Shown here: piece by piece, positions 1 through 64,000 of the stretch | How positions within the stretch are numbered: the stretch's first letter is position 1 | Layout: each line of letters starts with the position of its first letter | Origin: Raja brachyura | Taxonomy: Eukaryota | Direction: 5' to 3' | Length of the DNA stretch: 64,000 nt | Assembly: GCA_963514005.1 (NCBI GenBank) | Contig: OY740804.1 | Span: 5,022,001-5,086,000 of the forward strand | Made by a program: the position numbers and the translations under genes | The notes under the pieces: model-generated | Databases searched by the model: none | Seen by the model: only the letters and a program-made list of their open reading frames with translations | Told to the model about the DNA's origin: nothing

Positions 1-685
1 ATTTATTTGTTTTGAACACATTTCCAGTCAATGTGCAAACACATCAAAGGCCAACTTGCGATGGAATGAAACATTGAGTGTGAGCTGCATCTGGCTGTGG
101 TCAACGTGCTTCCTGTTAATACGAGCAGTTGAGCTAAACACACAAAAAAAACCTTCAGTGGATCAAACAACGTCTGGGAAAGGAAATGGACAGATGACAT
201 TTCAGGTCACGACCCGACTTCAGACTGGTGTTACTTTTCTCAGAATATGACTGCAACAGAAACCCACAAACATACAATGTTCACAAGTACATAAGTTCTA
301 AGTGCAGAATTAGGCCTTTCGACCCATCAAGTCCGCCATTCAATCATGGCTGATCTATCTTCTCCTGCCTTCCCCCCCGTAACCTCTGACACCCCCACTA
401 ATTAGGAATCTGTCAATCACTGCCTAGAAAATATTCATTGACTTGGCTTCCACTGCCGTCTGTTGAAATAAATTCCACAAATTCACCACTCTTTGACTAA
501 AGAAATTTGGCCATTATCTCTGTAAACCTATCCTGTCCAGATTCCCTCAGGTTCCTATTAAATCTTTCCACTCACCTTAAACCTATATCCTCTGGTTCTG
601 AAGTATTCAGTAAGAACATGTATAAGAATGTTAGCTCAGGGAGAGCACCTTGCCTTGGCAGGTCAGTGGGTTTTAGGTAGAACAC

Positions 686-947
686 AATGGCACAGCGGTA
701 GAGTTGTTGCCTTAAAGCGCCAGAGACCCAGGTTCGATGCTGACAGGTGCTGTCTGTATGGAGTTTGTACGTTCTCCCTGTGTCCGCATGGATTTTCTCT
801 GGGTGCTCCGGTTTCCTCCCACACTCCAGGTTTGTAGGTTAATTTGCACGGTAAATTGTATATGGGGTGAACACTGGTTGGCGCGGTCTCAGTGGGCCGA
901 AAAGCCTGTTTCCATGCTGTATGGGCCGAAAAGCCTGTTTCCATGCT
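686..947 (+). mobile_element. tRNA-derived V-domain SINE (HE1-like)
   Basis: A box (TGGCACAGCGG), B box (GGTTCGA), V-domain (GGAGTTTGTACGTTCTCC..GGTTTCCTCCCAC), CR1-like tail. Similar copy at 1047-1282. Confidence 0.8.
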
Positions 948-2199
948 TGCCAGGTTGCAAGCATGCAGCTCCCATGCTGCTAACCAGGGTTCAATCCTTG
1001 TTCATGCCAGCAAGGTAAGTTGAAGGATATGTCAGACAATCACACATTGGCACAGCAGGTAGAGCCGCTGCCTCATAGCATCCGAGTCCCGGGTTCGATC
1101 CTGACCTTGGGTGCTATCTGTGTGGAGTTAGCACGTTCTCCCTGTGACAATGTTCGTTTCTTCCGGATGCACGGATTTCCTCCCACATCCCAAAGACGTG
1201 TGGGTTTGTAGGTTAATTGGCCCTCTGCAAATTCACCCTCGTGTATAGGGAGCGGATGCGAAGGGCCTTTTCCATGCTGTATCGCCCCATAAATGAGTTT
1301 ACCGAGTGCAGTTTAGTGTGCATTCTGGTATTTGGATGATCTTAAATTTTTGGTGGGAGGAAGATGATACCTTACACGAGAGACCACTGGAACAGCCAAC
1401 ACACTCGATATGAATTTCAGTAACAGATGGGATGAGACGGTGTGATGAAAGAATAATACATGGAAGACTGTCTTAAATATGAGAAGGATCGTTAGCACAG
1501 GCCTTCAGCCAAGAGTTAAATATAATCCGAGCTTTATGTATAAAAAGGAACTGCAGATGATGGTTTTAATAGTGAGATTAAACGAGAACTTACCTGTTCG
1601 AAGTTTGATCTTTATTTTATGAGGAGTTACGATGAGGGATTACGTGAAGAAGACCCCGCCTGGCGCTGGAACGGCATACTTCAAAGCAGCGGCATGAAAA
1701 ACACAGAACCAAATAGCCGGAGTAAAATAGTAAGGCTCAAAATAGACTAGAACTACCAGATGATCATTTATATTATGAGGGTTGGGAGTGGAGGGCACGT
1801 AATCCCTCATCGTAACTCCTCATAAAATAAAGATCAAACTTCGAACAGGTAAGTTCTCGTTTAATCTCACTATTTTACTTCGGAGTCACGTGAGTGACTA
1901 CGTGAAGATTTTAAAGCCCTGTGTTTTCCATGTCGTAAACTCATTTCATACGACTCTCTGTTTGGTCAAAACAGTAGTGAGTAAAAATATTTTAACACAT
2001 TGTTATATTTTATGTAATAAGTCCTTTAATTATAAAAAAGAACAACTTTTTTAAAATAAGAACCCCTCTATTGCAGGGGAAAATTACAACAATTGATAAA
2101 TGATGTAAATGGTAACATAAATCGATAATATAAATCGATAATATAAACAAAGCAAGCATTCAAAGGGAACCCAGTACTGCGTGTCCAAATCCTGGCACC

Positions 2200-3111
2200 G
2201 TGACAACAGGTTTATTGTAGGACTTTGAAAAAGTTTCTTCTCTAGACCACCCTGCGGCCTCTAAAATTTTTCCAAGTGGTACGTCCTGTACCTTCGCCGC
2301 GGACGTAGCTGCCCTAGTGTAGTGAGATTTAACACATCAGTGTCTATTCCTGCTAGACCCAAAACCTGTTTTAACCATCTAGAAATGGTTTGAACTGAAA
2401 CTTTTGTATGTGGTTTTTTGTGTGTTATCAATAACGCTTTCTCAGAACCTCTGAGATTTTTGGTTACCTCCATGTATTGAGTTAAATGCTTAACTACACA
2501 CAATGTTTCATCAATAGGATATGCTTTAAACATTACCTTCATTCCAGTTCTCCCTGGTCTGCTTTGTTTCACTGGTCATAAACATAAACACAATGTTATC
2601 TGAAGTCACATGCATGCAATCCAACCTTAACAATTGCAAAGTCTGTACTCTTTGAGCTGATACCAATGCCATTAACATAACCACCTTCAATGTTAAGTTC
2701 TGCAAAGATATTGAATTAATTGGAGTCCATTGTTTAAGTAAAGTAAGAACAATGCTAACATCCCAAATTCCTGTATATCTGGGCTTGGGAGGATTTATAT
2801 TAAAATACCCTTCATGAATCGAGATATTAATGGGTGAGACCCAACTGAATCCCGATCCGAAATTTGTCCTAAATAGGATGACAATGCACTCCGAGCACAA
2901 TTAATGGCACTATAACTCAAATGCTCATCAAAGTGCAACCCAGCAAGGAACTCCAATACATTTGAAATGTTTGCAGAATGATAAGATATCTTTGCCTGTG
3001 TACAAAAGGCTTCCCATTTCTAATATGGCACATATATTGTTTTCTAGTGCTAGTCCTCCAAACTGTATCTATAACATCCATGGTCCTGTCCGACAGTTCA
3101 AACTCTTGCAA
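2200..3111 (-). pseudogene. DIRS tyrosine recombinase (frameshifted)
   Basis: ORF fragments 2917-3111, 2526-2900 (WDVSIVL..LTLKVVMLMALVSAQRV) and 2261-2572 (KQSRPG..LCVVKHL..TISRWLK) are typical of DIRS YR. Confidence 0.85.
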
Positions 3112-3175
3112 TGGTCTGGTCAGAACCTGCAGATTAACAAATTCATATGATCATGCAATGGATGAATTTCTTTTG

Positions 3176-4840
3176 TTACTGGTTGTGTGAACAGATTGTC
3201 GCACTGGGAATTACCATACATGGTTCAATAATCATTTTAAGCATCAATGGGAACCATGACTGTGTGGGCCAAACTGGCACCACCAAAATGCCTTTGGCAG
3301 CGTCTTGCGCTATTTTCTTGAGACATTGCCCAATGAGACAGAATGGGGGAAAAGCATAAAAGAACATATTCCCCCAGTGTAGCGAGTAAGCATCCACCGC
3401 TACTGCCCCTGGATCGTGTTCCCAAGACACGTATTTCGGCAATTGGTGATTCAATCTAGATGCAAACAGATCAATGTCCGGTACTCCATACCGACTGACA
3501 ATATTTTTGAAAATTTTTGGATTTAACATCCATTCTGTATTGTCTTTAAATATTCGTGATCTTTGTCTGCCACAACATTGTCTCTCCCTGGGAGATAAAT
3601 AGCTGAAAGCCAAATATTTTTGCAATACACCACTGCCATATCTGGTTACCAGATGATCACATTAATTTTGATCTGACACCACCATGTGATTGATATATGC
3701 CACAGCTGTGGTGTAATCTATTTGTACTTGGACATGCAAATCCTTTAATGAAGAGCAATAAGCTTTAAATCCATAAAATGCTCCCAGTAGCTCCAAATAA
3801 TTAATACCATATGTTTGGAGCAATAAATCCTCTTGGACAGCCCATCTGCCCCCACAGCTGGTCTCATTGTCCGTGGCCCCCATCCGAGCGAGCTTGCGTC
3901 AGTTTGTAAAACACGACTGGCTGATGAACTAAAATGTTCTTAGCAGCTTGTGGAACATTCTCAATCCACCAATGTAATTCCGATACAGCTTCCTTAGGCA
4001 ATTGCATTGGCCTATCAAAATGGCCTGCTCGCTGAATTAGCGCTTTAGTTTTTGCCCTTTGAAGATTTTGGTAATGTAAACGACCAAATTCTATTGCTGG
4101 AAATGCTGCTACCAATTTACCAATACCCTTGGCAACCTCTCGGATGGAGGGATATGGTTTGTTAATCAGGTTTTGACACACATTTGTCAAATCTAACTCC
4201 TTATCCATTGGTAAAGTTACCAACATGGTGACTGAGTTAATCACAAACCCCAGATATTGAATGGTTTGCGATGGCTGTAACTTAGACTTTGTTGGATGGA
4301 TCAGAAACCCCAATTCTCAAACAAGCTAATGGTTGCTGAGACTGATTTCCCAGCTGATTCCTGATTAGCATTGACAATTAAAATGTCATCTAAATAAACC
4401 CTAACGATGTGTTTTGGTGCCATTAGCAGTGCAAGTGCTGGTTTTAACAATTAAGTGAACAATCTAGGTGCTGAACTTAATCCATTAGACAAAGCTTGTA
4501 TTGCCACAGCTGTCCCATCCATTTAAACTTTAAATACCTGCGAAAACTATGATGAATTGGGACGGAATAATAAGCCTCCTTCAAATCTAGTGTAGCCATA
4601 TAACAGCCTGTTGATACCAACTGCATTGCAGTGTGAAATGTGTCCATTTTAAAATGTTTACACTGGACAAATGTTTCATTCAAAAGTGTGAGATCTAAAA
4701 TGATCCTACAACCCCCATCTTTCTTTGTTCTGGGAAAAATGTTTGATACAATTGTTGTGGATCCTCTCCAGATTCTAAATAACTCCTTTTTTACTCAAAT
4801 TCTTAATCTCTTTAACAATTTGAATTTCCTCACTCTCTGA
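3176..4840 (-). pseudogene. DIRS RT-RNaseH-methyltransferase region (frameshifted)
   Basis: LDLKEAYYSVPI (RT), YLDD, KSKLQPSQTIQYLG, INYLELLG/AVAYINH (RNase H), DIDLFASRLN..AFPPF (MT-like). Confidence 0.85.
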
Positions 4841-4924
4841 GAACATCAAAGAATGACTAGACTCATTCCGTCCCAATGGATCCATACCTTCCACAAAATC
4901 AATGGTAAATCCTCTCAGCAGTGT

Positions 4925-6292
4925 CTAATACAACACGATCAACTGTAATATTGTCCCATTCCTCATAAAACATTTGGAGTCTACCACCAATCTGTGGCTC
5001 ATCCCAACATTCCTCTTAATAGGATAATGTTTATGTACCTCTCCACCTGGACGAAATGACTTCCTTTCCCAATAAATGGGCGTACATTTGGCTGTGTTGG
5101 CTGGAAAATGTCCCTTATCATACTCCTGCCTCGGCTTGTACCAGCTCCAAGTCAAATCCCTTTTTATATAGCCAGTCCATTTCTGGCCAAAGGTGAAAGG
5201 TTTCATACGACCAAAAGTCTTTGCCTCTTCATCCATTTCTTTAATTTGTTTAGACAAATCCTCTCCGAACAAAACCCTCTAGGAGTTTGAACATTGCTTG
5301 GTTTACACAATCCTGCAAATCTTGAATGTAATAGAGGTCGAATGGCAATCTTACTCATACAATAAATCTCAAATGAGTTGCAAAATAAGGCCAACATATG
5401 TTTCTGCACTTTGGTCATTCCACAACCTTCCACTTATCTGCCAGGTGCAGTAATGCCAGCTGAAAACAGCTTGAGGACTCTTTGAAATCGAATTCATTGC
5501 GCCCGCATAATTGAAGACATTAGCGCCCAAACAACTGGATTAACCGTAGGTACCTTCAAAGAGGCACAATTGATAGATGTTTTATACATTTCTGCTGTCT
5601 CAACCATAACAGCATCTTGAAGCGGGTGAGAGACCATATAATTAATATTGGCCGCCAGGTTATCTTCCATGGCCTCACCGCTTCCTCCAGGTATAGCAAA
5701 ATCTTGTGCCACATCAGGCACACCTGGATCCATTGTGGTGTGTACTCCGGACCACAATCACCACTTTCAGGGTCTGTCTCATACAGCCCTGGTTCTCCTG
5801 AAACTTGTTCAAGGAGATTACCTCCAGTCCATACCCAGGCACTGGGGTTTCAATTCCCAAATCGAATTGGCACCATATTCACGATATGGACCCCCTCAGG
5901 GGCTGCCTGGGAATATTCTGGGTTCTTAGACCCTTGGTTGATTATAGTCTGGAGCAATTTTCTCCATTTGGTCCATTCTGAGCCATAAGGCTTTCCTTTC
6001 TGGACCTTCAGAATCAGAGTCCTCAGAAACCCCAGGCCCTGCAGCTTTTACTTTTTTGAGGCACTGGGATTTCCTCTACAGTTTCTGTTTGTGGAGCAAT
6101 CAAAGCCTCACTAACGGGTGTTTCAACGGCCGCCGGTATCGGAACCGGCTCCGCAATAAACTGCTGTCCCGACTCTTCTGCACCGCGGGACGCACGTTTT
6201 ACCCGCTGTTTCTTGGCCTTCTCCATTTTATTTTTTCCTCTAACTCCTCCTGGTTTACCCACCAGGCTACGGAGTTCTGAAACCTCGCCCAA
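4925..6292 (-). pseudogene. DIRS gag-like ORF1 remnants
   Basis: Broken ORFs 5' of RT (LKVPTVNPVVW, FGEDLSKQIKE); position matches DIRS ORF1. Confidence 0.6.
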
Positions 6293-6805
6293 AATTTTGT
6301 AAAACTTTCTTACCTGCGGGCCGGTTCCTTACCGCTGTGTGGAGCTGCGCTCTGCAGCTCTTTCGTTGCCGACAGCGACGACGTAATGCCGTTCCAGCGC
6401 CAGGCGGGGTCTTCTTCACGTAGTCACTCACGTGACTCCGAAGTAAAATCAAAGATAGACACAACATGCTGGAGTAACTCAGCAGGACCGGCAGTAGCTC
6501 TGGAGATTCCTTCTCTCCAGAGTTGCTGCCTGTCCTGCTGAGTTACTCCAGCATTTTGTGTCTATCCAAGCTTTATGTAGTCTGGTTTACTGACATTCCA
6601 CAGAGCTGTACCTGCAGTAAGCATGCGATTAATTGCTGCGAGATTAACAACAGCAAGAGTGAATTTATGTTGAATTTAGCTTTTTTTAAACATTTTTTTG
6701 ATATGTGCCTGTGATGCTGCTGAAAGTAATATTTTCATTGTACCTGTGCCTCGCTGTTCTTGTGCACATCACAATAAATTTGGCTTGGCTTGGCTTGACT
6801 GTTAG

Positions 6806-7325
6806 GGTGGGACAGTGGAGCAGCGGTAGAGCTGCTGCCTCACAGCGCCAGAGACCTGGATTCGATGCTGACTACGGGTGCTGTCTGCAGAGTTGGTACG
6901 TTCTCCCTGTGACTACATGGGTTTCCTGCCGGTGCTCTGGTTTCCTCCTACATCCCAAAGACGAACAGGTTTGTAGGTTGATTGACTTTGGTAAGAAAAA
7001 TTGTAAATTGTGTCTAAAGTGTAGGATAGTGCTAGTGTATACGGGGTGATTGCTGATCGGTGCGGACTCGGTGGGTTGAAGGGCCTGTTTCCACACTGTA
7101 TTTCTAAAAGTAAAAAATAAATAAATAAAAGGCTGGACTATTTTCATCAGTCAATGAAAATTGGATTACTTTTATTTTACACTCCAAAGACATACAGGTA
7201 TTTAGGTAAATTGGCTTGGTGAACGTAAAAAATTGTCCCTGGTGTGTGTAGGATAGCGTTAATGTGCGAGGATTGCTGATCGGCATGGAGTTGGTGGGCC
7301 GAAGGGCCTGTTTACTAAACTAAAC
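6806..7325 (+). mobile_element. V-SINE plus partial second copy
   Basis: Same A/B box, V-domain and GGGCCTGTTTCC tail. Confidence 0.75.
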
Positions 7326-7378
7326 AGAGACAACATCAAATTCTAAAGTTTCAGATTTTATCAGCAGTCTCATTCTGG

Positions 7379-7415
7379 TTTCACAATCAGGCTCCCTGTT
7401 CCCTGCTTCCTCATT
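7379..7415. promoter_or_regulatory. Possible myeloid-type promoter motifs (C/EBP-like TTTCACAA; PU.1/Ets-like GAGGAAG on minus strand)
   Basis: About 70-110 bp upstream of the leader ATG. Short motifs that could occur by chance. Confidence 0.3.
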
Positions 7416-7486
7416 CTTAATACATGTCATATTTGTCAGACCGTTCAGTCTGGGGACTAAGAGCTGAGCAGCAGATCAGTGCTAAC

Positions 7487-7544
7487 ATGGTCTCCTTGGA
7501 TAAGACGATGTGGATTCCAATTCTACTCATTTATTCCCTGCCCG
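7487..7544 (+). CDS. CD300/pIgR-like inhibitory receptor, exon 1 (signal peptide MVSLDKTMWIPILLIYSLP)
   Basis: ATG at 7487 (alternative ATG 7508), hydrophobic leader, phase-1 donor G|GTAAGT at 7545. Confidence 0.8.
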
Positions 7545-9544
7545 GTAAGTAACAGCTTGATTTGGACGTTCATGTGACCAGACTCTACGGGAAGTACGAG
7601 ATAGTCACAAAGTGCTGGAGTAACTCAGCGGGACATGCTGAAGGAAAGTCTCAACCCGAAATGTCACCTATACCTTCTATCCAGAGATGCTGCCTGTCCC
7701 TCCGAGTTACTCCAGCATTTTGTGTCTATCTTCGGTGTAAACCAGCATCTGCAGTTACTTCCTTTACATATGCTGGAAATACTTAGCAGGTGTGCAGTGA
7801 AAAAGAGTTATCCTTTCAGATCAGAGATCCTTTGACCTAAAACCTAACTCTATCTCTCTTCCCACAGATGCAGCCTGACCACCTGATTATTTTTTTGTTT
7901 TCGTGTAGATTTTTTAACCTCCCCATAGTTTTATTTTGATTTTCATTTTGGTGATCAGAATTTACCTGGGTCTTGTGCACCATTTCTGCAGTGCAAATAG
8001 TTAAATGCTTGCAGATGTAAAGATAACTGAACAATATTGAGGCGTGGAACAAGAAAGAAGAACTCAGCGGGTCAGTCAGCATCTGTGAATGCGAAGAGGA
8101 CCCTGTATCGGGACTGAGAAAGGAGGCAGGAAAGGTTGAATCAGGATCTGCAGATGGGCTTGTGTGGGAGGAGACCAGAGGGAGTGAATTATCCCAAATT
8201 GGAAAATGTAATGTTTGTACTATTGAGTTTTGAACTATCAATCAACATCTCATGTTCTGCTTGTGTATTCTCTATCAAACACATCCTCTTCATCCAGTTC
8301 CATCTTCCTCAACCAGCCCCGACCCTCCCCTCCCTTTAGTACATCTATATGCTGACAAACATCTCTGTCCCCTGTCAATCCTGATGCAGGGTCTCGATCT
8401 GAAAGAACGACTTGCACTTTTTTGCCTTCAAACCTCCATGACCCATTGATTCCTTCCAGTGTGCTGTTTGTTGTTCCAGATTCCAGCATCTGCAATCTAT
8501 TTTGCCTCAATATTAGAGTGTGGTCTTCCAATCTCCTCCTGTCTCTATCACTGTGCCACACATAAATCATGGCCGCCAATGTATCTGAAAGCACAAACTG
8601 ACTGTGAATGAAAGAACAGAGACAATTACAAGTGGGAGGGACAGTGACACAGCAGTGCCTCACAGTTCCAGAGACCTGGGTTCAATCCTGACTAAGGGGT
8701 CTGTCTGTACGCAGTTTGTACTTTCTCCCTGTGACCGCATGGGTTTTTCCCAGTCCTCTGGTTTCCTCCACATCCCAAAGACGCACAGGTTTGTAGGTTA
8801 ATTGCCCTCTATAAATAGGGAACATGGACCATGTAAATTGTCCCTACTGTGCAAGATAACAGGTCAGCACGGTCACGTTGGGCCGAAGAGCCAGTTTCCA
8901 CGCTCTATCTTAAACTAAAGTAACAGTGTCAAAGTGCAAAGGCATCCTTTCTATTCATAAAACATTGTTTCATTGCTTGCTTGCACTCACTAACAGCAGC
9001 CAAGCAATAATGCCAAAACAATTGTCTCCATTTTACAACAGTTCCTCTTATTTAAAGTTCAGATATTTAATTATTTGACGTCTCAGTTCCTCTTGGGCTG
9101 AGGGTTGCTCTTGCAAAAAGTAGCCATTTCCTTCTTGTTCTTGGACTTCAACTATGCATATTTGTCAAAGTAATCAGCATGCAATATTAATAATTTCATG
9201 TTACCAAGTTATTTTAAAAAAAATGTTATTACTGATGCTTAGATGCATGGGTGAAGGCCAACATTGACTGTCTTCATTCACCAGATCATTTCATGTAATC
9301 TAGGATCATTGCTTTACTAGTTTAGTTTAGTTTAGTCCAATGAAGTCCAATTATTGATCGTTCAAGGGGTAAATAGGAGGTCAGGAGTGCACTCTGGCTA
9401 GTGAGAGGATGGGTCAGTTGCCTGATAACAGTTGGGAAGAAAACTGTCTCTGAATCTAGAGCATTGGGTTCAAACTTCTGTCCCTCGTGCCTAATGGTGG
9501 ACAGGTAAAGAAGGAGTGACTGGGATGAAACTGCTCCATGATTC

Positions 9545-9890
9545 TAGCTCTCTCTTGAAAGTTTCCAGAGAATGGGCCTCCAACGCGCTCTGCGGCAGAG
9601 AATACCACATACTCACAACTCTCTGTGTTTCCTCGTCTCCGTTCTAAATGGCATCACTTATTCGTAAGCTGTGGCCCCTGGTTCTAGACTTCCCCAACAT
9701 CGGGAACATGTTTCCTGCCTCTAGCGTGTCCAAACCTTTAATAATCTTACATGTTTCAATAAGATTCCCTCTCATCTTTCTAAATTCCAGAGTATACAAG
9801 CCCAGCCGCTCCATTCTCTCAGCATGTGACAGTCCCGCCATCCCGGGAATTAACCTTGTAAACTGACATGCCCTACCTCAATAGCAAGAA
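9545..9890 (-). mobile_element. CR1 LINE 3' fragment
   Basis: MAGLSHAERMERLGLYTLEFRKMRGNLIE..RTRGHSLRI matches the CR1 ORF2 C-terminus. Similar fragments at 290-600, 13195-13672, 17445-17730, 19900-20210, 31655-31910 and 46795-47032. Confidence 0.75.
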
Positions 9891-11366
9891 TCATCGATGT
9901 AGATAAATGTAGGGGGCATGGTGAAGTCCTCTGCAGGTCAGCTGGATGGTTGACAGGGAGGAGAAGGCTTTTGACCACAGGGCGGATATGGATGGACAAA
10001 TCAGTAGGGCAGAAAAGTGGCAAAGACAGTTTAATCCAGAGAAGTGAGAGGAATTACATTTGACAAAGAGGCCTAAATAAAGACATTAATAAATGGATGT
10101 TGAGGGAGTGTGGAGGAACAGAAGGACCTTGGAGAATATTCTCACAGCTCATTAAATGCAACATGACAATTAGTTAGTTTTAGAGATACAGCCAGGAACA
10201 GGCCCTTCGGCCCACTATGTCCAAGCCGACCAACGATTACACGTGCACCAGGTCTATCCTGCACCCTTGGGGTAATTTACAGAAGCCAATTAACTTACAA
10301 CCTTATCTTTGGAGTGTGGGAGGAAACCAGAGCACCCAGGCAAAACCCATGCTGTCACAGGGAGAACGTACAAATTCTGTACAGGCAGCATCCGTAGTCA
10401 GGATCAAACCCGGGTCTCAGCCACTCTTCTGCTGCGCTACTGTGCTGCCCAACTAATGTAAACTGTTAGGACCAAAGAACTGCAGGTGCTGGTTTGTACC
10501 AAATATAGAAACAAAGTGCTGGAGTAACTCAGCGGGTCAGGCAGCAGCTCTGGGGAAGGGTGTCTGAAGAAGGGTCCCAATCCCGAAACATCACGCATTC
10601 TATTTCTCCAGACATGCTGCCTGACCTGCTGAGTTGCTCCAGAACCTTGTGTCGATCTTTAGTGTGAAGAGGTGTTTCATGGGCAGCTTGGACTCGGTGG
10701 GCCCAAGGGCGTGTTTCCATGCTGTATTTTTCAATCAATTCAATCCATAGAAAAATGCCTTATGATCATTAAATTCTCCAATTGTACGTTGCACACCCCC
10801 TACCCTCTCTCACTTTTCTGTGCCGGCCCCACCCAGATGTGCAGCCATTTCACCCATGCCTCTACCTCCCTTTCCCACATGTCCCCACCAAATATACCCC
10901 TCCCTCTGTCTTTACATTTCGCTTCTCTTCTCTCCTCATCTGACAACCTTTTGACCGCTTTTTACCTCCATGAACCGGTGAAAATTCCCTCACCTGGAAC
11001 CACCAAATACTTGTTATGCTGCCTGTCCCGCTGAGTTACTCCAGCATTTTGTGTCTACCTTGCACCCGTCACTTGCCAGGCTTTATCCCATCTTCACCTC
11101 TATTCCAGCTTTCCCCAACCTACTTTAATCAGCCTGAAGAAGGGTCCCAACCCGACAGGTCACGTGTCCATTCCCTCCACAGATGCTGCCAGATCTACTG
11201 AGTTACACCGGCATTTTGTGTTTGGCTCAAGGGTAAGTGAACGTCCAGACACGGGTTGGACAATTCGGCCGATCGTTGGTTAGGGGAAGGGTGGGTGGGC
11301 CAGCAAACGCTGTGTTCAGTAAATTTGTCCTGTACATTTTCTGAAGATTTTTCCTCTCGGTTTCAG

Positions 11367-11681
11367 GTGCACTGTGGGCAAAAAAATCAGTAAGCGGAGT
11401 TGTGGGAAAATATATCACAATTGATTATCACTACAAAGCAGAGCACCGCTCACGCACAAAATACTGGTGTCACGGGTGGACTCGCTGGTGCAGAGTTTTA
11501 GTGGAAACAAATGGGCAACACGGACGGAGTGGAAGAGTGTCAATCACAGATAACCCGGCACGAGGAATATTTACTGTGACTGTGGAGGATCTTCGCTCTG
11601 GAGATGCAGGGTGGTACAGCTGTGGAATTGCTACACCTGGCTTGGATACATTGTTTAACGTTCATCTCCAAGTATCTGACG
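11367..11681 (+). CDS. CD300/pIgR-like receptor, exon 2 (Ig V-set domain)
   Basis: GALWAKKSVSGVVGKYITIDYHY..KYWCHGWTRWC..RVSITDNPARGIFTVTVEDLRSGDAGWYSCG: KYWC, the extra C-C' Cys pair and DxGWYxC are CD300/pIgR/TREM hallmarks. Acceptor TTTCAG|, phase-1 donor G|GTACGT. Confidence 0.9.
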
Positions 11682-12104
11682 GTACGTTTTACATTTATAC
11701 CAAGCCGATTAACCTGTAAACCTGTAAGTCTTTGGAGTGTGGAAGGAAACCGTAGTTTTCAGAGAAAACCCACGCAGATCACGGGGAGAACGTATAAACT
11801 CCAGACAGACAAGCCCCCGTGGTCAGGATCGAACTCGGGTCCCTGGCGCTGTAAGGCAGCAATTCTACAGTTGCGCCGCTGTGCCGCCCTAAATGATGTA
11901 CCATAGGGATCAGTGCAGGGATCCCTATGTGCTTTGGCTGAACTATGTTCTTATCTCTCCTGGGAGTTTACAGATGATGTCCCTGTACTGCGCTGGATCT
12001 TGAATAATGACGAAACGGCAAACAGGGAATTGACTTTTATTGTATAGGAATGCTCTTGTAATCGAAGATAGACACAAAATCGATAGAGAAGATAGATGCC
12101 TCAC

Positions 12105-12803
12105 TGTGTGGCGCCGAGATGGCAGCCTCGCCAAAGCCTGTGTGTTATTTCGAATCTTTTGTTATTTTTAGTGTGTCTAAAATGCATGTTTCAATGTTTC
12201 TCGGTATCTTTTTATGTGTGGGAGAGGGGGGGGGGATATAGGGGGAAACCGTTTTCACTTACCACGACGGAGATGTGATCTTTCCTCATGTCACGTCTCC
12301 GTCCCCTCCCCGCGGCCTAACAACTGGATGGATGCGGCCTTTCCTGGAGACCGGCCTGGAGCTTCAAGCCGCAAGCGCGGCGCAGACTTTAACATCGCGG
12401 AGCTGCGATCCTTTGCCGAGGATTGCGGTGGATGCTCTCCGACCGTGGGGCTTGTGGACTTTAACACCGTGAAGCCGCGGTCTCCGGTAAGAAATGGCCG
12501 ACTCGGGAGCTCCATGCCGCGGAGTCTCCATCATCCCGACGAGAGGGATTGAAAATCGGGCCCTGGGCAGAGGCAGTGCTGAGGGTTCAAGGCCCCAACC
12601 ACCACGGGTAAACAAAGGAGGAAGATGACTGAACTTTATTGCCTTCCATCACAGTGAGGAATGATGATTCCACTGTGGTGGATGTTTATGTTAAAACTAT
12701 TGTGTACTGCGTTATTAAACTTGTCAGGCTGTATGACAACTCAAATATCACTGTACCTTAATTGGTGTACGTGACAATAAATGTGAACTTGAACTTGAAC
12801 TTG
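12105..12803 (+). mobile_element. Non-autonomous retroposon with (TGAACT)n tail inserted in a palindromic repeat
   Basis: GC-rich body, AATAAA then TGAACT x3; host AGATAGACACAAAAT...GCTGGAGTAACTC is split around it. Confidence 0.45.
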
Positions 12804-12995
12804 AAATGCTGGAGTAACTCAGTGGGACAGGCAGTGTCTCTGGAAGGAAGGAATGGGTGACGTTTCGGCCCGAGACCTATCCTCAGACCCGAAACTTCAC
12901 CCATTCCTTCCCTCCAGAGATGCTGCCTGTCCCGCTGAGTTACTCCAGCATATTTTGTCTATCTTTAATTGTCTTTTATTTCCTTTTCTCAACAG

Positions 12996-13104
12996 AATCT
13001 AAATCTAATACTGAATCGTCAACGACAGTAGCATTTACTTCAAATACAAAAGTAAAATCCGAATACAATCATCAGGAAACCACTGCGCCTAGTTTATCTG
13101 ATGG
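12996..13104 (+). CDS. CD300-like receptor, exon 3 (Ser/Thr-rich stalk)
   Basis: Polypyrimidine tract + AACAG|; ESKSNTESSTTVAFTSNT..TTAPSLSDG; phase-2 donor GG|GTATAA fits the next exon. Confidence 0.75.
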
Positions 13105-14211
13105 GTATAATTTTAACTTGCTCAAGTTTTGATTGGCCTTGCTTTTCAATATGAGAAGTGGAGACACAAGGAACTGTTGATACACCCATAGATACATAGA
13201 TAGATAGATAATAAGTGCAGGAGTAGGCCATTCAACCTTCGAGTCAGCACCGCCATTCAATGTGATCATGGCTGATCATTCACAATTAGTACCCCATTCC
13301 TGCCTTGTCCCCATATCTCTTGATTCCGCTAGCCCTAAGAACTCTATCTAACTCTCTTTTGAATGTATCCAGTGAATCGGCCTGCACTGCCTTCTGAGGC
13401 AAAGAATTCCGCAGATTCACAACTCTCTGGGTGAAAAGATTTTCCTCGTCTCCGTTCTAAATGGCCTATCCCTTATTCTTAAACTGTGGCCCCTGATTCT
13501 GGACTCTCCCAACATCGGGAACACGTTTCCTGCATCTCACGTGTCCAATCCCTTAATAATTTTATATGTGTCTATAAGATTCCCTCTCATCCTTCTAAAT
13601 TCCTGTGAATACAAGCCCAGTCGCTCCATTCTTTCATCATATGACAGCCCCGCCATGCCGGGAATTAACCTCGCTGGATGCTTCAACCTTGAGCACAATA
13701 CAAAGTACTGGAGTAACTCTAGGTTGTCGAGGGTGGAATGGTGGTGCAGCGGTAGAGTTGCTGTCTTACAATGCCAGAGAGGCATAATCAAGGACCACTC
13801 ACCCTGGTCACTCCCTCTTCTCCCCTCTCCCATCAGGCAAGAAGTATGGAGGTTTGAAAACGCACAATTGCAGAGTTAGGGACATTTTCTTCCCAACGGT
13901 TATCAAGTAACTGAACCATCCTCTCACCAGCTAGAGAGCGATCCTCACCTCCCATCTACCTCATTGGAGACTTTCCAACTATCTTTAATCAGACTTTATT
14001 GGAATCTATCTTGCACTCAACATTATACCCTTTATCCGAATCTGTATGCTGTGACAGCTTGATTGTAATCGTGTATAGTCTTTCCGTTGACCGGATAACA
14101 CACAACAAAAAGCTTTCCACTGTACCTCGATACACGTGACAATAATAAACTAAACTAAATTAAAGAAACAACAGTTAATGTTCAAACCAGTGTTAAACTG
14201 GTCAGGACATT

Positions 14212-15055
14212 GACACCCACCACCAGCCACATCTTCCCATCTCCACCCTTTTCTGCTTCCTGCAGAGACCGTTGCCTCTGCATCTCCCTGGTTAACTCAT
14301 CCCTTCTCACCCAAACTACCCCTCCCCAGGTACTTTCACCTGCAGCTGCAGGAGATGCAACACATGTCCATATATCTCCCCCCACGAATCCGTCCAAGGA
14401 CCCTGACAGTTTTTTCAGGTGAGGCAGATGTTCACTTGCCGCTCCTCATCTACAGTTGCAGGTGTGGACTCCTATATATCAGCAAGAACAAGCACAGGCT
14501 TGCCGATCGTTTCACTGACCTCCTTCGCTCAGTCCGCCTAAACCTACCTGATCGCCCAGTGGGAAACACTTTAACTCCCCCTCCCATTCCCACGCTTACA
14601 TTTCTGTCCTGGGCCTCCTCCTTTATCAGAGTGAGGCCCAGCGCAAATTAGGGGCAACAGCACCTCATATTGGGCAGCTTACACCCCAGCTGTATGAATA
14701 TTGACTTCTCCAACTACAAGTAACCTTTGCTTTCTCTGACTCTCCATCCCACTCCTTTTCCAGTACTCCGACCAGTCTGACTGTGCCCGATTATATTTTA
14801 TCGTTGTTTACTTTGTTGTTACTGTCTCCCAGCTAACAATGATCGATTCTACATTTTCCTTGATCACCACCCCCTTTGTTTCATTTTCACACCGTACACT
14901 TCCTTATCTCTGTCTCCCCTTCTCCCCTGAAGAAGGGTCTCAATGCCAAACATCATCCACTCCTTCTCTCCAGAGATGCTGCCTCTCCCGCTGAGTTACT
15001 CCAGCATGTTGTGTCTATCTTTGGTTTAAACCAGCATCTGTAGTTCCTTCCTACA
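14212..15055 (+). mobile_element. Penelope-like element remnant (GIY-YIG C-terminus and 3' repeat)
   Basis: CRCGLLYISKNKHRLADRFTDL resembles the PLE endonuclease; followed by the CTGAAGAAGGGTC repeat. Confidence 0.65.
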
Positions 15056-15770
15056 CTTATTGACTGTCCACTGGTTTTGAACAAGGGGTGTTTCCTTTGT
15101 AAATCTGTAAGCTGTGAGTATTTGTAAACCAATTGGCAGATATATCTGCCACTGACATTGCCACTGGCCAGATCTCACACACAATTAGTTTAGTTGTACT
15201 TTAGTTTCGAGATACAGCATGGAAACAAATCCTTCGTTCCTCCGAGTCCACGCTGTCCATCGATCATCCTTTCATATTAGATCTATGTTATCCCGCTTTT
15301 CCATCCACTCGCTACAAATTAAGGGCAATTTACCAAGGCCAATTAACCCACAAACCCGCACGTTTTTGTGATAAGGGAGAAAACCGGAGCAACTGGAGTA
15401 AACCCACTTCATCACAGGGAGAATATGAAAACTCCTTACAGACAGCACCTGTCGTCTGGATTGAACCTGGGTCTCTGGTGCTGTAAGGCAGCAACTCCAT
15501 GCTGCCCTACTGTTGGGTTGAGTTGGGTTTATTCTTTATCCAACATAAACAATCATTGGTCATTATCGCACTGCTGTTTGTGGAACTTGCTGTGGGCAGA
15601 TTGGCTTTGGTGTTTACCACATTACAGCAATATCTGCACTCCATTCACTGGGCTTGACTTATCCTGAACTCATGAAAGATACCTTGCAGATGTTAGACTT
15701 TTGTTCTTTCCCAAAGGATAAGAATCAATGATGAAACACGTGTAACCTTTTTGCTTTTTCTGCCCCATAG

Positions 15771-15856
15771 ACACATAATTTGGCTCAGTATTGCTGGAGT
15801 TCTTCTCGTGGTGATCGTTGCTGGTCTACTTTGGTGCCTAACGTGTAGACAAAGGA
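15771..15856 (+). CDS. CD300-like receptor, exon 4 (transmembrane, no charged residue)
   Basis: CCCCATAG|; HIIWLSIAGVLLVVIVAGLLWCLTCRQR; phase-1 donor A|GTGAGT. Confidence 0.88.
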
Positions 15857-18214
15857 GTGAGTTTCTATGTTTCCTTCATCCTTTCATGATGTATGTGATA
15901 GTTTCCTGCAGAGAGAGAGGGAGATACAACACGGAAACAGGCCCTTTGGCTCATCGACTTCATGTTGACTATCAACCATCTCTTTATTCTAGTCCAACAA
16001 TAATCTTATCCAGTCTGAAGAAGGGACATCCTGGCCTGAAATGTCACCCACCCTTTTCGTCCAGAGATGCTGCCTGATCCACTGAGTTATTACTTTGTAT
16101 CTATTTTTGGAGTAAACTAGCATTCTTAACAGTCATTCCTAAGCGTCACTATTTGTCATTGTCACTTGCGGGCGGAGCACCAAGGCAAATTCCTTGTATG
16201 TGAATACTTGGCCAATAAACTTATTCATTCATTCGTTCATCTGCAGGTCCTTTCCACACACTAATCTTATCCTACTTTGTTCTCTCCATGTTGTTATCAA
16301 TTCCCCCAAGATTCTACCCCTCGCCTACACACTAGGGGCAATTTACAGTGGGCAAGTAACCTACAGGCGTGCATGTCTTTAGGATGTAGGGGGAAACCGG
16401 AGCACCCGGAGGTAACCCACGCAGTTACAGGGGGAACAGGTAATCTCCATGCAGGCAGCACTCGAGGTGAGGATTGAACCCGAGTCTCTTGCACTGTGAG
16501 GCAGCAGCTCTACAGGCTGTGGTACTGTGCCAGCCTATGTTAAGTGATTGTAGTCGGTTCTTGTGAACCAAGACCCAGAGTTGAGGTGTTTTTATTTAGT
16601 TATATGTAGCACAGAAGAACAATGTAACTGCCAGGTGACAAGGGTAATATTTAATAGGAACCTGAGAGGCAACGTTTTGGAAGATGAGGGGGAACGTTTT
16701 GGAACGAGCTGCCAGAGGAGGTAGTTGAGGCAAGTCCTACAACTACATTTAAAATACATTTGGACAGGTAAATCAATAGGAATGGTTTGTGTGGGAAGGA
16801 ACTGCAGATGCTGGTTGAAACCGAAGATAAACACAAACAGCTGGAGTAACTCAGCGGGTCAGACGGCATCTCTGGAGAAAAGGAATAGGTGACTTCTCGA
16901 CTCTAAACATCACCTAGTCCTTTTCTCCAGAGATGCTATCTGGCCCACCGAGTTACTCCAGCTTTTTGTCTCCATCTTCAATAGGAATGGTTTGGTGGGA
17001 TATGGGCCAAAAGTGAGCAGGTCGGGCTAGTGTAAATTGAGCAATTTGGTTGGCATGGGCAAGTTGGGGAAAGGGCCGCTTTCTATGCGTTTGAGTCTTA
17101 GTTCTAGTCCATGGCACTAGAACGAAGAGGTTGAGGAGACGTAAGATTTACCTTCATCCCACCCTCCCAGTTATCAAAAACTGGACTTTGGCAAATTAGC
17201 TAAGATAAACACATAATGCTGTAGTAAAACACAGGTCAGGTGGCATCTCTGGAGAAGAAGGAATGTTGAAGTTTCGGTTTGGGACCCTTCTTCATTCTGA
17301 GTTACTCCAGCACTTTGTGCCTATCTTCGGTAAATGTCAGCATCTGCAGTTCCTTTCTACACATCTCAGTAAATTAGCTGTTGTGTTTGAAAGTGTGGAT
17401 TAGGATTTCTCAATAATCTGCTGTAGTTAGTCATATACAGCACCGGGCCTGTACTCACTGGAGTTTAGAAGGATGAGGTGAACCTCATTGAAACTTACGG
17501 AATATAGAAAGGATGAGATAGAACGGATGTGGAGAGGTTTGTTCTACTTGTGGGAGAGACTAGGACCAGAGGGCATAGCCTCAGATAAAAAGGTGGAATG
17601 ATAGAAATGAGTGGAGGATGAATTTCTTTAGCCAGAGGGTGGTGAATCACGTGGAATTTATTGTCACAGACAGCTGTGGAGATCAGGTCATTGAGTATTT
17701 AAAGCATAGATTGATGGGTTCTTGATTAATGATCGAATCAATCGTGGGTGTTCACTTTTTACCTCTCAACTCCATTCTCCTGCCATCTCCCCATAAACTT
17801 GGAAGCCCCTACTAATCAAGAAGGGTTGTATCTGATCCTTTTTGAACTTTCAGTGCAGTAACCTGACCAGAATTGTGCTGCTTGCGTTGAATTGGGCCTG
17901 TGGTTCTCATGAATCAAAGAGTAGGAAGGAACTGCAGATGCTGGTTATACACCAAAGATAGACTCAAGATGCTGGAGTAAATCAGCGGGACAGGCATCTC
18001 TGGAGAGAACGGTCTGAGGATGGGTCTCAACCTGAAACGTCATCAATTCCTTCTCTCCAGAGTTCTGCCTGTTCCGCTGAGTTACACCAGCATTTTGTGT
18101 CCATCTTCAGTTTAAGCCAGCATCTGCAGTTCCTTCCTACTCTATATGCAGCAAGATGGTTGATTAAAAATGTCCCTGACATGCTCCTTTCAATGTTAAC
18201 ATTGTGTTTTCCAG

Positions 18215-18261
18215 AATCAGAGGGGAACAAACCTCCCAGAGCATATAACAGTGAAATGCAG
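18215..18261 (+). CDS. CD300-like receptor, exon 5 (juxtamembrane cytoplasmic)
   Basis: TTTTCCAG|; KSEGNKPPRAYNSEMQ; donor CAG|GTAAAG. Phases 1 and 0 link exons 4 and 6. Confidence 0.72.
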
Positions 18262-18582
18262 GTAAAGACGGCACAGTGTGAATTCTCCGAGTACTTGAGA
18301 ACTTACAAAATTCTGTAATTCAACGTCACTAATCTGCTTCAATGATTCTATGGTTCCTTTATTATCAAATGTGTCAAGGTCCATCAAGATTATTTTATGC
18401 ATACAGATCAGATGATTATTTCAAAGGAACGGAGTACTAATTATGGATGATCTGCCATGATCACAGTGAATGGCGGTGCTGACTCGAAGGGCCGAATGGC
18501 CTACCCCTGCACCTATTGTCTATTGCCCATGGAAACATAATGTGTATATCATGCATAGAAACCCACTGAGTCTATATGCACC

Positions 18583-19873
18583 AATAGTAAGATTAAATGA
18601 GAACTTACCAGTTTGAAGTTTGATCTTGATTTTATGAGGAGCTACGTTGGTGATTACGTGAAGAACCCCGCCAGTGCGCATGCGCGTCAATCTTCAAAGC
18701 AGCGGTATGAAATCACAAATAACAATTCCCGAAGTGACATAGTAAGATGAGTGACTCGAGAACTACCAGATGATCTTTATGAGAGAGGGTTGGGTGTGGA
18801 GGGCATCCTCATAAAATCAAGATCAAATTTCAAACTGGTAAGTTCTCTTTTAATCTTACTATTTTACTTCGGAGTCAAGAGAGTGATTCCGTGAAGGGTT
18901 AGAAGCTTTGTGATTTCATGCCGCAGATCCAAATCTCGGTGTCTCACTGCATTGATTGACTCAGGATGAGTGAATAATCAAAAAATACATCAAGCATGAT
19001 ATTAATTCAAATGTATTAATGGTTTACGTTAATAAAGAAATCAATAGCAACCCCTGTATCTCAGGGGAGGCTAAAGTGGATGCAAAACAGAATGGGCAAA
19101 AAACCCCGGGTCAGTAACCGGCCAATGGTAAAAAAAAAATAAAATCAATTCAGTTGACCATCCTGCGGTCGTGAGGATATGGTCGATGGGAATGCCCATG
19201 TCCATTGCCCTGGCCACTGACGTTGATGCTGCCCTGGTGGAATGAGATGTACAATCGTCAGCGTTAATACCTGCATAAACCAGAACCTGCTGCAGCGACC
19301 TTGAAATAGTCTGAACCAACCTTCCCTTGTGTGGTTGTTTGTCGATTAATAAACAATGCTGATTCCACACTTCTTAGGATTCTGGTGGCCTTGATTTAAT
19401 ATAGCAAGCCTGCCCTCCCACATAGACGTGAAACCGTGGGGTAGCCGAAAATGATCTTAAATCCTGCCACCCCTGGTCTGCTCTGTTTGTGTAGATCAGA
19501 ATGTAAAATGTAATGGCACCTGCAGCCAATTCCATCCTATCTCGCCACAGCGTTTGCAATGTTTGCTCTCGTTGTGCTGATATTAGTGTCATGACTAAGG
19601 ATGTAGCTGGAACCCCCTGGTGAAGTAATGTTAACACATTTTCAATATCCAAACTGCATATTCTTGTATTGGGAGAACTTGTGTCAAGATCTCTTTTACA
19701 ACACAATATCCGGGGTTGAACCCGACAGAGTGGTTCCTGTTTGTTGCAGCTGTAGTGGCTCTATAACTGAATTATTGTCAAATACCATTTAAGAATGAAC
19801 TGGAAGACGTCAGTAATCTGTATCGTCTTAAATGTAACATTAACATTTAAACAAAACCGCTTCCGATCCCCTC
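18583..19873 (-). mobile_element. Second DIRS1-type remnant (3' ITR, ICR, YR) in intron 5 of the receptor gene
   Basis: Terminus AATAGTAAGATTAAATGAGAACTTACC is similar to 1568 onward; inverted ICR at 18807-18876; YR motif SHSTRAASTS..ILTTAGWS in ORF 19071-19370. Confidence 0.85.
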
Positions 19874-20224
19874 AGTAGGAATGTATTGCTTTTTTGGATG
19901 CCACCTGCCTGAGATTGGCCCACATTCCTCCAAACATCCTATCCATGTACCTATCTAAATGTTTCTTAAACATTGCGACAGTCCCTGCCTCAACTACCTT
20001 CTCCAGCAGCTCGTTCCATACAACCACCACACATTGTGTAAAAAAGTTACCCTTCGGATTCCTATTAAATCTTTCCCCCTCATCATAAACCAATATCATC
20101 TGGTTCTCTACCCGATCTTTTCCTCTCAAGATGTTACACCTCTATAAGATCACCCCTCATCCTCCTACGCTCCAAGGAATAATGTCCTAGCCTGCTCAAC
20201 CTCAACCTCTCTTTTGTATTTCAG

Positions 20225-20503
20225 GAATTGCCAACCGGAAAAGGGAGCATCGTTTATGCAACACTGTCAGACATTCAAGGCAACAAGGAAGCTGCCCATT
20301 GTTCTAATCAATATCAAACTGTGTATGCAGGAGTGGAATTTCAAAGCAAATCCACAGGGACTCACTCCGCTACTGGGGAGGATAATGTCACCTATTCAGA
20401 TGTTACATCTCAAAGCGTCAGCCAAATTGCCCGTCAGAACGTCCCTTCTCCTCACAATCCACAGAACACTGTGCAGGGTATTTATGCCACTGTGACTCAT
20501 TGA
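20225..20503 (+). CDS. CD300-like receptor, exon 6 (tail with ITIM/ITSM-type motifs, stop)
   Basis: TATTTCAG|GAA; IVYATL, TVYAGV, VTYSDV, GIYATV; TGA at 20501-20503. Joined CDS is 894 nt = 297 aa + stop. Confidence 0.85.
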   Translation, partial: ELPTGKGSIVYATLSDIQGNKEAAHCSNQYQTVYAGVEFQSKSTGTHSATGEDNVTYSDVTSQSVSQIARQNVPSPHNPQNTVQGIYATVTH

Positions 20504-21421
20504 GTAATTGATTGATTGATTGGTACTTTATTACCACATGTGACATGTCAGAGTGATATTTCTTTTGTTTTGTGTACCATAAACAAGGTATACAAAGAGT
20601 CACTATGTATAGGACGCCGACAGTTACAAAGTATTCATTACAGTCCCTATTGGTCCCCCTTTGTTCTCGGTTCCCCCACCCCCCCCACACCAGGTCCCCC
20701 CCCACGGCATGTCCCCCTTTGTTAACACACACCCACCCCACGCTAGGTCCGCTATGTTCTCGTCAGCCCCATACCTGGACCAGTGTTGTTTGTTGCCCCA
20801 TCTTTGCGCCATGTTTGCATTGAGCTTTCTCTGCTGTAATCGACACATCTACTTACTTTGAAGAAGGGTCTCGACCTGAAATGTCACCCATTTCTTCTCT
20901 CCAGAGATGCTGCCTGACCTGCTAAGTTATTCCAGAACTTTGCCTCTTTTTTTTGCAAACCAGCTTCTGCAGTTCCTCATTTTTCCACTCCCTTCCCTGT
21001 TACCAATGATCAGCAATTGCCATTAAATTGTTGAATCTGGGTCAGCTATGCAAATAGCAGCCATTTTGCTCAATGCATTGAATGATGTCGTCTCCTTTCT
21101 CACACCCATCACCAACATAGACTGGGAGGAGTTATGTTACAGTGCAAACATCTTCTCTCTACAACTAAAGGTTGTGGGTTCAAATCTCATCACAGCATCT
21201 GAGCAAGTAACCCACTTGAACACTTGAGTGCAGAATGAGTGAGTGTATCGATCCACAAGGCACCCCCTGCATCGCAGGAGACACAAAAAAAAGGAAACAA
21301 AAGTTGGAGATGGCAAATATTGTGTATTGAAGATGATGAATGTGTACTTGCACAGAGAATGTTTCTTCTTCCAGGAAAAGCCACGCTGAGATCATGTTAA
21401 ATATTGAGATTAATAAGACGC

Positions 21422-21427
21422 AATAAA
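21422..21427 (+). terminator. Candidate polyadenylation signal of the receptor gene
   Basis: AATAAA followed by a T-rich tract about 0.9 kb after the stop. Confidence 0.35.
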
Positions 21428-21469
21428 GCTTTTTTTTTCTCTTCACATGATAATATTTGACTCAAGATT

Positions 21470-24400
21470 CAAGGGTGTTTTATTGTCATATGTCCCGAAA
21501 TAGAACAATAACATTCTTACTTGCAGCAGCACAACAGGTTTGTAAACACAGTTTCAGAGTCAGTTTCAGTTTAGTTTATTGTCATATGTACTGAGGTACA
21601 GTGAAAAGGTTTTGTTGTGTGCTAACCAGTCAGCAGAAAGACAATACATGCTTACAATTGAGCCATTACAGTGTACAGACACATGATAAGGGAATAACAT
21701 TTAGTGCTAGGTTAAGCCAACAAGTGCTCAATGGATAAAATAACAAGCAAACAAAACAATAAGTTCAACAAATTGAAAAAAAAAAAAAGCCTATTGAGAT
21801 CCATATTCAAACCACTCCAAAAGCCCTGGGTTATGAGCTACACGACAGGGTGAGCTATGAAGAGGATATAGAGAATCATTGTGGGATGCAGTTGGGTTAA
21901 GTGAATGCACAAGGATGTGGGAAATGCAACATATGAGACAGCAGGTGAAGAAAGCAGAAATGCTGAACGGTTTTATAAACGGCAAGAGATTGAAATGTCT
22001 TCATGTTTAGTTTAGAGATACAGTGGAAACAGGCCCTTCGGCCCACTGAGTCTGCACCACCAGCAATTAACACTACCCTACACACACTGGGGCCAATTTA
22101 CAATTTTACCAAGCCAATTATCCTGCACCTGTATGTCGTTGCGGAAAGGAGTAAACTGGAGATCTCGAAAAGCAACATGGTCACGGGGAGAACGTATACT
22201 ACATACTCTATACAGACAGCACCCGTAGCCGGGATCGAACCTGGGTCTCTGGCACTATAGGCGGTGTAAGGCAGCAACTCCACTGCTGCGCCACCGTGCT
22301 GTGGAGCAGAAGGGCCCAGATATCCCTGTATATGAATTATTGAAAGTTGACCAAGAGTGCAGATATTAGACAGGCAAACAAACAGCATGTGGGTAATTGT
22401 TGCAAAAAATTTGAGTGCAAGTATATTGACACTTTGGTTCAATGATATAGGGTTCTGTTGAGACTGTGTCTGGAATGTTTTATAGGTCTGGTCTCTATAC
22501 TTAATGATGGATATACTTGCAAATAGTGCAGTCACGATTCTACAGAGCTGCTGCCTCACAGCACCAGAGGCCCAGGTTCAATCCTGACTATAGGTTCTGT
22601 CTGTGAAGAGTTTGCACATTCTCCCTGTGACTGTGTGGGTTTTCTCTGTGTGCTCTGGTTTCCTCCCACATTCCAACGTTTTGTAGGTTGATTGGTTTCT
22701 ATAAATTCTCCCCAGTGTGTAAGATATGAAAGGGATCACATAGAACTAATATAAGGGTGAAAGATGGTCAGCATAGACTCGGGTGGACCAAAGAGCAGGT
22801 TTCAAAACTGTATTAAAAATAAACTAAAAATTCAGCAGTCTATACTCTGAAGAAGAAGGGTCTTGACCCAAAACATATTTTGGTCTCCAAATCTGAGGAA
22901 AGACATCCTTGCAATAGAGGGGGTACAGAGAAGATTCACCAGACTGATTCCTGGGATGTCAGGACTTTCATATGAGGAAAGATTGGATAGACTCGGCTTG
23001 TACTTTTCAGAAAAAAGTACAGGTCTTTTCAGAATGGCAGGCAGTGACTAGTGGGGTGCCGCAAGGCTCAGTGCTGGGACCCCAGCTATTTACAATATAT
23101 ATTAATGATTTGGACGAGGGAATTCAATGCAACATCTCCAAATTTGCAGATGATACCAAGCTGGGGGGTATAGTTAGGTGTGAGGAGGATGCTTGGAGGC
23201 TGCAGGGTGATTTGGATAGGCTGAGTGAATGGGCAGATGCATGGCAGATGCAGTACAATGTGGATAAATGTGAGGTTATCCACTTTGGTGGCAAAAACAT
23301 GAGGGTAGACTATTATCTGAATGGTGGCAGATTAGGTAAGGGGGAGATGCAACGAGACCTGGGTGTCATGGTACACCAGTCATTGAAAGTAGGCATGCAG
23401 GTGCAGCAGGCAGTGAAGAAAGCAAATGGTATGTTAGCATTCATAGCGAAAGGATTTGAGTATAGGAGCAGGGAGGTTCTACTGCAGTTGTACAGGGTTT
23501 TGGTGAGGCCACACCTGGAGTACTGCGTACAGTTTTGGTCTCCAAATCTGAGGAAAGACATCCTTGCCATAGAGGGGGTACAGAGAAGATTCACCAGACT
23601 GATTCCTGGGATGTCAGGACTTTCATATGAGGAAAGATTGGATAGACTCGGTTTGTACTCGATGGAATTTAGAAGATTGAGGGGGGATCTTATAGAAACC
23701 TACAAAATTCTTAAGGGGTTGGACAAGCTAGATGCTGGAAGATTGTTCCCGATGTTGGGGGAGTCCAGAACAAGGGGTCACAGTCTAAGGATAAGGGGGA
23801 ATTCCTTTAGGACCGAAATGAGGAAAACATTCTTTACACAGAGAGTGGTGAGTCTCTGGAATTCTCTGCCACAGAAGGTAGTTGAGGCCAGTTCATTGGC
23901 TATATTTAAGAGGGCGTTAGATGTGGCACTTGTGGCTAAAGGGATCGGGGGTATGGAGAGAAGGCAGGTACGGGATACTGAGTTGGATGATCAGCCATGA
24001 TCACATTGAATGGCGGTGCAGGCTCGAAGGGCCGAATGGCCTACTCCTGCACCTATTTTTCTATGTTTCTATGTTTCTATATCCCTATTCCTTTTCTCCG
24101 GAGATGCTGCCTGACAAGCTAAGTTACTCCAGCTTTTTGCGGCTAATTTTGTGGAGATGCTACTGCTTGTGCATCTGCCTCATAGGTCCAATCTTCTGGG
24201 TTCAATTCCAAACTTCATTGCTTTCTTGTTTTTTAATAAATATTTTTATTGAAGGAAAGATACAATGCAGCTGACGTAATGCATTACATTTCCCTCCACT
24301 TTGTTTTTAATATATAACAACAAAGTTACCCTCACCCACCCTCCCTGAACACCCCTTGGCAGCGGATGTGTTCACAATGCAACATATCACAAATAGAAAT

Positions 24401-26067
24401 GCACATTTTGACAGCAATTCCTCAACATTCTTCCAAGACGCAGGCGCATACATACCCACAACATGTCAGATGGTTCAGAATACACTCATTCATTATGCAT
24501 CAACTGTCCTGTGAGGTAATCAACATTTGTGCAAATTAAAATCAGTAAATAAATAAAATTAAAACATAAATTAAGGCAGATCCCCAACTACAATCAAGTG
24601 CCCTCAGTCAGTGGGTAGTTCTTTTAGACTCTTAAAGTATGACAAAAAAGATTCCCATTTCAACTTCATTGCTTTCTGTGATGGGTTTGCATGTTCTCCC
24701 TGTGACAGCATTGTTATCCTCTGGATTCTCCAGTGTCCTCCCACACCCCAGAGCATGTTAGGTGGTAGGATAACTGGCAACTGTAACATGCAATGTGAAG
24801 GGATGTAGGTTGGGGAACAGATTAATTGGATTGCTTCAAGAGCTGGTATAGAATCGATAGGCCTAATGTGCTCTAAATATTAATAGGGTTTGACACAGTA
24901 GCTACAGAGATGAAGCTTCCCCTGTTTATAAGGTGCGTTTGACTCAAAGTATGAGGTCAGTCATTCAAGAATGGGACAAGAAGAAGCCTCTTTACAAAGA
25001 ACATGGTGAATCCTCAAAGTTCTCTCACAAAGCCAGCAAGACTCAATCACAGTAAAAAATTAATATTTTTATTAGAAATTATAGGAAACAAGGGATATGG
25101 AATCAGTTCACAAAAGTGGTGCTGTGTCAGCCATGATGCTTTGAGTGGCGGAGTAGATACCAAGAACGAAATGATCTACTGAAGATAGACACAAAATGTT
25201 GGAATAACTTAGCGGGTCAGGCAGCATCACTGAAGATAGGTGACATTTTTGGTTGAGTCCCTTCTTCAGACTATACTCTTGCTGTATGTTGTGTTCAAAC
25301 TATGAGCACTGCATGGTATGATGTTTGGCACAGTGCTGTTATCTTAGTTGAATGTTGCTTCGAACAACAAAGGAAGTTAGATTAGATGCTCTGTTTTGTT
25401 AACAGCAAAACAGAGAAGAGGCCCCCAGAGCCTATAAATTGACAGATTTTTCTCCATCTCCCTGCGGCACAGTGGCGCAGCTGGTAGAGCTGCTGCCTCA
25501 CATCGCCAGAGACCCGGGATCCATAAATCTCTCAGCTACATTGTCAGACATGATTTCAATTTCATAAATGCACCATAACCCAATTGCTTGCTAAGATCAC
25601 ATTAACTTTTCCTTGAAAGAATTTACAGAAGTGAGATGCTAAAATAATCTATTTTGGATTTTCCCATGCGGAGTGTCTCACTTCCCTGTTTTTCTTTGTG
25701 AGAAAATATATTGAAGGCATTCAAAACACGTCTCCTCCCAGAGGTCCTTACTAATTGAATTTGCCGGACCTAATGAGTGTTGAACGCAGAAAAAAATCAT
25801 TTGATGACCACTATTCGTCCTTTACTGATTGTGTGTCCAATCATACACCTACTGTACCAGCGTCAAGACACAACTCCAAGCGATGCTTTCAAGTGATTAA
25901 TAATTCTTATCGCAACATAGGCTGCCTTTAAAGGCAGCAATCTGCCTTGAAATAGAGTAAAGTGAGATATAATGACTTCATTATTTTCTTTGTCCTTTAT
26001 TAACAGTGTCCGATTGTATACGAACCTCCCTTCCAGGGACGCCATCTACACTACACGCTGCCTTGGC
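21470..26067. repeat. Local segmental duplication, unit A
   Basis: Colinear with 26100-29082 (shared unique and repeat sequence); carries extra insertions at about 22876-24080 and 24230-24660. Confidence 0.8.
22876..24080 (+). mobile_element. 5'-truncated CR1 LINE with (CTATGTTT)n tail
   Basis: ORF 22972-24000: GVPQGSVLGP, FADD and the full CR1 C-terminus. Absent at the matching site of unit B. Confidence 0.92.
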
Positions 26068-26099
26068 ACTTCACTTGCGATAATTTTTTACTCGAAAGT

Positions 26100-29082
26100 C
26101 AATGGTGTTTTATTGTCATATGTGCTGAAGTGGAACATTAATATTCTTACTTGCAGCAGCACAACAGGTTTGCAAACACAGTTTCAGAGTCACTTTCAGT
26201 TTAGTCTATTGTCTCGTGTGGAGTGAAAAGTTTTTGTTGCGTGCTAACCTGTCAGCAGAGATACAAAACATGCTAACAATTGAGTCATTATAATGTATAG
26301 ATACATGATAAGGGACTAACATTTAGTGCTAGGTTAAGCTAGCAAGTGCTCAATGGATAAAATAAAGCAAACAAAACAATAAGTTCAACAAATGTAAAAA
26401 ATAGTGCCGATTGGGTTCCATGTTCAACCCACTCCATAATTCCTGGGTTATGAGCTGCATGGCAGGGTGAGCTATGAAGAGGATATAGAGATTCATTGTG
26501 GAATACAGTTGGGTTAAGTGAATGCACAACAATGTGGGAAATGCAACATATGAGACAACAGGTGAAGAAAGCAGAAATACTGAACGGTTTTATAAACGGC
26601 AAGAGATTGAAATGTCTTCATGTTTAGTTTAGAGATACAGCGTGGAAACAGGCCCTTCGGCCAACCGAGTCTGCACCACCAGCAATTAACACTTCCCCAG
26701 ACACACTGGGGACAATTTACAATTTTACCATGCCAATTATCCTGCATCTGTATGTTGTTCCAAAAGGAGTAAACTGGAGACCTCGAAACAAACCCACGTG
26801 GTCACGGGGAGAACGTACATACTCTATACAGACAGCACTCGTAGTCGAGAGCAAAGATAGACAAAAGTGCTGGAGAAACTCAGTGGGTGCAGCAGCATCT
26901 ATGGAGCGAAGGAAATAGGCAACGTTTCGGGCCGAAACCCTTCTTCAGACCTGGGTCTCTGGCGCAGTAGACGTTGTAAGGCAGCAACTCCACCGCTGCG
27001 CCACCGTGCTGTGGAGCAGAAGGGCCCAGATATCCCTGTACATGAATCATTGAAAGTTGGCCAACAGTGCAGATATTAGGAAGGCAAACAGCACGTAGGA
27101 AATTGTTGCAAGAAATTTGACTGCAAGTATATTGACACTTTGGTTCAATTATATATGGTTCTGTTGAGACTGCGTCTGGAATGTTTTGTAGGTCTGGTCT
27201 CTATACTTCATGATGGATATACTTGCAAATTGTGCAGCCAAGATTCAACAGAGCTGCTGCCTCACAGCACCAGAGGCCCAGGTTCAATCCTGACTACAGG
27301 TTCTGTCTGTAAAGAGTTTGCATATCCTCCCTGTGACTGTGTGGCATTTTCTCTGGGTGCTCTGGTTTCCCACGGCATTCCAAAGTTTTGTAGGTTGATT
27401 GGCTTCTATAAATTCTCCCCAGTGTGTAAGATGTGAAAGTGGGATCACGTAGAACTAATACAACGGTGATAGATGGTCCGCATAGTGGGCCAACGAGCTG
27501 GTTTCAACACTGTACTTAAACTAAACTAAACATTCTGAAGAAGACCCAAAACATCACCTATTCCTTTTCTCCGGAGATGCTGCCTGACAAGCTGAGTTAC
27601 TCCAGCTGGTTGTTGCTAATTTTGAGGAGATTCTACTGCTTGTGCATCTGCCTCACAGCTCTAGTCGTCTGGGTCCAATTCCAAACTTCATTGGTTTCTG
27701 TGTTAAATTTGCATGTTCTCCCTGTGACAGCATTGTTATCGTCTGGATTCTCCAGTGTCCTCCCACATCCCAGAGCATGCTGGGTGGTAGGATAACTGGC
27801 AACTGCAACATGCATGAGAATAGATGAAGAGATGTTGGATGGGGACAGATGAATGGGATAGCTCCCAAAGCTGGTGAGGAATCGATGGGCCTAATGGGCT
27901 CAATATATTAATAGGGTTTGACAGGGTAGCTGCAGGGATCAAGCTTCCCCTGTTTATAAGGTGCATCTGACTCAAAATGTGAGGTCAGTCATTCAAGAAT
28001 GGGACAAGAAGAAGTGTCTTTACAAAGAACATGGTGAATCTTCGAAGTTCTCTCACCAGGAGGCCATCGATGCTCAATCACAATAAAAATCAATATTTTT
28101 ATTAGAAATTATAGGAAACAAGGGATATGGAATCAGTTCATAAAAGCGGTGCTGTGTCAGCCATGATGCATTGAGTGGCGGAGTAGATACAAAGGGCCAA
28201 ATGATCTACTGAAGATGGATACTTAGCGGGTCAGTCAGCATCTGTGGAGATAAAGGACAGGTGATATTTTTGGTCGAGACCCTTCTTCAGACTATACTCT
28301 TGCTGTATGTTGTGTTCAAACTATGAGCACTGCATGGTATGATTTCTGGCACAGTTCTGTTATCTTAGTTGAATGTTGTTTTGAACAATAAAGGAAGTTA
28401 GATTAGATGCTCTGTTTTGTTAACAGTAATACAGAGAAGAGGCCCCCAGAGCCTACAAGTTGACAGCTTTTTCTCCATCATCCTGCGGCACAGTGGCGCA
28501 GCTGGTAGAGCTGCTGCCTCACATCGCCAGAGACCCGGGATCCATAAATCTCTCAGCTACTTTGTCAGACATGATTTCCCTCTCATAAATGCACCATGAC
28601 CATGTCCCAATTGCTTGCTAAGATCACATTAACTTTTCTTTGAAACCATTTACGGAAGTGAGATGCTGAAATAATCTATTTTGAAATTTCTCACTTCTCT
28701 GTTTTTCGTTCTGAGAAAATATATTGAAGGCGTTCAAACCGCGTCTCCTCCAGAGGTCCTTAATAATTAAATTTACCGAACCTAATGAGTATATTGACCT
28801 CATACACAATCATTTGATGACCGCTATTAGTTCTTTAGTGATTGTGTGTCGAATCGTACTCCTACTGTACCAGGGTCAAGACACAGCTCCAAGCGATGCT
28901 TTCAAGTGGTTAGTAATTCTTATCACCACACAGGCTGACTTTAAGGGCAGCAATCTGCCTTGAAATAGATTAAAGTGAGATATAATGATTTCATTATTTT
29001 CTTTGTCCTTTATTAACACAGTGTCCGATTGTATACCAACCTCCCTTCCATTGACTCCATCTACATTACACGCTGCCTTGGC
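26100..29082. repeat. Local segmental duplication, unit B
   Basis: Tandem copy of unit A; near-identical short ORFs 21791/26339 and 24604/27653. Confidence 0.8.
26918..26951 (-). ncRNA. Minimal type I hammerhead-ribozyme-like motif (Penelope-associated)
   Basis: Minus strand reads GGU-CUGAAGA-A-GGGU(UUCG)GCCC-GAAACGUU-GCC. Confidence 0.55.
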
Positions 29083-29595
29083 AAGGCCACCAGCATAATC
29101 AGGGATGAGTCACACCCTGGACACTCCCTCTTCTCCCCTCTCCCATCAGGCAAGAGGTACAGAAATGTGAAAATGCATACCTCCAGATTCAGGGTCGGTT
29201 TCTTCCCAGCTATTATCAGGAAACTGAACCATCTTCTCACCGACTAGATAGCAGTCCTAACCTCCAATCTACCTCATTTGATGCAGTCAGACTATCTTTA
29301 CCCAGTCTTTACTGGACTTTATCTTGCATTAAATGTTATTCACTTTATCCTGTATCTGTACACTGTGGCTGGCTGATTGTAATCATGACCCGAAACATCG
29401 CCTATTCCTTCGCTCCATAGATGCTGCCTCACCCGCTGAGTTTCTCCAGCATTTTTGTCTACCTTCGATTTTTCCAGCATCTGGAGATCTTTCTTAAACA
29501 GTAATCATGCATAGTCTTTCTGTTGACTGGAGAGCATGCAACAAAAAGCGTCTCACTGTACGTCGGTACACGTGACGATAAACTAAACTAAATTA
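29020..29595 (+). mobile_element. Rex1/Babar-like LINE 3' fragment
   Basis: LPSIDSIY..IIRDESHPGHSLFSPLPSGKRYR..FFPAIIRKLN; related piece at 13781-14160. Confidence 0.6.
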
Positions 29596-30237
29596 ACTTG
29601 CCAACTGGACTGTGAATGACATCCTGGCCAAAGGTTTTGTGAAATGAGCAAGAAGAGATTTTTAAAAACTTACACTGAGGTTTAGTCGGAAATCCAATCC
29701 CTCTCCCAACCCGTAAGGCTTGCTGGGGAAGTCTAACTTTTGGCAATTGTGGGTCAGGTTTGTACTGGGTTACTTAGCTGGTTGCGAGAATCAAAATTGG
29801 AATGAAGCAAAACCCCTCAGTAACAGTGGTGCAGCGGTAGAGCTGTCGTCTCACAGCGCCAGAGACCTGGATTTGATCCTGACATCATGCGTTGTCTGTG
29901 TGGAGTTTGCATGTTCTCACTGCGACAGTCGGGTTCTCCCCTGACATCAGTCTGAAGAAGGGTCTTGACCCAAAAAGCCACCCATTCCTTCTCTCCAGAG
30001 ATGCTGCCTGTTCCGCTGAGTTACTCCAGCATTAGTGTCTACTAGCGGCATGATAATTGATTTCTCCAACTGCAAGGAACCGTTGCATTCCCTCTCTCGT
30101 CGTCTCTCCCCCCCCCCCAGTCTTCTTGCTAATTTCACTGTTTTTTATCCCTTCGTTATCACCTCATCCCCAGCAACAATGGACCATTGTGGACTCCACC
30201 TTTCTTGAGTTATCGATGCAGACTCTGCGTTGTTCTC

Positions 30238-30620
30238 AGGGCCGGATTTACGTATAATCTCGACAAGCTTAAATTTAGGGCCTCGAGATCTAGGGGGGGG
30301 GGGGGGCTCGCAGAGCCGGATTTACCACTAGCTGAAGCCTAGGGCCTTGAAATTTTGGGGGCTCCGGTCAAGGCAGGACACATGCCGTTCAACTCCGGGC
30401 GAGCTGCCCTCTCTATCCCTCTCTCTCTGTCACTCTCCGTCTCTGCCCGCCATCCGTGTCCGTGTCTGGGCCGCCGGGTCTCCGCTCTCCGCTCGCTCCT
30501 CATCCGCCGGCACGGCAATCCTCCCTGCACATCCTCCCCCCCTGCACATGTGCACAACCACAGCCAGCACGTCATCGACCGCCCTGCGCATGCGTACTGC
30601 CACAGTGCTGGCCACTTTCT
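30238..30620. repeat. GC-rich interspersed repeat (possible hAT-type MITE end, CAGGGCCGG); related copy at 36510-37160
   Basis: Shared AAGGCAGGACAC..GCCGTTCAACTC..CTCCGCTCGCTCCTCATCCGC in both copies. Confidence 0.45.
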
Positions 30621-33096
30621 CCCAACCCAAAACGGAACCTGCCTGGCCCACTGAGTTACTCCAGCATTATATGTCTGTTTTTGATAAATAGGAAGTTGTG
30701 AAGTTGATAAGAAGATTTGAACACCAGTGTAAATATTTTGAAACCAAATAATTGGTTCTACGGGTTAGGGTTGTTATGACTGCGCAGGGTGGGTTATCAG
30801 ATCTGTGAGGTGTGGAGAACCATGGTCAAGTCCAAATCCACCCACATGTCACAGTGCCAGGGTGAAGGGTGAGTGGGGCAGAGCAGGGCGGGGCACTGGC
30901 ACCAGAGTTAAGCTCATAGAGTCATACAGCACAGAAACAGGCCCTTCTTCCCAACTTGACCATGCTGACCAAACTGCTTACCTGCACTAGTTTAGTTTAG
31001 AGATACAGCGTGGAAACTGGCCTTCGGCCCACCGAGTCCGCACCGAACAGCAATCCCCACGCATTAACACTACCCTACACGCACTAGGGTCTATTTCCAC
31101 CTATTCCAAGCCAACTAACCTACTAACCTATACGTTTTTGGATTGTGCGAGGAAACTGAATATCTCGGCGAAAACCCAGGCGGTCACGGGGAGAACGTAC
31201 AAACTCCATACAGACAGCACCCGTAGTCGGGATCAAATCCGACTGTAAGCGCTGTAAGGCAGCAGCTCTACCACTGCGCCACCGTGCCGACCTAGACCAC
31301 TTGTCCCACTTGCCCGCGTTTGACCCATCTCCTCTTTGTTCTGCCATATATTGGTAAACATCCAGTTTTCAACCTCAGTTAGGAAGTAGTGTCTCGGCCG
31401 GAATACAAACATGTACTTTTTGCCTCCACAGATGCTGCTTGACCCGTTGAGTTTTCCAGGTGTTCTGCCCATTGTTCCAGATTCTAGTAAATGCAATCTC
31501 CTTTGTCTTCTCCCTCACACAACCCTAATCCTACCTGAACAATGTTCTCTCACAGAAGCTGATGGGTACATGGATGGAGCATGTCCAGAGGAGGTAGTGG
31601 AGACAGGTACTATTAACAACATTTAAAAGCATTAGGACATGGTACGTGGATTGAAACATAGAAATTAGGTGCAGGAGTAGGCCATTCGGCCCTTCGAGTC
31701 AGCACCGCCATTCAATGTGATCATGGCAGATCATCCACAATCAGTACCCCGTTCCTGCCTTATCCGCATATCCCTTGACTCCGCTATCTTTAAGAGCCCT
31801 ATCTAGCTCTCTCTTGAAAGTATCCAGAGAAACGTCCTCCACCACTCTCTGAGGCAGAGAATTCCAGAGACTTACAACTCTGTGAGAAAAAATGTTTCCT
31901 CATCTCCGTTCCGTTGGTGTCTTAGTTCTCCTGGGTAACATTTCAACACATGAGAAGCTGAGGACGGCTGGACAAATTAGTGACGTGCATTTTGAGGTGG
32001 GCAAACAGTTCACAAGTTCACACATTCCAGGAGTAGAATATGGCCATTCGGCCCTCGAGTCTACTCCGCCATTCAAACATGGCTGATCTCTGCCTCCTAA
32101 TCCCATACAGGTTCAGCCACAGTGTGCCCGCATTTGGCGGAGGGGGTTGAGGGGGTGGGCAAGGGAATGTTTGCGGTGGTGGACAGAGCGCCAGTCAAGC
32201 GGGCAAACGTCACCAGGATGAAGCAGAGCTTCGAGGAGATGCTCCAATCCAGGCAACAGGAGAGCATTGCAGCCCACTCCTGATAGGTTCATTGTCCGTG
32301 GTGAGGAGGCTGGGGGAGGTGGCAAGTGAGTCACCAAGTTGGTCTCGAACCACTGCAAAGTCGTTTCCTGAGTAAACGGAAATTGACTGTTTGACTTCTG
32401 TTGTGAATGAGGAAGAGGGCAACTCAAACGCAGTGCAGGGACCAAACCGATCCAACGCAGCCGTGACATGGCAGTGGGACAGGGAGAATTCACCCACCAG
32501 AAACGGCCCAGATCCAGGGGAACAGTCGCTCTGTTGGTTCTTGTCGCTGTTGGTCTCACACCAGATAAATCGTTGTTTTACAAAATGCTCTGTTCTTTAG
32601 AATTATTTACTAGCGCCTTGAATTATTTGTAACCACAGACTCTCTGTACTGTGTGGGGAGCTGATGATGAATTGCTCAACACTCGTTAGTTCCTGTAGAG
32701 ACTTCCATCAGCGGTTATTGTCGTGTTGTGTGCAGCCAAATTGCACACAGCTAGCTCCCTGTGGAGAAGGGAGATAACTACCTACAGCTTGCCTTGTGGA
32801 CCTCACTGAAACTTACTGAATAGTGAAAGGCCTGAATAGAGTGGATGGGGTGGGGATGTTTCCACTAGTGGGAGAGTCTAGGACCAGAGGTCGCAGCCTC
32901 AGAATTAAAGGACGTTCCTTTAGGAAGGAGCTGAGGAGGAATTTCTTTAGTCAGAAGGTGGTGAAATTGTGGAATTCATTGCCACAGAATGCTGTGTAGG
33001 CCATCAATAAATATTTCTAAGGCAGAGACGGATAGATTCTTGATCAGTACTAGTGTCAGGAGTCCTGGGGAGAAGATAGGAAGATTGAGGTAGGAG

Positions 33097-33810
33097 ATTT
33101 ATAGGAAACAAGGGATGTGGAATCAGTTCATAAAAGTGGTGCTGTGTCAGCCATGATGCATTGAGTGGCGGAGTAGATACAAAGGGCCAAATGATCTACT
33201 GAAGATGGACACTTAGCGGGTCAGGCAGCATCTCTGGAGATAAAGGACAGGTGACATTTTTGGGCGAGACCCTTCTTCAGACTATACTCTTGCTGTATGT
33301 TGTGTTCAAACTATGAGCACTGCATGGTATGATTTTTGGCACAGTGCTGTTATCTTAGTTGAATGTAATTTCGAACAATAAAGGAAGTTAGATTAGATGC
33401 TCTGTTTTGTTAACAGCAATACAGAGAAGAGGCCCCCAGAGCCTACAAGTTGACAGCTTTTTCTCCACCATCCTGCGGCACAGTGGCGCAGCTGGTAGAG
33501 CTGCTGCCTCACATCGCCAGAGACCCGGGATCCATAAATCTCTCAGCTACTTTGTCAGACATGATTTCCCTCTCATAAATGCACCATGACCCTGTCCCAA
33601 TTGCTTGCTAAGATCACATTAACTTTTCTTTGAAACCATTTACGGAAGTGAGATGCTGAAATAATCTATTTTGAAATTTCTCACTTCTCTGTTTTTCGTT
33701 CTGAGAAAATATATTGAAGGCGTTCAAACCGCGTCTCCTCCAGAGATCCTTAATAATTAAATTTGCCGAACCTAATGAGTATATTGACCTCATACACAAT
33801 CATTTGATTA
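33097..33810. repeat. Third, near-identical partial copy of unit B (matches about 28107-28818)
   Basis: ORFs 28417/33407 and 28624/33614 differ by only 1-2 residues. Confidence 0.85.
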
Positions 33811-34615
33811 CCAAATTGCACACAGCTATCTCCCTGTGTTGAAGGGAGATAACCACCTACAGCTTGCCTTGTGGACCTCACTGAAACTTACCGAATAGTG
33901 AAAGGCCTGGATAGAGTGGATGGGGTGAGGATGTTTCCGCTAGTGGGAGAGTCGATGACCAGAGGTTGCAGCCTCAGAATTAAAGTACGTTCTTTTAGGA
34001 AGGCAATGAGGAGGAATTTCTTTAGTCAGAAGGTGGTGAAACTGTGGAATTCATTGCCACAGAATGCTGTGGAGGCCGTCTATAGATATTTCTAAGGAAG
34101 ATGGATAGATTCTTGATCAGTACTGGTGTCAGGAGTCCTGGGGAGAAGTCAGGAGGATTTAGTTGAGAGGGAAAGGTAGATCAGCCATGATTGAATGGTG
34201 GAGAGTAGACTTGATGGGCCAAATGGCCTAATTCTGCTCCTAGTACTAATGAACTTATGATCTGTTCTTCAGAATTATTTACTAGTACCTTGAATTATTT
34301 TGAGCCACAGAGCAGACTACTGGGCTACGAGCTGCTAAGATAAAGTGCTTGCAGACTTGTTTTTTCCTGCACTAATGACTGTTGTGTAGCTGTACGCAGC
34401 CAAATTGCACACAGCTAACTCCCTGTAGAAAATGACCCGACAGCTGGCCTTGTTGATTATGGGTGTAGTGGTAACTCTTGCCCCCAGACCAGAGAGTTTC
34501 CTCCACTATTCTGGTGCAAACTATCTCCAGGTGAACTTTCTCAGTGATTTGACAGCAGATCAGCTAAATGCTTTACCCCTTGCATATCTCTTAACTTCCT
34601 CCCTCCCTGACTATT

Positions 34616-34649
34616 GGTCTGAAGAAGGGTCTCGACCCGAAACGTCACC
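34616..34649 (+). ncRNA. Minimal type I hammerhead-ribozyme-like motif (Penelope-associated)
   Basis: GGU-CUGAAGA-A-GGGUC(UC)GACCC-GAAACGUC-ACC. Confidence 0.55.
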
Positions 34650-35720
34650 CATTGCTTCTCTCCAGAGATGCCGCCTGACCCGCTGAGTTACTCCAGCATT
34701 TAGTGTCTATCAAAGACACACGGCACTCCCTCCACGCACAGCAATGGGAAATGTTGAACCTAAACCTTAGTACATTCAAAGAAAAAACCTGTGAAAGCCA
34801 GCCATTGGGAACAGGCGGGCGTCACAAATGAGGAAGCACCAGAGTGACTGTCCAATTTAGCATTTGGAGAAGTTGTGGTTATCTCTCCCTTCTGAGAAAA
34901 ACCAGCTGCCTCACAACAGACTCTGCTGCTCGAGCTGTTCTCCACACCGTGCTTTCCCAGCCTCTGAGTTCTCCTTCAAGGCATTTGTCTGGTGGTTTGT
35001 GAGTGGACCTGGACTGATCTGATGATGTGTCTCCACCCCAGCTCCTGAATCTGCAGAGTTTCACATGTGTTAGAGTCATAGAGTGATACAGTGTGGAAAC
35101 AGGCCCTTCAGCCCAACTTGCCCACACCGGCCAACATGTCTCAGCAACACTAGTCCCACCTGTCCACGTTTGGTCCAAGTCCCTTCAAACCTGTCCTATC
35201 CATGTACCTGTCTAACTGTCCCTGCCTCAACTAGCTCCTCTGGCAGCTTCATCCATACACCCACCAGCCTTTGTGTGAAAAAGACACCTCATGATTATTC
35301 CAGGTAAACGTGGAGTTTGAAACATCAGTGGCAGATCCACCACAGGCCGGGAAGTTTGGTTCAATGGGGCACAAAGTGCTGGCGTAACTCAGTAGGTCAG
35401 GCAGTATCTCATGGTCTTGACTTGAAACATCACCTATCCATGTTCTCCACAGATGCTGCCTGACCTGCTGAGTCACCACTGGCATCACAGGCAACTGGCT
35501 ATTCAGCTTTAGTAAAGCACAAAGTGCTGGAGTAAGGCAGCAGGTCAGGCAGCATCTCTGGAAAACATGGATAGGTGATGTTTTGGGTTGAGACCTGAAT
35601 AAGGGGTAGGTCTGATGAGGAAAAACCTTTTCACAGAGATTTGTGAATCTGTGGAATTCTCTGCCACAGAGGGCAGTGGAGGCCAATTTACTGGATGTAT
35701 TCAAGAGAGAGTTAGATATA

Positions 35721-36444
35721 ATAATAATAATAATAATAATAACTTTATTACGGACTCAAGGTCCAGACAGGGGGCAACATTACATTAAAAATGCATTGCA
35801 TATCAAATATCATAAATATATATAAAATCATGGTAAATCACATAAAATCATCAATTTATATATTTAAAAAACCCACAATACTTGTTAAAAATCCAGAGTA
35901 AAAGATGATCAATGTCGTACAACGAGACAACGATACCAGTGTCTCCACAGCTGGGATTCGTAGCGTGTAGTGCTAACCCTTATGTTTGTCAAGGCCACAA
36001 TAAGCACATTTTTAGAGTAATTGATCCTGCAAATGAATTTATACATGTGGAGTCTTAGGATAGCTTCTAGAGTACTGACTCCTGCAGCCCTAAACACATT
36101 ACTGGCACTACACCATCTTGGTTGCCTTAGCAGTGTTCTCATGGCATCGTTATATGCCACCTTTAGTCTCTGCATACTTGTCTTTAAATAGTTCGACCAC
36201 AGGTGCGCAGTGTAGAGGGGTGTGCAGTATGCTCTAAATAGCGACATCTTCACCACATCTGCACACGCACCAAATTTATGCAAGAGGATATTCGCCTGTA
36301 AATACAGCATGCGTCGTTGCCTATAAATATCCTCATCATCTGTCATTTGTTCTGTAATAATATGCCCTCGATATTTTATCTTATTACAGACACTAAGATT
36401 GTTGTCAGACAATTTAAAATCAGATATTTTAGGCTTTTATCCTA
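35721..36444 (-). mobile_element. 5'-truncated RTE-X-like LINE with (ATT)n tail
   Basis: ORF 35909-36412 (KYRGHII..DDEDIYRQRRMLY..SLFRAYCTPLY..KVAYNDAMR). ATATA duplicated at 35716-35720 and 36445-36449 inside a CR1 fragment. Confidence 0.65.
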
Positions 36445-36615
36445 ATATAGCTCTTAGGGCTAATGGAATCATGGGATATGGGGAGCAAGCAGAACGGGGT
36501 ACTCGGGGCTCAATTTACGTACAAGCTTGACAAGCTTAACCTTAGGGCCTCGAAATCTAGTCGGCCTCCGGCCAAGGCAGGACACCTGCCGTTCAACTCT
36601 GGGCGGGCACCCCTC

Positions 36616-36616
<1 letters not shown>

Positions 36617-36650
<34 letters not shown>

Positions 36651-36666
36651 CTCTCTCTCTCTCTCT
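36617..36666. repeat. (TATC)n/(TC)n microsatellite
   Basis: Seen directly. Confidence 0.9.
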
Positions 36667-38006
36667 GTCACTCGCCGTCTCCGCCCGCCATCCGTATCCG
36701 GGCCGCCGGCCTCCACTCTCCGCTCGCTCCTCATCCGCTGGCACGGCAGGCCGCCTTGCACATGCGCACTGCTGCAGCCAGTGATTGCTGCAGCAGACTG
36801 CTGCAGTCCTAAGGGACTGTGGTTGGTACACTGTGAAATCGACAGAAGGATGTAGGGTTGGGTGTCTATGCGTGCTATTTTCATATTTCATATTTATTTT
36901 AGTTGTTTATCTTTTTTAATATTTTACCTTGTATGTATCGTTAGCTTTTATGGTTTGAATGGTGCACTGACTGGTTGACATTTTTAAATTTCGTTGTACA
37001 TGGTTCATGTTACAATGACAATAAAGAAACTATCTATCTACATCCTCCCCCCCCCCCCCCCCCCGCACATGTGCACAACCACGGTCAACACATCATCAGC
37101 CGCCCTGCGCACGCGCACTGCCACGGCAACTGGTCAGCGCTGGGCACTTTCTCCCTCACTTTGAATTGTGGGAGATCTGGCAGCCATTGCTGTCCGGTCG
37201 CCGCGACCACTGGAAACCGATGCAGAATCACTCCCTGACCCTGGATCTGGAGTAACTCCCTGGAGTAACTCTTGCTTCTGGTTTCCTGGTCCTTCATAAA
37301 TATTCTAAATGGAATTTAAACTGGAGATGGTGGAGGGCTGAACAATAACAGCCTATTGCATTTTATCAGTTTATTTATTTTGTATATACATGGTCTATGG
37401 TATATAAACACACTGAACTTTTATCTCCTGTTCTGTATTATGTTTACATATTCTGTTGTGCTGCAGCAAGCAAGAATGTCATTGTCCTATCTGGGACACA
37501 TGACAATAAAACTCTCTTGACTCTTGACTTGGACTTAAGCAAAAAAGAGTTCTGGGGATAAAAGAGGTACCTTATATTTAGTTGCGTCTGGTTGGGTAAC
37601 TATGGTAGGGTGAAGACTATTCCATGCTTTAATTGTGCGGGGGGGAACTCCATGGAGCAGCCAGCAACTCTGGATAGAAAACATTGGGTGACGTTTCGGG
37701 TAGAGACCCTTCTTTAGACGCCCTCTGGTTTTAGTGTTTTTAGTTTAATTTAACGATACAGCGTGGAAACAGGCCCTTCGGCCCACCGAGTCCACGCCGA
37801 CCACCGATCACCCGTACACTAGTTCTATCCCACACATTAGCGGAGTGAGTCAAGAGTCAAGAGTGTTTTATTCTCTTACGTCCCAGTTAGACCAATGAAA
37901 TCCTTACTTGCAGCAGCACAACAGAATATGTAAACATAGTACTCTGTAAACAATGTTATAAACGAGAAAACAGAACGGTGTATATTTATATATGAATATA
38001 TAACTA

Positions 38007-38036
38007 TATGTGTGTGTGTATGTGTGTGTGTGTATA

Positions 38037-38074
<38 letters not shown>
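38007..38074. repeat. (TG)n followed by (CA)n microsatellite
   Basis: Seen directly. Confidence 0.9.
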
Positions 38075-38077
<3 letters not shown>

Positions 38078-39904
38078 TTCCCTCCTGGGATTAATAAAGT
38101 TCTGTCGTATAGCATCGTGTGTGTAGGAAGGAACTGCAGATGCTGGTTTAAACTGAAGATAGACACAAAAAGCTGGAGTAACTCAATAGGTCAGACAGAA
38201 TCTCTTGACAAACAGAAAATATTACGTTTTGGGTTTAGTCTGAAATAGGTTCCTGCGCACCTCTGGAATGTGGAAGGAAGCAAGAGCACCCGGAGAAAAC
38301 CATGTGATCAAACGGGAAAAGGAGCAAACTCCATGCCGACAGCACCCATATTCACGATCAATTCCGGGACTCTGGCACTTTTGGGCAGCAACTTAATGGC
38401 CAATGTACTGCCCCATAGTCTTGAACTTAATTAAAACATACAGTAGCTGTAAAGGGGGGCAGAGCGTCACTTGGAGATTTAAAACTGAAAATTGATATTT
38501 TCATTTTTTTAATAACAAAAGTTATCAATGTATAAATTTGTGTGTTGGAAAACAAAAGATAGTGGCGCAGCTGGTAGACTTACTGCCTCACACGCCAGAG
38601 ATCTGTGTTTGATCCTGTCCTCGGGCAATGCCTGTGTTGAATTTGCACATTCTCCCTGCAAGCGTGTGGGTTTCCTCCCACATCCCAAAGATTATAACTT
38701 GTCTCTGTAAAATTGCCCTGAATGTGTAGGGAGTGGGTGAGGCAAGTGGGATAACAGAACTTGTGTGAATGGGTTGACAAAAATGCTGGAGAAGCCGTCT
38801 TAAATGACCACCTGAACTGTAATTTGGCAACATAAAAGCTGCCAAGACTATAGAGAAAAAAAATTAAGTGAGAGCCCTGCAAGGTGTATAAAATTTTTGA
38901 CACTGTCATAGGCCTTTCTTACATATGCTGTCCCAATGCACTGTAGTCTCTATCCAAGACTACAGGTGCTGTATGAACGGAGTTCGTACGTTCTCCCTGT
39001 GACCATGTTCCCCGCGTGCTCCGATTTCCTCCCACACTCCTAGGACGTGCAGGCTTGTAGGTTAATTGACTTCGCTAAAAATGTACATTGGCCTTAGTAT
39101 GTGTAGTGGGATAGTGCTAGTGTAGGGAGATCACTAGTTAGTGTGGACTTGGTGGACAGAAGATCCTGTTTCCACGCTGTATCTTGAAAGTGAAGTGTAA
39201 AGTCAGTTCTTCAAAGCAGTGGAGGGTGACCCACGGATTCATCCTAGATCTCTGGAGTGGAAAGTAACCCTAGAATGTACTCACCTGGGTGGGGAGAGTA
39301 CAGACATGACTGGTCCAACACTGGCAATGACTGCACTTCAGACTAAAATCATTGTGGAACGAGGGCTGAAAAGGGCCATGCTTGGAGAGGGAGAGCAAAT
39401 TGGAGGATGACCAAGGAGGCTTCCCCTCCCCCCCCCCCCCCCACCACCACCCCTCTCTGCCAGCTTTCCCCTTCCTACTAAAGTTTCCCTGGATAAAGTT
39501 CCTGACCCAAAACGTCACCTGCCCATTCCCTCCACAGACGCTGCCTGATCTGCTGAGTAACGCTTTTTGTTTTAAATACAAATACTTTTACTCAGAAACA
39601 AAACAAAACTACAAAAAAAAGGTAACACGATTAAAACTGCCCTTGTGGCATTTTACAAAACAACAGCCATCAATTTTAAAATAACGTCGTCATCATCAGT
39701 ATTACATTCGATCTCCCGCGGCGATCAGCGTTCACGCAAGGTCTCCAAAGTCGCTGAGTTACACCGGGACTTTGTGTTTGGCTCAAGGGTAAGTGAATGT
39801 CCAGTCACAGGTTGGATCATTCGGCCCATCGTTGGTTTGGGCAAGACAGGGTGGGCCAGCAAACACTGTGATAAGTAGATTTATCCTCTACATTTTCCTC
39901 TCAG

Positions 39905-40046
39905 ATTCAGGTGCACTGTAAGCTAAGCAATATGCTATTGGATTTATGGGAAGAGCGATCACAATCGATTGTCATTTTGGAGATGAGTAGCGCTCACACA
40001 CAAAATACTGGTGTACTAGGAGGAGTCACCAGTGTACAGTTTTAGT
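39905..40046 (+). pseudogene. CD300-like IgV pseudo-exon, 5' part
   Basis: SGAL*AKQYAIGFMGRAITIDCHFGDE*RSHTKYWCTRRSHQCTVLV; stops at 39919 and 39988. Upstream intron 39755-39904 is homologous to 11200-11360. Confidence 0.88.
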
Positions 40047-41144
40047 TTAAGAAGGAACTACAGATGCTGGAAAATCGAAGGTACACAAAAATGCTGGAGA
40101 AACTCAGCGGGTGAGGCAGCATCCATGGAGCGAAGGAAATAGGTGACGTTCCGGGTCGAGACCCTTCTTCACACTGATGTGGGGGTGGGGGGACGGGAAC
40201 ATGAAAGGTAGAGGAGGAGACAGTGGACTGTGGGAGAGCTGGGAAGGGGAGGGGAAGGAGGGAGAAAGCAGGGACTACATGAAATTGGAGGTCAATGTTC
40301 ATACCGCTGGGGTGTAAACCACCCAAGCAAAATATGAGGTGCTGCTTCTCCAATTTACGGTGGGCCTCACTCTGGCCATGGAGGAGGCCCAGGAAAGAAA
40401 GATCAGATTCGTAATGAGAGGGGGAGTTGAAGTGCTGATCCATATAACCATATAACCATATAACAATTACAGCACGGAAACAGGCCATCTCGGCCCTTCA
40501 AGTCCGTGCCGAACAACTTTTTTCCCTTAGTCCCACCTGCCTGCACTCATACCATAACCCTCCATACCCTTCTCATCCATATGCCTATCCAATTTATTTT
40601 TAAATGATACCAACGAACCTGCCGCCACCACTTCCACTGGAAGCTCATTCCACACCGCTACCACTCTCTGAGTAAAGAAGTTCCCCCTCATGTTACCCCT
40701 AAACCTCTGTCCCTTAATTCTAAAGTCATGTCCTCTTGTTTGAATCTTCCCTATTCTCAAAGGGAAAAGCTTGTCCACATTAACTCTGTCTATCCCTCTC
40801 ATCATTTTAAAGACCTCTATCAAGTCCCCCCTTAACTTTCTGCGCTCCAGAGAATAAAGACCTAACTTAGAAACATAGAAACATAGAAATTAGGTGCAGG
40901 AATAGGCCATTCGGCCCTTCGAGCCTGCACCGCCATTCAATATGATCATGGCTGATCATCCAACTCAGTATCCCGTACCTGCCTTCTCTCCATACCCTCT
41001 GATTCCCTTAGCCACAAGGGCCACATCTAACTCCCTCTTAAATATATCCAATGAACTGGCCTCAACTACCCTCTGTGGCAGAGAATTCCAGAGACCCACC
41101 ACTCTCTGTGTGAAAAAATTCCTTCTCATCTCGGTCCTAAAGGG

Positions 41145-43880
41145 TTACCCCCTTATCCTTAAGCTGTGACCCCTTGTCCTGGACGGCCCCAACATCGGGA
41201 ACAATCTTCCTGCATCTAGCCTGTCCAACCCCTTAAGAATCTTGTAAGTTTCTATAAGATCCCCTCTCAATCTCCTAAATTCTAGAGAGTATAAACCGAG
41301 TCTATGCAGTCTTTGCTCATAAGACAGTCCTGACATCCCAGGAATCAGTCTGGTGAACCTTCGCTGCACTCCCTCTATGGCAATAATGTCCTTCCTCAGA
41401 TTTGGAGACCAGAACTGTACGCAATACTCCAGGTGTGGCCTCACCAAGACCCTATACAACTGAAGTAGAACCTCCCTGCTCCTATACTCAAATCCTTTTG
41501 CTATGAAAGCTAACATACCATTGGCTTTCTTCACTGCCTGTTGTACCTGCATGCCTACTTTCAATGACTGGTGTACCATGACACCCAGGTCGCGCTGCAT
41601 CTCCCCTTTTCGTAATCGGCCACCATTTAGATAGTAGTCGGTTTTCCTATTTTTGCCACCAAAGTGGATAACCTCACATTTATCCACATTATACTGCATC
41701 TGCCAAACATTTGCCCACTCACCCAGCCTATCCAAGTCACCTTGCATTCTCCTAGCATCCTCCTCACAGCTAACACTGCCCCCCAGCTTAGTGTCATCCG
41801 CAAACTTGGAGATATTGCCTTCAATTCCCTCATCCAGATCATTTATGTATATTGTAAATAGCTGGGGTCCCAGCACTGAGCCTTGCGGTACCCCACTAGT
41901 CACTGCCTGCCATTGTGAAAACGACCCGTTAACTCCTACTCTTTGCTTCCTGTTTGCCAGCCAGTTCTCTATCCACATCAATACTGAACCCCCAATGCCA
42001 TATGCTTTAAGTTTATATACTAATCGCTTATGTGGGACCTTGTCGAAAGCCTTCTGGAAGTCCAGATACACCACATCCACTGGTTCTCCCCCATCCACGC
42101 TACTAGTTACATCCTCGAAAAATTCCACAAGATTCGTCAGACATGATTTACCTTTCGTAAATCCATGCTGACTTTGTCCAATCATTTCACCACTTTCCAA
42201 ATGTGCTGCTATCCCATCTTTAATAACTGACTCTAGCAGTTTCCCCACTACCGATGTTAGACTAACTGGTCTGTAATTCCCCGTTTTCTCTCTCCCCCCC
42301 TTCTTAAAAAGAGGGGTTACGTTTGCTACCCGCCAATCCTCAGGAACTACTCCAGAATCTAAAGAGTTTTGAAAGATTATCACTAATGCATCCACTATTT
42401 CCGGAGCTACTTCCTTAAGTACTCTGGGATGCAGCCTATCTGGCCCTGGGGATTTATCGGCCTTTAATCCATTCAATTTACCCAACACCACTTCCCGACT
42501 AACCTGGATTTCACTCAAGTACTCCTTTGACCTGCGGTCCCCTGTTATTTCCGGCAGATTATTTATGTCTTCCTTAGTGAAGACGGAACCAAAGTAGTTA
42601 TTCAATTGGTCCGCCATATCCTTGTTCCCCATGATCAACTCACCTGTTTCTGACTGCAAGGGACCTACATTTGTTTTAACTAATCTCTTTCTCTTCACAT
42701 ATCTATAAAAACTTTTGCAGTCAGTTTTTATGTTCCCTGCCAGTTTTCTTTCATAATCTATTTTTCCTTTCCTAATCAAGCCCTTTGTCCTTCTCTGCTG
42801 GTCTCTGAATTTTTCCCAGTCCTCTGGTATGCTGCTTTTTCTGGCTACTTTGTACGCATCATCCTTTGCTTTGATACTATCCCTGATTTCCCTTGTTATC
42901 CACGGATTCACTACCTTCCCTGATCTATTCTTTTGCCAAATTGGGATGAACAATTTTTGTAGTTCATCCATGCAGTCTTTAAATGTCTTCCATTGCATAT
43001 CCACCGTCAACCCTTTTAGAATTGATTGCCAGTCAATCTTGGCCAATTCACGTCTCATACCCTCAAAGTTACCTTTCCTTAAGTTCAGAACCATTGTTTC
43101 TGAATTAACAATGTCACTCTCCATCCTAATGAAGAACTCAACCATATTATGGTCACTCTTGCCCAAAGGGGCACGTACAATAAGACTGCTAACTAACCCT
43201 TCCTCATTGCTCAATACCCAGTCTAAAATAGCCTGCTCTCTCGTTGGTTCCTCTACATGTTGATTTAGATAACTATCCCTCATACTTTCCAAAAAATCCT
43301 CTTCCTCAGCGCCCCTGCCAATTTGATTCACCCAATCTATATGTAGATTGAAGTCACCCATTATAACTGTTTTGCCTTTGTCGCACGCATTTCTAATTTC
43401 CTGTTTTATACCATCCCCAACTTCACTACTACTGTTAGGTGGCCTGTACACAACTCCCACTAGCGTTTTCTGCCCCTTAGTGTTTCGCAGCTCTACCCAT
43501 ACTGATTCCACATGCTCCAAGCTAATGTCCTTCCTTTCCATTGCGTTAATCTCCTCTCTAACCAGCAACGCTACCCCACCTCCTTTTCCTTTCTCTCTAT
43601 CCCTCCTGAATATTGAATACCCCTGGATGTTCAGCTCCCAGCCTTGGTCACCCTGGAGCCATGTCTCCGTGATCCCAACTATATCATACTCATTAATAGC
43701 TATCTGCACGTTCAACTCATCCACCTTATTACGAATACTCCTTGCATTGAGACACAAGGCCTTCAGGCTTGTTTTTACAACGCTCTTACCCCTTTTACTT
43801 TTCACCTTGCTCCCTATTGCTTCCACCCTCGTTTTACACCCACCTGCCTCTCTGCTCATGCTCCCACCCCCCTGCCACAC
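41145..43880 (-). CDS. CR1 ORF2 (AP endonuclease + reverse transcriptase) with a premature stop near the C-terminus
   Basis: LNARS, ITETW, MGDFN, SDH; FADD. In-frame TAA (RIRG*PFRTE) where the copy at 23.8 kb reads RIRGNSFRTE. Confidence 0.9.
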   Translation of the reverse strand: MWQGGGSMSREAGGCKTRVEAIGSKVKSKRGKSVVKTSLKALCLNARSIRNKVDELNVQIAINEYDIVGITETWLQGDQGWELNIQGYSIFRRDREKGKGGGVALLVREEINAMERKDISLEHVESVWVELRNTKGQKTLVGVVYRPPNSSSEVGDGIKQEIRNACDKGKTVIMGDFNLHIDWVNQIGRGAEEEDFLESMRDSYLNQHVEEPTREQAILDWVLSNEEGLVSSLIVRAPLGKSDHNMVEFFIRMESDIVNSETMVLNLRKGNFEGMRRELAKIDWQSILKGLTVDMQWKTFKDCMDELQKLFIPIWQKNRSGKVVNPWITREIRDSIKAKDDAYKVARKSSIPEDWEKFRDQQRRTKGLIRKGKIDYERKLAGNIKTDCKSFYRYVKRKRLVKTNVGPLQSETGELIMGNKDMADQLNNYFGSVFTKEDINNLPEITGDRRSKEYLSEIQVSREVVLGKLNGLKADKSPGPDRLHPRVLKEVAPEIVDALVIIFQNSLDSGVVPEDWRVANVTPLFKKGGREKTGNYRPVSLTSVVGKLLESVIKDGIAAHLESGEMIGQSQHGFTKGKSCLTNLVEFFEDVTSSVDGGEPVDVVYLDFQKAFDKVPHKRLVYKLKAYGIGGSVLMWIENWLANRKQRVGVNGSFSQWQAVTSGVPQGSVLGPQLFTIYINDLDEGIEGNISKFADDTKLGGSVSCEEDARRMQGDLDRLGEWANVWQMQYNVDKCEVIHFGGKNRKTDYYLNGGRLRKGEMQRDLGVMVHQSLKVGMQVQQAVKKANGMLAFIAKGFEYRSREVLLQLYRVLVRPHLEYCVQFWSPNLRKDIIAIEGVQRRFTRLIPGMSGLSYEQRLHRLGLYSLEFRRLRGDLIETYKILKGLDRLDAGRLFPMLGPSRTRGHSLRIRG

Positions 43881-44542
43881 TAGTTTAAATCCTCCCTGAC
43901 AGCACTAGCAAACACTCCCCCAAGGACATTGGTTCCATTCCAGCCCAGGTGCAGACCGTCCTGTTTGTACTGGTCCCACCTCCCCCAGAAATGGTCCCAG
44001 TGCCCTAAAAATTTGAATCCCTCCCCCTTGCACCATTTTTCAAGCCACGTATTCATCTGCAATATCCTCCTATTTCTATTCTGACTGGCCCGTGGTACTG
44101 GTAATAATCCAGAGATTATTACCTTTGAGGTCCTACTTTTGAGTTTATCTCCTAGCTCCCTAAATTCACCTTGTAGGACCTCATCCCTTTTTTTCCCTAT
44201 ATCGTTGGTGCCAATATGCACCACGACAACTGGCTGTTCACCCTCCCCCTCCAGAATGTTCTGCAGCCGTTCAGTAACATCCCTGACCTTTGCACCAGGG
44301 AGGCAACATACCATCCTGGAGTCTCTTTTGCAGCCGCAGAAATGCCTATCTATTCCCCTGACAATTGAATCCCCTATTACAATAGCCCTTCCCCTCTTTT
44401 TTCCCCCATCATGTGCTGCAGAGCCACCCATGGTGCCATGAACTTGGCTGCTGCTGCATTCCCCTGATGAGCCATCTCCCTCAACAGTATCCAAAATGGT
44501 AAACCTGTTGAGTAGGGAGATGACCGCAGGGGACTCCTGCAC
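43880..44542 (-). CDS. CR1 ORF1, 5'-truncated, SGNH/GDSL esterase domain
   Basis: IGDSIV, LPGA, HIGTND and DGLHL blocks. Confidence 0.88.
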   Translation of the reverse strand: MQESPAVISLLNRFTILDTVEGDGSSGECSSSQVHGTMGGSAAHDGGKKRGRAIVIGDSIVRGIDRHFCGCKRDSRMVCCLPGAKVRDVTERLQNILEGEGEQPVVVVHIGTNDIGKKRDEVLQGEFRELGDKLKSRTSKVIISGLLPVPRASQNRNRRILQMNTWLEKWCKGEGFKFLGHWDHFWGRWDQYKQDGLHLGWNGTNVLGGVFASAVREDLN

Positions 44543-46332
44543 AACTTATTCAACCTATCTCTGTAACTTAGCTGTTGAAACCCAGGCAACATTCTAGTAA
44601 ATCTCCTCTGTACCCTCTCTATTTTGTTAACATCCTTCCTATAATTGGGCGACCAAAATTGTACACCATACTCCAGATTTGGTCTCACCAACGCCTTGTA
44701 CAATTTTAACATTACATCCCAGCTTCTATACTCAATGCTCTGATTTATAAAGGCTAGCATACCAAAAGCTTTCTTTACCACCCTATCTATATGAGATTCT
44801 ACCTTCAAGGAACTATGCACGGTTATCCCCAGATCCCTCTGTTCAACTGTATTCTTCAATTCCCTACCGTTTACCATGTACGTCCTATTTTGATTTGTCC
44901 TGCCAAGGTGTAGCACCTCACATTTATCTGCATTAAACTCCATCTGCCATCTTTCAGCCCATTTTTCCAACTGGCCTAAATCACTCTGTAGACTTTGGAA
45001 ATCCTCTTCATTATCCACAACACCCCCTATCTTGGTATCATCTGCATACTTACTAATCCAATGTACCACCCCTTCATCCAGATCATTGATGTACATGACA
45101 AACAACAAAGGACCCAACACAGATCCCTGAGGCACCCCACTAGTCACCTGCCTCCAACCCTACAAACAGCCATCCACCATTACCCTCTGGCTTCTCCCAT
45201 TCAGCCACTGTTGAATCCATCTTGCTATTCCTGCATTTATACCCAACAGTTGAACCTTCTTAACCAACCTTCCATGAGGAACCTTGTCAAAGGCCTTACT
45301 GAAATCCATATAGACAACATCCACTGCTTTACCCTCGTCAATTTCCCTAGTAACCTCTTTAAAAAATTCAAGAAGATTAGTCAAACATGACCTTCCAGGC
45401 ATAAATCCATGTTGACTGTTCCTAATTAGACCCTCTTTATCCAGATACTTATATATATTATCTCTAAGTAGCTTTTCCATTAATTTGCCCACCACTAAAG
45501 TCAAACTAACCGGTCTATAATTGCTAGGTTTACTTTTAGAACCCTTTTTAAACAATGGAACAACATGCGCAGTACGCCAATCCTTGGGGACTATTCCAGT
45601 TTCCACCGGGAGATCAGGTTGGTTATTGCGAACCGAGCAGAGGTGTTGGGTGAAGCGATCGCCGAGCCTGCGCTTGGTCTCGCCGACGTAGAGCAGCTGA
45701 CACAGAGAGCAGCGGATGCAGTGGATGAGGTTGGAGGAGGTGCAGGTGAACCTCTGCCGCATCTGGAAAGACTGCTTAGGTCCTTGGATGGAGTCAAGGG
45801 GGGAGATAAAGCGACAAGTGTAGAATTTCCTGCGGTTGCAAGGGAAAGTACCAAAGGAGGGGGTGGTTTGGTTGGGAAGGGACGAATTGACCAGGGAGTT
45901 ATGGATGGAACGGTCTCTGTGGAAAACCGAAAGGGGAGGAGATGGGAAGATGTGGCCGGTGGTGGGATCCCATTGGAGGTGGTGAAAATGTCGGAGGATT
46001 ATCTGGTGTATGTGACGGCTGGTCGGGTGGAAGGTGAGGACAAGGGGGACTCTGCCCTTGTTATGAGTGAGGGGATGGGGAGTGAGGGCAGAGTTACATA
46101 TAGAAGAGACCCTGGCGAGAGCCTCATCTATAGTAGAATAGGGGAACCCCCGTTCCCAAAAGAATGATGACATCTCCGAAGGTTGGAGGAGCCCACCTCC
46201 ATTTGGGCAGTTTACACCTCAGCAATATGAACATTGACTTCTCCAATATCAGGTAGTCCCCGCTATCTCCCTCTTTCCCCTTCCCAACTCTCCCACAGCC
46301 CACTGTCTCCGCCGCTTGCTTTCTTCTACCCA

Positions 46333-46629
46333 GCACGAAACAGGCCCTTCGGCCCACTGTGACCATGCCAACCAGCGATCCCCGCACATTAACACCATCC
46401 TACACCCACTATGGACAATTTTTACATTTACCAAGCCAATTAACCTACAAACTTGTACGTCTTTGGAATGTGGGAGGAAACCGAAGATCCGTGAGAAAAC
46501 CCACGCAGGTCACGGGGAGAACATACAAACTCCATACAGACAGCACCCATAATCGGGATCAAACCCGGGTCTCTGGCGCTGCATTCGCTGTAATTCAGCA
46601 ACTCTACCGCTGCGCCACCGTGACTGCCC
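46333..46629 (-). mobile_element. V-SINE (HE1-like)
   Basis: Well-preserved copy. Others at about 8638-8920, 10172-10452, 11686-11890, 15186-15510, 16300-16535, 22003-22300, 22535-22830, 26620-27010, 27245-27530, 30988-31290 and 38560-39200. Confidence 0.8.
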
Positions 46630-46669
46630 AAACAAATGGTCAACATGGATGGAGTGGAAGAGTGTCAAT
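46630..46669 (+). pseudogene. CD300-like IgV pseudo-exon, continuation
   Basis: TNGQHGWSGRVS resumes almost exactly where 40046 stops (compare VLVETNGQHGRSGRVS in exon 2). Confidence 0.8.
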
Positions 46670-47227
46670 GGCAGCTCAAGGGTACCAGACACGGGTTTGA
46701 CCATTTGGCCCATCGTTGGTTAGGGGAAGAGTTGGTGGGCCAGCAAACACTGTGTTAAGTACTTACTGGGAGAAACCAATATGCATCGTTAGGCTGTTTA
46801 GGTCTGAGATCAGGAAAAACTTTTTGACCCAGAGAGTTGTGAATCTGTGGAATTCTCTGTCACAGAAGGCAGTGGTTGTTTTCAAGAGCTCGAAAGGCTA
46901 ATGGAATCAAGGGATATGGGGGAAAAAGCTGGAACGGGGATACTGATTTTAGATGATCTGCCATGATCATATTGAATGGCGGTGCTGGCTCGAAGGGCCA
47001 AATGGCATACTCCTGCGCCTATGTTTCTATGTATCCAATTGGGAGTGCAGGGTGGTGGGGTGGGGGCACAGGGAAGATGGGGGGGGGGGGGGAGGGGGGA
47101 GTGGGTGGAGCAAGCGCTGTTCTTTAGTTGCCTAAATGAGTCGTCCCTCCTTGGACCATCACCCGAAATGTCGCCACACTCCCGCGCTAGTTGAAGTAAC
47201 ATCAAAGCGCAAACACACCCCTATACA

Positions 47228-47455
47228 TAGAAACATAGAAACATAGAAATTAGGTGCAGGAATAGGCCATTCGGCCCTTCGAGCCTGCACCGCCATTCAA
47301 TATGATCATGGCTGATCATCCAACTCAGTATCCCGTACCTGCCTTCTCTCCATACCCTCTGATTCCCTTAGCCACAAGGGCCACATCTAACTCCCTCTTA
47401 AATATATCCAATGAACTGGCCTCAACTACCCTCTGTGGCAGAGAATTCCAGAGAC
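47228..47455 (-). mobile_element. Short CR1 family b 3' end
   Basis: Identical by eye to 40868-41095. Confidence 0.9.
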
Positions 47456-47521
47456 ATAATTGGTCATAGATCTAGTTACTGCACTTCAGTTCTCACTGAA
47501 AGCAGAACGTAAATCTATCTA

Positions 47522-47555
<34 letters not shown>

Positions 47556-47571
47556 ACTATCTATCTATCTA

Positions 47572-48598
47572 GCAATGTTACAAAATTTTGAGATTTAAAA
47601 AATCAAGTCTGCAATTTATCCCATCAGATAAAGCATAAAAAGAAGTTTAATTTGACACCTAATTTACTTTCATATCTTCAGTAATAAGAAAGTTATGGCC
47701 ATTTTCACACTCGGAAATTAGCATCTTGTTCCCCATTGCCTTTCAATTGACTTAACTCAAAAGCTGTGATCTGGAAAAGTTAAAAGCCCATAACTTTCTT
47801 AAAAATTAAGAGAACTCAATGAAATTTTCAGTTATTATAGATTGAAACATTCTGAAACAAGTATTAAACAATCTTACTTGGATTACCTGAAATTAAAGCA
47901 TATAATTAGTTAGTTATCTAATTGTAGCTAATTACAAAAATTCAATGAGTAGATCTAAACATCTATCCATTTCTTAAGAAAGATAAACTTTTTTTTAAAT
48001 TGCCTAAGTGTCCAAATAACATTCACACAATAATCCACAATATAACATAATTTTAAAATCTAATTTTCATGAATTTCTGGGCCAAATGGAAGGAATTTAG
48101 TGTTTGATTCCTGTAAATTAATGGCCATTTAAATTAACTAGCGAGTGGGTTTTACTGGAATGCGGTGGATTGGAACGTTGCGGTTAGCGGTGAAGTCGGG
48201 AGGAAAAATACTGTTTGTTCATACATTTTTTGGGACCCCATTTCGCAACATAAAAATATTATTAAAGCCTCCCGAAAAACCAACTTTTAATATAAAAATA
48301 AACTACCTTTTTTTCTCCCCTACGGAAAATCCTTCCGGTTGTCTGCGCTCACGGCTTTTGAAGGTGATTTTTAAATTACTCTAGTTAACAAATAATTTAG
48401 AGTAATTTAAAAATACCTTCATTGATGAAATGTCGAAGCGATTTTTCTTCCGCAACAAAATCGCCCGACATTCATCGATTATCCCAGTCTGTCGAAAAAC
48501 GGCACTTTAAGCCCGCCCCCCTCTGAAAGGCGCCAAAGTCGCGCACACGGGGAACGGCAGAACTGCAGCGCCGCTAAAGGTAAGTTTTGCAACATACC
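47572..48598. mobile_element. Non-autonomous TIR DNA element flanked by TA, inside (TATC)n
   Basis: Left GCAATGTTACAAAATTT versus reverse complement of right GGTATGTTGCAAAACTT; TA on both sides. Confidence 0.55.
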
Positions 48599-49289
48599 TA
48601 ATCTATCTATCTATCTATGTATATATCTATGTCGGAGGATTATCTATATATATATATACATGTTTTGTTTAAAATATATCTATCCATATACTTTAAAAAC
48701 TCTGTGTGTGTGTGTACGGCATTTTGCCTTTCAAACGTATCTCCTCGAAAACCAGACGCAAAAACGCGGAGATTTTTACAATTTCGGTAGGGAGTTCAGA
48801 AATCCACTCCTTGGTCAATTATTTCCTCAGATTTAAAAAAATAAAATCGCCGCTTGAGCTGTTGACGTCGTAATGCTCACATGCCCACCAATCAGGGCCC
48901 ACCTGCCTCCGCCCCCCGGTGCCCGCGCCCAGCCCAAGTATGCGGCACGCATCCCGCAGCTGGACTCCCCCGCCCGCTCCAACCCCCCCCCCCCCCGTAC
49001 AGATGCGCAGAAAGAACGAGCGTTCTGCAGCTCGTGAGGTCACAACAGGTCACCGGCGGCCACCGGCTTGCTTCTGAATCCTTTCTGTATCCCCCGCCCG
49101 ATGGTAGAAGATGGCGTCCATGGCGGCCGTTATCGTCGCGCGGGGCACGCGATGAGAAGGCGGCCCTGCCGGCCATTACTCCGTCTGGGAAACTCAGCGC
49201 AGCGAGTCAAGTTGCGCCCCTCCCTCCCGCTGCAAACCCAACGCGCTGCCAGTCGCGCCGCTCGCAAGTCCTTTGATAAAAACCTTGCG

Positions 49290-49895
49290 ACCCCCCCCCT
49301 CTCCCACCTCTCTCTCTCCCTCCCTCTCTCTCTCCTCCACCCCTCTCTCTCTCTCCCCCTACACCTCCCTCTCTCTCTCTCTCTCCCCCACCCCTCTCTC
49401 TCCCCCTCTCTCTCTCCCCCCCTCTCTCTCTCTCTCCCACCTCGCTCTCCCACCTCGCTCTCNNNNNNNNNNNNNNNNNNNNNNNNNNNNNNNNNNNNNN
49501 NNNNNNNNNNNNNNNNNNNNNNNNNNNNNNNNNNNNNNNNNNNNNNNNNNNNNNNNNNNNNNNNNNNNNNNNNNNNNNNNNNNNNNNNNNNNNNNNNNNN
49601 NNNNNNNNNNNNNNNNNNNNNNNNNNNNNNNNNNNNNNNNNNNNNNNNNNNNNNNNNNNNNNNNNNNNNNNNNNNNNNNNNNNNNNNNNNNNNNNNNNNN
49701 NNNNNNNNNNNNNNNNNNNNNNNATCTCTCTCTCTCTCCCCCACCTCTCTATCTCTCTCTCTCTCTCCCCCACCTCTCTATCTCTCTCTCTCTTCCCCCC
49801 AGCTCTCCCCCCACCTCTCTCTCCCACCTCTCTCTCCCCTCCTCCCTGTTTCCCCCCCCTTCTCTCTCTGCCATCACTCTCTACCCACCCCCCTC
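49290..49895. repeat. CT-rich low-complexity tract containing an assembly gap (N 49463-49723)
   Basis: Seen directly. Confidence 0.95.
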
Positions 49896-51147
49896 TCTAG
49901 ACATGCCTGCAAGTTGGGGGCTATGCGTCAGTGGATAGGGCAGTTATGGGGTAAAAGGAGCAAATTAATAATATTAATATATTAACAAAGGGGGTAGTTA
50001 GCGTGTGTGCGGGGGGGGGGAGTTAGTGTGTGTGTGGGGGTGGTTAATGTGCGTGACGCCGCATACCGCCCCCCCCCCCACAACCGCAAGTAGGGGGAAC
50101 AGACCCAACGGGCCTGCACTTGGTCTAATTACGCTTAAAATTCTCAAATTGACAACAATTTAGCCGTTTATTTTTTTAGTTCTCTAATCCTTGTGGCTAG
50201 AGTGTTGGTCAACAGCGTTCTCGCAATAAGTAACCATTTACTTTTCATTTTGTTTTGCCTTCTGTTGTGTTTTTGTCTAATTCAGCTAGGCCCAACCTTA
50301 ATCCTGAAGCTGTTGTGATACTGATTGTGAGTGAGAGGGGATCACTATCCAGAAACCCATATATTTTCCTGGACGTATTTTTCACACGGTCATTAAAGCG
50401 ACACATTTAGTTGTAGCTGAAGTGAGGTAATTTGCCGAATATTGTACTCTGCGGTCTCTTTCCATTCACAACTGCTAGATCTGGGAAGCCACCAGCCGAC
50501 ACAAGGACCGGGAGATGCCGCTCCCAGCAGCGTGACAAGCGACAGAAACGCCGGCAATGCTGAGGGGACAGAAGAGACAATGTCCGTTTGGAAGATAGAC
50601 ACAAAATACTGGAGTAACTCAGCAGCATCTATGGAGCTAAGGAATAGGTGCCGTTTCGAGATCTAGACCCTTCTACAGACTGAGAGTCGGGGAAAATGGA
50701 AGATGTATAGATGGTTGTGTAGAGAGATATAGAACAAATGAATTAAAGATATGTAAAAAAAAGTAACAATGATAAAGGAAACAGGCCATTGCTAGCTGTG
50801 TAGTAAGTGAGAACAAGTTACAGGCAATGAGATTCAACAAGAAGCTGGTTCAACTTGGGTGGGAGAGGGATGGAGAGAGAGGGGATGCAAGGTTTACTTG
50901 AAGTTAGAGATATCAATATTCATACCATTGGGGTGTAATCTGCCGACGGGAAATATGAGATGTTGTTCCCTACCACTGGGTTGGAGATGGCAGAGACGCT
51001 TCCAATTGGAACGAGGGCAAGTCCATGCAGTGATGGATGATCTGGTCCAGTGTTGGTGGGGGGATGAATGTTGTCCAGCGCACCCCTGATCATTCCGAAT
51101 GTTCACCCGATTCTTCCTGTTCATTTTCTCAAGATGTTTCCCCTCAG

Positions 51148-51468
51148 TTTCAGGTGCGGTGTGGGGGAAGGATCGTGTAGGAGGAGTTGTGGGAAGAGCG
51201 GTCACAGTCGATTGTCACTATGAAGCAAAGTACCGCTCACACACAAAATACTGGTGTCACGGGTGGGATCGCCAGTGTAGAGTTTTAATGGAAACAAATG
51301 GGCAACACGGACGGAGTGGAAGTGCATCAATCACAGATAACCCGGCACGAGGAATATTTACTGTGACTGTGGAGGATCTTCGCTCTAGAGATACAGGGTG
51401 GTACAGCTGTGGAATTGCTACACCTGGCTTGGATCCATTGTTTAACGTTCATCTCCAAGTATTTGACG
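51148..51468 (+). CDS. CD300/pIgR-like IgV exon of another gene (intact, four Cys)
   Basis: CCCTCAG| VSGAVWGKDRVGGVVGRAVTVDCHY..KYWCHGWDRQC..DTGWYSCG..VFD G|GTACGT; no stops. Confidence 0.9.
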
Positions 51469-52398
51469 GTACGTTTCTCAGCGATTGACTTGACGTCTCC
51501 ACGACGCCTGATCCATGTTTTCTCCGGGAAGGGTCAGGGCAGCACCGATATCCCGAGGCTCCGCAGCAGTGCAGAGACCTGCGGGGAGCGGGCGGGGGTC
51601 GGGAAACCCCACTCATGTTGCTCTCACCCAGTGCGGGCTCGGTCCCACTGAGCGGCCACCCACTTCAAGTGGGATGCTCAGCACATTTCCCTGCCTCTGA
51701 ACTGTGTTAAATGTTACCCTGTCAGAGGTTTGCATTCCGACTCAAACTAATAATCCGTTGGGAACAGATCACTGAGAAACAAGTGTTGCCCGCGGTCTGA
51801 ATACCCGGAGAATGTTAAACAGGGAATCAGACCCGTGAGTTCAACAGACTGCGTTCATTCCTCCCGGGGCAGGCCAGCCCGCTCCCCGCTCCCACCTCAG
51901 GGGCCAATCACTCCCTCCCCACCCAGCGGTCTCTCTCTGTGTCTCCCTCTGTCCCGTCAATGCGCCCCCACCCCCAGCAGCCACTCACTACTGCCCACCC
52001 ACTGCCCGGCAGCCAGCCAGCATCTCCACCTGGCCCAATCTCGGAGGAAATTTGAGTAAAGCTTTCCTAATCAGACCTTTCAGGAAATTCCGGGCGACCT
52101 CCACCTTCCCCGAGTTTCTGGGCTTCTCAGACTGACAATATCTCTCGTTGTCTCCACCCCGATATCAGCACCAATGGGTTCCCTTCCAGTTGTAGGCCAC
52201 TTCATCCCAGCACAACTATCGCCTCTCTCTATAGCCACCGAACATTGGACAGGTGTATGACAGGTGAACAAAACCATAAGTGCTGGAAGAACATAGCGGG
52301 TCAGGTAGCATCTGTGGAGGGAATGGACAAAACCAACTCGAGTCGTGACCCTCTTTCAGACAGACGGAGTAAGGGAGGAGAAAGCTGGAATTGAGAAA

Positions 52399-52527
52399 NN
52401 NNNNNNNNNNNNNNNNNNNNNNNNNNNNNNNNNNNNNNNNNNNNNNNNNNNNNNNNNNNNNNNNNNNNNNNNNNNNNNNNNNNNNNNNNNNNNNNNNNNN
52501 NNNNNNNNNNNNNNNNNNNNNNNNNNN
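52399..52527. other. Assembly gap (N run) over the 5' junction of Tx1 copy 1
   Basis: Seen directly. Confidence 1.
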
Positions 52528-53035
52528 CTCTGCAGTTGAGAAGGATTGGAGCAGCCTTTCCAGGATTTTGCCGTTGGAGAGGGCACAGACCCAGGGGGGC
52601 TTCATAGTTCAACTTATTGTTGGGCTGTTGAAGCTTTTCTCTGGTCTGGGGAGCCTCCATCTGTGTGAAGATTCCTGAGTTTCTCCACATTGTCGAGGGT
52701 GCGGTTGGCGTTGGCGGATTGCCAAGAGTGCCTGTGATCTCCGTGGGCTGAAGTTGTGCGGTGTCTTTGTCGTTTTTGGCTCCGCTTCTCTGCCCTAAAG
52801 TCATTTTGCTCAGTGCGGCTGCCTGGCTTAATGTGAAGAAGGTACTTTTGCGTCCAGCGCGACTGGGATCGAGTTTCCCGTAAGCTGCTCTTGGCTGTGG
52901 ATGAACCTGGGGACTTTCCTGCTTCAGCTGGAGGTTTCTGTTTTCTGCTGCCTGTCTTTGACTGTGACTGTCTCTGGGACTTAACTTGGAGCTGTGCTGC
53001 TGAGGTGCTTGGAGCTGGTTTGTGCCTCTGTGAGG

Positions 53036-55390
53036 ATGGCGATGGAAGGGGCGCGGCCGAAGGTCCGGACCTACGCAGCGACGGCATCAGTGGCGGGTGC
53101 GAGGCCATCTGAGCTTGAGCCTCATGTTGACTTGGATGGGGACAGTTTTGGTATTTCTGTTCAAACTGGGCCTATGATGTCTAGGGGGGTAATTACGAAG
53201 GCCATGAATGAACTTCTTGGGAGGGGGGCTATTGTCTCTTCTGAGCTCGAAAGGGGAAAGGTGGAGATGATACTTAAGACCCGGGAGTGTGTGGCCCGAG
53301 CGTTGGAGGAGGGGATCTCAGTGGGGGGGGTCCACGTACAGGTGGATCCGTGGGTATCCAGGGTGAGACCGGTTCTCCTGCGGAGCTGCCCCACTTATTT
53401 TTCGGATGCAGTGCTTATTCCACACCTGTCCAAGTTTGGGGAGGTGCGGTCTAAATGTTTTCGTCTCTTGCATCCCGGGGGGGACCCGGAGGAAAAAGGG
53501 GTCTTCAGTTTCAAGAGGAGGGTGTTCATGAAGGTGGGTGAGGGGGATGGTGCCGAGGGGAGTTTTGAGGTGGTGCATAAGGGTGTACCCAGAACCGTGC
53601 GTTGGAGTTGGGGAAAGGCACGGTGTCATGCGTGCGGCGAATTTGGACATCTCCGTAGGGAGTGTCTTTTTCGCGGGGGCACTGCTAGAGGTTCTAGTGT
53701 AGTGGCCCAGGAAAGCGCTGCTGGCCCATCTGGGGTGGCTGGTCAAACCTCAGCGGCGCGGGGTGGTACTGCTGACCCGGCTGAGGTTGCCAGTTCTGCC
53801 TTGGTGACCCGGGGCGGCAGTGCTAAGCCTTCTGGGTCCAGAGGTTCCGCTTTGGGGACCCTGGGCAGTGAGAGCCCAAGCCCCCCACGTCCCCTACGTC
53901 TTGCGCCTGTGGCGGTGGATGGAGGTGGGGCGCAGGAGGAGGGGAGTGTTGAGGGGGGGTTTTGGGAGAAGCAGGGGAAGCATAATAAGAAGAAGGAGAG
54001 GGATAGGGCTGCCCGAGCGAAGAAAGTGCAATCGGGTGAGTTTGGCTCCAGTGTGGTGCAGACTGCACCTGCTGGGGCCCAGGGGGGAGTTGTGATGGCT
54101 CGGAAGGGGGGAAAGAAGTCTAAACGTGTGGGTGGCAAAGTGGTTGGGGGTAATGTGGAGGCGGATGACCCTTCCCTTATGGAGGTTACCGCACCTCCGC
54201 ATGCGAGTGGGACTAAAAGGAGGCATTTGCCTGGTGAAGAGGAGGAAGGGCGTGGGTCCAGAGCGAAGGGGATGTCTTTCTCCGAGCTTTCCACCACTGA
54301 GGTGGCTGAAAGTGGTCTTGACCCGGTGTCTTCTGGGTCGGTGGTTGGGCCTTCTCTTCATGGATCTACAGCGGGTGTCACCGGACTGGGTGCTGAAGTT
54401 GATTCCGGTGGAGTTGTGTCCACTGGGCGGGAGTCTGTCCCTTCATCTCAGGGGCCCTCTGAGGGAGTTATCTCGGCGGATGCTGTGGTTAGCTCCCTTG
54501 GGTGTGTACCCTCTGGGTCGGATGAGGTCCCCTCGTTTCAGAGGCCTACTGAGGGTGCTAGCAAGGTAGATGACGTGGTTGGCTCCTCTGGTAGTGTGCC
54601 CTCTGTGACGGGGGGTGGGCAGAGTCAGGCTGAGGGGGGAGTTTCGGGGGTGTTGTCGTTCAAGTCTGTGCTCCATATCAGTGCCAGTGGAGGTGCTGGG
54701 GGGCGGGATGCCTCACCGGATGAGTTGTCTGGGGTGAGGTTAATGGCAGGTGGTGATTCTCTGGGTGATGCCTGTGGAGAGGGCACTCTGGATGATGTGG
54801 AGGTCAGGGCTGTTATGGGACGTGATCCTCTTTCAGACTCCGAGGGTGCCAGTGTTCCACAGGCCCTGGGGATGCCTCTTGTTGTTGCTTCCCCAGGCCC
54901 AGAGGAGGAGGGTGATGGTAGCGTGCAGGAGCCCAGCCATTCAGAGGGCTGCGAGTCTCAGGTAGGGGTGTTGGGACCCACCCCCAGCATTGATCCGGGT
55001 GGTCGTGTCATGGCTGTGGAGGAGGATAGCGATGCGGCCAGTGGGGGGGGCTCAGAGAGTGTTGTGTCAGACAGTTCTGGTCTTTCTGAGGTTGTTGATT
55101 CAGGTGCGAGCGGGTTGGCTGAGAGCCCAGACTCCAAGGCCGTGTCTGAGGCGAAGCTTATTGTTGAGGTGCGAGAGTTCTTAAAAATAAGTCGTGCTCC
55201 CAAAACATTATGGTGGGCCATTACAAGGAGATGGGAGGATTGGCTAGATGTGCGGGAGAGTCTCGAGGCTATCCTTAGTAACAAGGATAGTGGTCTTTCT
55301 GACTCGGATTTGGGGCAGTTTTGGGGTTTGTTGAAGGTCCTCAGAAAAGGACCTCCTGTGACTACAGGGAGTGTGAGGGTCACAATCTAA
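53036..55390 (+). CDS. Tx1-like ORF1 (gag-like, CCHC knuckle, long acidic/Ser-Gly region), 784 aa from the first ATG
   Basis: RTYA start, LSKFGEV, CHACGEFGHLRREC. Confidence 0.88.
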   Translation: MAMEGARPKVRTYAATASVAGARPSELEPHVDLDGDSFGISVQTGPMMSRGVITKAMNELLGRGAIVSSELERGKVEMILKTRECVARALEEGISVGGVHVQVDPWVSRVRPVLLRSCPTYFSDAVLIPHLSKFGEVRSKCFRLLHPGGDPEEKGVFSFKRRVFMKVGEGDGAEGSFEVVHKGVPRTVRWSWGKARCHACGEFGHLRRECLFRGGTARGSSVVAQESAAGPSGVAGQTSAARGGTADPAEVASSALVTRGGSAKPSGSRGSALGTLGSESPSPPRPLRLAPVAVDGGGAQEEGSVEGGFWEKQGKHNKKKERDRAARAKKVQSGEFGSSVVQTAPAGAQGGVVMARKGGKKSKRVGGKVVGGNVEADDPSLMEVTAPPHASGTKRRHLPGEEEEGRGSRAKGMSFSELSTTEVAESGLDPVSSGSVVGPSLHGSTAGVTGLGAEVDSGGVVSTGRESVPSSQGPSEGVISADAVVSSLGCVPSGSDEVPSFQRPTEGASKVDDVVGSSGSVPSVTGGGQSQAEGGVSGVLSFKSVLHISASGGAGGRDASPDELSGVRLMAGGDSLGDACGEGTLDDVEVRAVMGRDPLSDSEGASVPQALGMPLVVASPGPEEEGDGSVQEPSHSEGCESQVGVLGPTPSIDPGGRVMAVEEDSDAASGGGSESVVSDSSGLSEVVDSGASGLAESPDSKAVSEAKLIVEVREFLKISRAPKTLWWAITRRWEDWLDVRESLEAILSNKDSGLSDSDLGQFWGLLKVLRKGPPVTTGSVRVTI

Positions 55391-58300
55391 TGTGTCTACA
55401 CATTCACAGTAGCTACATTAAATTTAAATGGGAGTAGAGCGAGTTTTCGAAGATTTCAGCTCTTATCAGCCCTAAGGGAGGGGAGATTTGCAGTTTGTTA
55501 TCTGCAAGAGACACATACCGTTGCTAGTGATGAACCTACCTGGCAACTGGAGTGGGAAGGGAGGGTTTATATGAGCCATCTCAGCTCAAATTCGAGTGGG
55601 GTGGCTTTTTTGTTGGCCCCAAATTTTCTGCCAAGCATTTTAAAAGTGCAGGAAGTGGTGCCAGGACGTTTGCTCCATCTGGCCGTGAGCCTGGATGGCA
55701 TGCCGTTGCATTTCATTAACGTGTATGCCCCTAGCTCCGGCACGATGCAGGCCGGCCTGCTTCGGGAGGTGAATGCTCTGTTGGGCACTATTGATAGGGG
55801 AGAGTGTGTCTTCCTTGGTGGGGACTTTAATTGCACACTTGAGGTGCGGGACCGTTCTGGTACTCAGTGTGCGCCTGCTGTAGCGAAGAAGCTGAGAGGC
55901 TTGATTGACTCCTTTGAGTTGGTTGATGTTTGGAGGGACCTTCACCCTGATTCCACTGCTTTTTCGCGGAGGTCTGAGGGCGGTGGTTCCCGCATTGATC
56001 GGTTTTATATTTCCCGAGCGTTTGTTTCCCGTGTCTCAGCGGCCTCAATGCGGCTGGTGCCGTGCTCGGACCATTGTCTGGTGCGTGTGGATTTCAATCC
56101 AGCGTGCGCTCGGGCTGGGTCCGCGTACTGGCACTTTAACAACAGGCTGCTGGAGGATCGGTGTTTCCGGGAGTCATTCACTCGGTTTTGGGTGAAGTGG
56201 AGAGAGAGGCAGAGGTGCTTCTCTTCCCTTAGGCAGTGGTGGGATGTGGGTAAAGCTCACATCCGTCTCTTTTGTAAGGAATATACATGGGGGTCGACTG
56301 GGAGGCGGGACTCAGCGGTCGCGAAGCTGGAGAGGGAGATACAGGACGCTGAGTCTCGCCTGGGTCAGTTTGGTGAAGACTCCAGCGAATGGGGAGAGTT
56401 TCAGAGGAAGAAGGAGGTTTTGAGGAGTCTGCTGCTTGAGCGATCTCGAGGCGCTTATGTGAGGTCTCGGGTCCAGATGCTGCACGAGCTGGACCGAGCG
56501 TCGCCTTTCTTTTTCTCTTTGGAGAAGGGGCGGGGAGCTCGAAAACAGCTCGTGGAGTTGCTTGCAGATGACGGCTCCTCTGTCACTGATCCAGAGAGGA
56601 TTAATGCCTTGGTTAGGTCCTTTTATGGGACCCTGTTCTCTGCGGAAGGATTCAGTGTGGAGGCTCAGCAAGATCTGTGGGAGGGTCTACCGGCCGTAGA
56701 TAGGGGGGAGGCTGATCTTCTTGATGGCCCCTTATCTTTGGAGGAGTTGACTTGCGCCTTGCATCAGCTCAGGAGGGGTAAGTCCCCCGGGCTGGATGGG
56801 TTGACGGTGGAGTTTGTTAGAGCATTCTGGGACGTCCTAGGGGGTGACTATATGTTGGTTTTGGGGGAGAGCCTGGCGACTGGAGTGATGCCTCTCTCGT
56901 GGCGTAGGACGGTTGTTGTCTTGCTGCCTAAGAAGGGCGAACTCCGTTTGTTGAAGAACTGGCGTCCAGTCTCTCTCCTTTGCACAGAATATAAAATTTT
57001 TGCACGGGCAATGGCAAATCGCCTGGGCTCCGTGCTGCATCAAGTGATTCATCCTGATCAATCTTATACAGTCCCTGGCCGGTCCATCCAGGATAACATC
57101 CACCTGGTTAGGGACCTGATTCATTTAGTCCAGGGTACTGGTGAGTCAGCTGCTTTTCTGTCTCTTGATCAGGAGAAGGCTTTTGATAGGGTAGAGCATG
57201 AATACCTATTTGGGACGTTGCAAGCGTTTGGGTTTGGACCACACTTCGTGGCCCGGGTCCGGCTTTTGTACGCTGCGGCGGAGTGTCTTGTAAAGGTTAA
57301 TGGCGCGGTGCTATCTCCTTTTCATTTTGGGAGGGGGGTCCGCCAGGGGTGCCCTATGTCGGGCCAGTTGTATTCGGTCTGTGTGGAGCCGTTCCTGTGT
57401 CTTCTTCGGAGGAGGTTGACAGGCCTGGCCCTACCTGGCCCGCGGGTTGAGGTGATTCTATCGGCGTATGCCGATGACGTACTTCTTATGTTCACTGATC
57501 CTGGTGACCTGCGGAGGATGCGTGACTGCCAGGAGATATTCTCGGCTGCATCTTCTGCTAGGATTAACTGGAGTAAGTGCTCTGGACTTTTGGTGGGTCA
57601 GTGGCGGGTAGACTCCCTGCCGGAGGAGATGGCATTGTATGCGTGGAGTACCACGCACCTCCTCTATCTGGGGGTGTACCTGAGTCCCACTGAGGATGTT
57701 TGGCCGGCAAACTGGCAAGAGTTGGAGACGAAGGTGGTTGCTCGGCTGGGGCGCTGGTCAGGCCTGCTTGGAGTTCTCTCCTTTCGGGGGAGGGTGCTGG
57801 TCATAAACCAGCTGGTGGCCTCTATGTTATGGTACCGGCTGGCTACTCTTGTCCCGCCCTCTATATTTGTAACTGCTATACAGAAGAAGCTGGTGGATTT
57901 CTTTTGGGGAAATAGGAAGCATTGGATTTCCGCGGCGGTCCTGAGTCTTCCGTTAGAGGAGGGCGGCCAGTCCTTGGTGTGCGTGCGCACCCAGGTGGCG
58001 GCTCTCCGTCTCAGGACTCTGCGGAGATACATGTATGTAGAGAACCCTCCCAGATGGCACGCTCTGGCCACGTATTTTTTTCGTCAGGGTCGTTGCCTAA
58101 GGGGGGTCTCGCGGCTCCCGGTGGCGGGTGTCAGTCGACCCGCTCTAAGGGGCTTGCCTGTTTTCTATAGGGATGTGTTAAGAGTGAGGAATTTGGTGGT
58201 GTTCAGCCAGAGTGTTGTTCCACGAGGAGAGGGGGATGTTGTGGCTGCGGGTGTGGCTGGTCCTCATCCTGTCATGGTGGTTGTCGAGGAGAGGCGCGAG

Positions 58301-59098
58301 CCTAGAGTGGTTCAGATAGAGCTTACCCCTGCTCCGTCAGATCTGCTCATCGGGCCTAGGCTTCGGGATATTTCTCGGCCTCCGGCTCCGCATAATCTGA
58401 GCTGCCTTTCTGAGATGACCAGCATGCCATTTTGTGATGCAAGGAGACGCGCACTGTACAGGATGCTCCTGCACATTCTGAACCACCGTGCCTTCGTCTC
58501 CCGTCCTGACTCACCATGGAGGACGGTGTTACCATCCGAAGGCGGCGGGGGGCCCCAGTGGGGGTCCTTCTATAAGGGAGTTGTACCCCTTTATATTGGG
58601 GACCTGGGGTGGAGAGTGCTGCATGGAGCGGTGGTTTGTAATAAACTTTTGAGTCGGTTCACGGGCTCGTCTGCCGCATGTATTTTCTGCGGAGAGGAGG
58701 AGACCGTATTCCATGTGTATATGGAGTGTGTGAGGTTACTGCCCCTGTACCAATATCTGAAGGGGCTGTTCCTCAAGTTCTGGCTGCATTTTAGCCCCAC
58801 AATCCTGGTGTTTGGACACAAGGCGGGGAGTGGGGAGAGCCGAGTGTGGGGGGGGGACTTACCTGTCGGTTTGCTCCTTGGCCTGGCCAAGATGGCCATT
58901 CGTGGGTCCAGGCAGCGGGCGGTCGACGGTCTGGCGAGAGTCGGCTGCCTGCCCCTCTTTCGGGCCTACGTCCGTGCACGTGTGTCCCTGGAGAGGGAAC
59001 ACGCGGTGTTCACGGGGACTCTGGAGGCCTTCCGTCAGCGCTGGTCGCCGCGTGGGGTTGAGGCGATTATAAATGAATGTACTGCTGTACTACAATGA
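55391..59098 (+). CDS. Tx1-like ORF2 (APE + RT + C-terminal CCHC); open frame begins directly after the ORF1 stop, first ATG only at 55571
   Basis: TLNLNG, LQETH, NVYAP, GGDFN, SDH, KSPGLDG, NWRPVSLL, RQGCPMS, YADD, CIFCGEEETVFHVYMEC. Confidence 0.93.
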   Translation, partial: CVYTFTVATLNLNGSRASFRRFQLLSALREGRFAVCYLQETHTVASDEPTWQLEWEGRVYMSHLSSNSSGVAFLLAPNFLPSILKVQEVVPGRLLHLAVSLDGMPLHFINVYAPSSGTMQAGLLREVNALLGTIDRGECVFLGGDFNCTLEVRDRSGTQCAPAVAKKLRGLIDSFELVDVWRDLHPDSTAFSRRSEGGGSRIDRFYISRAFVSRVSAASMRLVPCSDHCLVRVDFNPACARAGSAYWHFNNRLLEDRCFRESFTRFWVKWRERQRCFSSLRQWWDVGKAHIRLFCKEYTWGSTGRRDSAVAKLEREIQDAESRLGQFGEDSSEWGEFQRKKEVLRSLLLERSRGAYVRSRVQMLHELDRASPFFFSLEKGRGARKQLVELLADDGSSVTDPERINALVRSFYGTLFSAEGFSVEAQQDLWEGLPAVDRGEADLLDGPLSLEELTCALHQLRRGKSPGLDGLTVEFVRAFWDVLGGDYMLVLGESLATGVMPLSWRRTVVVLLPKKGELRLLKNWRPVSLLCTEYKIFARAMANRLGSVLHQVIHPDQSYTVPGRSIQDNIHLVRDLIHLVQGTGESAAFLSLDQEKAFDRVEHEYLFGTLQAFGFGPHFVARVRLLYAAAECLVKVNGAVLSPFHFGRGVRQGCPMSGQLYSVCVEPFLCLLRRRLTGLALPGPRVEVILSAYADDVLLMFTDPGDLRRMRDCQEIFSAASSARINWSKCSGLLVGQWRVDSLPEEMALYAWSTTHLLYLGVYLSPTEDVWPANWQELETKVVARLGRWSGLLGVLSFRGRVLVINQLVASMLWYRLATLVPPSIFVTAIQKKLVDFFWGNRKHWISAAVLSLPLEEGGQSLVCVRTQVAALRLRTLRRYMYVENPPRWHALATYFFRQGRCLRGVSRLPVAGVSRPALRGLPVFYRDVLRVRNLVVFSQSVVPRGEGDVVAAGVAGPHPVMVVVEERREPRVVQIELTPAPSDLLIGPRLRDISRPPAPHNLSCLSEMTSMPFCDARRRALYRMLLHILNHRAFVSRPDSPWRTVLPSEGGGGPQWGSFYKGVVPLYIGDLGWRVLHGAVVCNKLLSRFTGSSAACIFCGEEETVFHVYMECVRLLPLYQYLKGLFLKFWLHFSPTILVFGHKAGSGESRVWGGDLPVGLLLGLAKMAIRGSRQRAVDGLARVGCLPLFRAYVRARVSLEREHAVFTGTLEAFRQRWSPRGVEAIINECTAVLQ

Positions 59099-59196
59099 TC
59101 TGTTCATTATAGTGTGATTTTTGATTGTGTTTTGATGTGTTGTATTTTATGATTTGTGTTGAATAAAGTTTTTGAAATGAAAAAAAAAAAAAAAAA

Positions 59197-59205
<9 letters not shown>

Positions 59206-59240
<35 letters not shown>
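59206..59240. repeat. (GA)n spacer between the tandem Tx1 copies
   Basis: About 17 GA units directly after the polyA. Confidence 0.95.
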
Positions 59241-59246
<6 letters not shown>

Positions 59247-59772
59247 GTCGTGTTTGCTTCTCAGCTCTGCAGTTGAGAAGGATTGGAGCAGCCTTTCCAG
59301 GATTGTGCCGTTGGAGAGGGCACAGACCCAGGGGGGCTTCATAGTTCAACTTATTGTTGGGCTGTTGAAGCTTTTCTCTGGTCTGGGGAGCCTCCATCTG
59401 TGTGAAGATTCCTGAGTTTCTCCACATTGTCGAGGGTGCGGTTGGCGTTGGCGGATTGCCAAGAGTGCCTGTGATCTCAGTGGGCTGAAGTTGTGCGGTG
59501 TCTTTGTCGTTTTTGGCACCGCTTCTCTGCCCTAAAGTCATTTTGCTCAGTGCGGCTGCCTGGCTTAATGTGAAGAAGGTACTTTTGCGTCCAGCGCGAC
59601 TGGGATCGAGTTTCCCGTAAGCTGCTCTTGGCTGTGGACGAACCTGGGGACTTTCCTGCTTCAGCTGGAGGTTTCTGTTTTCTGCTGCCTGTCTTTGACT
59701 GTGACTGTCTCTGGGACTTAACTTGGAGCTGTGCTGCTGAGGGGCTTGGAGCTGGTTTGTGCCTCTGTGAGG

Positions 59773-62127
59773 ATGGCGATGGAAGGGGCGCGGCCGATGG
59801 TCCGGACCTACGCAGCGACGGCATCAGTGGCGGGTGCGAGGCCATCTGAGCTTGAGCCTCATGTTGACTTGGATGGGGACAGTTTTGGTATTTCTGTTCA
59901 AACTGGGCCTATGATGTCGAGGGGGGTAATTACGAAGGCCATGAATGAACTTCTTGGGAGGGGGGCTATTGTCTCTTCTGAGCTCGAAAGGGGAAAGGTG
60001 GAGATGATACTTAAGACCCGGGAGTGTGTGGCCCGAGCGTTGGAGGAGGGGATCTCAGTGGGGGGGGTCCACGTACAGGTGGATCCGTGGGTATCCAGGG
60101 TGAGACCGGTTCTCCTGCGGAGCTGCCCCACTTATTTTTCGGATGCAGTGCTTATTCCACACCTGTCCAAGTTCGGGGAGGTGCGGTCTAAATGTTTTCG
60201 TCTCTTGCATCCCGGGGGGGACCCGGAGGAAAAAGGGGTCTTCAGTTTCAAGAGGAGGGTGTTCATGAAGGTGGGTGAGGGGGATGGCGCCGAGGGGAGT
60301 TTTGAGGTGGTGCATAAGGGTGTACCCAGAACCGTGCGTTGGAGTTGGGGCAAGGCACGGTGTCATGCGTGCGGCGAATTTGGACATCTCCGTAGGGAGT
60401 GTCTTTTTCGCGGGGGCACTGCTAGAGGTTCTAGTGCAGTGGCCCAGGAAAGCGCTGCTGGCCCATCTGGGGTGGCTTGTCAAACCTCAGCGGCGCGGGG
60501 TGGTACTGCTGACCCGGCTGAGGTTGCCAGTTCTGCCTTGGTGACCCGGGGCGGCAGTGCTAAGCCTTCTGGGTCCAGAGGTTCCGCTTTGGGGACCCTG
60601 GGCAGTGAGAGCCCAAGCCCCCCACGTCCCCTACGTCTTGCGCCTGTGGCGGTGGATGGAGGTGGGGCGCAGGAGGAGGGGAGTGTTGAGGGGGGGTTTT
60701 GGGAGAAGCAGGGGAAGCATAATAAGAAGAAGGAGAGGGATAGGGCTGCCCGAGCGAAGAAAGTGCAATCGGGTGAGTTTGGCTCCAGTGTGGTGCAGAC
60801 TGCACCTGCTGGGGCCCAGGGGGGAGTTGTGGTGGCTCGGAAGGGGGGAAAGAAGTCTAAACGTGTGGGTGGCAAAGTGGTTGGGGGTAATGTGGAGGCG
60901 GATGACCCTTCCCTTATGGAGGTTACCGCACCTCCGCATGCGAGTGGGACTAAAAGGAGGCATTTGCCTGGTGAAGAGGAGGAAGGGCGTGGGTCCAGAG
61001 CGAAGGGGATGTCTTTCTCCGGGCTTTCCACCACTGAGGTGGCTGAAAGTGGTCTTGACCCGGTGTCTTCTGGGTCGGTGGTTGGGCCTTCTCTTCATGG
61101 ATCTACAGCGGGTGTCACCGGACTGGGTGCTGAAGTTGATTCCGGTGGAGTTGTGTCCACTGGGCGGGAGTCTGTCCCTTCATCTCAGGGGCCCTCTGAG
61201 GGAGTTATCTCGGCGGATGCTGTGGTTAGCTCCCTTGGGTGTGTACCCTCTGGGTCGGATGAGGTCCCCTCGTTTCAGAGGCCTACTGAGGGTGCTAGCA
61301 CGGTAGGTGACGTGGTTGGCTCCTCTGGTAGTGTGCCCTCTGTGACGGGGGATGTGCAGAGTCAGGCTGAGGGGGGAGTTTCGGGGGTGTTGTCGTTCAA
61401 GTCTGTGCTCCATATCAGTGCCAGTGGAGGTGCTGGGGGGCGGGATGCCTCACCGGATGAGTTGTCTGGGGTGAGGTTAATGGCAGGTGGTGATTCTCTG
61501 GGTGATGCCTGTGGAGAGGGCACTCTGGATGATGTGGAGGTCAGGGCTGTTATGGGACGTGATCCTCTTTCAGACTCCGAGGGTGCCAGTGTTCCACAGG
61601 CCCTGGGGATGCCTCTTGTTGTTGCTTCCCCAGGCCCGGAGGAGGAGGGTGATGGTAGCGGGCAGGAGCCCAGCCATTCAGAGGGCTGCGAGTCTCAGGT
61701 AGGGGTGTTGGGACCCACCCCCAGCATTGATCCGGGTGGTCGTGTCATGGCTGTGGAGGAGGATAGCGATGCGGCCAGTGGGGGGGGCTCAGAGAGTGTT
61801 GTGTCAGACAGTTCTGGTCTTTCTGAGGTTGTTGATTCAGGTGCGAGCGGGTTGGCTGAGAGCCCAGACTCCAAGGCCGTGTCTGAGGCGAAGCTTATTG
61901 TTGAGGTGCGAGAGTTCTTAAAAATAAGTCGTGCTCCCAAAACATTATGGTGGGCCGTTACAAGGAGATGGGAGGATTGGCTAGATGTGCGGGAGAGTCT
62001 CGAGGCTATCCTTAGTAACAAGGATAGTGGTCTTTCTGACTCGGATTTGGGGCAGTTTTGGGGTTTGTTGAAGGTCCTCAGAAAAGGACCTCCTGTGACT
62101 ACAGGGAGTGTGAGGGTCACAATCTAA
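59773..62127 (+). CDS. Tx1-like ORF1, copy 2
   Basis: Same length as copy 1, about 11 amino acid differences. Confidence 0.88.
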   Translation: MAMEGARPMVRTYAATASVAGARPSELEPHVDLDGDSFGISVQTGPMMSRGVITKAMNELLGRGAIVSSELERGKVEMILKTRECVARALEEGISVGGVHVQVDPWVSRVRPVLLRSCPTYFSDAVLIPHLSKFGEVRSKCFRLLHPGGDPEEKGVFSFKRRVFMKVGEGDGAEGSFEVVHKGVPRTVRWSWGKARCHACGEFGHLRRECLFRGGTARGSSAVAQESAAGPSGVACQTSAARGGTADPAEVASSALVTRGGSAKPSGSRGSALGTLGSESPSPPRPLRLAPVAVDGGGAQEEGSVEGGFWEKQGKHNKKKERDRAARAKKVQSGEFGSSVVQTAPAGAQGGVVVARKGGKKSKRVGGKVVGGNVEADDPSLMEVTAPPHASGTKRRHLPGEEEEGRGSRAKGMSFSGLSTTEVAESGLDPVSSGSVVGPSLHGSTAGVTGLGAEVDSGGVVSTGRESVPSSQGPSEGVISADAVVSSLGCVPSGSDEVPSFQRPTEGASTVGDVVGSSGSVPSVTGDVQSQAEGGVSGVLSFKSVLHISASGGAGGRDASPDELSGVRLMAGGDSLGDACGEGTLDDVEVRAVMGRDPLSDSEGASVPQALGMPLVVASPGPEEEGDGSGQEPSHSEGCESQVGVLGPTPSIDPGGRVMAVEEDSDAASGGGSESVVSDSSGLSEVVDSGASGLAESPDSKAVSEAKLIVEVREFLKISRAPKTLWWAVTRRWEDWLDVRESLEAILSNKDSGLSDSDLGQFWGLLKVLRKGPPVTTGSVRVTI

Positions 62128-64000
62128 TGTGTCTACACATTCACAGTAGCTACATTAAATTTAAATGGGAGTAGAGCGAGTTTTCGAAGATTTCAGCTCT
62201 TATCAGCCCTAAGGGAGGGGAGATTTGCAGTTTGTTATCTGCAAGAGACACATACCGTTGCTAGTGATGAACCTACCTGGCAACTGGAGTGGGAAGGGAG
62301 GGTTTATATGAGCCATCTCAGCTCAAATTCGAGTGGGGTGGCTTTTCTGTTGGCCCCAAATTTTCTGCCAAGCATTTTAAAAGTGCAGGAAGTGGTGCCA
62401 GGACGTTTGCTCCATCTGGCCGTGAGCCTGGATGGCATGCCGTTGCATTTCATTAACGTGTATGCCCCTAGCTCCGGCACGATGCAGGCCGGCCTGCTTC
62501 GGGAGGTGAATGCTCTGTTGGGCACTATTGATAGGGGAGAGTGTGTCTTCCTTGGTGGGGACTTTAATTGCACACTTGAGGTGCGGGACCGTTCTGGTAC
62601 TCAGTGTGCGCCTGCTGTAGCGAAGAAGCTGAGAGGCTTGATTGACTCCTTTGAGTTGGTTGATGTTTGGAGGGACCTTCACCCTGATTCCACTGCTTTT
62701 TCGCGGAGGTCTGAGGGCGGTGGTTCCCGCATTGATCGGTTTTATATTTCCCGAGCGTTTGTTTCCCGTGTCTCAGCGGCCTCAATGCGGCTGGTGCCGT
62801 GCTCGGACCATTGTCTGGTGCGTGTGGATTTCAATCCAGCGTGCGCTCGGGCTGGGTCCGCGTACTGGCACTTTAACAACAGGCTGCTGGAGGATCGGTG
62901 TTTCCGGGAGTCATTCACTCGGTTTTGGGTGAAGTGGAGAGAGAGGCAGAGGTGCTTCTCTTCCCTTAGGCAGTGGTGGGATGTGGGTAAGGCTCACATC
63001 CGTCTCTTTTGTAAGGAATATACATGGGGGTCGACTGGGAGGCGGGACTCAGCGGTCGAGAAGCTGGAGAGGGAGATACAGGACGCTGAGTCTCGCCTGG
63101 GTCAGTTTGGTGAAGACTCCAGCGAATGGGGAGAGTTTCAGAGGAAGAAGGAGGTTTTGAGGAGTCTGCTGCTTGAGCGATCTCGAGGCGCTTATGTGAG
63201 GTCTCGGGTCCAGATGCTGCACGAGCTGGACCGAGCGTCGCCTTTCTTTTTCTCTTTGGAGAAGGGGCGGGGAGCTCGAAAACAGCTCGTGGAGTTGCTT
63301 GCAGATGACGGCTCCTCTGTCACTGTTCCAGAGAGGATTAATGCCTTGGTTAGGTCCTTTTATGGGACCCTGTTCTCTGCGGAAGGATTCAGTGTGGAGG
63401 CTCAGCAAGATCTGTGGGAGGGTCTACCGACCGTAGATAGGGGGGAGGCTGATCTTCTTGATGGCCCCTTATCTTTGGAGGAGTTGACTCGCGCCTTGCA
63501 TCAGCTCAGGAGGGGTAAGTCCCCCGGGCTGGATGGGTTGACGGTGGAGTTTGTTAGAGCATTCTGGGACGTCCTAGGGGGTGACTATATGTTGGTTCTG
63601 GGGGAGAGCCTGGCGACTGGAGTGATGCCTCTCTCGTGGCGTAGGACGGTTGTTGTCTTGCTGCCTAAGAAGGGCGAACTCCGTTTGTTGAAGAACTGGC
63701 GTCCAGTCTCTCTCCTTTGCACAGAATATAAAATTTTTGCACGGGCAATGGCAAATCGCCTGGGCTCCGTGCTGCATCAAGTGATTCATCCTGATCAATC
63801 TTATACAGTCCCTGGCCGGTCCATCCAGGATAACATCCACCTGGTTAGGGACCTGATTCATTTAGTCCAGGGTACTGGTGAGTCAGCTGCTTTTCTGTCT
63901 CTTGATCAGGAGAAGGCTTTTGATAGGGTAGAGCATGAATACCTATTTGGGACGTTGCAAGCGTTTGGGTTTGGACCACACTTCGTGGCCCGGGTCCGGC
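62128..64000 (+). CDS. Tx1-like ORF2, copy 2 (partial)
   Basis: Same in-frame arrangement after TAA 62125-62127; no stop seen to the window end. Confidence 0.85.

What the first reader, a model, noticed from the sequence alone, without database searches (positions are those of the whole stretch)
52528..64000. Head-to-tail array of young, open-frame Tx1 LINEs joined by polyA-(GA)n: candidate microsatellite-targeting family
Seen: two copies with period 6737 bp, both with open ORFs, differing by scattered substitutions (about 11 aa in ORF1), separated only by A26 + (GA)17. An N gap hides the first 5' junction, next to GA-rich flank. Known: the Tx1 clade includes sequence-specific families, among them Kibi (TC repeats) and Koshi (TTC repeats) in teleosts. 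Inference: an active chondrichthyan family that inserts repeatedly into the same (GA/TC)n tract and builds arrays.
Basis: partly seen in the sequence, partly recalled or inferred. Interest (0 to 1): 0.72.

Follow-up and report, generated by a model that had tools for sequence, protein, structure and literature searches.

The report
Tandem Tx1 LINEs in GA repeat
Two young, intact copies of a shark-or-ray jumping gene sit head to tail around a GA repeat; they look like separate insertions, and they face the repeat the opposite way from the known fish elements that target it, which hints at a changed targeting enzyme.

Summary
In detail: two Tx1-clade LINE copies, period 6737, 28 substitutions and no indel in 4736 bp, open frames, joined by A26+(GA)17. 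Near-identical sequence lies in runs under nine organism labels. Polarised with contigs of three runs, copy 1 has 16 private changes, copy 2 has 9, and none is shared; their spectra differ. This favours two separate insertions. The element is not Kibi: it groups with Xenopus Tx1L, sturgeon and turtle elements (100/100), and placement in the Kibi-type clade is rejected (p-AU 9e-38). Kibi-type loci carry (TC)n on the sense strand (11 of 21 at both ends); this element carries (GA)n, the opposite polarity. Its endonuclease hairpin loop has 7 residues, not 11, and ORF2 lacks a start AUG. Targeting rests on two 3' junctions only: the window and one contig with A13-GAGAGA. No genome was held, so flanks could not be surveyed. 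The scan noted tandem Tx1 pairs at other targets in other genomes, none for this sequence. Verdict: new variant of a known kind; GA targeting likely but unproven.

The parts
52275..52398 (.). Upstream flank: end of an abundant dispersed repeat, purine-rich on the + strand, ending in GCTGGAATTGAGAAA at the gap edge
   Evidence: blastn finds it at 71-87% in more than 20 other places of the window; another copy continues GCTGGAATAGAGGTG, with no long GA tract
52399..52527 (.). N gap of 129 hiding the 5' junction of copy 1 (25 nt of it should be element 5' end)
   Evidence: the only other N run (49463-49723) has CT-repeat sequence on both edges
52528..53035 (+). Copy 1 5' UTR (first 19-25 nt hidden)
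   Evidence: matches 59265-59772 with 5 substitutions
53036..55390 (+). Copy 1 ORF1, 784 aa: RRM-like part and CCHC knuckle, then a long low-complexity region; ends in TAA
   Evidence: 22-34% identity to ORF1s of teleost Tx1 loci; ZCCHC3-like RRM/CCHC clusters by features, 0.91-0.94 (lead only)
55388..55420 (+). ORF1/ORF2 junction: one TAA, ORF2 continues in the same frame with no AUG until residue 61; the AUG of the TAATG pentamer is out of ORF2's frame and opens a 15-codon ORF
   Evidence: contigs of X1, X2 and X18 cross it without a gap (table 8)
55391..59098 (+). Copy 1 ORF2, 1235 codons: APE endonuclease, reverse transcriptase, C-terminal zinc motif
   Evidence: Pfam PF03372, PF00078, weak PF13966; E40, Y112, D145, N147, D203, H228 invariant in 16 relatives; model matches L1 endonuclease, TM 0.86-0.88
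55967..55987 (+). Endonuclease bB6-bB5 hairpin loop, 7 residues (RRSEGGG) instead of 11
   Evidence: alignment, loop census, alignment to PDB 2v0s and 2v0r
59099..59179 (+). Copy 1 3' UTR with AATAAA at 59162-59167
   Evidence: sequence
59180..59205 (+). Poly(A) tail, A26
59206..59245 (+). Linker (GA)17 + GGGAGA: putative target tract kept between the two insertions
   Evidence: an X3 contig stops 19 nt upstream of the laid stretch, which equals 59246 in copy 2
59246..59772 (+). Copy 2 5' UTR, starting about GGTCGTG
59773..62127 (+). Copy 2 ORF1, open, 98.6% identical in protein to copy 1
62128..64000 (+). Copy 2 ORF2, open to the window's end (624 codons)

Best explanation
A young chondrichthyan LINE of the Xenopus-Tx1L branch of the Tx1 clade inserted twice, at different times, at one GA-repeat site. 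Shown: element anatomy, lineage, star-like divergence of the two copies, (GA)n behind the poly(A) on the sense strand. Inferred: its APE endonuclease nicks the TC strand of GA/TC dinucleotide runs; the freed TC end primes reverse transcription of the poly(A)-tailed RNA, so every insertion reads poly(A)-GAGA... and keeps GA repeat at its ends; that regenerated tract took the second copy, downstream of the first. Copy 1 is probably the older (GC-to-AT, mostly non-synonymous decay); copy 2 came from a slightly later source. The polarity is the reverse of Kibi-type elements, and the four-residue shortening of the endonuclease hairpin loop in this lineage is the candidate cause. Short runs such as (GA)3 may suffice, so this may be a preference rather than strict specificity.
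For: 28 substitutions, no indels. All 28 polarised with fully accounted contigs of X1-X3: 16 private to copy 1, 9 to copy 2, 3 with both letters present among runs; no site where both copies differ from all three runs. GC-to-AT 11 of 16 against 0 of 9, Fisher p 0.001, post hoc; N:S 11:2 against 3:4, p 0.12. One contig of a related copy in X1 reads A13-GAGAGA-TGAT; GAGAGA follows an A in 59 of 20294 background positions (0.3%). The sister clade targets the same dinucleotide: 11 of 21 teleost loci placed on the tree have (TC)6+ at both ends, 5 more at one end. Tree and AU test. Loop 7 aa in 3 of 3 chondrichthyan-type rows, 11 aa in Tx1L, sturgeon, turtle and all aligned teleost rows; loop size alters nick choice in L1 endonuclease (PMC1950540, passages). 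Double insertion leaves target sequence in the junction (PMC5932611, passages; SINEU-3 tandems in PMC4494074).
Against: Only two 3' junctions and one 5' junction were seen; the second 3' junction has only three GA units and comes from a diverged copy. None of the 10 displayed 5'-side loose ends shows (GA)n; by eye 9 are diverged element sequence and one (X18, 58862) is unrelated non-GA sequence (70 of 90 loose ends not shown, and human-like contigs are dropped). The nearest named relative, Xenopus Tx1L, targets a DNA transposon, not a microsatellite. GA repeats can grow out of poly(A) tails (PMC3812793, passage). 16 against 9 private changes is not a significant age difference (p 0.23). 7-residue loops also occur in 13 unrelated rows, so the loop link is correlation only. 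No read or contig spans the junction.
Confidence: 0.55

Rival explanations
1. The GA repeat belongs to the element's own end (born from or carried with the poly(A) tail, or a 5' head), and the real target is looser: any purine run, or the purine-rich end of the dispersed repeat at the left flank. The second copy landed beside the first because that site was regenerated.
For: Left gap edge reads TT-GAGAAA inside a dispersed repeat whose other copy has only a short GAG motif there; an L1-like TT/purine site (PMC1950540). Nearest relative targets another repeat. Microsatellites arise at LINE tails. The short loop resembles R1Bm-length loops that relaxed L1 endonuclease specificity.
Against: The X1 junction runs from (GA)3 into unrelated sequence, and the X3 contigs stop exactly at the element's last base and at GGTCGTG, so no fixed GA extension is shared by all copies there (letters beyond the ends not shown). 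The sister clade targets the same dinucleotide.
Confidence: 0.2
2. One insertion was duplicated locally (unequal exchange through the GA tracts, or a template-jump dimer), and the copies then diverged.
For: Tandem LINE arrays expand by unequal exchange (PMC5932611). A duplication soon after insertion leaves no shared private change either.
Against: No shared private change; three sites where the copies carry different letters that both occur in other runs; unequal mutation spectra.
Confidence: 0.13
3. Assembly artefact: two haplotypes or two loci were joined through (GA)n overlaps next to a gap.
For: An N gap abuts copy 1; the region is a duplicated Ig-domain gene cluster; 0.6% divergence could be allelic; nothing laid spans the junction.
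Against: No flank is duplicated between the copies; no indels; alleles of one insertion should share changes made before they split and decay alike. Such a mis-join would itself need (GA)n at both ends of family copies, so it would remove the array but not the target claim.
Confidence: 0.12

Closest known systems
Xenopus laevis Tx1L (Tx1 ORF2, P14381)
   Same: Nearest named element: RT 64%, APE 45% identical; same clade at 100/100 with sturgeon and turtle proteins, branching as the hosts do; two ORFs, APE-RT.
   Different: Tx1L inserts in the DNA transposon Tx1D; 11-residue hairpin loop and AUG-initiated ORF2, against 7 residues and no AUG here.
Kibi and Koshi (teleost Tx1 families in (TC)n and (TTC)n)
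   Same: Sister clade (97/96); same dinucleotide tract; AATAAA, short spacer and A-tail running straight into the repeat.
   Different: RT only 47-48% identical to BAC82605 and BAC82609; membership rejected by AU test; (TC)n on the sense strand there, (GA)n here; loop 11 against 7. That these accessions are Kibi/Koshi is recalled and only indirectly backed (AB097136 = Kibi_Tr, PMC4746887).
Crocodilian Tx1 group in (TTCC)n/(TTTC)n (Kojima 2015)
   Same: Microsatellite-preferring Tx1 outside teleosts, described as close to Kibi and Koshi (PMC4494074 section 15); may be the group of the turtle proteins found here (not tested).
   Different: Repeat unit differs; no sequence was available, the figure and supplement could not be read.
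Tandem dimers by double insertion (Drosophila R1 and other non-LTR tandems; SINEU-3)
   Same: Head-to-tail copies with target sequence in the junction.
   Different: Here two near full-length, open-frame 6.7 kb copies; no target-site duplication could be delimited.
TRAS and SART of Bombyx (recalled, no call)
   Same: Two APE-type lineages that use one repeat in opposite orientations.
   Different: R1 clade, telomeric repeat, insects; an analogy only.

Membership tests
Tx1 clade | Two ORFs; ORF2 with APE, RT and C-terminal zinc motif; poly(A) end | tested here: met
Tx1 clade | APE-RT phylogeny groups with Xenopus Tx1 | tested here: met
   100/100 clade with P14381
Kibi/Koshi | Nested in the teleost Kibi-type clade | tested here: not met
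   AU test, log-likelihood 187 lower, p 8.6e-38, 30 rows, LG+G4
Kibi/Koshi | (TC)n or (TTC)n on the element's sense strand at both ends | tested here: not met
   (GA)n on the sense strand here; (TC)n in 11 of 21 teleost loci at both ends, none with (GA)n at a terminus
Microsatellite-targeting Tx1 (working rule of Kojima 2015: over 20% of flanks) | The repeat flanks a large share of genomic copies | tested here: inconclusive
   2 of 2 visible poly(A) junctions have GAGAGA (window); no genome held
Tx1L (Xenopus) | Insertion in a Tx1D-like DNA transposon at a fixed site | tested here: inconclusive
   left flank is a dispersed repeat end; junction hidden by N; Tx1D sequence not available
Keno, Dewa, Mutsu | Insertion in U2 snRNA, tRNA or 5S rRNA genes | tested here: not met
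   no Rfam match at gathering score in the window; the gap itself cannot be read
Keno, Dewa, Mutsu | Phylogenetic position against named members | not tested
   no labelled sequences came back
Tandem by double insertion | Target-site duplication in the junction, matched at the outer flanks | not testable with these tools
   left junction in N gap, right junction outside the window
Active family | Insertion polymorphism or expression | not testable with these tools
   contigs only; no run on record as RNA

The most novel reading that the evidence does not exclude
A chondrichthyan branch of Tx1L-type LINEs lost four residues of the endonuclease's DNA-reading hairpin and now nicks the opposite strand of the same GA/TC microsatellite that teleost Kibi uses, giving vertebrates a pair of opposite-facing microsatellite LINEs; it builds tandem arrays by repeated insertion and makes ORF2 without a start AUG (stop read-through or non-AUG reinitiation).
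Probability: 0.3. Interest if true: 0.65.

Novelty: new variant of a known kind. Interest (0 to 1): 0.45.

Why it matters
How APE-type LINE endonucleases come to choose microsatellites is described as poorly understood (PMC3812793), and loop grafts in L1 endonuclease changed but did not transfer specificity (PMC1950540). A young, intact vertebrate family with reversed polarity on the same repeat and a natural loop deletion would give a clean natural comparison with Kibi and Tx1L, testable with purified domains. It also offers insertion markers for rays and sharks and a case of a TE dimer caught before array expansion. If the GA link fails, it is an ordinary young Tx1 dimer.

Tried and rejected
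Own-genome search: no genome held, so flanks were not surveyed. Exact patterns from the element's ends: 0 matches in viral contigs and metagenome contigs. Alignment scan of viral contigs: 79 candidates, none confirmed. Metagenome and genome scans returned 80 and 18 loci, none of the window's own branch (best segments at most 46%). ORF1 residues 1-240: 0 hits among 2614 candidates. Expression: no RNA holder listed; X18 is only guessed to be RNA and holds a 96-99% alike version over most of the element, so it is not counted. Contig depth was not used as copy number. X3 lacks cover in 7 of 30 bins, which proves nothing. The linker was not part of the laid stretch, so junction-spanning was not tested. 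pN/pS between copies 0.62, not different from neutral (p 0.33). No paralogous empty site beside the second Ig exon. Earlier findings by sequence and by place: none. Kojima and Fujiwara 2004 and Christensen 2000 are not held; the supplement of PMC4494074 could not be read and may hold flank tables that bear on polarity in crocodilians. Rejected: membership of Kibi/Koshi; RNA-gene target in the readable flank; sequencing-error origin of the 28 differences (no indels; 19 of the copy-2 letters recur in other runs).
Full report
Observation. Copy 1 (52528-59179) and copy 2 align at an offset of 6737 with 28 substitutions and no indel over the 4736 bp that can be compared: 5 in the 5' UTR, 11 non-synonymous and 5 synonymous in ORF1, 4 and 3 in ORF2. 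Both ORF1s are open, ORF2 is open for 1235 codons in copy 1 and to the window's end in copy 2. The linker is A26, (GA)17, GGGAGA, then the element's 5' end. ORF2 carries APE, RT and a weak zf-RVT match; the catalytic residues are invariant in an alignment of 16, and the modelled endonuclease (pLDDT 92) matches human L1 endonuclease at TM 0.86-0.88. A 129-base N run hides the first 5' junction. The only other N run in the window has CT repeats on both edges, a weak hint that gaps fall in such tracts. The left flank is the end of an abundant dispersed repeat. Only two copies are visible.

Host and family. The nearest proteins are from a stingray and a horn shark (RT 80%, APE 68%), so the host is inferred to be chondrichthyan; the species was not determined. 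Of 24 listed runs, 17 hold half or more of the element's words, under nine organism labels and ten studies, one of which may be the window's source. Main contigs of X1, X2 and X3 differ from copy 1 at 5 of 3102, 18 of 4856 and 10 of 1632 bases. The family is therefore young and shared by several related organisms. Older relatives (88-95% alike) pile up on the last 450 bases. Current activity and expression are not shown.

How the dimer arose. Twelve contigs of X1-X3 whose differences are all listed polarise all 28 sites: 16 are private to copy 1, 9 to copy 2, and at 3 both letters occur among the runs. At no site do both copies differ from all three runs. Copy 1's changes are GC-to-AT in 11 of 16 cases, copy 2's in 0 of 9 (Fisher p 0.001, noticed after the fact); N:S is 11:2 against 3:4 (p 0.12). 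The counts alone do not differ (p 0.23). This fits copy 1 decaying in place and copy 2 arriving later from a slightly changed source, and fits a local duplication or a haplotype mis-join less well, without excluding them: a duplication right after insertion leaves no shared change, and nothing laid spans the junction. Double insertion at one target, with target sequence kept in the junction, is a known route to non-LTR tandems (PMC5932611, passages; PMC4494074, passages).

Lineage. ORF2 is closer to Xenopus Tx1 ORF2 (RT 64%, APE 45%) than to the teleost pol-like proteins BAC82605 and BAC82609 (RT 47-48%, APE 31-36%). A careful tree of 30 APE-RT rows puts it with sturgeon, Xenopus and turtle proteins at 100/100, in host order, as sister (97/96) to the teleost-rich clade; forcing it into the ten-row clade that holds BAC82603, BAC82605 and BAC82609 is rejected (p-AU 8.6e-38, LG+G4). 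Two quick trees of 55 and 58 rows agree on the clade; its sister position was unresolved. That these accessions are Kibi or Koshi is recalled; the only backing seen is AB097136 = Kibi_Tr (PMC4746887, one passage). Keno, Dewa and Mutsu could not be labelled.

Polarity. The metagenome scan returned 80 loci; 21 fell in the teleost-rich clade (L020 and L027 were left out as too short). Eleven of the 21, about eight distinct families, carry (TC)6 or more on the sense strand at both ends, five more at one end, one has an imperfect TC-rich 3' flank and four show none, at least three because the contig stops early; none has (GA)n at a terminus. This confirms directly that the clade is Kibi-type and fixes its orientation. 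The window element has (GA)n behind its poly(A) and before its 5' end on the sense strand: the same tract, entered the other way round. By the standard target-primed mechanism this means the first nick falls on the TC strand here and on the GA strand in Kibi-type elements (inference).

Is GA the target? No genome was held, so the decisive flank survey was impossible. Among 20 displayed loose ends of 90, one reaches past a poly(A): a related copy in X1 reads A13-GAGAGA-TGAT. GAGAGA follows an A at 59 of 20294 background positions, so this is unlikely by chance, but it is one junction, with three units only. None of the ten displayed 5'-side loose ends shows (GA)n; by eye nine are diverged element sequence and one is unrelated sequence; the tool drops human-like contigs, which may remove GA-rich ones. 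X3 contigs stop exactly at the element's last base and 19 nt upstream of the laid stretch, which marks GGTCGTG (59246) as the likely 5' end with variable sequence before it; an X2 contig runs 37 nt upstream, letters not shown. Against strict targeting: the nearest named relative uses a DNA transposon, microsatellites can grow from LINE tails (PMC3812793, passages), and the left gap edge, TT-GAGAAA, also fits a loose purine-run preference.

Two lineage features. First, the endonuclease bB6-bB5 hairpin loop has 7 residues here, in the Heterodontus protein and in P0151, against 11 in Tx1L, sturgeon, turtles and all 11 teleost rows aligned; across all stored proteins that fit the motif, 140 of 216 have 11 and 16 have 7, so short loops are not unique. 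The best PDB sequence match is the L1 chimera with the R1Bm loop of the same length. Loop size changes nicking choice in L1 endonuclease (PMC1950540, passages). The loop is the least certain part of the model (pLDDT 55). A causal link to the polarity is a hypothesis. Second, ORF2 follows ORF1 in frame behind one TAA, and its first Met is residue 61, behind the catalytic Asn11 and Glu40; the AUG of the TAATG pentamer is out of frame. Contigs of three runs cross the junction without gaps, and the two closest relatives are annotated from internal Met codons. SART1 uses UAAUG with an in-frame AUG (PMC3894237, passages); here read-through or non-AUG reinitiation is needed (AUG-independent L1 ORF2 translation is recalled, no call).

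Novelty. Target-preferring Tx1 families, including microsatellite targets outside teleosts, and tandems by double insertion are known (PMC4494074, passages and section 15; PMC8869645 and PMC2684134, passages). Searches listed no paper on a chondrichthyan or GA-facing Tx1; I saw listings and abstract starts only, Repbase and subscription journals are not searched, the 2004 and 2000 primary papers are not held and the 2015 supplement could not be read. The scan holds no note on this sequence or genome and two unchecked notes on tandem Tx1 pairs at other targets. Verdict: a real young Tx1L-branch LINE dimer, probably two insertions, probably GA-directed with reversed polarity: a new variant of a known kind, interest 0.45.

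Noticed in passing
window 51153-51470 (+) and 11328-11689 (+): Two Ig V-set exons, 88% alike in DNA (Pfam V-set 8e-10), with a fragment near 39967; they look like CD300/pIgR-type receptors (recalled). The dimer lies about 1 kb downstream of one, in the same orientation, probably in an intron of a duplicated immune-receptor cluster.
   Followed up: partly
window 55388-55420 and 62125-62157: ORF2 lacks an in-frame AUG before residue 61 and follows a single TAA in frame; conserved in contigs of three runs.
   Followed up: partly
window 58700-59179: Many contigs of 88-95% alike relatives cover only the last 450 bases in X1 and X18: older truncated subfamilies or a derived short element.
   Followed up: no
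run X2, contig 24, laid on 58937-59154: A diverged 3' fragment that goes back 218 bases without a poly(A): a small tandem duplication of the 3' end.
   Followed up: no
window 41145-43904 (-), 22948-24000 (+), 44377-45159 (-): CR1-like LINE frames; the 919-codon one has APE and RT matches, preceded by an esterase-like ORF at 43880-44545 (by eye).
   Followed up: no
window 45160-46218 (-): Frame that joins a Penelope-like GIY-YIG stretch (by eye) to an RT fragment (Pfam): nested repeats.
   Followed up: no
window 49308-49868: Long CT-rich low-complexity tract with a 261-base N run, 3 kb upstream of the dimer, with no Tx1 copy visible beside it.
   Followed up: partly
L081-L098: Eighteen loci in records titled as bacterial MAGs encode Tx1/L1-type ORF2s, several per contig; most likely animal host DNA binned into those genomes.
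   Followed up: no
P0086, P0096: Two ENA proteins 98% identical to ORF2, each from a contig of 18092 bases: a further near-identical copy with flanks that no open tool could fetch.
   Followed up: no

What the first reader, a model, noticed from the sequence alone, without database searches (positions are those of the whole stretch)
55380..55575. Tx1 ORF2 is in frame with ORF1 behind one TAA and has no AUG before its endonuclease motifs: possible readthrough or non-AUG recoding
Seen: ORF1 ends ATC TAA (55388-55390) and the same frame continues for 60 sense codons (CVYTFTVATLNLNGSRA..YLQETH..) to the first ATG at 55571. Known: these 60 codons hold APE motif I (N-x-N-G) and the metal-binding Glu of LQETH, so a protein starting at 55571 should lack endonuclease activity. 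A TAATG stop-start overlap exists, as used by some LINEs such as SART1, but its AUG is in another frame and gives only a 15-codon peptide. The junction is identical in copy 2 (62117-62310). Inference: ORF2 is made by UAA readthrough (a fusion of about 2020 aa), by AUG-independent reinitiation, or by initiation at UAAUG plus a +1 shift.
Basis: partly seen in the sequence, partly recalled or inferred. Interest (0 to 1): 0.8.

Follow-up and report, generated by a model that had tools for sequence, protein, structure and literature searches.

The report
Active retrotransposon enzyme gene lacking AUG
A very active jumping-gene family appears to make its essential cut-and-copy enzyme from a reading frame that has no normal start codon, which makes it a natural test case for how such elements translate their second gene.

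Summary
In this Tx1-type LINE, ORF1 ends at one TAA; ORF2 follows in frame, and its first ATG lies 60 codons on, past endonuclease motif I and the catalytic Glu. The genome holds 1,861 matches to the junction pattern; a search for an ATG up to three codons before the conserved strand found none in frame. Older subfamilies have TAG-TGT, so the TAATG overlap is recent and SART1-type coupling is unlikely. The 60 codons are under purifying selection (shared changes 9 synonymous: 10 non-synonymous, p=0.015). A sister family (75% identical ORF2) keeps an in-frame ATG, so this lineage lost it by a net 6-nt deletion; the sister has a different target site, so it is an unlikely enzyme donor. Best reading (about 0.5): AUG-independent termination-reinitiation, as reported for engineered human L1. 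Forty-one older copies spread with ORF1 ending out of frame, and the stop is a tight UAA. Readthrough to a 2,020-aa fusion remains possible (about 0.27), because autonomy of those out-of-frame copies could not be shown. No expression data were obtained. New variant of a known kind.

The parts
52528..59205 (+). Copy 1 of a Tx1-type non-LTR retrotransposon (5' end lies under the N stretch ending at 52527)
53036..55390 (+). ORF1, 784 aa from its first ATG, with one CCHC knuckle at 53624-53665; no Pfam hit
55374..55376 (+). TGA in another frame; it becomes the ORF1 stop in older copies that carry a 1-nt deletion upstream
55388..55390 (+). ORF1 stop TAA, in the ORF2 frame; TAG in older subfamilies
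55390..55437 (+). Out-of-frame ATG of TAATG and its 15-codon frame; no ATG here in the TAG subfamilies
55391..55570 (+). AUG-less first 60 codons of ORF2, under purifying selection; no near-cognate start codon in frame before 55475
55415..55432 (+). Endonuclease motif I (TLNLNG; Asn at 55421 aligns with L1 N14)
55502..55516 (+). LQETH motif; Glu at 55508-55510 aligns with the L1 QETH Glu (E43)
55391..59098 (+). ORF2 open frame, 1,235 codons: APE endonuclease, reverse transcriptase, and a zf-RVT match below the Pfam cut-off; first in-frame ATG at 55571
55562..55620 (+). Predicted hairpin around the first in-frame ATG; it folds in the young, older and sister families but has no compensatory change, so its role is unproven
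59162..59205 (+). Polyadenylation signal (59162-59167) and A tail (59180-59205)
59206..59245 (+). (GA)n target microsatellite between the tandem copies
59246..64000 (+). Copy 2, 99.4% identical and cut by the window end; its junction TAA is at 62125-62127

Best explanation
An autonomous, recently very active Tx1-type LINE that inserts into GA repeats lost the start codon of ORF2 by a net 6-nt deletion and has kept amplifying through several subfamilies. ORF1 is translated normally from the 5' end. A small fraction of ribosomes that terminate at the ORF1 stop stay on the RNA (or hand it to another ribosome) and restart within the next five codons in the ORF2 frame, at a codon that is neither AUG nor near-cognate. 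This gives a separate ORF2 protein of about 1,230 aa. Shown: the layout, its family-wide fixation, loss of the ATG relative to a sister family, selection on the AUG-less codons, a distinct target site. Inferred: that translation happens, that it is coupled to ORF1 termination, and which codon is used.
For: (1) The first 60 codons are selected as protein. Among 37 older or intermediate copies compared with the window, changes shared by 3 or more are 9 synonymous: 10 non-synonymous, pN/pS 0.32 (p=0.015), against 0.21 for the next 459 ORF2 codons and 1.38 for the last 60 ORF1 codons. Across all of ORF2, trunk changes are 83:37 against about 29% synonymous for singletons. (2) The sister family keeps an in-frame ATG five codons after the homologous TAG, but its 3' flank is a different sequence in 17 of 17 ends found (20 fetched), whereas 20 of 20 young-family ends have GA-rich flanks. 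Target choice is mainly set by the element's own endonuclease (PMC4494074, passage). (3) Junction geometry is loose in this clade. In the sister family the ORF1 stop lies 23 nt after the ATG in most copies and overlaps it (ATGA) in copies with one extra A. In the AUG-less family, 35 + 6 dispersed copies carry one of two 1-nt deletions that end ORF1 14 nt earlier, out of frame with ORF2; these two deletions were in 10 of the 30 older copies sampled. The 40 of them fetched share no ORF2 frameshift outside G runs, and no shared stop appears among changes in 3 or more copies. (4) The youngest and largest subfamily changed UAG to UAA, the least readthrough-prone stop in human cells (PMC10954755, passages). 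No strong structure lies just after the stop (60-nt windows, z no lower than -1.6). [quoted passage not shown]
Against: No RNA, ribosome or peptide data were obtained. Cis-autonomy of the out-of-frame copies is not shown. Changes private to an 18-copy clade were 1 synonymous: 10 non-synonymous against a small outgroup. With more in-frame copies most of these proved shared, and the changes exclusive to deletion copies became 9:3, but several of the 9 do not mark clean clades, and copies recombine. The test is therefore inconclusive, and these copies may have spread in trans. The trunk leading to the dominant young family has the stop in frame at both its oldest and youngest sampled points. No near-cognate codon is available in frame. 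Reinitiation generally prefers AUG (PMC10275272, passages), and Zorro3 needs its ORF2 ATG.
Confidence: 0.5

Rival explanations
1. Stop-codon readthrough: a small share of ribosomes decode the UAA/UAG and make a 2,020-aa ORF1-ORF2 fusion, as gammaretroviruses do for gag-pol (recalled). The out-of-frame copies would then be non-autonomous passengers.
For: A single in-frame stop with the same 8-nt spacer is found from the roughly 88%-identical copies to the youngest. The codon switched stop-to-stop (TAG to TAA). No start codon is needed. Changes private to the old out-of-frame clade lean non-synonymous (1:10; 1:3 after more outgroups). No shared synonymous change was seen in codons 1-19 (about 2.5 expected, not significant).
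Against: The context is a tight UAA-U with no CARYYA- or CUAG-like motif (motifs recalled; for stop ranking). No strong 3' structure. The TAG predates the arrangement, since it sits silently upstream of the ATG in the sister family and is kept in 39 of 40 out-of-frame copies. Forty-one out-of-frame copies amplified without shared ORF2 lesions.
Confidence: 0.27
2. Initiation in the -1 frame at the AUG of UAAUG (GUG in older copies), then a +1 shift into ORF2 within about eight codons.
For: In the 45 nt after the stop, 3 of 4 shared changes are synonymous in the -1 frame, and the 15-codon frame is unchanged across subfamilies apart from its first codon.
Against: There is no AUG in 29 of 30 older copies. 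The numbers are tiny, and the changed ORF2 positions are the unconserved first residues. A contig from another organism changes this peptide at codons 2-4. I recognised no +1 shift site before the motif-I Asn (from recall).
Confidence: 0.08
3. Splicing joins an upstream exon to an acceptor at 55409 or 55412 and so supplies a start codon.
For: A CAG-TAG tandem acceptor-like site lies just before motif I, with a branch-point-like CTAAT about 20 nt upstream in the young family (sequence; consensus recalled).
Against: A spliced RNA keeps the 3' end and should be copied into the genome, but a pattern that would catch about three in four foreign exons found 4 matches, all with the normal upstream sequence. 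The branch-like A is G in older copies.
Confidence: 0.05
4. The family's own endonuclease is not made; an AUG-bearing relative mobilises it in trans, or a protein starting at 55571 suffices.
For: An AUG-bearing sister family with intact ORF2 exists in the genome (89 matches). Low-level trans-complementation is proposed for Zorro3.
Against: There is purifying selection on ORF2 and on the 60 codons. The sister family has different target sites, 89 matches against 1,861, and no AUG-bearing near subfamily was found. A protein starting at 55571 lacks the QETH Glu; an E43S+D145N double mutant is used as endonuclease-dead L1 (PMC10830420, passage).
Confidence: 0.05
5. Internal ribosome entry at a non-AUG codon, independent of ORF1 translation.
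For: Suggested as a possibility for non-LTR elements (PMC3894237). It would also tolerate ORF1 frameshifts.
Against: There is no intergenic region. The upstream sequence changes fast and has no conserved fold.
Confidence: 0.05

Closest known systems
Mammalian L1 ORF2 translation (AUG-independent termination-reinitiation; Alisch et al. 2006, seen only through PMC1965478, PMC11485995, PMC5972666 and PMC4072516)
   Same: Bicistronic LINE; ORF2 follows the ORF1 stop; the ORF2 AUG is reported dispensable.
   Different: L1 keeps a natural AUG and a 63-nt spacer, and AUG independence was shown with engineered mutants. Here the AUG is naturally absent family-wide and there is no spacer.
SART1 UAAUG translational coupling (Kojima et al. 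2005, seen only through PMC3894237, PMC5972666 and PMC10275272)
   Same: A UAAUG string at the ORF1 stop; a candidate hairpin downstream.
   Different: The AUG is out of frame with ORF2, is absent from older subfamilies, and the hairpin has no covariation support.
Tx1-clade LINEs, in particular the TC-microsatellite-targeting Kibi elements (PMC3812793, PMC4494074 passages)
   Same: APE + RT ORF2, CCHC ORF1, A tail, target preference for GA/TC repeats, tandem insertion.
   Different: 21 of 21 database relatives with a recognisable motif I have a Met just before it (biased, since predicted proteins need a start). Relation to Kibi itself was not tested.
Gammaretroviral gag-pol readthrough (recalled)
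   Same: A structural ORF and an enzyme ORF in one frame, split by one stop.
   Different: No strong structure just 3' of the stop; out-of-frame variants amplified; this is a non-LTR element.

Membership tests
Tx1-clade LINE | ORF2 with APE endonuclease and non-LTR reverse transcriptase | tested here: met
   Pfam Exo_endo_phos 8-228 and RVT_1 513-762; L1 endonuclease structures matched
Tx1-clade LINE | CCHC-bearing ORF1 and a 3' A tail | tested here: met
Tx1-clade LINE | Target-sequence preference | tested here: met
   20 of 20 3' flanks are GA-rich
Tx1-clade LINE | Groups with reference Tx1 elements in a tree | tested here: inconclusive
   A quick tree groups it with shark, sturgeon and turtle proteins, beside a teleost group holding one protein labelled TX1; no curated Tx1 or Kibi reference was available
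Kibi | Insertion into TC microsatellites | tested here: inconclusive
   Flanks are (GA)n on the sense strand, (TC)n on the other; Kibi's strand orientation was not checked
Kibi | Phylogenetic membership | not testable with these tools
   No identified Kibi sequence was held
SART1-type UAAUG coupling | AUG of UAAUG starts ORF2 in frame | tested here: not met
   AUG absent in 29 of 30 older copies
SART1-type UAAUG coupling | Required RNA structure downstream of the stop | tested here: inconclusive
   Hairpin 55562-55620 folds in all three families; 0 of 23 pairs have a change on both sides, and there is no excess synonymous conservation
L1-type AUG-independent reinitiation | ORF2 functional without its AUG | tested here: met
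   No in-frame AUG, purifying selection, own target site; indirect evidence
L1-type AUG-independent reinitiation | ORF2 translation depends on ORF1 translation and termination | not testable with these tools
   Needs reporters
L1-type AUG-independent reinitiation | Frame and position of the upstream stop are not critical | tested here: inconclusive
   41 out-of-frame copies amplified, but cis-autonomy is unresolved
Programmed stop-codon readthrough | Single in-frame stop between two selected ORFs | tested here: met
   True of the main lineage; not of the 41 deletion copies
Programmed stop-codon readthrough | Leaky stop context or 3' stimulatory structure | tested here: not met
   UAA-U / UAG-U, no strong fold just after the stop
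Programmed stop-codon readthrough | Fusion protein detected | not testable with these tools
   No proteomic or ribosome data

The most novel reading that the evidence does not exclude
A vertebrate LINE that makes its endonuclease and reverse transcriptase only as a 2,020-aa ORF1-ORF2 fusion by stop-codon readthrough, a gag-pol-like strategy. My literature searches found no description of this in a non-LTR element. It would have arisen when the ORF2 ATG was deleted and the ORF1 tail came into frame with a pre-existing TAG.
Probability: 0.27. Interest if true: 0.85.

Novelty: new variant of a known kind. Interest (0 to 1): 0.62.

Why it matters
How LINEs translate ORF2 is a long-standing open question (PMC3894237, PMC11485995), and in the papers I saw AUG independence rests on engineered L1 mutants. 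This family is a natural experiment: more than 1,800 junction copies with no ORF2 AUG, a TAG/TAA switch, natural out-of-frame variants and an AUG-bearing sister family in the same genome. Those four junction types are ready-made reporter constructs that separate reinitiation from readthrough. Either outcome would be informative: wild-type reliance on a non-cognate start codon, or readthrough in a LINE. It also warns that gene callers will truncate such ORF2 proteins at the internal Met.

Tried and rejected
Assembly error or a two-copy indel: rejected. A degenerate motif-I pattern to find other families gave chance-level counts, 209 against 228 for the control. The shark database protein that starts at the internal Met (P0002) is as close to the sister family as to this one (65.8% and 65.1%) and may be a broken copy, so it is not used as evidence of an AUG-less start. 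Five copies in which ORF1 runs into ORF2 without a stop are duplicates of one decayed insertion carrying 11+1-nt deletions and shared later stops, so they are not evidence of a fused lineage. The 1:10 result for the out-of-frame clade weakened with more outgroups, and the 9:3 result is confounded by sparse sampling and recombination; neither is relied on. The hairpin at 55562-55620 has no compensatory change. A TURBS-like UGGGA occurs only 156 nt upstream and was not pursued. Expression: no RNA holder was listed; the runs laid were contigs with guessed RNA status and showed no joints over 55100-55800, which is no evidence either way. Earlier scan notes held nothing. Alisch et al. 2006 is not held. 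PMC5860796 and PMC12871754 passages gave nothing relevant.
Full report
Observation. The window holds two tandem copies of a non-LTR retrotransposon, 99.4% identical. ORF1 (first ATG 53036, 784 aa, one CCHC knuckle) ends at TAA 55388-55390. The same frame continues for 1,235 codons encoding an APE endonuclease and a reverse transcriptase. The first in-frame ATG is at 55571. The 60 codons before it align with the start of the L1 endonuclease, including the motif-I Asn and the QETH Glu, so ORF2 has to begin by about codon 5 (inference from that alignment). No near-cognate start codon lies in frame before 55475.

It is the family state. The genome is 2.7 Gb, and the nearest named protein is from a shark. 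All 40 scored DNA hits of 871 candidates are identical over 55250-55650. About 108 of 150 protein hits (hand count) lie in an open frame of exactly 1,235 codons. The junction pattern has 1,861 matches against 0 for the control; 100 of 100 listed have the same spacing, 85 TAA and 15 TAG by hand count. Seven matches have a shorter spacer and none puts an ATG in the ORF2 frame. A search for an ATG 0-9 nt before the first conserved strand found 2 copies, both out of frame. Spacers more than 2 nt longer than normal were not searched. Contigs from other, coded organisms cross the junction without gaps (four records in three runs, up to 26 differences), and a contig from a fourth shows TAA-TGT in the same register at low depth. 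The stop codon of the other contigs was not among the rows shown.

History. Older subfamilies have TAG in place of TAA and hence no ATG: 5 of 5 copies that are about 91% identical over the junction, and 29 of 30 in a second sample, the other being TAC. Copies at 88-89% also keep an in-frame TAG; two other old copies have decayed at this site. TAA copies form a young clade nested among TAG copies. The TAATG string is therefore recent here and is not a conserved start. A sister family (89 matches, ORF2 75% and ORF1 about 32% identical) has the same ATC-TAG-TGT, silent in that family, followed four codons on by an in-frame ATG. Its ORF1 is in another frame and stops 23 nt after the ATG, or overlaps it as ATGA in copies with one extra A. 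The AUG-less family is 6 nt shorter between that TAG and motif I. Teleost-like relatives in metagenome contigs have overlapping ORFs and an in-frame Met, and so do 21 of 21 database proteins with a recognisable motif I (a set biased towards proteins with starts). Loss of the ATG is thus the derived state.

The AUG-less ORF2 is used. Among 37 older or intermediate copies compared with the window, changes shared by 3 or more copies in the 60 codons are 9 synonymous to 10 non-synonymous (pN/pS 0.32, p=0.015; codons 5-60: 9:8, p=0.006). This is not distinguishable from the next 459 ORF2 codons (56:37, p=0.32) and differs from the ORF1 tail (11:53, p=0.013). Singletons in these 60 codons also lean synonymous (18:28), so some of them are probably inherited. 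None of the shared changes touches the motif-I Asn or the QETH Glu. Over all of ORF2 in 65 older copies, trunk changes are 83:37 against about 29% synonymous for singletons (CpG transitions left out, copies with under 2,200 aligned bases dropped). The young family's 3' flanks are GA-rich in 20 of 20 cases; the sister family's are a different fixed sequence in 17 of 17 ends found among 20 fetched. Target choice is mainly set by the element's own endonuclease (PMC4494074), so the sister family is an unlikely donor. An undetected AUG-bearing, GA-targeting family is not fully excluded.

Mechanism. For reinitiation: two different 1-nt deletions in the ORF1 tail end ORF1 at a TGA 14 nt earlier, out of frame with ORF2, in 35 and 6 dispersed copies. 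Plain readthrough cannot reach ORF2 in them. Of the 40 fetched, 39 keep the TAG, and they share no ORF2 frameshift outside G runs. The dominant young subfamily moved to UAA, the least leaky stop in human cells (PMC10954755), and no strong structure follows the stop. L1 is reported to tolerate any sense codon in place of its ORF2 AUG (PMC1965478, PMC11485995). Against: I could not show that the out-of-frame copies moved in cis. A first test gave 1 synonymous to 10 non-synonymous private changes in an 18-copy clade. With more outgroups the changes exclusive to deletion copies were 9:3 overall but 1:3 in that clade, and mosaic copies show recombination. The in-frame stop is found at both the oldest and the youngest points sampled. 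I put reinitiation at 0.5, readthrough at 0.27, a -1-frame start with a +1 shift at 0.08, and splicing, trans supply and internal entry at 0.05 each. Splicing is disfavoured because no spliced insertion was found. A hairpin at 55562-55620 folds in all three families but has no compensatory change and no excess synonymous conservation.

Comparison and novelty. It works most like L1 ORF2 translation but lacks the natural AUG and the spacer. It fails the defining test for SART1-type coupling. It has the Tx1 layout and a Kibi-like target, but membership of Kibi was not testable. Ten literature searches found no description of this junction or of readthrough in a LINE. The library lacks most subscription journals and Repbase, and no supplements were read. 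From recall, R2 and some insect and plant LINEs also lack an obvious AUG, so AUG-less ORFs in non-LTR elements are not without precedent.

What I saw of each paper: PMC3894237, parts 1-2 of 3 of the text; PMC1965478, passages and the first part of the Discussion; PMC2881922, PMC3812793, PMC5972666, PMC5860796, PMC4072516, PMC11485995, PMC12871754, PMC4494074, PMC10830420, PMC10275272 and PMC10954755, passages only. Alisch 2006 and Kojima 2005 were seen only as cited by these.

Verdict. A real, selected, family-wide loss of the ORF2 start codon in a highly active LINE, with natural variants that make the mechanism directly testable. New variant of a known kind; interest 0.62.

Noticed in passing
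window 41145-43904 (-): A second LINE frame of 919 codons with endonuclease and RT domains, a Met at codon 16 and an ITETW motif; CR1-like by recall.
   Followed up: partly
window 44377-46218 (-) and 22948-24000 (+): Further reverse-transcriptase fragments.
   Followed up: no
G000, many places; L284, L270: The family forms head-to-tail arrays at about 6.7-kb spacing. Some copies are mosaics with an old 5' part and a young 3' part of ORF2.
   Followed up: partly
G000 C53 1.18-1.63 Mb; L218-L237: 31 of the 89 sister-family matches cluster in 460 kb of one contig. The family inserts into one fixed repeated sequence, possibly a SINE.
   Followed up: no
L193-L197: One decayed old copy, duplicated at least five times, in which 11+1-nt deletions fuse ORF1 to ORF2 without a stop.
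   Followed up: yes
window 54100-55387: The C-terminal half of ORF1 evolves near neutrality or faster (pN/pS 0.95; 3.1 in the last 29 codons), while ORF2 is at 0.21.
   Followed up: partly
window 55420-55429: Two overlapping heptamers of the -1 slippery form (pattern recalled) lie in the ORF2 frame inside motif I. A slip would leave ORF2 and stop at 55435. They may simply follow from the Leu-Asn codons.
   Followed up: no
L238 and L137-L166; window 55385-55395: An 11-nt stretch across the TAG is identical in the oldest AUG-less copy and the sister family, although the ORF1 tails just upstream differ in sequence and length; it may be a cis element or a homology boundary.
   Followed up: partly
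P0005-P0026; L091-L101: Teleost-like relatives often have a hydrophobic 20-30-codon in-frame extension upstream of the ORF2 Met, in the T-rich overlap region.
   Followed up: no
window 49038-49985: Several overlapping long ORFs on both strands around an N stretch; no Pfam hit in the part tested.
   Followed up: no
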